64,000 bases of DNA from Phoronis australis (lineage: Eukaryota; Animalia; Phoronida). The DNA is taken from assembly GCA_002633005.1 (NCBI GenBank), contig NMRA01000069.1:487740-551739 (forward strand), read 5' to 3'. The notes under the pieces were generated by a model. That model had not been told where the DNA came from. It was given only the letters and a program-made list of their open reading frames with translations, and made no database searches. This document shows, one piece after another, positions 1 through 64,000 of this stretch (the stretch's first letter is position 1; each line of letters starts with the position of its first letter). A program made the position numbers and the translations under genes.

Positions 1-3000
1 GAGCAAATTGGAGAGAAGTAAAGCCAGACACGTGACTATACTACTGGCACCATCGAAGATGAATCTAGGCGCGAATATCTTCCACACCATTAGGTGGCGC
101 CGGAGAAGACCTGCAGCACACATGCTACTGAAAACCTAAAACAAGACACAAAATTCAATCAACTTGGTGTTGGAGATGTCTTCAGCAAATCTCTACTCGA
201 TATCTTGTTGATTTCAAAATGATAATTTAAGAGATACATTGACTGTAAACTTATTTTTTAAGACAAAGATATTATTAAATACTTTAAATGCTCCTAACCT
301 GTAACACTAAATCCTACCCTAAAAGTACATGTAGGTAGCCCTGGGTATTTGGGGGGCCTGTGAACAGAGTGGTATTGCCTCAGGTTTTTATCATTAATCT
401 CAAATACCTATTTTGGTCTGAATTTTAGATGTGCTACGGTAGCCTGGCCCTAATCACTATGCACGCTTGATGCTCACCTTTGCAGCACTGAACATCACAT
501 ACGTCAGTGACAATTTAAACATGGCTACTGTTAGTTCAGATTCCCTTTGCTGCAACTCCATCTCTTGGAGAGGAGAATCAGAACTCTTCTGACTGTGGAG
601 ACTCAAAATGGCCTTCTTCCTGCTAACTGGCCATATGACCAACAGAGGGCAACAGAGTGTGAATAACACTTGAGATGAAAAGGTGTTGGAGAACATCATG
701 ATAGCTGGCAGAATGTTATTGTTCCAGTGGCCGTGGAAACCTGAAAACATAGGACTCGTGTGGGATTGGTCTATATTCGTTTCATTACATATCTACTGAT
801 GCTTTATTTCATCCGCTTTTTTCACTTTTTATTAGCATGGTCTTACCAACTTTTATGAACAAGCATCATCTGCTTGCTTTGTATTCGAGGCTAATCATTT
901 CCACTGCATTTCATTGGTCGGATTAGGAACAGCGACATCAGATGTCTGGGTAGCATGAATGAAAAGTGATATTCTGCGGCCAAGTTGGTCAATATTAACA
1001 CTAAACGAAATTTGTCATACCGAGTTTTAGCCAATCAAAGGATAGAAGAATCAGTGCTTGTGTAATAATAATACCATTTACAATTTAAATTAATATTAAG
1101 TATTGCTAATAAATATTATGTGGCACCAGTTTTCTTGTGAGATTGAATATGTCAACCTCTCCGTATGCAAGTTCTTTTGTAACTTACTGAGCTCACAAAT
1201 CTAACAGCGCCACCACAACACTTCAGTAACCTCATAAGAATGAGAGACACTTTGTACATACATTTAAAACCAATGTTAGGGAAAATGCCCAGCACTCACC
1301 CACAAAAGCAGCTTCCCATCGTATGTTTGGTACAGTTGTCTGGTGTCCTGTACCATAGAAGAAATGAGAGGCAAGCAGGAACCAGGCAATAATGCTTGAT
1401 GTTGGCACATGTAGAGTCTCTCCTGGGAAATAACAAATTTGCTTGAAAATTTCTTAATGAAAGCTGCTAGAATTTATGCAGTGATAATAGTAATGTGAAG
1501 TGTAGCATTTTGCAAAAGTCGACATTGTGACTTCCAACATCTGAGGAATAAATTGTTCAATTTTTGACATAAGTGTGAGTGTATTTTCCGTGCTCTTTTT
1601 CAAAAACCTTGAATAACATGATTTGACTTCTGTTATGGCAGACATTTAGGATTTAAACATGGCTGCCACTATGATACGAGTTACCAGCACGCGGTAAAAA
1701 CAAGTAAAATTAGAAACTTTTTGAAAGTGCTGTGTTGAAACTGGAACACATGGGATATCACGACAGAAGAATAATTGTTTGCAGCCATATTGGAATCCAA
1801 GATATATGTAACTACATGGTTAAGGAAGGACATCAACGCATGAGTATGCAACAAAGAATGAAGTTGAGAATCTTTACGAGTATTCTGTGATTAAAGTAAC
1901 AAATCACTCACTAATGTGAACGTACCTGGGTATAACACTGTGTAATAGGCATGAAGCTCCAACAACACAGCAGCACCGAGTGACCCCAGAATGAGACCAG
2001 GCGCCAGCCCGTCCCCTAGCAACAAACAGAGCGCATGCAGACATCCAACCAGTGCCACGATCATGGTCGCCGAGTACACTGTGCCAAGGCCATACACTGC
2101 AGGGAGTCTGTCTTCAGGCGCAGTTTGGAAATGGTCCCTCCAGTTGGACTTCAAATGGTGATAGAGACTCCTAAAGCTCTGTGTGGCGGTACTCAGTGAG
2201 CCAGGAACATTCTTACTATTTGGTAGGAAGTGTATAAGTAATGGCTGGCAAATAACACAAAGCAAGACAAGAATAAAACAGACATAGACAATTTGAGGAG
2301 ACATGACCTGTTGCCACACTGGAAGATTGTCGAATTTGTGTTGGGGCAGTCCCAGGAGAGCCCAAGATAAGCACATGGCCACTGTTGACAATGGAAGCAA
2401 ATATTTCACACAGAGAATAGTCAATGAGAATCCCATGAAGTTACCATTTCTCTTCAGCCAGTAATAGGCAAGAGAAGTAATAGTGACAATCGATGAGACT
2501 GAAATGAAATAGCGCAAGTTTCTGTATCCGGCTAAATCATCGACGAGTCCGCTTAGAGGAAGCACGAATAGAGATATGTCACAGTTCCACTGTTCCTCGC
2601 GACACGCACGGAAATTCTGTGCCAGTCTAACTAACATTAAAATTGCAAAAGTTCCCAGGAACACGAGAACAGTGGGAGATACCATTGAAGGCGTTGCACT
2701 TCGAGATTTCTTCTGGGCCGAAGCAACACTACTAATAGTCCTGTAAACTTCTAAGAATATCATCAAAATTGCCGACTGAAGTAAAAATGAAGTTGATGCG
2801 TCCTCATTCACAACATAACTGTTCGAAAATGAAGACACACAATACATAATTAGCAAAACTGAGGCTCCTACAGTAACTGGCCTGGTTTTTGACTCGGAGA
2901 AGTCATAAAAGTTTTCTTCAGTTTGCGTTTGACTTTTCTCTTCTTGACTAGTGAATATATTTAGCAGAACGCAGACGATTAAAATGACGACACTGACTCC

Positions 3001-6000
3001 AAATACTAGTGCGAACAAAAAGATCAGCATCTTCATGTTGAGTAATGTTATCACGGCAAAGTAGACAATCAACCAAACTAATCCTGCACTCATGATGTAG
3101 ACAACAGAGGGCACCCCCTGCAAGTCATTTGGTAACTGCACTATTATGACAACACACGCAATCAACACCAGCATAGTCAGAACAACACCCAAAAGCATCA
3201 TATTGACATCAAATTTTGCCCATATTTCTTTGCATTCCGCTTTCACTTGGTTGAGAAAAGCAACGTACTTCTTTTCAAGGTTGATCAATCGCTGTAAAAC
3301 ATTTTTCTCACTGTCCAAGTTATTATACACTTCTGTGACCAGGACATTCAATTCACTTTCCGCCTGCTTGAACATAGATTGTGCATCAGTGAATCGGCTT
3401 CGTGGGAAATCATGCGAAATCTCCGCATACGACTTTAAGTAATCCAGAACCTGGTGAGCGTTCAGGTGTAGAGCCTCGACACTGTGAAAAACCTGCTTGA
3501 CCTTGTTATTTCCTGTTTTCCACCAGGGGCAATGGTTAAACAAATCTGTGATGACTGTTCCTAAGTTTGAGTGAGGTATTGGGGCGCCGAGCAACAACGA
3601 GAGCGTGGGAACAAGGTCAACCTGGGAAATTGCAGAGAACGCCCCCTACAAGTAGGTAAAGAAACCTCTGAGAAAAGCAAACCATTTCACATTCCTTGTG
3701 ATTGGAAATAACCAACTAAACAAAACATGTCTGGAAAAGCTTCAAAATCTGAATAAAAATAATTACCCAAGTCATCACTTACCAAAAAAAATCTGGAAAA
3801 GTTTCAAAATCGGAATAAAAATAATTGCTAAAGTCATCACTTTAGTATTTGAAACAGCAATGAACCTATATTGTTGAAATCTAAAAAATGTAACATTCTG
3901 GCAGACGACAGATGTATTTAGCATAAGACAAATTAACGTAATCAGACAAAATACCCTGCCACGAAGACTAATTCTGTTCACAACGAATAAGACTGGTGAC
4001 AAGTATTATGGTGGTGAAATTCTAATTACAGGTGGGCTAGCCACCTTGTCAACAATCTTGTTAATTCCTCCTGTGAGGAAGGGCTACTCAGATGGTGAAT
4101 TCGGCTTCTGTCCAGTCACCATAACACGGAATTGCAGGTGATATTGTCTGAATACTTTTAGAACAAAGTACTCTAATCTAAAAGTACCAAAAGTTACTAT
4201 ATTGTTTACTTTTTGGTACACTGTGTTCTAAATTTTACTAGTTTTATTACACTTTCTTTTAATGTTAAAACATTCGTAATTTATTGACCTCTATAAAACT
4301 GAATAAGATACTTTCCAGAGTGAATCAACAACAAGACAGTCTGAATTGTGGAATGGATGATAGACAAACAGTCTTAAATGAGGTATTCCAAATTCACTAG
4401 ATAGCATTGGGGACGCAATGGTCGTAGCAGTAAAAAATAGGTCAAATAAGGTCATTATGCTTTCCAAGCAAAATCACACAGTGTCACCGTTTTTATTTCC
4501 AACTGCTGCTCTACTGGGAAATAAAAAACCAGTGACTTTGTTTCGAGAGTACAATGCTGTTGTTACTACTTACATTCTGCGGAGGCGATGAAGTGATTTG
4601 ACTGTGGCTGTAGATAAACAGTGCCGCGTCCACCTCATCAGGGCTGTCACCACCGTGGTCACCGGTGCGGGTCATACCGTGGTCGCCAAAGACGAACAGA
4701 ATGGTTTGGTCATCAATAGTTTTGATTAAGGACCTGAGAATATACAAAGCAGTAAATAATGAAACTTAAAAAAAATATTTACTGTTAACAGAAAGCACAC
4801 AGTCAAATTTTGGTTGACAGAATAACAATAGTTTTGGCAAGATATTTTTTTCTTTGTCTTAGTGTGGCATTGTTTCGTGATACATGTTTCAGGCATGAAC
4901 TGTTCGAAAGCGTCGGTGACAACGAGACTGCAACAATATTCCGTCTATACCAAGGAAAAGTATATTTGGTACAATAAGCAAGAGAACAATCGCTTTATGC
5001 GATAAAAAATTTTTTTCATAGATCACGACAATCTTAAGCAGACAAAAATTCACTTACTACGAACTTGTTTGCGTATATGACCCCATTCTAGATCTAGGTC
5101 AACAAAGCGCGCATAATCCACTGATTCAAAAAGACCCTTAGATGAGGTTGGAAACATTCGAGTCATAAACAACAAACAATGTCGTAGTAAGTGAATGTTT
5201 ACCAGCTCAATTGCTTTATGGTTCGTAACTATGGAAACAAAACAATAAAACGACAGCAATAACGTCAGAATCAATTCAAAGCCTCATTGCGAATAATTCT
5301 TTGTGATTTCTCAAAGTCAAAATTGCTTGCTTTTGACTGAAGTCACTTACCACACGAGTATGAAATTTCCACATTTATCTCAATCCAACATCAACTAAGA
5401 ATTGATTTTCGAATTTTTTTACAGTAAATGGAATTTAGGAAGTGTTATGACATGGAAATATGCCCCAAAGCGATATACCCACTTTAGCTACCTCAAAATG
5501 TTGTTCATCTGATTCAGTTTTTCCGCCATAGCTGGATGGTCTGGGCCAAATCTGTGGCCACAATGATCGACGCCCAAGAAATGACCAATGAGCAGCTCCC
5601 AATCTGACCTCTTGACCTCTGGCATGAGATTCTTGATAACACCATTGTCAACAGTGTGGAGGTCCTATAGGCATTAAGAAATTTTTCAATATTTTACAAC
5701 TTTTTAGTTTTTTCACAAAAAAGAACATAAATAGTAAATATAACAAATTCTACAAAACCATAAAAAAGTGTGAGATAAAATAAGCATGCTAAGTAATAAA
5801 AGACAATGAATAATTTCATAGCTCATCACGTAACTCATCAAGTGTCTCATCAAACAGCTCATCATACTGTTTGAAATCTCCCATTTATTTTACATAAAAT
5901 ATGTGTATATTTTATTTCATGACATTATTTTTGTGAAATGAACAAGAATGACGACAATACACAAAACAGAAAAATATTTGGCAGGTACAAACACAACACA

Positions 6001-8559
6001 ATATATAAACGCGTGTCGCATGCTTTCACCAACTTTGCATTATCACTTCATATCATGACATATCACTGATACTCCTCTCTTCTGAGGTGATGTTGCTTAG
6101 GTGGCCATGTAGCATCACGTTTCATTCAAGCCGCTCCAACAGCAAATGTTGGTATTCCTGATCTAACCCATAATGCAGAAACCATGCACTATTGATCGCG
6201 TAAAGAAAGTTAGCCAACAGACAATGGCAGTATGTCAAAGCAGAAGACATGCGAATCTAACAAAGAAATTGGTAGAAAAGAGCGTCAATGGTCACTTGAC
6301 AAATACCATAAAAATTCTCCAATTTGGGACAGTCTCTAGAATTTGGGATCAGGGCTTGGAATGACCAATGGCAAAAAACGCGGAAATTTTTACGACCCGA
6401 AACATGCGCGCAGCCAGCCTTGAAAAAAGTCAGTGTGGACCTTTTGCCGACAAAAATCGAGAGGACTGAAAAAAAAAAAAAACGGTACCACCTCCGGAAG
6501 CGTGTGTCTGCCTCTGTCTTCACTCGTCCGCCACTCCCACCTCCAAACATTTTTGGCTGCAGTGTCGTAATATTTGTCACCCGGTTTACAATCACACAAG
6601 CCGCCATTGAGGAAATCCACCACGCTATCAAAGATGCCCCGGCAATGTTGACAATTTACGCTCCTCCGAAACATAAAGAGCAACTTCCGCTTTTCGAGGT
6701 GAAAGTCGTCGGCAACGCGGCGGTAAGAAAGAAATTTGCTGCGGAAATTTTATATCAAATCTGATTTTTTTTACGCGGAAATATAATAAAATACGCGGAC
6801 AGAACATTTGAAAAAAGCGGAAATCCGCGTTTCCGCGGAAAATTCCAAGCCCTGTGGGATACAGAAATTTTCACAAAAAAAATTCTCGAACCTGGAATTT
6901 GAGACAAGGTAATTTTAGCATACACTGTATTTCTCAAATTTCGGACAATATGTTTCCAATCTACAAAGTGGGTAATTTTGCTAATGTTCCGCTTATTCTT
7001 GAATTTGGTACGGCCAATACTGCCTATTTATAGAATTTGGGACAAGCTCTAACCTTGAGCAAAATAATTTCCCTGTACTAAATATGAGAATTTTTACCGT
7101 AAATCTGGACCAATCCCTCAGGCACATACCAGGTTGCATTGACTGTAGGCGAGCAATGCTGCCATGTGTCAGTCCATATTTCAGGATCCACTAACAGTTA
7201 GTTATTACCTTTACGTTAAATGATGGAAATGGGTAAGAGCGATGGAAACGACCAGGAAATAGCCCCTCCCAGGTGTCGTCTCCCATCATGACCACTCTTC
7301 TTCCTAGGTTGACGAGCTGATCGATAAAGTTATCCTCACCAATGTCAGCACTAGCAAAGTTTGAACCTGAATGATTAGAAGAACAAGATTTTGAACAACA
7401 TCCACTACTGACAATGTTCAGAATAATAATTCCGAATGAGAGTCTCAGTACTCCATTTATCTTATGCACTTGGGCAGAACCTTCCTCAGTGAGAACTCAA
7501 CACCGTCCGTATATTTGTATTTCAAATGCGCAATTTGTGCATTATGCTTTTAGTAGATTCCAGTCTTGTACAATTCCATATGATTAAGAAGTAACATTTT
7601 TTCAAAAGAATTCAGATGGAAAAGAAGCAAAATGTTTTGATCTTCTAGCTTACACTCCACCAAAATTTATTACAAAGAATATTTTTACCACTGTGGGACT
7701 ATTCCCCACATGCACCTAAAACAAAACCCACGTTCTGTCCATAAAGCAAACGTTTTGATCACTTAATGATACAGCTGGGCCCAACTTAGTGCTGGCCCTG
7801 ATGGAAGGTGATTTCTGGGTTTGCAGTTTGTACAGAACTGGCAGTTTCTCATTCGTTGACATCATGTTCGGTGCATAAAATGACACGCTGTCACAAGCTT
7901 GTACAGCCTAAACTCAAGCAGTTAACGAACTGTCAATTCTTTCAAAGTCTTCATATAGCTTTCAATTTGAGGATCAATTTGAGACCAATTTCGTAACAGT
8001 ACATAATCTACACAAAAAGTTAGTTCTTGATACTTGGGTTTGTCAAATGTCATAGTCAAACACATTAACATTATCACACATGAACACGCACACGCACACA
8101 CACACAAACACACACATCATCTTACAAACCTGCATCCACAAATGTCGGCAGACTTCCAGTGGTTAATCCCTTGAGCCTCTGCAGGGTGGTGGTCGGAGGG
8201 TCGGCGACAAACTTGTACAGTCTCGTGTTCATAGGCTTCGTCGTCAGCAACTCGTGAATGATTGGTAACTTATTTTGGTACGGTAAGGCTTGTGACATAG
8301 AAAGTGACGTGTTATAGGTGACGAAATCAAATCGCAACGCATCAATGACAATTATAATGGCTTTGTCAAAGCGCTTGTGCATCCAACATCCATCCCCACC
8401 ATGGCTGTCCGTGTGGCTGGCGAAATCCACGTGACATGTGTTGTTCTTGTCCACGACAAGACGACTGAGGAGAAAGCCCCTGGTGAACATGAGAAGACCT
8501 CCTACGTAGACCGTGATGAAGAAGGATAGAACACCGAACAGTTTCCATCGCAACGACAT
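1..8559 (-). CDS. PIGO: GPI ethanolamine phosphate transferase 3 (PIG-O); multi-exon, 3' end runs off the window
   Basis: In-frame GT-AG exons in transcript order: 8559-8130, 7366-7209, 5664-5492, 4733-4574, 3645-1926, 1422-1300, 740-478, 135-1 (1054 codons visible). Family motifs: [114 protein letters not shown] multi-TM C-terminal half follows. Confidence 0.96.
6350..6854. mobile_element. Non-autonomous DNA transposon (MITE), TIR CAGGGCTTGGAAT, 6-bp TSD TGGGAT
   Basis: 13-bp TIRs, direct repeat TGGGAT on both flanks, and a close copy in opposite orientation at 29008-29519. Confidence 0.88.
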
Positions 8560-9479
8560 TGTCGTGTGATACCTGCTTTCTGTTAAAGGAGAAGAAAAGG
8601 AACCAATCAGAAATAGGCCTGGAAATGAAGCTCTAACAATGCAGAGAATATAGCCATGAAGGTCAAGGTCAGTTAGGAGGTACATAGTATTTGAAGCAAT
8701 GAGCAATGTCCAAATGAAGTGTCCTAATCAATTAGTGACACGTGATGACAATGTCATTTTCAAGATAGGTGGAAACGCCTTGGAACAAAAGTATTGAGTA
8801 AAGTTTGCAAACCGAAATGTCACCCGAGGTTGTAATTCCCAAATGAAGCAAAATATCCATCCTGGCTGCTAATGCGCAAAGAACAGGCCAATTATGAAAA
8901 AAGATGCCAGTATATGCTGAGATGCCAATATGTGCCAAACGAATCTGTTCTTTGCCACACCAGTGTATCAAAAGTACCTCTGACAAAAAATTAAAGTGAT
9001 GATTTGAGAAATTATGACAAAAATAAAACAACCATATTTTGTCACTTTCACAACGCCTGCTGATTTAGTTTTTACTTATATAAGCCATATTTGGAAATAA
9101 GGCTTTCATGAGCACAAAAGGAAGCAGGCATAGCTGCTGTTTTTTTTGGAACTGGCCATTTTTAAAAACAGGTTTGATTCTTTAATTTGGTACTGTAAAT
9201 TCTTATGAAGAATTATTACTTTATAATCCAAGCAAGTCTTGTCATGTATCATAATGGATCCCTTTAATTGATATGTAAGCAAACCTGGCAACAAAGTGAC
9301 AGTACTGCTCTCATCTGAATATTACATAGATGGTAATGAAGCTTCTTTTTTCTAACGTAAAGGTAAGTCATGTGTCCTGTTGCTGAACAACTGTTCCCTT
9401 CACAGAACAATTGTACTGAGATTTATATCGGGGGCAACTCAAGGCAATGGTTGTTCCAAACCCAGTGGAATGCGAGTGA

Positions 9480-10470
9480 AGCACAGGTGTCCTCAGCTTC
9501 TGATCGTCTCCAATACACTATATATAATGCTACAAGTTATGACACTCCGGACCAAAAATTCCATGGGTGATTCACTTCAGCCATCCATATTATACACAAA
9601 ACTTAACAAATTTACACAAAACAAGGTTTCAACAAACCATTAGCCATTGTTCTTTCTTCTAATACCATTCACGGTGTCCTGCTCCAGCGAGATCAAAATT
9701 GGTGGTCAAGGCACAAAAATGTTCTCAAAAAGCCCACGCATCAAGCCTCCTTGGACAGTTCGAGGTCAAGGACTTTACGGCAATTGCCGATTTGTCACGG
9801 ACTATCACAACATCGATAACTCCACATCAGCCAGACCATTTCGTAACCTTCTGTGAGAAACCGGCAATTGCTGTCCATCCGTAACTCATCGGATAATTCC
9901 GTACCATACTTGACCTTGAACCGTCCAAGGAGGCTCGATGTGTGGGCTTTTTGGGAACATTTTTGTGCTTTGACCGCGAATTTGTTGTGATGTCGCTGGA
10001 GCAGGACACCGTGAATGGTATCAGAAGAAAGAACAATTGCTAATGGTTTGTTGAAACCTTGTTTTGTGTAAATTGCTGCTGCGAGTTCGCAAAAAATTCG
10101 CGGTCAAAGCAAAAAATCTTCCCGAAAAGCTGCTGCGTACTGTCAATGTGTTAAACGGAAATTACCGATTTGTCACTGAAGGTCACAACATCAATAACTC
10201 CACACTTATTCGTAACCTTCCGTGATAAACCAGCAATTGCTGTCCATCCATAACTCTTCGTATAATTCCGTACGGGCACATTGACAGTAAGCAGCGGCAT
10301 TTTGGGAAGAATTTTGTGTTTTGACTGTGAATTTGATGCGAACTCGCTGAAGGAGGACACTGTAAATGCTATCAGAAGAAAGAACAATTGGTCATGGTTT
10401 GCTGAACCCATTTTTCATAAATTTGTTGAGTTTTGTGTTTGATATGGACAGCTGAAGTTGAGGACGCCTG
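9480..10470. repeat. Nested inverted copies of an interspersed repeat (foldback); family member also at ~27012-27500
   Basis: 9600-9760 is the reverse complement of ~9910-10075 and similar to ~10290-10470. 9480-9690 aligns to 27012-27225 (CACAGGyGTCCTCrGCTTCTGATCGT...TTTACACAAAACA...GGTGTCCTGCTCCA). Confidence 0.8.
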
Positions 10471-10949
10471 TGGGTTGAAGGTGTTTCGATGGTGGTGCAC
10501 ACCACACTTGTATGTGAGTAATCAAAAGTTCGATAATGACAGTGCTGGATGGACAAGATTTGGTTTGAAAGAGGTAAAACATTACAGTGAAGAAAAATAT
10601 TTCAATGCTGGGGAACCACGTACAGTGCTACTGCACTCTGAAAATTCGCTTGCCACCTGGCCACCCACCACCGTTTTTAGTCTCATTGGCGACTGAGCGA
10701 GTGGCTAAGAAAATCCCTGTGTTCAAACAAATTAAAATAAGCAATCATGGTCATGATGGGGTTACCGGGTAACTAGAGCGATGGGCCAAATAAGGTCCTT
10801 GAGAAGGCATGAGAAATGTTGTGAACACAAAATCAGTAGCCAGCGTGAATTCTATGGCCCTTTATTCAGTGGATGAAACTGGATCTCAAAATCAGGGAAA
10901 GCTATATACAACCAGTGCCTTCTATTTGTGCCAAAAGACCTAAAACAAA

Positions 10950-11246
10950 AATCTTACCATATGAAGTGCAATATTTAAAAACAAAAAGCGTGAAATTTCG
11001 TCAAAACCTTCTGACCAACAGCGACATCTTGAAAACCCAGGACCGCAGCAAGAAAAGACGTCGCGCTCACTAGGTTTCGTGCACCTCATTGGTCAATTTT
11101 AATGTTTTGCGACTGCGCGCGAGCTGACCCTCGGCATGACGTCATATCCACCATATTGAATTCGAGAGGACGGTTTTCAAAACATTGAGTTCGTGCAGAT
11201 ATTGAGTATTGCATTTTGTCCTGTATTTCGACTTTTATAACAAACA
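10950..11246. promoter_or_regulatory. Putative bidirectional promoter PIGO/ENSA
   Basis: CpG-richer patch between the divergent genes. Contains ATTGG (reverse CCAAT, ~11088), a perfect CRE TGACGTCA at 11137-11144, and a minus-strand donor G|GTAAGA at 10958/10957 that could end a PIGO 5'UTR exon. The PIGO coding exon starts at an acceptor at 8572, so an upstream non-coding exon is expected. Confidence 0.55.
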
Positions 11247-14200
11247 ATGGAGCCAATTCAAGGCAACGAAAACGTTAATCCGTCCAATACTGGCGATGCT
11301 GCATTCGCTAAACCGCAGGTAAATGAACGAACCAGTACAGTACTACAGCAAGTAGAAACCGATTGAGTAGTTGTGTCTGTGTTTCATGACCATGTGGACT
11401 TGCGGTTGTGATTGATGATTGCTAACCTAGGCTACGTAATCTTTCTTCTACTGTGAAAGGGTTTTTATCTGCAAATTGTTAATTGTGTAGTTTCACTTGT
11501 CGAAAATTCCACAGACGTCTGCATTTTTTCATGACCCCGACGACCCCTGCTGCCCTGCATTTAGTCATTGTAGAAATTAGCTGCCTAAATTATTTAAAAG
11601 GGCACTGGTCGGATATAGTGGTCACTTATTTAAAGAAGCAGTTTCATCCACGTTATTCAGTGATTGCCTGGTTTTCTGAATCAGGGACTGATATATCCGA
11701 CCAGTTCCATTTAGAAGTACCTAGCTTAGAACCAATCATTTGTGACAGAGCCGTTAGCGAATAATTGTTGTGTAGTAACACCTGTTATTCAGTCTAAGTA
11801 ATTCTCAGTGGCTTCAAATTGATTGAGAGGGTTAATATGTTAGATTTCAAGAATACAGACAATGCATGACATTTTGGTACAGGGCCCTGGCTCAGCTGAT
11901 TCAGTGAGGGAAAAGCTGACAGATCGCCCAACCATTTCTGCACCCTTTTGGCATGGCTGAGAGATAGGTGACCTCCCCATAACCCTCTGTATGTTTCCCT
12001 TTGACCTCAAGGACATTGACTGTAATGACTAATGATGTTCAGTTTTCAACTTGTTGATGTAACGAATGAGTATACGGGGAAAAGGTGATTGCAAAAGTAT
12101 TAGTTAGAGTTTGAAGGCGTTAAAAACGTCAACTGCTTCCAGTACTACTGTCTCTACCTAGTACTTGAGACAGTGAAGCTCCTATAGGGCCTTCATTTGC
12201 CGGAAGCTTTTCGGCCAATTATGCCTCACAGTGATTAAACCATCAAAGTCACTTTACTATATGTACCTTTTGTGCAAAGAGGGACACTTTAGGAGGCTGT
12301 CGATGTCTTTACTTACTTCCAACTCGAACAAATACTCCAGTAATCGGACTTTTTCTTCAAGCAGTCCTTTGTTCGGTTGCCCCAATCGACAACTGGCCAT
12401 TTTTAACAGTGTGCACACTAGGAGATATACCGTAATCGTTCGGGTTAACGCCCTGGGCGGTTAAATTGGCGAACTCAAAAAATCGGGGGTGGGCGGTTAA
12501 CCAGACATGGGCGCTTAAACGTGAAATTTCAAGAAATCGGGGGGGGGGGNNNNNNNNNNNNNNNNNNNNNNNNNNNNNNNNNNNNNNNNNNNNNNNNNNN
12601 NNNNNNNNNNNNNNNNNNNNNNNNNNNNNNNNNNNNNNNNNNNNNNNNNNNNNNNNNNNNNNNNNNNNNNNNNNNNNNNNNNNNNNNNNNNNNNNNNNNN
12701 NNNNNNNNNNNNNNNNNNNNNNNNNNNNNNNNNNNNNNNNNNNNNNNNNNNNNNNNNNNNNNNNNNNNNNNNNNNNNNNNNNNNNNNNNNNNNNNNNNNN
12801 NNNNNNNNNNNNNNNNNNNNNNNNNNNNNNNNNNNNNNNNNNNNNNNNNNNNNNNNNNNNNNNNNNNNNNNNNNNNNNNNNNNNNNNNNNNNNNNNNNNN
12901 NNNNNNNNNNNNNNNNNNNNNNNNNNNNNNNNNNNNNNNNNNNNNNNNNNNNNNNNNNNNNNNNNNNNNNNNNNNNNNNNNNATCGATGACCCGTTACAA
13001 TAATTTGTTACTGGTATCATAATTCACATTGCTAAACCGCGGTCTCTGAGGCCGTCGTTGCACTCAATGTTATCATCGATCTTAATCTAAAAGGTCGGGG
13101 ATTCGCGTTTCCTATTAGCACAGGGCGGTAATCACCAATCGTCAAAAGTAGGGGATGGGCGCTTAACCGAGAGGTGGGCGCTTAATTGGAAATCTTCAAA
13201 AATAGCAGGGGGGCGGTTAACCGAGCAGTGGGCGGTTAAATCGAAAATCCACCTAAAGTAGGGGTGGGCGGTTAACTGAGCATGGGCGTTAACCCGAACG
13301 ATTACGGTAACGTCATACCACCATTAGTAATAAAGGCCAGAGCTGCTGGTTCACCACACAAGGGCAAGCTCGTTTCCCATTTAGTAACTTGGGAATTTTG
13401 CTTGGCTGCATTTGGCGAGTTGACATTTTTGCTTTAGTGTTGAGAACCATGTTTGTATGCTTCGCTCCCTGGTTTTGGTCAAATATAAATTAAATCTTCA
13501 CCCGATTGTTTCAGTCACTGGAAGATAAATCATTTTATTCTCTTTTTGGTTCAAATAGACAGCATGGTCTTCAACGTTGTTTTAGTAAGGCTTGAGCTGA
13601 ATTAGAATCAGGCAGTTAGTGACCAAAACTCCTAATGCTTTTTAGATCGGAACGTTGTCAAATCATTGGTGCACATTTTTTGAATTTGAAAACCAGGAGT
13701 CCTCTTTTTCACCGCTCAGTAGGCAAACACTACAAACTAGTCAAAACAGGTATTGATCTTTTTGTTGATGGCTGTTCATTTATTATGGTGAGGTTAACTT
13801 TGTTAGATCTTAAAATGCATGAAGCGCTGATAAGCAATGGACTTTTTCTGAAAATCTGCTTCGACTTTTATTCGGACTTAATTTTGAAACAGTTAGCCCT
13901 TCCATAGCTTAGCAGAGCAGTGTCATGTATTTGGATTGTTAAAAAATGATCTAGTAGTAATAGAAAACTTTGTTTAGTTATTGAGCTTGGGCAGTTTCAG
14001 ATGTGCTCAGTCCAACTTAATGAAATAAAGTGATTGGTGATAAAAAATTTCTTACTCTTATGGCAAAATTAAAAAATTCCACATATAAGCGACGTGTCTT
14101 GTAGTTGCTAGGAGATTACAGCATAATTGTTCAGCAAGACAAAGTACAAGAGATGATTGCAAACAAGTCGATGTCATCGTAAAGTGCATGTTGTCATGGT

Positions 14201-16118
14201 GATTACTTCATGCAGTTAATTGAGTCGACTTGTCTCTGATCTAGGAAAGTTGAATATACCGTGCCAACTCATGGTTGGCGAAAACTAAATTTCAACAGTG
14301 TTCAGTTCTTCTTTGTGTGAAACATGTCTCAAGGAACATGGCACAATGACCAGTTTGTTTTATGCTTTGCTTCTGATTATAGTAATTTTCCACTCGTTTC
14401 GCACAAAATATGTTATTTTCCTGAAAGTCGCAGGGAGTGAGAAACTGAATATTCAGACTTTGTAGTTGATGACTTATAAGTCTAGACTGAGGACCAAGTC
14501 TCCATTGGCAAGTTGGTGGTTACACTGGCGTTAGTAAAGCAGAGAGAAGTTGACAATCCTTTGCAAGTTACCAATAAAAATAAATTTTAGAAGCCTGCTT
14601 GCGTTTCAACTTCCCCCCATTCAGCCTGATTCAAATCCACCAAGCATCACCATTAATGTAAGGTTCTAATTCTGCAACAAGTTCACATACTTATGTGCCC
14701 CATATCTAACATTAATTGCCCTATATCTGGAGGGTCATTGCTTGTGATCACTTGTCCAATTAACACCTATTCTATTTACAACAACCTCTGACCTATTTAC
14801 GCCAACCTCTAACCTATTTACACCAACCTCTAACCTATTTACATGGCATAGAGGTTGGTGTACGTAAACCAGAAACCGACTTTAGAAATAACGTTACACT
14901 CTCGTGAGTCCTGCGACTCCATGTGGCCGACATGTTAAATGTAACTACTTGTCGGAATGTTTTTCAGCCGCCTGTGTCCGTTGAAATGCAGGAAGAGATG
15001 AAGCTCCGGTCCAAGTACCCCAACATCGGCCGAGGGGGCGGGGCGGCCAACTCCATACTTCAGAAGAGGATGCATAAGGCTGTAAGCCCCTTGAAAAATG
15101 TTTTTAGTAAAATTTAGCAAAAAAGAAAAGTTTGTTGATAGTGTGACAGGCAGTGTGGCCTTGTGGGATAGGTTTACTCAAGGTCATGGGTTTGAGTCCC
15201 ACTGGGGGACGCTGTTAGACCCCTGAGTCTGACCTCTAGCTCCTCAGCTCCGTTTTAGTTATACATACTGAATAAAGCACAAAATGCATTTTTTCAGTGT
15301 AGGAAAACAACGGTAACAATAGCGTGACCAAATTCCACTTGAAAACACTGTTACAGTTTTATAAAATATTTCGTTTTCGTTTCATGAAAATTTAAAGTTG
15401 TTTTCATAAAAATTTATTTTTGATATCCCCTCCTGCAAAATTGGAACATTTTGTAAACAATTCCTATTAAATAGAATTTTGAAGAGCATTGTATATTAAA
15501 ATATAGTGTTTCACAAACTTCATTAAAGACACAAGTAGACTTTTTGTTAGCAAGCTTTGGAACAGTCTCCTTTCTTCTGGTGTGCAGGTATGAAGTAACA
15601 AACTGAGAGTACGAACCAGTATCAAGCTTGCTAACAAGAAGTGTAGTCGTGTCTTTAACGAAGTTTGTGTAAGCAAAGGGCTACTACCGAACTAAACTAA
15701 AATATAGTGTGTGAAAGTTTCATGTAAATCGAATCTGCCATTTCTGAGTAATGATGTTCGGAACTTAGCCACATTTTGACATTTTCATTGGATGCTTTGT
15801 AACTTTGATTCCTGTTGTAAAAATGCTCCTGGCAAGTGAACGACTTAGTTTTTTACTTCCTTTTCTCAGCAAAAATATTTTGACTCTGGTGACTACAACA
15901 TGGCCAAGGCAAAGATCAATCAGAAGAAAGCACCTCTGCCACAGGAGGCTAAGCTTCTGGTGGCCGAGTCAACTGGGGAGGCAATCCCCACTCCCGAATC
16001 GGTGCCACACCCCCACAGAAAACCGTCGCTCATCAGCAAGTTGGCCTCGGCCGAGGGGGCTTCGTTAACAGAGCCGTGTCCGAACCGTTACGATACTCAG
16101 CACATTCAAACAGCCTAG
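11247..16118 (+). CDS. ENSA: Alpha-endosulfine / ARPP-19 family PP2A-B55 inhibitor, 144 aa
   Basis: Exons 11247-11318, 14968-15081, 15870-16118, all phase 0 GT-AG. Contains [30 protein letters not shown] (Greatwall site), [12 protein letters not shown] and RKPS (PKA-type site). AATAAA at ~17407. Confidence 0.95.
12430..13307. mobile_element. TA-flanked TIR element (Tc1/mariner-pogo-like MITE) spanning an assembly gap
   Basis: Ends TA|CCGTAATCGTTCGGGTTAACGCCC ... GGGCGTTAACCCGAACGATTACGG|TA, with internal GGGCGsTTAA subrepeats. A related fragment lies at ~47686-47770. Confidence 0.85.
12550..12982. other. Assembly gap (N run)
   Basis: Run of N. Confidence 1.
14775..14862. repeat. About 21-bp minisatellite x3 with an adjacent inverted copy
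   Basis: TATTTACACCAACCTCTAACC-like unit repeated three times, followed by AGAGGTTGGTGTA. Confidence 0.7.
15146..15285 (+). mobile_element. tRNA-derived SINE-like fragment in ENSA intron 2
   Basis: A-box-like TGGCCTTGTGG, B-box-like GGTTTGAGTCCC and downstream AATAAA; no complete cloverleaf. Confidence 0.55.
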
Positions 16119-16327
16119 TCGTTGACCAGCTTCTAACTAGGAATTGACTGTTTTCAATATTGACTAGATCTCGACGGACTAATTCGTCCTTTAAGCTTGC
16201 GGATTTTGCGAAAGCCCTATTGCTAAAGACACTCTACGGTCACGCTGTTTGGGATGACTGAAGTACAAGGTTAAACTGCGTGCTTGTAAGATGTAAAGAA
16301 TACCAGAGCAGTAATAATCACTTGCTG

Positions 16328-16401
16328 GGGCCCCAGATTTTGAGAACCAGTTTAATGCGAGTTACTCAATGGAGGAAAATGGTTCTTAAAATTTGAGACC
16401 C
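16328..16401. repeat. Short palindromic element in the ENSA 3'UTR; relative at 22885-22954
   Basis: GGGGCCCCAGATTTTGAGAACCA...TGGTTCTTAAAATTTGAGACCC, compared with GCCTGCATTTAGAGAACCAGTT...AACTGGTTCTCAAAATGCAGGC. Confidence 0.6.
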
Positions 16402-18912
16402 GTGTGAGTGACTAGTGCCACTAGGCCTCTGCATTGTCTTCGATCCAAACCTACGACTGTTCAGGTTAGGCTGAACACAGACAGGCGGTGTGGTGTCCAC
16501 TTGTAATTGTAGTGTATGTCTGAATTAGTTGTACATACAGTAAGTGCCTCCTTAGTGAGATAGGCTTTCAAGCCATTGAATGTTCGCACTTTCTCTCAAA
16601 CACAGGAAGTTGGTGTGGACAACAGCCTAGTAAAAGGAGTTCTCGTGGCTCAATTTTGTACCGATAGTCTCGTGTTCTCAGTTACATTACACTATGAATG
16701 TGGATTCGGTTCCAGTTCTCCAAGTGTTTATTCACTGTGCGTAGACCCTGGAGAAGTTGGATAATTTGTAACGTGTATAGTGTTTGAGTGAACATTTGGG
16801 ATGCGACTGTTGTATATGTTGGTAGAAAAAATGTTGACTGTTATTAATAGCCTGAGACAGATAACATGAAATGTACTCTATTGTGTAAATAGTGTAAGTA
16901 AACAGGGCGTATTTCTCTATTTCAATCTGTCATCAAAATTATAGGAAATTAGTTTCTTTTTGCCAAAATATAGCCAAAATTGATGCATTTTGCCATGTGC
17001 TAAATCATTGGTTTCAAGATTCACCATATGGGTGCATTCTTTTTAAGACTAGTTGTTGCCAGTGAGGTGGTTTATTTCAAAATTGTGTCTGTTATATTTA
17101 TCTTTGCTTTACACCTTTAATTCTTTGAAAGGAATAGGGGCGCGGAATTCATTAAAATTTGAAGCTTTGTATGATATTAATGTAATTAACTTATTATTTT
17201 TGCTGCATTAAGCAGAAAAGACAAGATTCTCAAATTGCAAGTCTGGTTATTACGGTGAACTGCTTTTCGTCGTTTAAATGTTACTAAATCAATGCACCTT
17301 TGTCAAAATCTTAAACGTTTTTAGACATTTGTAGTTCTGTATTAAGATATGAAACTCAAAATGTTAGCGTCTGCTCTTGCACCTGTTTTGTACTAAGTGG
17401 TTATGAAATAAAAATACGTCTGCTATTGTTTATCAATTAGTTTTCATTGTAAAAAACGTTGAGTTTTTGCCATTTTTATGAGTGTACAAAACTGTTCCCG
17501 GAATTTGAACATGTACTAAATGTAGGATGTTTGTAGACCACAATTTACAGAAACTGTGTCGAAGTGAACCTGGTTTACAACGTTCCATCCTGAAAGTCCT
17601 AGCCATTTGTACCTTGTTGCTTTGACCACAACAAAGTTTAGTTACTTGGCTTAGAATGTACTGGGAAGGTTTCATTGTGTTGAAACTCAATTGGAGTGTG
17701 TGCATGAGCCGTACGAAAGTGCTCGGGTATTCCAGTTATGAACTGCGTCAATATTAAAACAGCTGAGTTGCGTGTGTGTCATTGTGCTATTGAGCAGCAA
17801 GCAACAATACAGAAGAAACTGACTTAAGTTCATTTTTTACGTCTATGATTTATCTCAACTTTCAAACTTTGAAACTTCCACATTCGGTAAACTTTAGACA
17901 AAACTTGCGTCTAACTTAAAGTCACTTTCTTGAAACGGTCTTATGACAAATTGAAATTTTATTTTAAAATTTACTTAAATTTATGATTTGTTTCAGCTAC
18001 AGTTTATCGGTTTTCTTTGAGTGGACCTGTGGTTTATAATGGTCAATTGGTGTAGTGTGTAAAAATGTGAAACAACATGTACCTCAAACATTCTAGCATT
18101 TTTTTCCAAAATTTCCTGATCAATAAATCTTAGCAGCTAAAATTAAGGGAATCCTTTATTACGTTGATCAAAAAGAAAATGACAAAGAGGCTTACTTTTT
18201 GAAAGATAAAGCTTTATTTCACCCATAGCCATCAATGTTGAATTCTTAGCAGAAGAGCTTTGGGGTTTAAAAACATTTCCACTCTCGCACGATCTCGTTA
18301 CTGAAGGAGCTGGCTACTCAAGGGACAGGAAATCAGTGTGTGTCATTTGGAATGTGCAGTTTAGTGTAGGTCAACTCCAATAAACGCTGAAGCATTTCTC
18401 GAGTCAGTCATGGTTTCTACATTCTGTTGCATAACAGAACTAGAATCTCATTACGGAGAACAGTTGTTTGAGAGTAAAAGGCCCAATTCGAATTTATTTA
18501 GCCAGCAGCTAAACATAGTGAAATGCATCTTTAAGTCTGGGATATGGCCTTTAATTGAATGTGTTCCCGGAGGCTGACAAACAAAGAAGTGACTCAATTG
18601 GCAAAACATGTATTGCGTAATGAGAACACAGCTTGAGCACACAAACACATCAAAATACGGTATGACAGTTAAATAGGCCATTGAGTTATTAAAATGTAAC
18701 AAAATGACACGTTCATGCATGTGAGCCTATAAAATCTCATCGAATTTTCTGATAGCCTGCACATTGTAAAAACTATTAAGAGTTGCATCCTAAACGACTT
18801 GAGAAAAAACCTTGGGCATGAATTCATTACGTAGGTTTGTTTCCGTAAAATATGCCCGCAACTCAAACATCTTATTTGCAACAGTTGTAAAAATGAAATA
18901 CCTGTGCACCAA

Positions 18913-21903
18913 GAACGCATACCCGAATGGTGAAACATGGAAAATAATTTCAACTACTACTACCCCTCTTGGGAGAGAGGGTACGGTAAGGGGGGACATC
19001 TTTAGACTAGTTACATTCCTGAATAATTTTTCACAATAGGTAATATATATATATATATATTTGAATCCTTGTACAAGCTTATTTTGAGATGCTAAAAGGC
19101 ACTGTAAGAAAGGAAATAAAAAATCGCACATATTGTTGTTAAAAAATTCAATTGCATTTCACTTGCACAACAATAAGGCACAAAAACGAATGTTTGAATT
19201 AACTATGTGTTTGTGCTAATAAGATTTTTTTTGAACGAAGCCATTGGGGAATCTCAATGTTACACTGTTAGTGCTAGATTATCACACTGGCAGCTTTATA
19301 AATAACCATATAATTATGAACTTAATTGACACTAGTGTCCATAGGACAGACACAACATTAAAATCTCATGAATTTAGAACACAATATGGCCGACTGGTCA
19401 AACTTTCTTTTCATACAAATAACACCAAATAAATGCTACACTTTTTTAAAAGATTTACACCATGAGATACCATCAGACAATAACTCTGAGAAAATGTGCG
19501 TATTCAAAATATTGTTAGAAGCCTTTTAAAATGAAAAAGACCAACTTTGGCAATTATTTTTGTGAGAAATTGGTGATAGTTTACCATTGCAAGAATGCAA
19601 ACACATTACTATTATCGTCTTACCCTAGTTCCCCTGAGAATTAGGTAAAATATTTCATTATTCATTGTCACTTTTTGCAATTAAAAAATAATTTGTTCCT
19701 CAGTTTGCAAATGAATTGTTTTGAGTTACATACATATTTTAGGGTTTGCCGTGTGAGGGGAAACAAAATTGATTCCAATAGATAACTTTTAAAATCATTT
19801 TCAAACAGAAATTGAAAAACTTAAACAAATGTAAGGCTTAAAATTTTGCTTCATTTAGTTAACTAAGTTTGGTAAAATTCTGTTAAAATGGGGGACTCAG
19901 TTTTCAAGTGCTATTACTCTGAAAGATTTGGCAAAAAATAACATTCTACAAGGATAAATACTGTCACTGCACACCATGGCACTGATTGTCAAACATGCGT
20001 CGAGAATTATCAGGAATGTTAAAATATCAAACGGAGTACAATAAAAATAACCTCTAATAATATTTTCTAAGCACACCTGCAGCTGTGGTCAAAACCAGGA
20101 CTAGACTGCACACAACTCACACACCTCTTAATACATAAAAGTAGATTGTCTTTTAACTAATTTTGCACCACAACAAAATTGACCTATTTCCAGAAGTTTG
20201 AGTGACGGCTTAACTGACCAATCACAATGCAGCATTCTTGACATACCTTTGTTTCCAAGTTGCCATTTTACGCGACAAACAACTCGTTGACGTGAAAAAT
20301 TTATTGTTTNNNNNNNNNNNNNNNNNNNNNNNNNNNNNNNNNNNNNNNNNNNNNNNNNNNNNNNNNNNNNNNNNNNNNNNNNNNNNNNNNNNNNNNNNNN
20401 NNNNNNNNNNNNNNNNNNNNNNNNNNNNNNNNNNNNNNNNNNNNNNNNNNNNNNNNNNNNNNNNNNNNNNNNNNNNNNNNNNNNNNNNNNNNNGAACGCA
20501 TACCCGAATGGTGAAACATGGAAAATAATTTCAACTACTACTACCCCTCTTGGGAGAGAGGGTACGGTAAGGGGGGACATCTTTAGACTAGTTACATTCC
20601 TGAATAATTTTTCACAATAGGTAATATATATATATATATTTGAATCCTTGTACAAGCTTATTTTGAGACGCTAAAAGGCACTGTAAGAAAGGAAATCAAA
20701 AATCGCACGTGATATTGTTGGTAAAAAATTCAGTTGCATTTCACTTGTACAACAACAAGGCACAAAAACGAATGTTTGAATTAACTATGTGTTTGTGCTA
20801 ATAAGACTTTTTTGAACGAAGCCATTGGGGAATCTCAATGTTACACTGTTAGCACTAGATTATCACACTGGCAGCTTTATAAATAACCATATAATTATGA
20901 ACTTAATTGACACTAGTGTCCATAGGACAGACACAACATTAAAATCTCCTGAATTTAGAACACAATATGGCCGACTGGTCAAACTTTCTTTTCATATAAA
21001 TAACACCAAATAAATGTTACACTTTTAAAGATTTACACCATGAGATACCATCAGACAATAATTCTGAGAAAATGTGCGTATTCAAAATATTGTTAGAAGC
21101 CTTTTAAAATGAAAAAGACCAACTTTGGCAATTATTTTTGTGAGAAATTGGTGATAGTTTACCATTACAAGAATGCAAACACATTACTATTAAAACATTC
21201 CTCATTTCCACTCGTCTTACCCTAGTTCCCCTGAGAAGTAGGTAAAATATTTCATTGTCACTTTTTGCAATTAAAAAATAATTTGTTCCTCAGTTTGCAA
21301 ATGAATTGTTTTGAGTTACATACATATTTAAGGGTTTGCCGTGTGAGGGAAAACAAAATTGATTCCAATAGATAACTTTTAAAATCATTTTCCAACAGAA
21401 ATTGAAAAACTTACACAAATGTAAGGCTTAAAATTTTGCTTCATTTAGTTTAATAACTAAGTTTTGTAAAATTCTGTTAAAATGGGGGACTCAGTTTTCA
21501 AGTGCTATTACTCTGAAAGATTTGGCAAAAAATAACATTTTACAAGGATAAATACTGTCACTGCACACCATGGCACTGATTGTCAAACATGCGTCGAGAA
21601 TTATCAGGAATGTTAAAATATCAAACAGAGTACAATAAAAATAACCTCTAATAATATTTTCTAAGCACACCTGCAGCTGTGGTCAAAACCAGGACTAGAC
21701 TGCACACAACTCACACTCCACTTAATACATAAACGTAGATTGTCTTTTAACTAATTTTGCACCATGACAAAATTGACCTATCGCCAGAAGTTTGAGTCAC
21801 GGCTTAACTGACCAACCACAATGCAGCATTCTTGACATACCTTTGTTTCCAAGTCGCCATTTTACGCGACAAACAACTTGTTGACGTGTAAAATTTATTG
21901 TTT
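18913..21903. repeat. 1.4-kb near-identical direct duplication flanking a gap (18913-20309 vs 20494-21903)
   Basis: The two copies align end to end with scattered substitutions and small indels; the duplication boundaries coincide exactly with the contig ends. Confidence 0.95.
20310..20493. other. Assembly gap (N run)
   Basis: Run of N. Confidence 1.
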
Positions 21904-21949
21904 GTTTATCAACATTTTGCGAGGGGGCGGAGCTTGCGATAGGTAAATT
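21771..21949. mobile_element. About 175-bp MITE with AATTGACCTATCGC TIRs
   Basis: AATTGACCTATCGC...GCGATAGGTAAATT. Full copy at 57754-57928; partial copy at ~20177-20309. Confidence 0.75.
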
Positions 21950-21973
21950 GTCACTTTGAAAAAGAGTTAGTGA

Positions 21974-22266
21974 TACGGAAGCCATTTTAAAGTGAAAAAA
22001 AATGTTTTATTATCTGGAAGCTGCCACTTAATGTGGTGGCCGCCAGATATTAAGTGGTGGCCGCCAGATATTAAGTGGTGGCCGCCAGATATTAAGTGGT
22101 GGCCGCCAGATATTAAGTGGTGGCCGCCAGATATTAAGTGGTGGCTGCCAGATATTAAGTGGTGGCTGCCAGATAATTGTCTGGTTTCCGCCAGCTACTT
22201 ATCTTTCAGCAGCCAGATAATAAAATATTTTTCTTCACTCAACAATGGTACTATAGGGCTTTCGTA
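21974..22266. mobile_element. TIR element with an internal 21-bp tandem array
   Basis: Ends TACGGAAGCC...TTTATTATCTGG and CCAGATAATAAA...GGCTTTCGTA are inverted; about 7 copies of GTGGTGGCCGCCAGATATTAA at 22033-22175. Confidence 0.75.
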
Positions 22267-23258
22267 TAGCTGGGAACTCACCAACCATGTCTAGCTTTTC
22301 TTGTGCATTGTTTTGGAAAATCACAAAAAAGCTCGTACAGTTTACTTTAGTTAGCACTTAACATCTGACTACACGAAAAACCTGAGTTGCCCTCAAAGCC
22401 GAGTTTTGACATACGTTCTCAGTTAAAACTGTGCTAGCCATTACTTTGAGCAACATAAGAAAGAGTGGTTCATAAGTACAAACAAAACACAACATCATTT
22501 CTTCAACACTGTATCAAGCTAATTCTGCTACAAAATAATAACTACATATTTTGGTCGTTTCACACATTCTTAGACTCTCCTTTAAATTTGCACACTGTTA
22601 AGAAATATTGACACTATTCAAAATCGGTTTTTATTGACTCAATAGTCTAATGGTATTTTTGATACTTGCAATTACTGAAGCAATGGAAACAGATCTGTTA
22701 AACGTTAGTGTTTTGTGTTAGCCCAACAATGTTATTGACCTGTCTGTATCATGCTTCTGCCTAACTGGACAAACTTACATTTTCAAGTTAAGCTAAGTAC
22801 ATGAAGCGTTATTACATGGGCTCAATACCAGCCACAAAGGTAAATTGAACTGTTGAAGATGTAAGTAATAGTCTGATATAGCGTGCCTGCATTTAGAGAA
22901 CCAGTTTTCTCCACTGAATAACCTTTATCAACTGGTTCTCAAAATGCAGGCCCCTTATATAAGACTATCGGTTCTTCAACACAACTCCTGTAGTCCGCTT
23001 TGCCCAGGACGGATAAATTAACGGTGGTGTTGCTATTGGTATTTTACCGATGTTTTCTTAATTATCGTCGATATATACCAATATTTGAATAGCTACAGGC
23101 AGACCAAGTCTGTGTTCAATGTCTTGTGCACTGTAAGTGAGGCATGTAAACACGAAAATACCACGGATACGTTCAAATAAATCAACTTTACATGCAAACA
23201 AAACTAACACGATACAAGATCCTGTCAAATGTTGCATGCTTGTTTTCAGAAAGAGAGC

Positions 23259-24989
23259 CTATTCATAAGAGAATCTGTTGTTCCATTGCGGTTTTGGCTC
23301 CAGTGTTGTCTTAGATCTTGTCACACCAGGAGGCGCTGAGCTACCAGACTTTCGGGGACTACCGGCTGAAGGAGACTTGCGATGTTGCTAACAAAAAAAC
23401 AGAGCTTGGTTACAGAATTGGAAATAACATTGAAAACTTGAAACTACATAGAGGGTAGCAAAGAATTCATCTATCAACCTAATTAACATGATGGTGGTGA
23501 TGAATGTAAAATAAAATGGATTAAATACAGAAAAAGAGTAAGTTTAAAAAATCTTGCTAATGAGAATGATGATGCTGCCATGTACTTTTATCACAGAATA
23601 TTGGTTCCATTTCTCGAGCAATAACTCTAGACTTGCTAATGGGGAACATTAAAAAAAACTGTTAGGTTTCAGCTCCAGATGATAGTCATAGTTTCCAAAT
23701 TAAGGCTAAATCCATACATCAGTCTTTTGTTAAGTATTCCCATGGCATGTGCCACGAATCAAAGATCTACTGAAACGCGTACATTATATTTCTTTGGATG
23801 AAAATTGATCCTAAGGTAACATTTCACGAAGACTTCAATTTCAGAAACCAAAAAGTCCACACTATATCAATTTATTTTAGCCATTGTTTTATTACCGTGA
23901 AGTCATTGTCAATGGGGTAATTGCTCTGCTCCTCACAAAAGGACCTTAGATTCAAGTTCCTGATGAACAGAATTCTCGATGACAGGGGCTCTTGTAATTG
24001 ACGGAATTTCTAATGTAAAACCATTCTGACACGGCGGATATATATCCTACTTTTATAATCATATATGATACACCCTCTTGTGTTGAACACAAAGTTCTAT
24101 TTACAATTTACAACCTTAAGATAGTTTCTCTTTAACTGGCAACAGTCTGACCTTGCGTCAAGTGTCAGCCAATTAAGAAGACAGTAAATGGAACGTCGTA
24201 TTTTGTGTCCAAAAGGAAATGTGTGGGCCAAATATTCCAAATGACATGTCTATGTATAAAAGGTGCAAAAATGGAATCTGATGCTAAAATAAGTTACCGT
24301 ATAACCCGGAACTGGATGCTAAGACTCATGACAAAAGAGCTGCACATGCTCAAAGGACGAGACTTACAATTTTGCAACATCAACAAAAACCTATATGAGA
24401 AGGAATTAAGTGACAACTAAACAATAATAGCCAGAGGATCTCTGCATAAAAATGCTTAAATCAACAATAATTTATTTCCTTGAATTTCAAGGTCTTGTTA
24501 AAGTAATTTTCAAAAGAGTTTGACGAATCGCAATGCCAAAGATTAAGCACATAAAACTGTAGCAGTGAAAAGTGAACTTACCCCAGCTGAGGCTGCAGCC
24601 TTTGACGTACTCCTGTTGACTTTATAATCGGCAGACTTGGAAGTTGCATAAATCTGCTTCTTCTTCTCAAGTCTCTGTGACGCCTCTATTGGTGGCAGTG
24701 TTGGTTTGCGCCCAGAGCCCAAACGATTTCGTGACGCCTGCACACGCTCATATTCCTCTCGCAATAGTAGCTCCTCCTTAAGTTTCCGATTTATTATCAA
24801 CGCCTGTTTGAGTAGTTCCTCTTCCTCCTGATCTGTTAAATTAGATGCGCTCAACGCTTCAGCAAGCTGCTCAGGGTCAGAAAAGTCGACAACATTGTCT
24901 GCAACTGGTGCTCTAGGGGCTTTCGGTGCCAACTCACAATCCTCTCCACCATCGCCGCCGTTTTCCTTAGGTTTCTGGGCAGCACTCAT
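23259..24989 (-). CDS. Uncharacterised 178-aa protein (acidic/coiled-coil middle, basic Ser/Pro-rich tail ending PKPQWNNRFSYE)
   Basis: Coding exons 24989-24582 (acceptor at 25045, donor GGG|GTAAGT) and 23387-23259 (acceptor TTTTGTTAG, stop TAG) splice in phase 0 into one open frame. Lies divergent to Cactin. Confidence 0.7.
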
Positions 24990-26639
24990 CTCACAACTTC
25001 GCACTAGAGGGATTTTGGGGTACAGAACTACATGGTTTTTAGCTCCTGGAAAAACAAATTATGAATTCAATATGAGTAGAGCACAGTCATGTGTTGAATG
25101 CAATGATTCTTGCTACTAGAATTACTAGATCTTGTTTGTCTTAACAGAAGCTTTAGTTTGTAGCAAAATCGTTGCCTTTGTTGTGAACACATGCAGTCGT
25201 CCACTGTTTTCTTGTTAAATCAAGGCTTGAAACTTCAAACTCTAATTAGTGAGTCTTAGCAAATGAAGAGCAAACAACAGCTAGAACGAAGTGTGAATTA
25301 AACATGTTACTAGTACCACCACATAAAAAATGATGCATTTACCAATTAAGTTGCTCTATCCCAATCTCTCCATGCCCTTCCCAATCATGCTGGCATGAAG
25401 GTGCTACCAAGAGGTAATGAACACCTACATGTTCAAGCATTTGATAGCAAATTCTCCAAATCAGGACATTTATGATACATCAAGTCAAAAAAATTCCCAA
25501 AATAATGAAATTTTACAATACAGTGAAATTCTGGCTTCCGACTTGAGAACATGGGGTCCGTTTTGCACTATCACACAAAATCACACATTAAAGCATTTCA
25601 CAAGTATTCTTGAGAGCTTGCTGGTGTATCCTTGCAAACTAGTGGCCATTAAAGTGATATTGGTAGTTGAAGTTGGAATCTTGAATAGAACGGAATTCTT
25701 GTCTCCGTTCCACAAGCAAAGATTTTTCATCGCTATTGCTTCACGAGTCCCTTGGGTCTACGGGATGCAGACCTGCTTCTGCTCTTCAACCAGTTGCTAG
25801 GTGGCGAGACCTGATCACTTAGAACTGCTGTCGTACAGGTGCTTACGCTGCATCATATGAGGTTCTGTTAGTCACTCACGAGCAGACAATTGCCAATTAG
25901 CTGGTTTTATCGTGAGTCGGGTGATCTTGGCAATTACAATTGGCTTAGTCCGCAGAATTGTAGAAATTGCCGAGATCACTCAACCCAGGAATAGCACCAA
26001 CAACCTCAAATAAAACTGGAAAAAGTGCACACCATTCACCGAGTGGCTAACAGAGGCTCATATGATTCAGCAAATGCACATCTGCAATACTGACAAACAG
26101 CATGTCGTGGAAATCGACATTTCGTGAGTCCGCTCAAAAACAGTTCAACCTAGGGACAATTTACGATAAAGGGGAGCAGAAAAGGTTAGTAATCAAAAGC
26201 AGAAATAGTCACACAGCCTGATAACATCATGCTTTTTAAGTCTGAATGAAAATACTGCATCTGGTTACATGTGGATACATTTCTAGTCACGTCTCCCTGA
26301 ATTTGACTTTGTTTGGTGAACTATTTTTGAGCACACTCAGGAAATCACATCAATTTATACATATTGTTTAGAAACTGTCTAGTTCTTTTGCAGTTCTAGG
26401 TGAACCAACTCGTCTTGTCACCTGGTAACTGGCTCGTCCACTTCAAGCTTGAATTGCCAGCCACACCACTGAGTGACACAGCCTGGGTCACACTCACACT
26501 CACACTCACGACACAGACAGATACAACAATTTGACTTTTCTGAAGACGAAATCCACAAAAATTGAAAAAAAAGGCTTTGAAAACATTTCGAAATTAAGGA
26601 AATCCGTAAAAATGTGATTCCAAACCGTACTCAAACATC

Positions 26640-26844
26640 ATGAGGCACTTTATAAACACAAATTCCGCCCTCAAACAGCGGAATGGAAATCGTTTAACAC
26701 TTCAAGTTGAACAGGAAGTAAACGTTGCTGCGGTTTCGATTTCCTGTCATGCGCAAACCCCGTTTTGGAGTGTGGCGCAAAAATAGTTAAAGGAACAAAC
26801 GTTGTCGGGACGGTGTTGACTGAACGTCGAAGAAGTTTCAAACT
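26640..26844. promoter_or_regulatory. Putative bidirectional promoter for Cactin and the 178-aa gene
   Basis: CpG-richer segment just upstream of the Cactin ATG, with ETS-like CAGGAAGT (~26713), CCGCCC (~26665) and CATGCGCA (NRF1-like half site, ~26748). Confidence 0.45.
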
Positions 26845-29800
26845 ATGGACCATAAATCTGAAAAGAAATCGAGGCATAGATCGCGTTCTAGATCAAGTGA
26901 GCGAGATAGACGAAAACACAACAAAAAGAAACACAAAAGAAGGTGAGCTTTCACTCTGGCTTTGTTTGAAAGACAAATTTGGCATTCGCCTAGAGCAGAG
27001 CCAGAGGCCCTAGCACAGGCGTCCTCGGCTTCTGATCGTCCCAATATACTATAATACTACAAGGTATGACACTTCGGACTAGAAATTCCACGGGTGCTTC
27101 ACTTCAGCCGTCCATAGCAAATACAAAACTCACTAAATTTACACAAAACAGAGGTTCAACAAACCATGAGGAATTGTTTTTTCTCCCAATACCATTTCCG
27201 GTGTCCTGCTCCACCGAGTTCGCGTAATAGCCGAGATCGCCCTACCTCGGGAATCAAACCAGCGACCCCGATTTAACCAGCGAGTGTGCTAACCATTCAG
27301 CTAATAGACAATTTCCCATTAGCGAGTGGCTAACAGAGGCTCGTATATTATTCACCGGAAACACTTTCGCAACAGCTGTCAAAGCTCAAAAATCTTTCCA
27401 AAAAGCTCGTCAGGAGCAACTCCTTGGTCTCACGCGCAGGGTACGAAATTATCCGATGAGTTACGGATGAACGGAAGTTGCCGATTCATCATGGAAAGTC
27501 ACGGCATCGCTAAGTCGGCACTTTCTGTTTTATGCACCCTCTGAGGTTTTTCATAAAAATCATAAAGGTTTCAATTTCCGTTAAAGATTTACGGAACACT
27601 TTTTGTAAAAAGTAGTCCTTTCAAGGTTTTTGGGAACAGCGAAATCACGGCATCCTAAAGTTTCATTTGAATCAGATTGCCCACTGCTGAAACTAGATAC
27701 CCCAAATTTTGTCAATTTTCCAAGGTTATTCAAAACCATAATATTAGTATAACCTCGTATATATCCCTTCACTGCAGGTACTCGTCAGATGATGACTCAG
27801 ATCACAGTGAGAGTAGTGGTGGCACAGACTACAGGTCCAGAAAAAGGAAAAAGACGAAACACTCTTCACCTGTCAGGCGGAGTCGATCACGGTTTGTTTC
27901 TGCCTGAGTTTTGAAGCATGACGATGATGCTCTAAGTAGTTTTAAAGGAGACATTCACAACTGATCAATTCCTTTTGCTATATCATGTCCAGTGTTCTCT
28001 ACCACAGAAAAAATAAAACTTGATTGGAACTGCAAAAATTCTTGTACATGTTTGAAAGTCCATTTCCATAGTGTGGAGACTATGCGTGTTTTAAGTATTG
28101 CAATATTAGCATGGAACTTGTACCCAAACTCAAATGCCCGAATTTGCTTAAGAAACGACCACTCTTCCAAAATACAAACTTGTTGCATAGGTTTTCAAAC
28201 TCGGTGCAAGTAAGTCAAGCTTGTTACTTGTAAAATTCAAACTCGAAGCAGTGACGAGTCAAAACAGGCTGGGGAGAATATCATCTGGGCTTTTCTCTTA
28301 TTTTTCGAGCTATTGATTACTCAATGTAGCTTGTACTTGGATCAAATCATACATCGACTTAACAGTATTGCAGAGAACAGTGAGTTAATCTTGTTTTTAT
28401 GGAACAGTCGTCATAGAAAAGTCTTCATGATTTCAGTGTTGATCCTGTTTCTCAATCTGTTGTTGGTTGGATGTTTTCATGGAAGTATAAAATTTGCAAA
28501 GTAACACCTGCTGTACATTGCGGTTAGTAGTGAGATATTTTTAAATGCTCAAATGATCTTTGTGTTTCATACAGAAACTTTACATTTTGTCCAGTGAACA
28601 GATGGTCAGACAAAAAATGGTGAAATCTAATCACAAATGTTGTTTTGTTTGTCAAGTGACCTTTTTACCTGATCCAAATGCCACTTTACAGTGCATGTTC
28701 GCAAACATTTACATTTCAGGTCAAAGGACAGACGTCGAGGTCAAAGGTCAAAATCCAGGTCAGACTCAAGGGAGGCTGAGATGCCGACTAGTGTTTCCAA
28801 AAAAATTCAGGAAATTGAAAAACTGAAGGAAGAAAGAAGAAAGCAGAAAGAACATCAAAAAGCTACGGAATCGGTGGAAGAAAAGAGATTAAGAAGATTG
28901 GCTAAAAAGGTAAAGGGCGGGACTTAGTCTGCCTGGGTGGGGGTCTTGTTGCTGTGGCTTCCTTCTCGGTTGCTGTGGTAAAAGTTCTTCAGTTTGGGGC
29001 ACTGTATCAGGGCTTGGAATTTTCCGTGGAAACGCGGATTTCCGCTTTTTTCAAATGTTCTTTTCGCGTATTTTATTATATTTCCGCGTAAAAAAAATCG
29101 GATTTGATATAAAATTTCTGCGGCAAATGTCTTTCATACCGCCGTGTTGCCGACGACTTTCACCTCGAAAAGCGAAAGTTGCTCTTTATGTTTCGGAGGA
29201 ACGTAAATTGTCAACATTGCCGGGGCATCTGGGATAGCATGGTGGATTTCCTCAATGGCGGCATGGCGGCTCGTGTGATTGTAATCCGCGGTGACAAATA
29301 CTACGACTCTGTAGCCAAAAAATGTTGGGAGGGGGGAGTGACGAGCTAAGACAGACGCAGACGCACGCTTCCGGAGGTGGTACCTTTTTTTTTTTTTTTT
29401 TTAGTCCTCTTGATTTTGGTCGGCAAAAAGTCCACACCGACTTTTTCAAGGCTGGCTGCGCGCATGTTTCGGGCCGTAAAAATTTCCGCGTTTTCCACCA
29501 TTGGTCATTCCAAGCCCTGCTGTATGGCGGATAGGTGAAATTTATTTTTGTCCAGTTTCTGAGCAAAAGTAACTATTCAGAAAGAATTACAGCTTTTAGT
29601 ATAGTTTGTATGGTGTTAACCAACATTTGTTAATATTTTGAGCATTTGCCGTAAGTCTCTCATTAATAGAAATGTGGCATTGTTAGCAATTATTTTTGTC
29701 CCAAATTGAAGAATTTTGACTGTAATTTCATTAAACTGCATTAAAGGAACATTCCAATTTGCAAACCAACAACACACAAACTTTTCTATAAAACCATGAT

Positions 29801-32800
29801 TATTCAGAGAAAATTATTCTATTCCTCAAACAGAACATCGGTAAGTAAAAGGTGTGTCAACACACCTTGGCACTGTTGGCCAACCTTTGCATGGACACTT
29901 CATATCATATATAGGTGCCTCTTAATTTGTGACCACGCAAACACTCACTGAGACCTTTTTTATGATGCATTTTTATTAAAAGCCCTCGTGCTTCTGAGAG
30001 TTCTGTCAAGCTTAATTTTGAGGTAGCAGAAATGTAAATGTGAGCCTTTTTTGAATGGTGATCTGTGTTTGCTATCAGAAATCACCTGGCAATTGTACTT
30101 CATAATGCGTCTCACTATTGTGTAGTAGGAATAGCATTCTTGCCTGTTGATACATGTTGTGTGATGCACCTTAGGTTTGCTGCTGCTTTTGTGGTTACTG
30201 AATCAGAATCTGGATGGCAATGCCATTTAGTATCAAGTATGTTCTATGGTTACTCAATTAGAATTGGGACAGCAGTGCTACTTATTTTTTTAGGAAGCCA
30301 AAGGTCGTAAGCGAAAAGAACAGATGGGATGGGACGAAGAATATATGGTAAAGTAATGATTATAATGTGACAGATATGTGTATGTTTCCATATATCATGG
30401 GTGCATAGAGCAGTTGTTTAGAAAGAGGTCAACAGTAATGCTACATGTGGACTTGGGATTTGTACTGTTCTCAAGAAAATGTTATGATTTACTATCAAGC
30501 ATTCATTGAAATTAGTTAACAACTGTACCAAATAGGTGGAGGTTTACTATAATAATTCTTTTTGTTCCTGAAAATACAAAATTGCCTATCATTTATGTCA
30601 ACTAGGCAAAAACCTGCTATGTGATGGTCACGGTTGCCACTAAATGTTGGAATGCGCATGGTTGGCCTATCGGACAATCCGCCTCTCAGTTTTTACAGTA
30701 ACCTAAATCTTGTCAATGACAAATTAGGCGGTGCATTGGTAAAAATTCTCGCTTCATTTTTTTCTTTCACATTTTGCTATCACAAAATTGTAGAGTTTGT
30801 GATCGACAGTCAAAATTGACTTTCTTCCAGGGCTACTCAAATGCTGACAACCCATTTGGAGATGAGCACTTAATGGATAACTTTGTGTGGACAAAAAAGT
30901 TTGAAAAGGAAGGTCGAAAAGTCGACGAGCACATCCATTTACAGAAGGAGAAAATGTTGGAGAATAAGGTAATACAGAGAGCGGGGCCTTACATGAATGA
31001 TGGAGACTGGATTATAAAGTGTGTGGGGTTTATGTGACAGAAATGACAAACACTACAGTTCAAGCCAAAACTAATTTCATAAAATGACTGGGAATTCTCT
31101 ATCACGGCAGCTGAGCGCAAGCGGAATTCACCATCAGAGCGAAGCCGTACTTTGTCTGTTTACCTTTGCCATGTACTGTAGATTATCCAAGGGATGAGAT
31201 ACAACACCAATGTTTAGGAACCTTGTATCACATGTTATATTGTGCAAGTAATTAGGTTACAGTTGATCAATACTTAAATTCAGTTGAGCTATTTTAGATT
31301 GAGGATTTCGAAAACTACCCACCGTCATGTGACAGGGACTTGTTACAAAATTTTCTGTTAATAAGTCCCATTTATGTTTTCAGCGTGAGTTAGAGAAGGT
31401 GAAGCGTCGACGGATAGAGAGAGAACGAGAGTACGAAGAAAGGGAGAAAGAAAGGGTGAGAACGCCTGTCATCTGATTACATTGCTTGTACCCCATTTGT
31501 ATCCTCACATTTGTACTATTGATAAGTCCTCCCTTGAAGTTGCTGACCCGAGTTTGGCGAAAATGATGGCTGAAATTCAAATTAAAATGAGGTTCTCGTA
31601 TTTTATGCCTCAAATCAAATCATTGCCTGTGATCCATGTACAAAAAATCCCCCAAGTTGCGTGTCGTTGAATTCTCTAACAATAATTGCAAAAACAAGCA
31701 ATCGGTGTTTCTGCAAATGTCATATCCTCGATTATCGTTGGAGAACGAAAAGACATGCTAGTTTGGGAATTTATGTACTGGGATCATAGGTCTTGATTAT
31801 TTGATGTATAACATTGAAAAAATGGTTTAAGGTTTTATAGACTGTGTACTTAACCAAATATCTACTTTCTGGGTCTGTTTATTTATTGTATTAACTACTT
31901 CATAACATACATTCAAAAAACCCAGTAGATTAATTTAACTTAATAAAAGTGTCACATTTCACCCCATGGATGGGTGGGCACAGGTTGTCACTGACTGGTG
32001 CTAATAGCTTTCGGTGCAATGGTAGACTGAAAACTGGTTCGAGTTAATCACATTATTATCCTCGACCATATATTTACATGTCTGCTCAAACAAAACATCC
32101 AATGTGATGTCTGTTCCATGCTCCAGCCAGTCCTGCGAAGCCTTGACTTGTGAATCAGTAAATTTTGAAACTTTCATATAAATCCGATCACGTCATTCTG
32201 AAACATGATTTTCCGAAGTTGGCCAAATTTGGACATTTTTAGGTCCTACATAAGCTTAAATACATACTGAACGAACTTTCAGAGGTTGACAAGTATGCAA
32301 CTGACTTTAAGCTAAGACTAAGCAAGTTTTAAGTAGTTAAACATGTCAAAAACGCTGCCTATTAGCTCTTACTAGATGACAGAATCGTGGAAAAACAGAA
32401 ACATTTACTTACAAAACAACACTCACCATTGAAACATATGTGTTCCAATGTAGTAGTCGTGCTAGTTGTGTACCCCAGGATGTGTACTCCAAGTATGTCT
32501 TTAAATTGAAAATGCGTGATGTCAAATGCCTCTAATGCCACTTTTCTTTTCAGGAAATGGAGCAGCGAGAAAAAGAGTCTGAATATTACAAAGCCTGGGA
32601 AAAACAGGAAGATAAGGTAGTGGTTGTTTGTGGTGCGGTCTTTACAGCTGAGTTTGTAAATCACATGATCTATGCTCATTCATTATAATGATTGATCTAA
32701 GATTTGTTCGTTTTGATCGTAGGCCTTGTGTGTACAAGGATAATCAGCAGAAGGCACTGCGATCGAGCCCTTGAAATGATTGAAATGTTTTCAGATTTGA

Positions 32801-35800
32801 AACTCTGCGTAGCTAACAAAGCCTGGCGACGCGTAATTTATCTTGTTACGAAAATAGGTTAAGTAAAATCTCTCCGATTTTGGACAAAAATAATTGCCAA
32901 AATTGACCTTTTTAATTTTTCAAAGATTTCTAACATTGTTGTTTATGCGCATGAATTTTCAGAATACTGTCTTGTGTTTGCTGTGGTACAGAGTTTGAAT
33001 GTGGAAAAATGTCCATTTGGTGCTACCGTATCTTTTATGAAAAAATGAAATGTCACTTGTCTGCCATATTGTGTCCTATGTTACCATACTCATCAAAAAG
33101 AATTGGTAGGAGAAAAATCCATTTCCTGTTGTAATGGTCCGTGACTCTTTTTAATTGGTCATGATCCGTAGCGACGGGTCATGACACGTTGTGATTTGCT
33201 GTGACTTGTCGTGATGGGTCACGACCCATCATTTCAGCTTCCCTGACTATAAAGTCCACTCGCAGTCAGTTGTCATGACAGAAGTTTCGTGTCAGTTTGT
33301 CAGATTAGTTTTGGGATGTACTTCTGTTTTGCTCATTTCTGTGGTAAAAATGGTGACAATGAGGTTATATTCCAAATTGTGATCAATGATGTTCATGGCA
33401 GGTTTGATATGTGATGTGTAGATGTTGTGATAACTTTAAAGCTGGGTTAAGCCTTGTTTAGCTGGCTAACAACAAAAGTCAAATTAGGCCATTTACTCAT
33501 AAAATCAGTCTCGCAATATTCCACACTGTGATAGGATTCTATTTCCATTGCCAACTCGAGTCACATGCAATGTGTACACGCAACATTTTCAAGTACATTA
33601 CGTACTTCATGTTTTATTTTTGAATTTGTAATTTTAGATCGACCAACCCCAATAATCTAAAACATTTTCTTGATTTACTGGAATATTATGAGGCTGATTT
33701 TGTTACAATAACAGGCCTAGATCGTATTTCTGGCCAGCTAAATTTGCTGTCACATCTAGGTTAAATCGTTTTCAAAATAATCTCCTTCTATAGTTGAAGT
33801 TACAATTCCTTTAGCCTTCTAGATCTGGGTTATTAGGTGATGGTTTTGATGTACATTTGTCTGGCCTTAACTTTGACCTATTTCAAAATAATCTCCTTCT
33901 ATAGTTGAAGTTACAATTCCTTTAGCCTTCTAGACAGATCTGGGTAATTAGGTGATGGTTTCGATGTACATTTGTCTGGCCTTAACTTTGACCTATTTCT
34001 CTTTCAGTTTCATCTGCAGCAAGCTAAACTGCGCTCAAAAATTAGAATTGATGATGGTAGAGGTATGATACAACCATGTTTTCTCTGTTCTAAGACTTTT
34101 GGGGTGCCCATGCATACATTAATATAATGTTATGCATTTATTGACTTTCCCGAGGTCATTATCTTGGTTTTCAGACCCCAAAAATGTAATAATCTTCTCA
34201 AGTCCGCCACAGTCATCACGTTTTTGGTGTCTGAAAAACAGCATATTGACCTAGTTTGAATGTCAGTAATTGTCTTATTGTATGATTACGTCCTAAGTAA
34301 TTCATGGAAGGAGGCTATGTTTGGACTTTTGATTGTATGTTTATCACTCATGCAATCAGTCAGCTACCAATTTTTATTCAAATAACTTTTTTGGAGAGAT
34401 TTTTTTAAAAATGTCCAGGAGATGCTCGGAATGGAGAAAAAGACAGTTGATTATATTTTGGGAAAGCTATTATCTTTTCGAGTCATCAAACCGTCCTCTT
34501 AAGGTTATGCGTACTCTTATTTCAAAAAAAAATACCTTAAAAATTGGCGCTGACTATAGAAAATCCCAGACATGGTTTTCGTGCATTTTTATCAAAGTCT
34601 TAATACAGATAATTTGGTGAATGCTAGGGAAAGGACTTTTTTCCCTGTCAGTGTACCTTTCAAAAGTGACATTTTTGCCAAAAACGCAAAGTCATGTGAC
34701 CTCAAGAATGGCATAGTTTTGTGAATGACATGAATTAGATTTGTCTCGATTCGATTTTAATTAAAGGTATCCATGACCTTAAATGCAAAGCAATCATTTG
34801 ATTATATCAATTCGACCAAAAGCTGCTTGTCATTTCGCTCACTCTGAGTGCACGTTCTAAAATCTACACAAATGACATGTATTAAAAGTCAGTGAATACT
34901 TTGGCCTTTGAAAACGCTCCTTTTGTACAATATGGTGATGGTGGGTACTGCGATGCCTTGATGCAGATGTGCATTTTACCTTGTGGTTTATCTTCTTTGC
35001 TTATGCGTTCCTTCCTGTATTTTTGGAGTTCATGGAAAAATTTTCATGAAATTTGGCTCATAGGTTTCCATTAGCAAGATGGCGAGACCATCTCATTTTT
35101 GGCCGGATTCAAAATATTCTGCGCTTCCTAGTGGTCGTTTTTATCATACTATTAGAAGCATACCATTTGTGGTACAGTTGTGGGTGCATGTCACTGCTTT
35201 GTGTTTCTCTTGATGTAATGTCTTTAAAAAAAATTATTTAACTGTTTCCTCTGTAGCTTAAGTCTTTCAAATTAGTAAATACTGTAGTCTTTGTCACAAG
35301 TTGGATCATAAAATTATTCTATTTAATCTGTAAAATAGTTTTTATTTGTAGTGATAAGTCTTGATGTCGGTGTGTCTGTGAGTGCAACTCTGTGCGTATT
35401 TGCTTTTCAGCCAAACCCATCGATCTTTTAGCCAAGTACATCAGCGACGAAATGGAAGACGATTTGACGGTTGAGATGCATGAACCCTACACCTACCTCA
35501 ATGTATGTAAGCCAATCATATTTTGTTTTTTAAACTGGTTGATTCCAGAATTTTGAACAACGTGACATTTACTTTCTGTTTCCCAACATTTCAGTGTCAT
35601 GATTTTTCTTCGCCCTAATATAAATAACATGCAAAGTCGAGAGTTTGTCAATATCTCCGCGTGATTTCTTTAATTGTGCCGAATTACTCATCAGGTAACA
35701 TGGTCATCATGCCAAATTGTCATGTTCTGACCTTAATTTAGTCGGCAACAAATATTGGCTGCGTTGTGTTGTGTTCCAGGCTGTTACATTTGCAAGTATT

Positions 35801-38800
35801 GTTGACCAAACAAGCTTTAGTAGTGATAAGAACTGTAAAAATCTTGCTGTTAGAACATGAGGTGTTGTTCTTTGAAACGCACGTTGAATGCTGACGGTTG
35901 TTTCCAGGGCTTGACGATTGAAGATCTGGAGGACCTGCTTGAAGACATCAAAGTCTACACGGAGTTGGAGGAGGGACAGAATATGGAGTTTTGGAAGGAC
36001 ATGATTATTGTAACTGAGGACGAGTTGGCCAAGTTGAGGAGGATCGATCCAAGTTCTAAAGGTAAGGGGCGGTAAATACTGGGGACGGCTGATCAAAGAT
36101 TTTAAAGGAAAAAGCAACTCTTTCTGATGTTTTTTTTTAAGTATATAGATCCCTGTTATCTTGGAAAGATATTTTGCCTTTTTTCTGTTTCAATTATTGT
36201 TCCCTCAGCATTAATTAACCACCATGGAACAATAGAAAATTACACAAATGACCCAGCATAAGACGTGTGTCTTGATTCTGTATTCACTTTCTTTGAGCAA
36301 ACGCAAATGCGCAACACAGATTGTGTTCAGCTCCAAGTGGGACATCGTGTTTGCGCAATGAAAGTGAATGTGGAACCTTTTGCTGGGTCATGCACATTAC
36401 ATTCTGCTGTTCCATGGAGAGTAAATATTCAACAACACGCGACGCAGAATTAGTGTCAAAAGGTGGATATCATCAAATATTGAAACCGGTTTGATTGTGT
36501 GTGTTAGATATGTGGAACGCTTTTCGTTTTTGAAAACTGGTGGCATACTCCTGAGACAACCTGTAATCTTGGTTGCGTAGCTGTGAGGATATTTTTGCAA
36601 TAATGAGAATGGTTTTAACGCTATTAGATCCCAATTTTGGAGTTTTAGTAGATTTTAAAATAAGCTGAGTAGATTTAGCAAAATTTTGACAGACTGTGCC
36701 AAACTTTTCACTCTTTATGCCAGCATTGTTTTACAATAAGACGAAACTTTTACCAAATGTGATGTAGATATGTGTAGTTGTAGTGTAGTCTTAATTAAAC
36801 TTACGTAACACCTTGTGGAAAAGTGTGAATATTGGGCTAAATATGTACAAAACTATAGATTCTGTAAAAGACAAGTTTAAGTGTTTATTTTCTGAAAGTA
36901 GCAGGCTTGTTGAATTTGATTTTTACCTTTTATGAATCTGACATAAATCGGATCACATGACCATGTCCTTTTAGAAAAAATTAGCAAAAAGGAAGGTTTA
37001 TTGATATTAGAATACGGTATCAATAAGATGACCAAATTTGGTTAATATAAATGTTCAAAATGTAATCTCAGAAACTGTTGCTGTTTTCTAAATTATCATT
37101 TCCTTTTGGTTTTATACAACTTTTAATTTTTTTGATGAAAACAATAATAGTCCAGAATCTAATCTCCCATTTCTGATGTATAATGTTCCAAAGTTGGCCA
37201 AATTGGGACATTGTCCTAGGGTCCTTAAGATAACTGTTTACTTTTCTTATTAAGCTTCGCATTTTTTGAAATATCATTACTTACTTTCAAGGCTCGAAGC
37301 CATCATATCATATTTTAGACGACCACAAAAATGTGTTGTGTGACCAAAATCATGATCAGTCCATTGTAATCAGGTGACCATTTTTCTAGAAAATTCTGGT
37401 TTTTCACGCCAATCACAGTTACTTCCACAGACATCAAAATTTGGCGCAAGACTGACAAATTCTGTTTCTGCGTTGTATTTTGGGATTTTCTGTCATTGCC
37501 ATTCCGCTCAAGTCGTTGCCTATGAAATGACTTCAAACTTTTTACGAAATGTTAGGAGTGAGGAAGTGCTATAATACTCTAATTTCTGTGCTGTGTTATT
37601 GTATGGTGATTGTCCAACTATTTTTGTTACATGCAATATGGCAGACAACGTAGACAGCCTTAAAAAGTGTACAAATGATAATTCACTGCTAACTTCACTT
37701 TGAGATTACATGAGATGCGTTTGCAGATCAATGAGTCATTGGTGTGTGGATTCTGATAAAATGTAAGGACGTGTTTTTGTCACTCTTGTGTTTTTGCTTT
37801 TATGTCCACTCACATTGCTTTGTCTCTGGTTGTCATAGTTAACATTCGTGGTCCTTATACTCTCCACTTATTTTTGTAGTGTGCAATATGGCAGACGGTG
37901 TGGACAGCCTTAAAAAGTATATAAATGACAATTTTGGCTTACTTCCTGTTGTCTTTATGCAAAATAATCGGAGAATTGCCTTATCTCCCCACAGACTACC
38001 GGTCAGACCGCCGCGAGACCATCAACCAATCAGTGGGCACTGAGGTGGCGTCTATCTTCCGCGGCAAGACGACTAATCAGCTGGAACTGCTTCAGGAACA
38101 GATTCGGCGTAAGCTACGTGGGGGCGAGGGTGTTGACGTCGGGTACTGGGAGTCGCTGTTACAGCAGTTGAAGGCCCACATGGCACGGTCACGGCTGAGG
38201 GAGAGACACCAGGGTCAACTGAGGAGGAAGTTGTTCAGACTGAAACAGGAGGTGGGTGTGGCATGGGGGTTAAGCACTTTGAGTTTAAGGGTCATGACCT
38301 CAGGGTCATGTCATGATCTTTGACACATTGTTGGTCATGGCTGCGGGAGACACCATGAACGACAAGGGAGGAAACTGTAGCAGGCCATTGTTGATGAACA
38401 TTTCTATGTCTGTGAATACTTCTCTCTTTTTGCTTTGTGCCTTGTTGAGTCAACTGCGTACTAAACTGGTTTGTTTATTTGTTGTGCTAATCATAAACAA
38501 GCTTGATGAATTCTTTACTGTTTACAGCAAGGTATTGAAAGCCAGCCATTGTTTCCGATCGTGAAGGAGGAACCTGACGATAATTCTGAATCTGCCCCTG
38601 CAGACAGTGTTCCTGAATCCACTCCGATAGCTGTCTCGGATGAGGTACCAGGCACGAGTCAGGACGCACAGCCCAGCACTAGCCTAGAAGCACCAAACGA
38701 CCCAGAAAATGAAGTTGCTGAACCAGGTCAAGGTCAAGGTCAAGTTAAAGAAGAGGACAAAGAGGAAGAGGAGGAAGAAGAAGAGTAAGTACTGGAGGCC

Positions 38801-41800
38801 ATGTTGAAAAATGCAGAAGATTATACAGTGTAAAGTTGGCATTCATAATCTTTTTTGGACAATAAGACATGAATTTTAACTTTTGCAACTTTTTCTAGAA
38901 AACCAGCTGTAGTTCAGTCGAGGTTTCTTACCCAGTGTTTTAGACAAGCTTTTGCAAGTTAGTCTTCTTATAGCTTGTCATTAAAAATTTGAATTGATGT
39001 CAAAAATGATGAAAGCCAGGCACCCCATTTACTCCACCTCTCGCACTACTTTCCACGAGAGCCTTCATCCCATTCACACTTTATTTACTCCATGTCACGC
39101 ACAATAAGGCAAGAGACTATTCAGTAGTGCAATTGGACTATACTGTTCTTCTGGCTTTGCTGTAGCTCATTTTCACTGTGAAATCTTTTGCCATCGAATT
39201 ACTTCATGGTGCAACTCCCCATTTACTAAATATTAAATAAACATCTATTTGTTAATTTGTAGTATTTGTATTTGGCCACCTCAAAAGAACAAGTTAATAA
39301 CTTGTGATAATCAACGTTAAATTTACATTTGAACAATAATTTCCTTAATTTTTCGAAGATGCGATGTTCAAGAAATCATTTCTTTCCCTGATGTTGTCTT
39401 CCTTGTTGGTCATGCCGTCTGCTTCAGACTTAAAATGTCGTCTGCTGCTCTCTTGACACAGTGTTGGTAGTGTGACGGAGTGCACGTGCACCGAGCTCCG
39501 TTTTCATTCTCCCAAGTGTCCTTCCATTTCTTTCCCCGTGGACAACTTTTGAGCCAGGGACATGCCATCAAGGTGCATGCCATACCGTATTCATCTTCTG
39601 CAAAGTTACAAACAGACAGCAGTTAAAGTTTGTTTCTTGTCTTTAGTTGTGTGTTATGTTACTCAGTTTGAAGGAATAAATCTCGTAGTAGAGAAAAAGA
39701 GTGCGTGCCACTGAATTCATTGGTGAATTAATTTTCGCAACAACTTAAATAACTGCAAAAGGGTGGAATCGTTATAAATTGGTGTCTTTGCCAACACAGT
39801 CTTTTACAAAAGTTCCTCCATGGAAGATTGAAACTCTACAAAAAGTTAATTTTTGAAAGCAGAATTTAAAGATATGTTTTTAGTGTCATTCATATCTCTT
39901 AAACTTTTGGTGCAAAAGATATAATCATATTTGACAACGTTGTTTCAAGCTTAATGGGTTAAAAATTCACGAACTTTAAAATTAGTGCGAAAGTAAATAA
40001 CGACATATCAATCCAACGTTTCGGTTTATTACTCTAAACCATTCTCAAGGAATCAGTTCACAGACTCTGATTCGTGCTTCTGTTCTGGCCTAAATCAAAA
40101 GTGATCAATCGTCTACTGCAGCAATATAGCCATTCTACCTTAAAAAATCAACTGAATCCCTACGGAAAGTTTAGGTTTTTGGAATTAATCCCAATGCAAA
40201 AGGATGGCGTTTCTTAAACTTTTTGAGGCAGTTGCAACCGGCCACTGGGGTCTGTTATGTGAAAAGTGTCTTAGGGCTGTTCCAGTAAAATCTGTATGGG
40301 AGGGGAGGGAAGGCACTTTTTTTCGCACCCACCACCCATATTTTTCATTTATATCTTCAGCCCACCACCTGTAATATTTTATAAGTTTGAAATGCAACCT
40401 CCCGTAATTTTTTTGTTCTTGCGGTTGTCTGCACAGGTACTTGAGTTTATCTGTTCCTCGATCACCACTGACGTCATTCATTACTTAGAAAATATAATTA
40501 TGTTTCTTATATATGGTTATTAGCCATTGAGAAATTCGAGCGCCTGTGGTTGACTGTGGTTATGCGCATGCCGATGGGAAGGTTGGAGGGAGTGAAAATG
40601 TCAGAGCTTTTTGGAAGTTACGTTTTTATTTTGTTGATTCTTTGCGAATTGTTTATAAAACTTACTGAAATTACCCACCATCAAACATTTATGGCACAAT
40701 GAAACAACAACGACCTGTAAATTTTTGTACGACCACCAGCCATTTTGAATTTAAATCACACACAACCACCCATAAATTTTTATTTCAATTGCCTTCCCCC
40801 CTTCCATACGGATTTTGCTGGAACAGCCCTTAAGAATAATACAGAAATTTGGTCTTACCCTCCCCCTTCCCAATTGCCAAATGAAGGTGTAGTGATGGAG
40901 TTATTAGCGCATAACTGTGTGGAAATATTTGATACAATAATTTTTGTCAACATGTAACAACTTTGAGTATATTCTCAGACAATTTATTCATTTGCTGAAG
41001 TGAGTTTTAACTAAAAATAGTTACACGGAGCATAAGACTAAATTTTTGTCTTACGTTTTTTGAGACACAAAAGTCACTTTTTGCGAAACATACCCCTGGT
41101 GCTGCTGAGTTCAAATTGTTGAAACATGATTAGCAGAAGTTTCAACTTACCTGGACATGAACACCAGTTACATCCATCATAAATTGATAGATCCCCTTCT
41201 TCGCATACAGCTTTCACATTTGGCATGGTTCTTGCCAATGCAACAGCCATGACACCCAACAGAACTGATAAGTTAAGTGCCGTCTTCATTGTAATAAACG
41301 TTATCTGCAAACCGTAGATGTGTTCCACACAGCTGGTTTTTAGATCAGTGTGCTAAGTGCGTTTGTTTGATTTTCATCATAGGGAAGTTTGTGATTGGTT
41401 GTTTTGGATGAGAATAATATTTGCAAGGGTAGATAGAGATATCAGAAAGTGGTTGGGACTAATACCCGTTCCTCTTTAAATTTGTGAACAATAGCCAGAT
41501 AGAGGTCTGTCTAAACTTTTCTATCTTCCTTTGAAACCATCTTGTTTTCTCTTTAAGTAAATGAAAAATAATTTCCCATTTGAATTTTCCATCAGTTGTT
41601 ATACACATTTTATTTTTACCGTAAAACTTCACTTATTGTGGACAGAATAATAGCCAAGATTGTTCTTTTCATTCTCAAAGATTTCTTAGTTATGAATGCC
41701 CAAAATTTCAAAGTATTGTGTGGTGGCAGACATAACATGTCTGCTCACAAATGTTCATTTGACAGGTCGGCATGTCGTAGCCGACCTGTCGCCCACTGGC

Positions 41801-44800
41801 CATCTAGTCAAATCCAACCAGACACGTGATGGTCTGCTAGGAGTTGTTAACTCGGTACCTACTGTGGTCGGGACTTTGATGGGAAGTCTGGTTGTCTAGC
41901 TGTGAGGATTACAATTGATGGGTGGGCAGGATTTCCGTCAAGGCAATTATTGCAAGTGAGCATTATTTCACCGTTATGTAATATGCCAAAAAACTTCACG
42001 AATCTAAAATGTGAAAAACGAGCTTTGTTGCTAATCTCAATTTCATCATTCAATTTAAGCAATGTGCATACAACTCTGTAAACTTTTTGAAAATGCGTTG
42101 TGTTTCCTGTTTTGTTGGCGTATTGGTCTGGATGGAAAACTGTTGACAGGAACTGATGTCAAAAATGGTGAAAGCCAGGTACCACATTTACTCCAGATCT
42201 TGTACTACTTTTCATGAGAGCCATCATCACATTTTTAATCACACCGTGGCACGTACAATAGGACAATAGAACAATCAGTAGTGTAATGACCATAATTTTT
42301 TAACCATCAGACTATACTGTTCTGGCTTTGTTGTAGCTCATTTTCACCATGAAATCTTTTGCCATTGAATTACTTCATGGTACAACTCCCCATTTACTAA
42401 ATAAATAAACATCAATTTGTTAATTTGTACTACTTGTATTTGGCCACCTCAAAAAACAAGTTAATAAGTTGTGTTAATCAACCTTAAATTTACATTTGAA
42501 CAATAATTTCCTTAATTTTTCGAAGATATTCAAAAAATCATTTCTTTCCCCATTGTTGTCTTCCTTGTTCGTCATGTCGTCTGCTTCAGACTTAAAATGT
42601 CGTCTGCTGCTTCTAGACACAGTGTTGGTAGAGTGACGGAGTGCACGTGCATCGAGCTCCATTCTCATTCTCCCAGGTGTCCTTCCATTTCTTTCCCCGT
42701 GGACAACTTTTGAGCCAGGCACATGCCATCAAGGTGCACATCATACCGTATTCATCTTCTGCAAAGTTACAAACAGCAGATAGAGTTTGTTTCTTGTCTG
42801 TAGTAGTGTGTTATGTTACTCGATTTGAAGAAATGAATTCTGAGAGAAAAAGAGTATGCGAAGCTAAGTAAGTAAATTACTTTTTACAACAACTTTCACT
42901 TCAAAAGGATTGAACGGTTGTAAATTGGTGTCTTTACCAACAAAGTCTTTTACAAAAAGTTCCACCATGGAAGATCGAAACTACAAAATGTAACAGTTCT
43001 TTTTTGAAATCAGAATTTTAAGAAGGGTTTTTAGTGTTGTTCATATCTGTTAAAGTTTCGGTGCAAAAGATATAATCACATTTGACAACATTGTCGCAAA
43101 GTCAATGGGTTAAAAGTTCAACTGAATCCCTGCAGAAAGTTTACTTTTGGAATTAACCCCTGCAAAATTATGGTGTTTCTGAAACAGAACTCTGTGAAAT
43201 GGTCGGTTTTTCACTGAAGCTTCCTGCAAATGGCCCCTTTTACATGTCCACTCTCTAATTGGTTGGGTATCCTACCTAACCAGCAGCTGTCCCTATAAAA
43301 ATATCATTGAATACCAGTAGTGAATGAACAGTTATTAAAATATGGACATGCCAAATATCGAGTAGTTTAATGATTAATTAAGTATTTCTTTCTACGAATG
43401 GCATATTCCTTTGTCAGTCTGGAGTACTGTATTTTTCATGGAAGTTAAAATTTAGAATTTAATATAATTAGGTTAACATAATTTGTTCCTTGGTTTGTTG
43501 TGTTCAATACGTTGTTTATTTGCCCGTGCTGTGTTGCATCAAACAGTCCCAGATGGGAACTTGACTAAGTTCCCTAAAATATCTTCATATTTGTGAGCTT
43601 GCGAAAGCACTGATTGTCCTTTCTTATGCTGTTTGAGTTTCATTACTGAGCCAAATTTTTGTTTTGATACAAATTGAGAGTAAACTCTTCGTTGAATTCT
43701 CAATATTAATGAACATTAAGTAAAAATCTCTTCATTCTCGCCATCCCTAAGGACCAAGTCCCCATCCCTAAGGACCAAGTCCCCATCCCTAAGAACCAAG
43801 TCCCCATCCCTAAGGACCAAGTCCCCATCCCTAAGGACCAAGTCCCCAATTATTTTGATTAAATTAATGGCCTAGTTTTTAGTTATATTATTAGAAAATG
43901 TCATCAGTCAAAGAAGGACTGGTAATGAAAAATAATTTGATAGAAAAGTATTACACCTGTGAGTAAAGAACAAAACCAATATGCAAAAGATTTAGGGAAC
44001 TTAGTTGAGTCTCTATTTGGGACTGTAGCAACTGGCCACTGGGGTCTGTTTCATGAAAAGTGACTTGCGAATAAGATAGAAACTTAGCCTTACGCTCCCA
44101 CTTAGCAATTACCAAATGAAGGTGTAGTGATAGAGTTATTAACACGTAACTGTTTGGAAAATTATAATATTTAATACAATAATTTTGTCAACATGTAACA
44201 ACTATGAGTATATTCTCAGAAATGTTATTCATTTGCTGAAATTAGTTTTTAATTACTTTTCAAAAATAGTTATGTGGAACGTAAGACTAAATTATTTTGT
44301 CTTTCGTTTTTCAAGGCTTAAAATTCTCTTCTCATGAAACAGACCCCCGGTGCTTCCGAGTTCAAATTGTTGAAACATGATTAGTAGAAGTTTCAACTTA
44401 CCTGGACATGAACACCAGTTACATCCATCATAAATTGATAGATCTCCTTCTTCGCATACAGCTTTCACCTTTGGCATGGTTCTTGCCAATGCAGCAGCCA
44501 TGACACCCAACAGAACTGATAAGTTAAGTGCCGTCTTCATTGTAACAAACGTCGTCTGCAAACTGTAGATGTGTTCCACACAGATGGTTTTTATGTCAGT
44601 GTGCTAAGTGGATTTGTTTTATTTTCTTCTCAATACATGTAGGTTCGTGATTGGTTATTTTGGTGGAGAGTAATATTTTCCAGGGTAGAGTGAGATATTA
44701 AAAAGTAGTTGGGGCTAATATCTGTTCCTCTTTAAATTCGTGAACAATTGCCATGTAGGTTTTACTGCAAATAGAATTCCGTCTAAACTTTTCTAAGTTA

Positions 44801-47800
44801 TGAATGCCCAAAATTTCTAAATGTTGTGTGGCTGCAGCTGTAGCATGTCTGCTCACAAATTTTCAATCAACAGGTCGGCAACGACTTGCCGACTTGTTGC
44901 CCACCAGCCATCTAGCCAAATCCAACCAGACATGTACTATTAGTATTTAGTCATCTCAAAAGAACAAGTTACTTGTGATGAACAATGTTAAATTTACATT
45001 TGAGCACAATCATTTCCTTCATTTTTTGAAGATACGATATTCAAAAAGTAATTTCTGTCCCCGATGTTGTCTTCCTTGTTCATCATGTCATCTGCTTCAG
45101 ACTTAAAATGTCGTCTGCTCCTCTCTAGACACAGTGTTGGTAGAATGATGGAGTACACGTGCACTGGGCTCCATTCTCATTCTCCCAGGTGTCCCTCCAT
45201 TTCTTTCCCCGTGGACAAGTTTTGAGCCAGGGACAAGCCATCAAGGTGCATGCCATACCGTTTTGATCTGGTCCTGCAACGTCAATCAGCCAAAGTTACA
45301 ACCAGGCAGCAGTTTGATGATCCTTGTCTGTAGTAGTGTGTGTCCTGTTACTAGTTTTGAATGAATGAACGGGGGGGGGGAGGGTATTCCCATAGTAGAG
45401 AAAGAGAGTAGGTGTCGCTCGATAGACGGATTTCTTTTTTAGTACAACTTTCCCTGCAAAAGGGTGGCTTCGTTATGAATAGGTGTCTTTTCCAGCAACA
45501 TTTTGTTAGAAAAGCTTGGCCACCATGCGAGATTGAAACTGCAGAAAGTTCATTTTTTGAGAGCAGAATTTAAAGAAGGGATTTTGTATTGTTCATATCT
45601 CTTAAAGTTTCAGTGCAAAAGATATTACTCATATTTTACAACACTGTTGTTTCAAGCTCAATGGGTTAAAAATTCAACTGAATCTTTGGAAAGTTTAGGT
45701 TTTTGGAATTAATCCCTACAAAGTGATGGTGTTTCTGAAACAGGACTCTGTGAAATGGTCGGTTTTTCACTGAAGATCCCTACAAATGGATCCTTTTATG
45801 TGTCTACTCTCAAATTGTTATGTGGAGCATCAGACGGAATTTTTGTCTTATGTTTTTTGAGACTTAAAAGTCACTTTTCATGAAACAGATGGTTGGGATG
45901 GTGGTTCGGAATTCAAACTGCTGAAACATGATTAGTAGAAGTTTCAACTTACCTGGACATGAACACCAGTTACATCCATCATAAATTGATAGATCTCCTT
46001 CTTCGCATACAGCTTTCACCTTAGGCATGGTTCTTGCCAATGCAACGGTCATGACACCCAACAGAAGTGATAAGTTTAGTGCCGTCTTCATTGTAACAGA
46101 CGTTGTCTGCAAACTGTAGATGTGTTCCACACAGACGGTTTTTATGTCAGTGTGCTAAGTGGATTTGTTTTATTTCTTATCATGTAGGTTTGTGATTGGT
46201 TATTTTGAAGTAGAGTAATATTTGCTAGAGAGAGAGAGAGAGATATCAGAAAGTAGTTGGGGTTAATATGTGTTCCAATAGCCATGTAGGTGTTACTGCA
46301 GATAGAAGTCCGTCTAAACTTTTCTATTTTTGTTGACAAAGGAAGTTATTACACCCGAAAATTTCAAATTTCAGTTGATCCATTCTTGTTGTTTTATTTA
46401 CTAGGTTTTTGTTGACAAAGGAAGTTATTACATCCGAAAATTTCTAATTTCAGTTGATCCATTCTTGTTGTTTTATTTACCGATTTATATCTTCCTTTGA
46501 AACTCATCTTGTTTTCTTTTTAAGATTTTACGCAGTCAGTAAAAAATAATTTCCCTTTGAATTTTCCATCAGTGGTTATAGACGTATATTTACCGTCGAA
46601 TTTCACCAATTTTGAACACTGTAATTGCCAAAATTGTTCTTTTTCATTCTCACAAGTTTCTAAGTTACGAATGCTCAAAATTTCAAAATATTGTGTGGTG
46701 GCACCCATAACATGCCTGCTCACAAATTTTCATTCAACAGGTCGGCAATTCGTTGCCGACCTGTCGCCCATCGGCCATTTAGCCAAATCCAACCAGACAC
46801 GTGATGGTCTGCTAGGAGTCGTTAGCTCAGTCCCCACTGTGGTTGGCACTTGGATCGGAAGTCTGTTTGTCTAGCTGTGAGGATTACAATTGATGGATGG
46901 GCAGGATTTCTGTCAAGGCAGTTATTGCAAGTGTGTATGATTTTACAGTATGTAATATGTCAAAAAACTTCATGAATCTAAAATGTAAAAAGAACAAGCC
47001 TTGTGGCTAATTTCAGTTTCATCATTCATTTTAAGCACTGTGTACACGACTCCACAAACTGTTTGGAAATACAATGAAAAAGTTGTGTTTTCTGTTTTAT
47101 TGGTGTATTTTTGGGGATTGAAAACTGATGAAAACGATTAAAGAACAAATCCTATGGACAAAAAAATTTGAAAACGCAAACAAAAAATTGAAATAGGAGT
47201 CTTATGTTCAGACCCTTAGATGAACAATAACAGCCGACCACGAACTGGGTGTGCAAATGGTTGGCAGGAAACACCCAGCTGCAGTAAGATTTTGCATTGA
47301 AGTTAGCCGTGCAGTCAACAGTGCAGTCTGTTATCGATCTGCTTAAAAGTAGCAGAGCAGTCGGCTAATTTTGTCTGGTCGTTCACCAGTCGCCAACCCG
47401 TTTCCCGACCTGTCAGTTAAAATTTGTGACCTGAGCTGTGTCCACTAGATCTTTTTATTAAGTTAAAAAATTGATGACATTTTTATATTGATTCTTATCT
47501 TTTATTTTGAAGGTAATGAACAAATTAACATTCACTTAATGTCTGCAATTTTTTGCTGTTAGGATGCATATGTATAATATTATGTAATAACTAAAAAACA
47601 TTTGTCATTAAAGCGAGGCATATACTATCGGTGTGCTTGAGACTATAGTGTTGTTATCATAAATTGGCAAGGCTGAAACTTAAGTAGCGGTCAACCGGAC
47701 ATGGGTGCTTAAACTGGAAATTAGAAATTTGCGGTGAACAATTGCTCGAACATAGGTTCTTAACAGAGCTAGACATTCGGCATGACCAGGTATGACCTCC

Positions 47801-50800
47801 CACAATTGAAGTCCTCATGCTAAAAATTGAAAGAATCTGCGGCGTATCGTCTGCCCCTAGTCTAGAACAATTTGCTAATTTGCATTACGAGTTAACTGAT
47901 ATTTATTGATGAGAAATAAAGTGTAGTAATTCTTCACTAATTTTCCACAAAATTACCAACGGCGTAATTTTTTCATTTTTCAAAGGCCGATTACTTTTTT
48001 GCAAATAATGTGGATTTTAGCAATTAATTAACATCAATCTACTGTAACTCAGGCTTATGGTAGACTATCGTAAATTCTCTTAATTTTTTGCGGAGCCATG
48101 TTGTATGCTAAATAAGCAAACTGTTACCGTGGTAAAGTAGGAAAAAAGTGCATGTTTAGAAAATACCCTCCAAAGTTGGTGCACTGACTTGTCTTAGGGT
48201 TATTATTTTTACCACAGTGATTGAAAGTACAAAGTTAGGGGAGTTTTGAGCATAATTTTCTCTTTTTTTGCAGTTCAAATTTTGCAGCTTGCAACCACGG
48301 CTGTGAAAACATGCTGTCAGAAAATCTCCATGCACTGGCTATTAAATTTGGACTTAAGACCAGTTGTGTGTTTCAACGTATGTTATAGTTCAGACTGTAT
48401 TAATTCAAAGTTGCAACATTTTAAGCTGTATTTTACCCTGTTCCTGGCGAAAAAAGCAAAATCGAGTTGAGCCTTTTACTCTCAAAAAAAAAAAACAATC
48501 TCGTACTATTCCTTACTGCGATAGGATTCCATTTCTGTTCCTAACAAGAACAAGGAAACAATCAGGGACTCAAAGAAAATGCTTTAGAGTATATTGGAGT
48601 TGGCCAACCTTAAACTTGTGGATTTGCTTGTGATTTGACAGCAATAAGTCAAGATCTGATGAGCGCGTTAATATTTTAAACCCCAAAGCTCTTCGGCTAA
48701 CACAGACTGACTAAACAGGGGCAAAATTCAGATTTTAGTGAAACGATCCCTAGGATATGATATTTGCCATATGCACAAAATATCACATGTCCTTGCCACG
48801 GTTGTCTATCACTTCCTAATGGTTAAACTGCGAAAAAATACAGGTTCTTTTGAAAAATGAATTTGCTTTAGCGTAGACTGAGAGTCCTGGGTTGGCTAGG
48901 ATCAGAGTTGTTTTATAATGTTTCACAGAAGCAGATAACAGAATGTATTGTCCTAGGATCAGTCACAGTGAAAAACTGTCATTCGAACTGTTCCTGTATC
49001 TGTATTTGAAAGTCTACCTTCAGCATTTTGCAAATGGTTGGTGAAGCATAGCCTTAATGGGTAGTAACAGGGTGAGGGTGGACGATTATGTGAGCATATG
49101 CATGAATCCAAATATTTATTGTACAATGGGGAGGTTGAGGTTTATTAGACTGAATTATGCTATAAAGTTTAATTATGCCTTACGTAAATTTTAGTAATTT
49201 TATGTTTAGCTATTATAATTGAATTTCGTGTTTCTCGGTCATTCTTAACTAGCTCTTATTTTACAAATGACATTTATCTCCTTGTAATTGTCACATAAAT
49301 TGAAAAATCTGTTTACAGTGGAAATTAGAAGCTAATTATAGTCTTGTTATCTATATGAGAGCAAACAGCTTATTAGTGGAATAGTTGCTAATGACCAGGT
49401 CACTCATAACAAAGCTGTACTCAATTGGCTCCAGTTATATCACCTCATCAATAGGAATTCAGTCTCCGATATTTACCCACAATGCTTTGCATCATCCCTG
49501 ATATTTACCCACAATGCTGTGCATCATCCCTGAGTCTATGATATTTACCCACGATGCTGTGCAGGGCACTTGCCCCCCCATGTGTGCACTGTAGTCATGC
49601 TAATGATTATTTTGCATTTAAGATTAATTTGTCGCTTATGATAAATAAAGTTTTAATGCTTAATGGTGAGGTGCTTTGGAGAAGTCAAAATATTGAAATG
49701 CTGTGCGAGACATCATAAATTCTTCTCCAATTGTCCTACTCAACTCCTACGTATTGAAAACTATGTCAATCGTACAATGCATTTTATACCTCTGCAAAGA
49801 GGAGAGTTGAATCCAAGAAGTGGAAAATACAGTAGGCAAAGTCAAAACTTGAGACCTCTTGTGGAAATCTAGTCCTAGAATCAATTGGTAAATTCTGCTT
49901 GGTCTACAGTGTAATTAGACTGTCTAGCATAATTTGTGTTTACTCAAATGAAGAAGGATTTCTGAGCTATAGAAGAGCTGACGTTTCATTAGTTCATAAG
50001 ATCATACCATGTGCCTCAAATGACATGTTGTGGCAAGTCTACTTATCCAGCCAAATCTAGGGAGGGAGGGTTAAATTTAGCTGCTTTAAAGCAATAAGCT
50101 AAGTCCTCTTATTTCGCACAAAAATAACTGCCAAAATTGTCATTATTCCGTCGTTCGTAGGCTGGTTACTGTACTGAAAATAACGGAAAATTACCAAAAA
50201 GTTTACGTTTTATGATATCTACGCAGTACAAACCACACTGACCAAAATTTTATTTGTCGGCCATGTACGCTAAATACGAGAAGATTAACTGTTAAAGTGA
50301 TGCACATGTCTTCAGTCTGAGGCTCTCCAGTAATTAGCATAACACTATGCAGATTGTGAGAAGTGATACCTCTCATCTGTTACACATGTATGACAGGTAT
50401 TTTCAATGAGAAAGTCGGGAAAAGCTGGTGCAGTATATGACTAAAAGTAATCAAAACAAAATACGGTTTCCCCGTCATGATAGTTCATTCTATTGGTTAT
50501 CAGTATAGGCTGTAGGAAGGACGGAAGCAAAATAAAGTGCGAAGTGCAAAACATGACTTTCCTGTGCATAATCTATTGTCGAACTGAACTCAATACACGC
50601 AAGGCCACTAGGGTGCGCTAACAAATACAACAAGTGACATCTATTGAGCACAATCTACAACAACTTCTATTTACAGCAAAAATGACAAGTCTGGTAAAAA
50701 CTATTATGATGGCAAAATTCTAATTACAGGATTGATGGCCACCTTTATAACTTTCCGTTTAATTCCCCTTCATACTTGGCACACGAGATCAGTTAATTTA

Positions 50801-53800
50801 CTGCGAGGTTGAATTTGGCTTGAGCCGAGTCGTCGTGATGGGGAATTCCAGGTCATTTTGTCTGAATACTTCTGGTATGGACTAAAGCTTAATAAGTGAA
50901 CAGGCTGTGATGTACAGATCGTTATCTTTTCAGAGACGAACCGTTATTGACGGAAGAAGACCTCTTGGCGCAGAGTTATGATGAGTACACTCTGGGTAAC
51001 TACTCGCCTCGACTTCTGCGTGTGTCGGAGCTGGAGCCTGACACGATCGTCTACGACCCTGAGGATGACATGAAGAGACTGGAGTATGCGCGTGTCCACC
51101 TGGTGAAGACTGGCAAAGTGGTAGGAATCCTCATTGCGTGGAATTTTATAGTGACATTATGGGCGAAAAATGTAATGTTTCTGAGATCACCCTCTGAACA
51201 GAAACCAACCTGCAACCCCACGGTCGTAATCTAATTCTCTGCTGGTGAAGCTAAATCCCACTTGATAAATGACATTGTGTTTTGATCGTATTTAACTGGT
51301 AAAGTCACTGTGCTTGATTTTAGTGAAAGACTGGCAGACAATGTCAAGAATTGGCGATTTGTAATAAAATCGCAAGAACACATGGGATCTTGTTGTCACA
51401 TGGCTCTGGTCAAAGCTGAGTTCTGCCCCATCCAGCAATAATCTCATAATGTGTTTTTTTCAGATGTAGAACCGATATTGTCCCTTTAAAGCCTCACCGT
51501 GTTCTGTTGTTACAAACATTATTATTCTTCACAAGTGTCTTTACTCATAACTGCCAAGGCAATGCAATCATGTTCTTATTCTTTGTTTGACTTCAATTTG
51601 TCTCAATAAATTGCCTAGAATTCCCTTTGTGGCTATTCTGCCGTGGAGCCTGAAACTAACCATTGTGACAAGCATCTTAACGGGTCTGGTCTGAAACAGT
51701 AGCGACCTCTATTGTTCTCAAACCTAGAAATTGTTTCTAATCTGACTAAGGAACAAGATGAGACTGATTTTACAATATTAAATGCCCTAAATTGAAAATT
51801 GATTTTAGACAAAAGACGCAGGTTCTTTGCCCCTTCACTTACACATGTCTGAAATGAAAAGTTACGGAATATGTGTTCAGGAAGGCAAGTTGTGAGAAAG
51901 ATCCGCTTGTAGGTAAAGTGTCGCCATATTGCACCACCAGAGGGAGTGAAAGTGTGCAGAACTAATGCAAAAGTAACAATTCTACATCAGCCTTGCAACG
52001 ATGAAATCTGAAACATCAGTTCAAATCACTTCTATCTGATTAAGCTTTAATTGTGTTAAACTTGATTAGTGCCTGCGCTTCTTATTGCCCGGGTTATTTC
52101 CTCAGAATGTCATCTGTCTTCGGACTGAACGTGACTTACATCCATATTTTATACCAATTGGTGCAGATGTCTGATAAAATATTGCATTATTGTCTTTGGC
52201 ATCTCGATACAACTAAGTCAGTGAGATCAGTCGACCATCGCTTGATATATGACCATGGCTTTAGGAACAACTTTAGAATGGTCCGTGGATCTGTATTTTT
52301 GATCTCATGGAGAATTTTGCTAAAGGTGCTGAACACCACCCAGTGTCTCCACCTAGTGTTCACTCTCAAAATGAGCTTTTCCCATTTGACAGACAATTCA
52401 GTCTTCACCATTTTCAAGTTGCTCACAAGTCCACATGCCAACACTTAATATGAGTAAGGTACATTCTCATACCAAACTTAGAATTTCTATGATATACAAG
52501 GTAGAATTACTGACTAGTACCAGTACTTCTGATTTTTAAAATGTCAAGTGAATTTGACCACTTCTCATTTCAGCGTGATGACATCGACTCTGAATTGTTG
52601 AAGAAAGCACGTGAGGGTATGAATGATGACGAGGCCACCTTTGGGGTGCAAGTGAAACTAGAACACCAGGAGTTGCTCTGGTCGGATAAGTACAGACCAC
52701 GCAAGCCTCGTTTCTTCAACAGAGTTCACACGGTGAGGCGTAATGACAGAAATAAGATTTTGAATATTTGGCACAATTTTGAATGTTACTTAAGTTTTCT
52801 TAATCAAACTTATTAATTTCAGTTGGCGCAAAATTGATTATCTAAAGTGCCATCCACACACAGACTTACCCTAGAACAAGTTACTCCTGGAACAAATTGT
52901 CGCTGGGTTTAAGGTCTGTGTGGACGCTATTTAAACTAGTGCAATTTATGCCACTTGTGACAACTTACTCCACCTTATCGAGGTGGGGTAACTTGTTCTT
53001 GGATAGCTTGCGCCTCTTCTAATCACTGTGTGGTTGCAAAAGTGAGGCAGCTGTACTTACATACAGACGGGTTTTCTCTTGTGTGCCGTATTCGAATTAG
53101 GTGTTCACTGTCACGCTCAGAACGACAACTTCCGCTTTACCCTAGTTATCGGATATAAATGTGTGTGTGGACGCTCCACTTAAAAGTGGGGTAAGTTGCA
53201 CTAGTGCAAGCTGTGCTAGTGTAAGCTTTGTGTGGACGGGAGTTAATTCATCTTATTACCAGGTTTTGATTAAAAAGCTGGTTTTGTTGACATCATCTGG
53301 TTTTGTCTGGGTTACGGGCAACAAAATATGTCGGAAAATTATAACAGTGAATTAACAGAAAATTAAACATTCAAATGGCTTGGTTTTGATGTTAAGCATA
53401 GTTAATGAAAAAAGAAATTTATTTAATTCTTTTGCCAGAGATTTTGCTTTGTAATTTGGCTGGTAGTCAACAAAAAGTTATATTTATGAATTCTTTTGAA
53501 TACATCAAAGTTTTTGTTGCCTAAAAATAATTATGATATTAACCTAACAGTGACTAATCGCAGACAGGACATTGCTTCTGTCTTTCCTTTGATATTTTGG
53601 TTTGTTTCAGTTCTGTTTGGAAGAAATGTCAGGGAAGTATTTACCCATCCTGTCTTATCCTTATCCACCATTAAAACTTCTTGAAATTATCTACATACAA
53701 ACAGTTAGTTCGCCAACATTACCATTTGTCACAGCGCCACCTCTGGAGGAGAGTGATAACCGGCAGAAATCTGTGTGTGGGCATCACTGTGCCTCGGTTT

Positions 53801-56340
53801 GGTCATTTGTTGTCAACATGTGGTCTAGGAATGAGACAGAGAAATAAGGCGTCTCTCAATAGATGAAGCAGTATACTGATGCATTTCTCAACATGAACTT
53901 ATTGGAATGTCCATGTGTTATTTTCCAAACAGTCGGAATATCCGAATTGTATATGTACTGTTAGTCAATGAGCAGCCATGGTACACAATCCTTTCCCAGT
54001 GCTAACCCTTGTAGCACTGGGCACGAGTTTGTGACAACAAGTAATGGTGTAGCTGAGAATATCCATGTCTTAGAGGTCATAGGTCATGCTATGCACTTGA
54101 CTTAGAAGTGCAACACACACTTTCACTGTTTTAGTGTTCTCTAAATCAATTTCTTTGCTCCGTTTCTTGTTACAGGCAATTTGACTTGATAATCATTTCT
54201 TCTATGCAATCTTTAGGGGTTTGAGTGGAATAAATACAACCAGACTCACTACGACATCGACAACCCACCGCCCAAGATTGTTCAGGGCTACAAGTTCAAT
54301 GTAAGTGCCATTTCTAAAATAATTACTATGCTCTCACTTTGGAGAGCCATGCTGTAAATGGTCTGTTACATTAAATTACCTTTAGCATATGGTTGCTTAG
54401 CAACCTGCAGGTTATAGAACAAACTACATGAGTATTAAGTTCCCTGCCAAGGCCATCGGCGACAGTTCTCTGTGGAAGCTGCCCTTCCCCTATGAGACTG
54501 GTGCTGGTGCCAGTTGTGCAGATGACAGGTCAATTCCCAGCTTCGAAACATGGAAGCAGGGGGGGTATTTGAATTTGTGCTCGATTTTGTAATTAATGGT
54601 AAATTTAGTAATTATGCAGTACTTGCCTTGTAATTCTTTATTTTTCACTGCAGTACTTGGTGTAAAAATTTCTCACGAAGAACCACATGAAAGAAAATCA
54701 ACCATAAAAAATGAGATTGGTGTTATTGTTCTTTGTATTGTTATTAGAGTGCTTTTATTAGTATTAACGCAGACCAAGTACAAACACATTCCTAGTGGTT
54801 ACATCCCTCTGGGGGTGTGTTATTTTCATTAGAGAAACGAGTTTGAACATCGCTTACCTATGGTATTACTTTCAGATCTTTTTTCCGGATCTGATAAATA
54901 AGACAGAGACCCCGGAGTACACGATTACCCCCATCAAAGAAGAGCCGGACTTCGCCGTGTTGAGATTCCATGCTGGGCCACCATACGAGGTATGTACTGA
55001 ACGACTCCATGTTTCGTTAAGAGCATCCTGTTTTCACCTGCCGACCTTCAGCATTCCATGATGGGAACACAAATCACTATTAGACTGTTCTCAGCTCATG
55101 AACTATATTAATAGTTATCTATAGTCAGTTGTAATAGAAAAGACATGCATAATGACGCGGGTACTGAAACAAGCACATTGACACCGTACGGTCTGTCAAG
55201 GCTATATAGTGCTTATGAATTGAGAATCCCTGCTATTTATATAGTAAAGCAACGCGTGTTAGTTAATTAGCAATTAAAACTTTGTAATTTTATTTTATTT
55301 AAAGAATACTTTTACATGCTAAGCTACAATTTTTTATTTTAGGGATATCAGTAATAAATATTAATTTTAAAAAGTCATTCATTTTTTGCAACTACTCAGA
55401 GGACGCCATCTTGTGACTAGAGTATTCAAAGTCTGCATCGTGGTTAGAACGTCGTTAGGTTCAAAGGTCAATGGTTTGACTTCAGTGGTTAACTACGGTC
55501 AGGACAAGCAATGACCTATCATTGTAACTTCTCCAAGGGCAAATTCCAGTTGCACTCAGCTGGTGTGGCATGCAATTTGGTATGCAATTTGGTATGCAAT
55601 TTGGCGTGCAATCGCTTAATCGTGATTAGGAATTGTGGGCTGTTATATGCAATTATTTTTACTGTGCATTGTAACATAGCCAGAAGATTGCCAACTGTGT
55701 AGGAATAAATGTCAAAACACAGCTAGAAATTCATGTGAGTAAGAAACTTGCAAAATGATATTTTTGCTGTACTGGCGTCATTCTCTGTTAAGTTATCTCA
55801 CTCTGCGTTGCTCATACATATTTTGTTCTTAAGTTAGAAAAGCACACTATCGTCCCAACAGAGGGTCATTATTCTGAGAACTAGTTATAGCAGAGTCCTG
55901 TAAAATCATTCGTTTTTGGAAAAAAAAGAGTTATTTCTGACTATCGAGATGACTACTGTTTTGTTCTAGTCAAATGTAGGGTCATCTTTCAAAACCATCC
56001 TTTTGGTTCGTGTTTTGGGGTGAAGCCCTTTGTTTTGGTTTCTTAATATGGTGACTTGGCATCCCACTACGGGAAGAATGAAGTTCATTGATTGCTATAA
56101 TGGGCGGTTCACCATCACGTACTTGATTCACTTCAGTAATACTTAGAACTTAGCGATTTTGACTTGACCAAATCAGTGTTGCGTGAGACGTAATACATTT
56201 TCTTGCATTTTCAGGACATTGGTTTCAAGATTGTTAACAAGGAGTGGGAGTGTTCGTGGAAGAGAGGCTTTAGATGTCAGTTTCACAATAATATCTTCCA
56301 ACTGTGGTTCCACTTCAAGAGATATCGTTATAGAAGATGA
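26845..56340 (+). CDS. CACTIN: Cactin, spliceosomal C-complex factor / Cactus interactor; 17 coding exons, 737 aa
   Basis: Exons 26845-26942, 27778-27891, 28720-28909, 30294-30347, 30831-30968, 31384-31455, 32554-32616, 34008-34062, 35411-35502, 35908-36061, 37995-38251, 38528-38784, 50934-51120, 52574-52732, 54217-54300, 54876-54989, 56215-56340 (2214 nt, phases consistent). RS-rich N-terminus, then GYSNADNPFGD, FHLQQAKLRSKIRIDDGRAKPID, DVGYWESLL, WSDKYRPRKPRFFNRVHTGFEWNKYNQTHYDIDNPPPKIVQGYKFNIF, FHAGPPYEDI and LWFHFKRYRYRR*. Confidence 0.97.
27228..27350 (-). mobile_element. tRNA-derived repeat lying within the 27.0-kb repeat copy; related inverted pair at ~25853-26066
   Basis: Minus strand reads TAGCTGAATGGTTAGCAC (A-box) and GGTTTGATTCCC (B-box). 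Terminal CGAGTGGCTAACAGAGGCTC is shared with 26040-26059. Confidence 0.55.
29008..29519. mobile_element. Second copy of the CAGGG-TIR MITE (inverted), 6-bp TSD CTGTAT
   Basis: Reverse complement of 6350-6854 along its length; CTGTAT on both sides; lies in Cactin intron 3. Confidence 0.88.
33770..33998. repeat. About 115-bp tandem duplication immediately upstream of Cactin exon 8
   Basis: TTTCAAAATAATCTCCTTCTATAG...CTTAACTTTGACCTATTT occurs twice with few differences. Confidence 0.9.
34139..34270. repeat. About 130-bp imperfect palindrome (MITE-like)
   Basis: TTATTGAC..GAGGTCA..TTTTCAGACCCAAAAATGT paired with ACGTTTTTGGTGTCTGAAAA..TGACCT..GTCAGTAA. Confidence 0.6.
39410..41289 (-). CDS. Secreted pacifastin-like Cys-rich peptide, copy 1 (108 aa), nested antisense in Cactin intron 12
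   Basis: Exon 41289-41151 (MKTALNLSVLLGVMAVALA-RTMPNVKAVCEEGDLSIYDGCNWCSCP, donor G|GTAAGT) joins in phase 1 to exon 39597-39410 (acceptor TTTGCAG; EDEYGMACTLMACPWLKSCPRGKKWKDTWENENGARCTCTPSHYQHCVKRAADDILSLKQTA*). Minus-strand AATAAA at 39080-39085. Confidence 0.85.
40009..40055 (-). ncRNA. Minimal type-I hammerhead-ribozyme-like motif (Penelope-type variant core)
   Basis: Minus strand reads UGAUUC-CUUGAGAAU-GGUUUA(GAGUAA)UAAACC-GAAACGUU-GGAUUG: a 6-bp stem II, GAAA, palindromic ACGU, and a wobble-rich stem I. The core is CUUGAGAA rather than canonical CUGANGA. Confidence 0.4.
40274..40829. mobile_element. PIF/Harbinger (Tourist-like) MITE, TTA TSD
   Basis: TTA|GGGCTGTTCCAGTAAAATCTGTATGG ... 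CCATACGGATTTTGCTGGAACAGCCC|TTA. The homologous site in copy 2 (~44055-44080) is empty. Confidence 0.88.
42613..44540 (-). CDS. Secreted pacifastin-like Cys-rich peptide, copy 2 (94 aa)
   Basis: Exons 44540-44402 and 42758-42613 give ...CEEGDLSIYDGCNWCSCPEDEYGMMCTLMACAWLKSCPRGKKWKDTWENENGARCTCTPSLYQHCV*. Splice sites intact. Minus-strand ATTAAA at ~42234-42239. Confidence 0.85.
43741..43847. repeat. 21-bp minisatellite x5 (CCATCCCTAAGGACCAAGTCC)
   Basis: Five head-to-tail units with one mismatch, in the intron of peptide gene copy 2. Confidence 0.95.
45125..46091 (-). CDS. Secreted pacifastin-like Cys-rich peptide, copy 3 (95 aa)
   Basis: Exons 46091-45953 and 45273-45125 give ...CEEGDLSIYDGCNWCSCPGPDQNGMACTLMACPWLKTCPRGKKWRDTWENENGAQCTCTPSFYQHCV*. 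GT-AG intact, with a remodelled acceptor region that adds one codon. Confidence 0.82.
49467..49563. repeat. About 32-bp tandem repeat x3
   Basis: GATATTTACCCACAATGCTkTGCATCATCCCT units. Confidence 0.85.
50690..50870. repeat. Interspersed repeat; copies at ~3990-4158 and a partial inverted copy at ~31075-31140
   Basis: Shared TATTATGrTGGyrAAATTCTAATTACAGG...GCCACCTT...GAATTyGGCTT...TTGTCTGAATACTT. Confidence 0.65.
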
Positions 56341-56957
56341 ATTCATTACGGCGACTCATCATTGTCATCCCTATCAGTCTTATTGTCATCGTTGTGTTTT
56401 GTTTCCTTGTAATAGAGACTCTGTGAATAATCAGAGAAGGACTGAATCATACAGCAGGGCTGCATGCTGATGCAGTAAAATCTCAACAGTTTGGTTCACA
56501 ATATGGCGGAAAGTGTTAGTTACATTCTCACTGAAGTATTTCTGTCGTCAGTCACTTGTCTGTCAACAGCAGGGATTGAAACGACAGAAGAGGAAAATCA
56601 TTCCACAAATAAATAGGCTTGTGTGATAGAATGGTTTTTGTGATGTAAATTTAACTGAAATAAATGTTTCTCAAACAAGTGGGAATCGAAACATAAAAAG
56701 AGGAAATTCTCTTATAAGAGGAAAATTCCACGCCCTGCAACAGATTCAGTTATCGAAGGGGATGTAATTTGACTCCGCTTACAGGAATAGTGTAAGAGAA
56801 AGAAAACAAGACACAACCTTTGATTTATAAAATGCTTCATATTGTCTTGATATGTACAAAATGTACAGCCACCATGTTTTATAATAAATCCTCATTCAAA
56901 CAAGTACAAGTTGATTGATTTCAGAAACATTCAACAATTTCTGGCAAAACCAGGGTC

Positions 56958-57613
56958 CAGGGTCTTGTATCTAAACTCAAAATAAGCACCTATTATTCTG
57001 TGCTTGAGTGAGTTCTAATTTACACGGATGAATGTCCAGTTCAAGTTCGGACTTGTTGACCCATAGTTTGCACTTGTTGACCCCTAGTTTCAAGCTGCAG
57101 CTCAAGGTTTAGAGTTCAGACAGAATAATAGATATCTAACTTAAGTTCTTACAAAACAGAAAAATGTGAAAAATAATTTCGAGTTCCATTCCAAGTTAAG
57201 ATATTAGATTGTGTTCCCAGGGCCTGGGTTCTAATCTTTTTACTCGAAATGGAACTCAACATTTCTGTTTGGCATTTTCCACTCTACTTATGTGCGAACT
57301 CAAGATAAGTGTCTATTATTCTATGCTAGAGTACATAATGACTTACGTGGATAATTTTTAGTTCTAGTTTACAGCTGATAAACCCAACATTAAGGCTAAA
57401 AGTTCGAATTTGAACTCGAAATTTCCAGTTGTTACTCGAGATTGTAAGGGTCATCAAGCGCTAACTTAGACTAGAAACTCATACATGTAAACTATGATGT
57501 ATTCGAGTATAGTCTAATAACCACTTATCTTGAGTTCGCACAAAAGCAGCACAGAAATTGTCAAAAATAATTTCGAGTTCGTTTCGAGTACAAAGATTAG
57601 ATTACAGGCCCTG
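56958..57613. mobile_element. Two adjacent related foldback/MITE copies between the Cactin and DAP3 3' ends
   Basis: 57218-57613 has inverted ends CAGGGCCTG..TCTAATCTTT.TACTCGAAA and TTTCGAGTACAAAGATTAGA..CAGGCCCTG. 56958-57220 is a more decayed relative. Confidence 0.65.
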
Positions 57614-57753
57614 CAGGTATCAAAACTAATTTTAAGGTGCCATAAACCCGCATTGTGTCGAAGAAGTTAGCTTTTGATTTAGGCCACTTACTGATATAAG
57701 TGGTCCTGACTTAATCCTCACTCAAATGAAAAGTGATTTATGGGTTTGTAAAG

Positions 57754-57928
57754 AATTGACCTATCGCCAGGATTTTGAGTGACGGCTGAACTGACCAATC
57801 AGAAAGTAGAATTCTCGACACACCTTAGTTTCCAAGCCGCCATTTTACCCAACAAACAACACCTTGCAGAGTAAAACTTATTGTTTGTTGACATTTTGCA
57901 AGGGGGCGGAGCTTGCGATAGGTCAATT
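57754..57928. mobile_element. About 175-bp MITE (same family as 21771-21949)
   Basis: Perfect 14-bp TIR AATTGACCTATCGC / GCGATAGGTCAATT. Confidence 0.8.
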
Positions 57929-58177
57929 GCCGGCTCATTCTTCCTTGACAGTAGACATGTTGCACGCAGTGACAAGCCAACTTGTAGAGTCTGGTCTCGA
58001 GTAATGACAAACTGTCACTTTTTCCAAGCCCTGAGTCATCTCCAAATTGACTAAAGAACAATTTCAGACCAGCTGCATAAAATTGTCATGGAAATTGGAT
58101 CTATAGCCCGGAGCTCATTCTGTCTCTTGTGAACAAAGTATTTAATGGTGAATAGACAAAACATGGAGAAGTCTTGG

Positions 58178-61100
58178 TCACCAGCTGCTGACCACTTCGC
58201 AAAGGACCTTGGGATTGTTTCCACTGAGAAACATCAGCTGCTTTTTACCCTCTTCAGTATGACCTAAAAACAAAAATGCGCTGTCTACCCAATTTTAAAT
58301 AAAGTGTTGAAATAACAAGACTGCTAATCTGTACTATGTATCAATACTTACATCATACATTATACGTAAATAAAACAACAATAATGGATCAACTGAAATT
58401 TTCGGATATAATCACATCCTTTTCAGTTGATCCATTATAATTGTTGTTTTATTTACATATATATATTCTACATTCATCAAACAATAGCATCCTTCAGAGG
58501 ATCTGGATCGCCTCATTTAGTCCCAGATTTATCGTAGGTTATTTACTTGCATCAACAATTCAACAAGGTATTAACTGGATAGATATAAATTTCTCATGCA
58601 CTAAAATTTCTCCAATTTCCGACAATAAAATTGCAAAATTGTTTTTTTAGTTCATATTCCAAGGCTAAACAGGGAAAATTTCAGCTTTAAATTTTAATAC
58701 GAGATTTTACTGTTCTTGATCAACGAAAAGTGACAAAACTGATTACTTCCCAAAAGTTGAAATTTTCCTACAATACACATTCCCATCTTGCTCTGGCTAT
58801 TCAATAACTCATATGTTTCCAACACAACACCTCTACCCCACATTCTTTCTACATACAAGTAGGTACTTCCCCTCCCCCACATAACCCCTCTGTGTCCAAC
58901 TTCAATCCCTATAGCCCCAGTATCTTTTAATGTTCTGTATCCACATCCTGTCTACCCGGCATTCCCTCTATATCCACCTCCACCCCCTGTAGCCCCCGTA
59001 CCTTTGGGGTTCTGTATCCACAGGCGGTCTATGTAATACTCTATACAACTGTGAACTTCCTTGTCAGAATAATCCTCGGTCACCACGGGAACAAATGGGT
59101 CCAGCCACTCAAAGCCCTGGAAAAAGTAACTAAATGGGTTAATCATGTCACATGCAACTGTAAACTGCTTCAAAAACCTTGCTGCCAAAACGGAGAAGGT
59201 GATAATTTCATCATGTGTTAATGTTATGCATGGTTAAAGTGTAGCGAAATATATTTCAAGCCAAAGGATACTTTTTCTAAACCACATTAAGACCAAACAT
59301 TAAAAATTGCCCATGTTTCCCAGACTGAACAGTAAAAGAAGCAAACGTTCAATTCAGACCACTTAGTGCTATAAAATTAGTCTTAATTTGTTCTTTACTC
59401 CGATGAAAAGTGATTTCTGGGCTTTCAAAAAACTGACAGTTTCTTTTAACTTGAGACCAGGCTTTCCACATAAGATGACGTGCCATGACGTGCCATGACC
59501 TGCCATGACACGCCAACTTGAAGAACCTGGTCTTGAGCAACCAACTGTCATTTTATCCAAAGCCATGAAATCTCTAGTTCGACAAAGGAAAACTTGAGAC
59601 CAATCTCATAATGGTAACGGGTCTAAACCAAAAGTTAAGTATTTTTTATGGAAAGTGGGTTTAAATAATGAAAGTGAAACTTTGAAACACACAATTACCA
59701 AAGCTCTTCACAAGTATACCGTCCCATAGTCAAAAGCTGACATTCAAGGTTATAAGTCCTTCAAAGCCTACATAAAAGAAAGTATGGAATTTAGTCTCTC
59801 GATAGTCACTACGAAATGTCTACACAGCAGTTTACAAACAATGACCGGTTAGTACCTCTTTCTGTAGCAGAAAGCGCGGCAGGTCAGAGCCCCGTAAGCC
59901 TTCAACATTCGCATTTTTATCCACTGTCGTTACAATAGCACCATTACTCTGAAAAAAAAACCACGGATAAATAAGGTTCAAATCACCTAGCAACAAAACC
60001 AACAACTGATGGGACTAATTTTTTATGAAGACGCACAACAGAGGAATGCTTAGGCATAAACTCTTGACGTGGTGTTGGCAGGTCCTCCCATTGTTAGGGA
60101 ATGCAGATACAAAGGGGAAATTTGAAAATCACCAGGTGGCGCTAGTGAAAACGGACCTGCATGTAAAAATGATCGCATTAAACTAACCATGGGAGAATGT
60201 TATCCACCGAACACCCGCACTCTGATGAACTACTTTCTATTCTGTTTTTAATAGATTGAGAACAGCATGCAGATAACTTCCTGTTCTTGGTCTATTCACA
60301 AGATGAAAAAGGGACCTTTCTTGACTATTACCACGTCGTGAAGTTACACATTCTTAACTAGCTTCAAAAAGCTGAATTTCGTTGCTCTGTACCTGTCAAT
60401 GTTAAGTTCTCAGCCAAAACAGTTTGGGATTTAAAACACTACCGTATTTATCCGATCACGAATTGTTGCTGAATGGGCTGACAACTAAAGACACTGGCAA
60501 TGCGTACACGTGCCATTCTCGAATTCACAATGAACTCAGAAGCGTTTCATTGAGTAGTTGATGACTTCGGTGTTCTTGTTCCAAATTCAAGTTGTATCGT
60601 GATAAGAAAAATTAAGAAATCAAATTTATGAGGCCAGTGACACTATGGATCAAAGTTTTGGGAATTCTTCGAATCAATTATTTTAGATTGAATCCATAAT
60701 TTTGACTGTGGCACCATTCACTAGCAAGCACAAGCAGGGGCACTTGCAGCTGTCTGTTTTGTCAATGTTTTGATCACAAAAGCAAACACTTGTGACATCA
60801 TTGGCCCAAGACCAACTTTACTCGAGACGCGACTCAAAATATGTCCTTCAACAACTGCGTGGCATGCAATTCATCAATTCATCGAGTCAAATCTCGAGCA
60901 AAATTTAGCGTCACAGGGCTGATGAAACCTTACCAAAAGTGAAGGTTATGAAGGAGGTAGAAAAAAATTTACCCAATTTCCTTTGAGAAGTTTCTTGAAA
61001 TGATGCACCATACCGACGTCGCTTGGAGGAAACTGTGGAATAAGCAGAGAGTGATGTTAAACATTAGAAAACATGCGATGAAAAAGGTTTTTCATTACTT

Positions 61101-61421
61101 TCTGATGATATAAATCGGTAAATAAAACAACAAGAATGGATCAACTGAAATTTGAAATTTTCGGATGTAAAAACTTCCTTTGTCAACAAAAACAAAGGAA
61201 GTTTTTACATCCGAAAATTTCAAATTTCAGTTGATCCATTCTTGTTGTTTTATTTACCGATTTATATTCTTCATTTCATGAAACAATAGTATCCTTGGGA
61301 GGATCTGGATCGCCTTATTTAGTTTCAGATATATTTTCTACGTTATTTCTGATGATAAGATGTTAACTGGATAAATCACTTACTAAAAGCATAAAAGTCT
61401 GGTGAGTCACACGCACGCACA

Positions 61422-61472
<51 letters not shown>

Positions 61473-63675
61473 ATCGACAAGTGCCAAAATCCCTGCCAGA
61501 GATGAAGACTGGTACTCAAGCAAGGTCATTAGAACCAGATGACCCGATCTGAACAGGGATCAAGGGTTACAGCTCGCGGCAGTGTACGATCTCATTCTAA
61601 AACCAGGTCAACCTAATGTGGGAAATACTGTCAGTGAACAAGACCCTTAGAGAGAGGGCTGAAACCAGAATTTTATGCCTTTTAGTATTAAAGTAATTTA
61701 GCCATTTACCATTAGAAATCATGCAGACGAATTATAACAGTGCAGTGATAAACGGTGACTATAGCATGGGTTTTTCTGTTCAGGCCAAACAAACATACCT
61801 CGAGGTAAACATTGTCAACCACTTGGCTCAAAGGTCATAGGCAAACGGGAAAAACTCAGTATATGGCGCCCTATTTCATAAGAGATTTTTACCAAAAAAT
61901 GGCTCTATTTCACTAGCAATCAAGTTTCTAAGTACACTCTAGTCAGTACCTGAAGTTCAATATGAATTTCAACCAATGGCAATGGTTTAGTATAAAGATG
62001 AACAAGTCATTTCTCCCAACTCGTAGAAGGCTAGTAACTGAGGATCCGTACTGAACAGAATTAAACTCCAAGCATACACACGGATGTTCATTAGGTAGTA
62101 AGCAATACTTTGAACGTTTCCTTGACCTATGTGCATGGAGTCAACACAACGTACTGACCAGTTTTCGTTCCTCATTTTTGATCCGTGTCTCTGCCCACAA
62201 ACCATTAACGCCATCTATTGCCACAAGGGTCTTGAATGGGCTTGTCGCTGACTGGAGTTGGATCTCCTTCAGTAAGACGCCCACGCAGTCAGGGGCGTAC
62301 TTGATTCTATTCAGACCCTGAAATGAAGAGGTTTTCTGAAGCACCTTATCCAAAATATTGTCATACATCTTCATTTAGCTTTCATCATGGTTTTAAGGAT
62401 TATTGACAAAGTTAACCACTCAAACTCAAAAATATGGTTGGAAAAGTTGTAAATCTGAAAGATGAGCCTTTTCAGAACAGAAATATTCTTTTTAGTGTAC
62501 AGGTTGATTCACACTTGTTCTATAATCTATGGCTGAGGTAACAGCACCCCAGATTCTTTATTAACTTTTGAACAACATAGATACCAGCAGTGAAAAATGT
62601 TAAGCTGTTTTTTTAAAAATCTTTTGATGGCTGATATCTCAATGTGTATGGGCAGTAAGAATATAAACTTAAAACACGTCGCCTGCAAGTAAGGATTTTT
62701 AGAAAGGCATCACAGGGTAAAAGGTGACAATTTTCATTAAAGATGACATTTCAAGATATGAATTTACATACTTCAATCATTAGGATTCACGAAATGCGTA
62801 CTTTTATGGGTTAAAAATGAGCAGTTAAAAACTAAGGTATTTGATCAAAAGTGAAAGGATATTTTTTGTTTAAAACAACAGTTACCTGTAGCAACTGTCA
62901 TACCTCTGTCAAGTATGGAATGCCAGCATTCTGACCAATCACACATGGTCAGTTGCTACACTGAAAATCATACCTACCAGTTCAATGACTTCACTCCAGG
63001 GAGCGCCCTCTTCAGTGATTTCTCGAGGACTCCACGTGTAATGACCTTGAGTTTTAGGCTGAAAAATCAAACACCTTGACCCAATGGAAAAATTCAGTGC
63101 ATGCCAACATATCGTTTGTTACTGGCTTTAAAAAATCTCTCACAAGAAGGATAGCGAATGCCTGTCTGGAAGAATACGATAAAAATTGATCAAATAATAA
63201 AATGAGGTATGCTTTGACATCTACATGACCCAAAGTAGTTTGCACATTAAGAGTAGGTGGCAGCACCACAGTCACACATTCAAAATCCAGAACAACGCAA
63301 TATCTGGGTGACCGTGAGAAATGACTGACCGAGACAATACTGAATGATGAAAACCATCCGCCAAGAAACCGAGAAGAAACCCGTGGGCAAAAAAACACAT
63401 AGCAAGTCTCTACCAACCACACTGATGTGAGAGCTTCAGAGCATGTGCAACTTTGAAAAACAAGATAACAGAAAATTGAGCTATTATTTTTGTCCAAACA
63501 GAAGAAATTTTAATTGTTGACGCAGATAGTTTGCCTACCTGAAATTCCGAAAGCACATGTGCGTTCTGCTGCCTGAAGGCCTTCAACCAGGTGATGGACT
63601 CCTGAGGGAGGTCAACACGGCCAGGTTTGTAGGTGGACATAGCAATCTCTTTACAGAACTTAGTCCAGAAGCAAG
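58178..63675 (-). CDS. DAP3: Mitochondrial ribosomal protein S29 / death-associated protein 3; last seven exons, 5' part outside the window
   Basis: Exons 63675-63539, 63058-62978, 62317-62159, 61032-60973, 59948-59856, 59116-59002, 58263-58178. Peptides include STYKPGRVDLPQESITWLKAF, YTWSPREITEEG, APDCVGVLLKEI, LVAIDGVNGLW, GFEWLDPFVPVVTEDYSDKEVHSCIEYY and TEEGKKQLMFLSGNNP. ATTAAA at 58141-58146. Confidence 0.92.
61108..61350. repeat. Repeat headed by a perfect 76-bp-stem hairpin (61108-61267); relatives at 58366-58560 and 46327-46488
   Basis: The two arms are exact reverse complements around the 8-nt loop CAACAAAA. The downstream GAGGATCTGGATCGCCT tail is shared with the 58.4-kb copy. Confidence 0.88.
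61423..61471. repeat. (CA)n microsatellite
   Basis: Pure CA run; another imperfect CA tract lies at ~8075-8116. Confidence 0.95.
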
Positions 63676-64000
63676 CTGCAAAAACAAAGAGTTTGGGTAA
63701 GCAACGATGCAAAAGGTTTTGACCACAAGCTATTGATAAACTGATGTTGCAAGATAATACAGAACTAACTCAAGCTATTGCAAAAACTGTAATTTACAAC
63801 TTTGTGTCATGATTAATTCATAAAGCCCACCTACAACAAAAATATAACCCCTCAATGTAATCTATGAATAATTTGCTTATTTCTTGATCTTATATCTTTC
63901 TCAGATTAAATAGTTTACTCTCAGTCTAGTCGCAGTCTTGTCCCAACTTTAAAAAGTCCATAGTCCCGTTCCAAGAAAACTGACTTAAGATAGCTGCGAC

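Follow-up and report, generated by a model that had tools for sequence, protein, structure and literature searches.

What does the long twelfth intron of the Cactin gene of the phoronid Phoronis australis carry on its opposite strand? The initial annotation of the stretch of DNA analyzed here (the window, 64 kb) proposed a cluster of three genes for secreted pacifastin-like peptides, hidden antisense within this intron. We modeled Cactin on the plus strand at 26845..56340 as 17 coding exons for 736 amino acids; its frame is free of internal stops, and all 16 introns run from GT to AG. The best Cactin tree puts the host among the lophophorates, short of formal proof: AU tests did not reject a position with insects (p = 0.113) or with molluscs (p = 0.268), and a PIGO tree left the position unsettled. 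Intron 12 (38785..50933, phase 2) measures 12,149 nt and the next-longest Cactin intron 1,933 nt, in agreement with the earlier remark on its exceptional length. The Cactin junction 38784/50934 is absent from the RNA listing, where positions 38716-38790 were skipped as repeat, and one RNA contig ends exactly at the exon edge at 50934.

The cluster consists of three small protein-coding genes, arranged in tandem, recently duplicated and antisense within Cactin intron 12. Re-reading the sequence gave exactly the coordinates first assigned to the three genes, here called g1, g2 and g3 (all on the minus strand). Exon 1 of g1 (41151..41289) codes for a signal-peptide-like N-terminus, a short pro-segment and Cys1-Cys4 of the pacifastin-like domain. 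Its exon 2 (39410..39597) codes for the reactive loop (39560-39577), a four-Cys module (39455-39556), a Lys-Arg pair and a 12-residue tail. In g2, exon 1 lies at 44402..44540 and exon 2 at 42613..42758, with the reactive loop at 42721-42738 and the four-Cys module at 42616-42717. Both exons of g3 are intact (exon 1, 45953..46091; exon 2, 45125..45273; loop, 45233-45250; module, 45128-45229). Each gene has a 139-nt exon 1, a phase-1 GT-AG intron with a GTAAGT donor and a TTGCAG acceptor, and an open spliced frame, giving peptides of 108 (g1), 94 (g2) and 95 (g3) amino acids. All three contain ten invariant cysteines; the Cys series examined reads 29, 40, 43, 45, 54, 59, 65, 83, 85 and 93. A relaxed form of the motif was absent from all six frames of the window before splicing and present in all three genes after splicing, which bears out the proposal that the intron hides the motif from the open reading frame track. 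The genes thus escape annotation because they are antisense, intronic and split within the motif.

The three gene units (about 3.2, 2.8 and 2.2 kb) form an 8.1-kb array at 38991..47131 and are 77-85% identical over aligned blocks. Between copies, coding exons show 90-98% pairwise identity with at most one gap (3 nt), and introns and flanks show 79-94% identity and as many as 16 gaps in 200 nt. Recent tandem expansion and the preservation of the cysteines amid flanking indels, both suggested earlier, are therefore supported. The coding sequences are under purifying selection, with dN/dS values of 0.26-0.42 between copies (Fisher p = 0.003, 0.030 and 0.057). A basic start and a hydrophobic core (Kyte-Doolittle hydropathy 2.55-2.81 at residues 9-19) predict that the peptides are secreted. 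A TATA-like element at 46139..46146 (minus strand), putatively a promoter, lies about 50 nt upstream of the g3 ATG; g2 has it at an equal offset and g1 in a variant form. The g1 and g2 introns contain MITE-like inserts, one with 33-nt inverted ends (40273..40830) and one with 52-nt inverted ends around a 21-nt tandem repeat (43543..44026). Reads from both strands map to the g1-intron insert and continue into unlike sequence. We found no fourth copy across the 64-kb window, and an Rfam scan of the intron gave no matches.

Stranded RNA-seq demonstrated that at least two genes, of the g1 and g2 types, are transcribed and spliced. Junction counts from three runs of the species gave 10, 16 and 17 spliced reads for g1 (41151/39597) and 3, 2 and 0 for g2 (44402/42758), all on the strand opposite Cactin. 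The third predicted junction, 45953/45273 of g3, was not seen, and no read in four runs matched g3. Family reads are strand-specific, are confined to exons and terminate between the TATA-like element and the ATG; the mates of Cactin reads are oriented the other way. Pooled depth is 67-88 over the antisense genes and 0-8 over Cactin. Reads placed at g3 exon 1 lacked the g3 letter at 46049 in 43/43, 71/71 and 48/48 cases and at 46067 in 35/35, 57/58 and 45/45 cases. Family reads also include letters present in none of the three reference copies, so some transcripts could derive from paralogues elsewhere. Two crossed junctions were seen, 39597/45953 (25, 25 and 14 reads) and 42758 back to 41151 (14, 13 and 2 reads). 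We rejected exon shuffling and back-splicing for these; they are best read as misplaced divergent alleles, because reads at g3 exon 1 lack the letters of g3 and show others that are foreign to all reference copies.

We compared the first six cysteines with the pacifastin consensus given in the available part of PMC2689174. The Cys1-Cys6 spacing C-x9-12-C-N-x-C-x-C-x(6-10)-C-T-x3-C holds in three of three spliced peptides, and both the Asn after Cys2 and the Thr after Cys5 (P2) are kept. The reactive loop is Cys-Thr-Leu-Met-Ala-Cys in every copy, which places Leu at P1 as initially read; the same loop type aligns in solved locust inhibitors, and the P1 rule for inhibitor specificity is taken from that same part of PMC2689174. 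None of the three peptides has the consensus Gly spacing (x2-3 after Cys4, x3-6 before Cys5). The loop does hold a Gly two residues before Cys5, and 26 of the 135 domains of the proxy profile described below likewise miss the consensus Gly spacing. The displaced Gly had been recognized at the outset, and because of it we class the domain as pacifastin-like rather than as a strict member; the fit of the segment C-x10-C-N-W-C-S-C-x8/9-C-T-L-M-A-C to the family spacing otherwise stands.

Profile searches supported this classification. In a Pfam scan, exon 1 alone, a half-domain query, matched PF05375 over positions 2-17 of 40 in all three copies (15.8 bits, E = 0.011; gathering score 27.9), and exon 2 alone, also a half-domain query, had no match. 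We built a proxy profile from 135 metagenomic six-Cys domains, which is partly circular because its members were collected by a pacifastin-like pattern. All 50 members tested matched PF05375 at E <= 0.001, and 16 of the 19 best rows of its PDB search, including the first 15, were pacifastins. Spliced peptides scored 27.0-29.8 bits with this profile, at or below its weakest member (29.4 bits), and single exons 5.6-13.9 bits; 0 of 1000 Cys-preserving shuffles reached the spliced-peptide score. A short-loop sub-profile aligned end to end from Cys1 to Cys6 (26.9-32.2 bits), and one of 32 domains without the searched Met-Ala still gave 20.4-22.7 bits (0 of 1000 shuffles).

The last four cysteines, overlooked in the initial annotation, are predicted to form a separate module that we could place in no known family. 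Their spacing is Cys-xn-Cys-x-Cys-x7-Cys, with a first loop of 17 residues, and the module modeled alone gave three strands with a pLDDT of 86.6. Its fold matches were all non-significant (E >= 0.7; Z <= 3.5). The top Foldseek row was a pacifastin (rmsd 1.5 A over 26 columns, E 0.74), and the best VIA rows were beta-microseminoprotein-like 3 (Z 3.5, rmsd 1.7, 33 residues aligned) and fibronectin type I (FnI) modules (Z 2.4-2.7, rmsd about 2 A over 30-31 residues). Against a pacifastin-like alignment, hhalign gave 7.7% and the proxy profile 1.0-3.6 bits. We predict from the modeled fold a sheet of FnI/pacifastin type that lacks a reactive loop. Two ESM Atlas clusters at 0.75 suggested a scorpion short toxin; they fell below the lead threshold and were rejected.

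Sequence searches returned no homologues. A word-index search with exon 1 among proteins of 52-168 amino acids found none, an exon-2 profile gave no match at E <= 0.001 among 1.84 billion representatives, and the ESM Atlas held no usable match to exon 2. PDB searches by sequence with half-peptide queries returned nothing or chance fluorescent-protein rows, and fold searches of exon 2 gave nothing significant. The suggestion of a lineage-specific family holds to this extent; distant full-length relatives may be missed because each query was half a peptide.

We propose, with a probability of about 0.75, that the predicted secreted products of these nested antisense genes are canonical inhibitors of chymotrypsin-type serine proteases, acting through a pacifastin-type domain. 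Each gene would be driven by its own TATA-like promoter, and the signal peptide would be cleaved near residue 20. Cys1-4, Cys2-6 and Cys3-5 would pair in the pacifastin manner, and the Leu-Met bond would be offered to the protease active site like a substrate. The second module would be a two-disulfide, three-stranded fold without a Cys2-Cys6 pair, contributing stability or another point of contact. Trimming of the g1 tail at Lys-Arg would leave identical ends in all copies. Local tandem duplication would have produced copies that mainly add dose rather than diversify specificity, because the reactive loop is invariant.

An unlikely alternative is that the peptides are secreted, non-inhibitory members of the FnI/VWC/beta-microseminoprotein fold group. 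They would then be built either as a single VWC-like domain of ten cysteines or as a pair of FnI-like modules, would bind a protein, a matrix or microbes, and would keep an inherited but idle reactive loop. VWC domains contain ten cysteines and end with an adjacent pair, Cys-Cys-x-x-Cys. The peptides share this cysteine count, and 21 of the 50 proxy domains tested match VWC as well; the second module's best VIA rows and the displaced Gly also fit a non-inhibitory role. The terminal Cys-Cys-x-x-Cys is missing, however, and the peptides have no adjacent Cys pair at all. The exons have no VWC or FnI match in Pfam at E <= 1, whereas exon 1 matches PF05375. Retention of both the Asn after Cys2 and the P2 Thr, and the confident prediction of the second module when folded alone, further argue for the inhibitor reading.

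We compared the peptides with arthropod pacifastins (PF05375, MEROPS I19 in the available part of PMC2689174), namely locust PMP-C/LCMI-II (1gl1, 1pmc) and SGCI-type inhibitors (1kgm, 1kio). Both have a signal peptide (predicted here), a 10-residue Cys1-Cys2 loop, Cys-Asn-x-Cys-x-Cys, a Cys-Thr-x3-Cys loop with P1 Leu, clustered recent paralogues and one dibasic site. In contrast, the phoronid peptides, from a lophophorate, have the Cys4-Cys5 Gly at the sixth or seventh place and a four-Cys module that follows with no intervening cleavage site. Exon 1 here joins the predicted signal peptide to half a domain and the intron falls after Cys4, whereas insect domains lie within one exon, as far as the same part of PMC2689174 describes. 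Each domain of the Trichoplax tapp-1 precursor is likewise spread over two exons; that part of the source places the split after Cys3 and describes 42 domains rather than one, none with a chymotrypsin-type P1. FnI modules and the beta-microseminoprotein N-terminal domain share the predicted three-stranded sheet and the cysteine pattern of the second module, with weak structural matches; the module differs in its shorter first loop and has no sequence or significant structural match to them.

Earlier publications report pacifastin-like domains in non-arthropods, 109 of them in molluscs, as well as pacifastin paralogues in clusters. PMC13388995 describes six-Cys scaffolds outside arthropods as 'Ancestral' forms, which are found together with modules such as FnI and VWC, and rare 'Conventional' forms; its main text does not name a brachiopod, phoronid or nemertean. 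The short loop and P1 Leu recall the 'Conventional' type, yet those proteins contain only pacifastin domains (100% of 155), and our peptides carry the four-Cys module in addition. We tentatively suggest that they represent an undescribed non-arthropod two-module pacifastin. A working short-loop, Leu-P1 inhibitor may be fused to its own duplicate. Precisely the Cys2-Cys6 pair and its reactive loop would have disappeared from this duplicate, which may now serve as an exosite or stabilizer. The expansion in this lophophorate would be recent and still polymorphic.

The host gene offers another explanation, in which the cluster is co-regulated with Cactin, or interferes with it, in a Toll/NF-kB immune response. 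Insect Cactin has reported NF-kB-related roles (PMC5394457, PMC11005415, in part), crayfish pacifastin regulates prophenoloxidase (PMC2689174, in part), and the antisense genes are read much more deeply than Cactin. We consider this link highly improbable. The parts of PMC9136304 and PMC4132184 available describe Cactin as a spliceosome component, as does its PDB label. The genes are preceded by promoter-like elements of their own and have no exon in common with Cactin, and run X3 yielded family reads but next to none from the two flanking Cactin exons. The initial placement in a Toll/Cactus-linked gene is correct as to the host; the main role of Cactin is in the spliceosome, we found no evidence connecting the cluster with Toll/NF-kB, and its position is likely incidental. 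A transposon-borne or decaying repeat, as might be suspected from a repeat unit that spans flanks and introns and contains MITE-like inserts and from the silence of g3 in four runs, is extremely improbable and already largely refuted by exact GT-AG splicing, strand-specific reads only on exons, dN/dS below 0.5, indels that are nearly all non-coding, unit ends without inverted repeats (only the internal inserts have them) and the lack of any transposase frame of at least 90 amino acids.

These genes do not reveal a new mechanism; precedents exist for nested genes, for tandem paralogues and for pacifastin-like domains outside arthropods. They add an expressed, small, likely secreted pacifastin-type family to an animal group for which we found no pacifastin report in the literature, with a pairing of pacifastin-like and four-Cys modules for which the protein libraries we searched gave no match. 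The cluster also illustrates how genes escape annotation, and the peptides offer work on protease inhibitors a natural scaffold of 70 residues. Finally, they allow a test of the claim made in 2026 that soluble pacifastins with a short loop and a hydrophobic P1 are an arthropod specialization. If the two-module reading is true, small soluble chymotrypsin-type pacifastins would have evolved independently of arthropods, contradicting that model.

We re-derived three minus-strand, two-exon genes, each coding for one pacifastin-like peptide, and found the positions in the initial annotation to be exact: g1 (41289-41151 and 39597-39410), g2 (44540-44402 and 42758-42613), and g3 (46091-45953 and 45273-45125). 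In each, the first coding exon is 139 nt long and is followed by a GTAAGT donor; the intron is in phase 1 and closes with a TTGCAG acceptor. The spliced open frames span 95 (g3), 94 (g2), and 108 (g1) amino acids with ten cysteines apiece. The genes lie in a tandem array of three units (38991-47131; 8,141 nt) that take in upstream and downstream flanks and are 77-85% identical; no fourth copy was found within the 64-kb window. Coding exons are 90-98% identical with a single in-frame gap, and the non-coding parts of the units are 79-94% identical with many gaps. The peptide genes are under purifying selection, with dN/dS among copies of 0.26-0.42 (small counts; Fisher p 0.003, 0.030, and 0.057). 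All three genes are preceded by a 146-nt element (41682-41827, 44790-44935, and 46657-46802; 82-85% identical) that contains a palindrome of 29-30 nt and is either a regulatory element or a small repeat. The g3/g2 unit border (44933-44935) lacks about 0.6 kb found at the g2/g1 border, indicating that the g2 upstream region was shortened.

Cactin is recognized on both sides of the array by Pfam and PDB searches. Our exon model, built with lophotrochozoan Cactins as guides, has 17 coding exons coding for 736 amino acids, and all 16 introns are GT..AG. Intron 12 (38785-50933, numbered by coding exons only) is by far the longest, as first proposed, at 12,149 nt versus 1,933 nt for the next. The array fills 8,141 nt of it and leaves 4,008 nt. 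An older contig ends exactly at 50934, the acceptor side of this intron; the donor side was passed over as repeat in the junction listing, from which the Cactin junction itself is absent. The window Cactin is nearest to that of Lingula (68%, versus 46-56% for three insects). It grouped with Lingula in a 40-sequence FastTree phylogeny (support 89) and with Lingula and a bryozoan in a 16-sequence tree (92 SH-aLRT). AU tests rejected neither an insect (p 0.113) nor a mollusc placement (p 0.268), and placement among lophophorates is the best reading, short of proof. Sequence matches to PIGO (GPI ethanolamine phosphate transferase 3; 1891-8727, minus strand, with a very long internal exon holding a 584-aa open frame) agree on a non-arthropod source: named molluscs match at 32-35% over most of the query and bees at 27-28%.

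The window holds further features. A minus-strand exon at 58952-59233 weakly matches the mitochondrial ribosomal protein DAP3 (E=0.004), and its gene converges on the Cactin 3' end. A 171-aa minus-strand open frame of coiled-coil character (24543-25058), divergent from Cactin and about 1.8 kb from its start, had no useful match in Pfam. Interspersed repeats at 46327-46498, 61104-61276, and 58366-58466, and at 50687-50871 and 3989-4157, drew reads from both strands.

We examined expression in three raw-read RNA runs bearing the same species label (about 18-19% of each used) and one older contig set. First mates fell only on the plus strand for peptide-exon reads and on the minus strand for Cactin-exon reads, indicating that the peptide transcripts are antisense to Cactin. 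Two of the three predicted junctions were seen, and each has minus-strand GT-AG ends: 41151/39597 of g1 (10, 16, and 17 reads in the three runs) and 44402/42758 of g2 (3, 2, and 0). Pooled depth was 67-88 on peptide exon 2, versus 0-8 at flanking Cactin exon sites. Genes of the g1 and g2 types are expressed and spliced; g1-like reads make up roughly two thirds to three quarters of the total, and the remainder are g2-like. The third predicted junction, 45953/45273 of g3, was not among the listed junctions of the RNA sets. The bin with g3 exon 2 had a depth of 0 in 4/4 runs, none of the reads placed on g3 alone at 80% likeness was 99% alike (0/213, 0/229, and 0/172), and no read had the g3 letter at any of six exon-2 sites private to g3, where all agreed with g1/g2 (e.g., 88/88, 82/82, and 65/65). 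These results indicate that g3 is either silent in the sampled animals or missing from their genomes.

Some reads seemingly join exons of different copies (39597/45953; 42758 back to 41151), and a third junction allele was supported by 4, 6, and 5 reads. Alleles in the sampled animals hold changes present in no reference copy, mainly in the signal peptide region, so divergent alleles are a better explanation than exon shuffling for the crossed junctions. Some reads may also come from paralogues outside the window. The Thr-Leu-Met codons showed no variant among the best 40 of 81 rows. The most variable mature-peptide site seen lies outside the reactive loop, at 45144-45146 in module 2, the four-Cys unit in exon 2; this codon and its g1 and g2 counterparts specify His, Leu, or Phe by copy, whereas most reads have Tyr there. 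An allele with an altered short tail, found in 5/61, 9/72, and 6/61 reads and in the older contig, has 2 nt inserted immediately ahead of the stop codon (45128 / 42611-42616).

By hydropathy, the first 20 residues resemble a signal peptide. Cys1-Cys6 agree with the published pacifastin consensus (PMC2689174) except for a Gly two residues before Cys5, off the published spacing, which bears out the displaced Gly described initially. Exon 1 alone matched half of PF05375 (E=0.011, 15.8 bits). We built a proxy profile from a metagenome motif scan (at least 121 loci, 98 of which gave at least 135 distinct six-Cys domains). All 50 of the 135 domains tested in Pfam matched PF05375, 21 of these matched VWC too, and the first 15 PDB matches to the profile were all pacifastins. 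The spliced peptides scored 27.0-29.8 bits on this profile, at the low edge of a training set with a minimum of 29.4 and in a partly circular test. They scored 26.9-32.2 bits, end to end, on a sub-profile of 19 short-loop members and 20.4-22.7 bits on a 32-member sub-profile without the searched Met-Ala. Cys-preserving shuffles reached the peptide scores in 0/1000 cases in each of the three tests. The peptides are likely pacifastin-like in mode of action, and we withhold strict family membership because the Gly spacing fails. At least six of the metagenome contigs carry arrays of 3-6 tandem pacifastin-like domains.

Module 2 comprises the last four cysteines (spaced x17, x1, x7). By sequence, using the proxy profile and alignment comparison, it is not a pacifastin domain. 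Its predicted fold alone has three strands (pLDDT 86.6). Foldseek returned pacifastins in 8 of the best 21 rows, all non-significant, and VIA returned beta-microseminoprotein and FnI modules (Z<=3.5). The spacing fits either a short FnI module or a pacifastin domain that lacks its reactive loop together with Cys2 and Cys6.

Each gene is most likely an independent transcription unit whose exported product is a pacifastin-type protease bait. Each would be transcribed on its own, and its product, predicted to be exported, would form disulfides, fold as a pacifastin-type domain, and offer a Leu-Met bond to chymotrypsin-type proteases, following the P1 specificity rule of PMC2689174. Module 2 could act as a stabilizer or exosite, and the g1 tail may be cut off at Lys-Arg. 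The constancy of the reactive loop points to an expansion that adds gene dose rather than one driven by an arms race. Cactin is described as chiefly a spliceosome factor (PMC9136304, PMC4132184) with NF-kB roles reported in insects (PMC5394457, PMC11005415). The nested peptide gene family proposed initially is real, and it is expressed for the g1 and g2 types; nothing found in this analysis ties it to Cactin function, and the nesting appears incidental.

We compared these genes to known pacifastins. According to PMC2689174, insect paralogues are also clustered. Insect domains each occupy one exon there, whereas the g1-g3 domain is split by an intron; Trichoplax domains are split after Cys3, whereas g1-g3 are split after Cys4. 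A survey of 394 proteins, 109 of them molluscan, holds short-loop forms to be mainly arthropod and PLD-only, and the portions of its main text consulted name no lophophorates (PMC13388995). Literature searches, mostly outside subscription journals, found no report of pacifastin in brachiopods or Phoronis or of a gene nested in Cactin. Non-arthropod pacifastin-like domains are already known, and what is unusual in the g1-g3 family is its second module and its host lineage.
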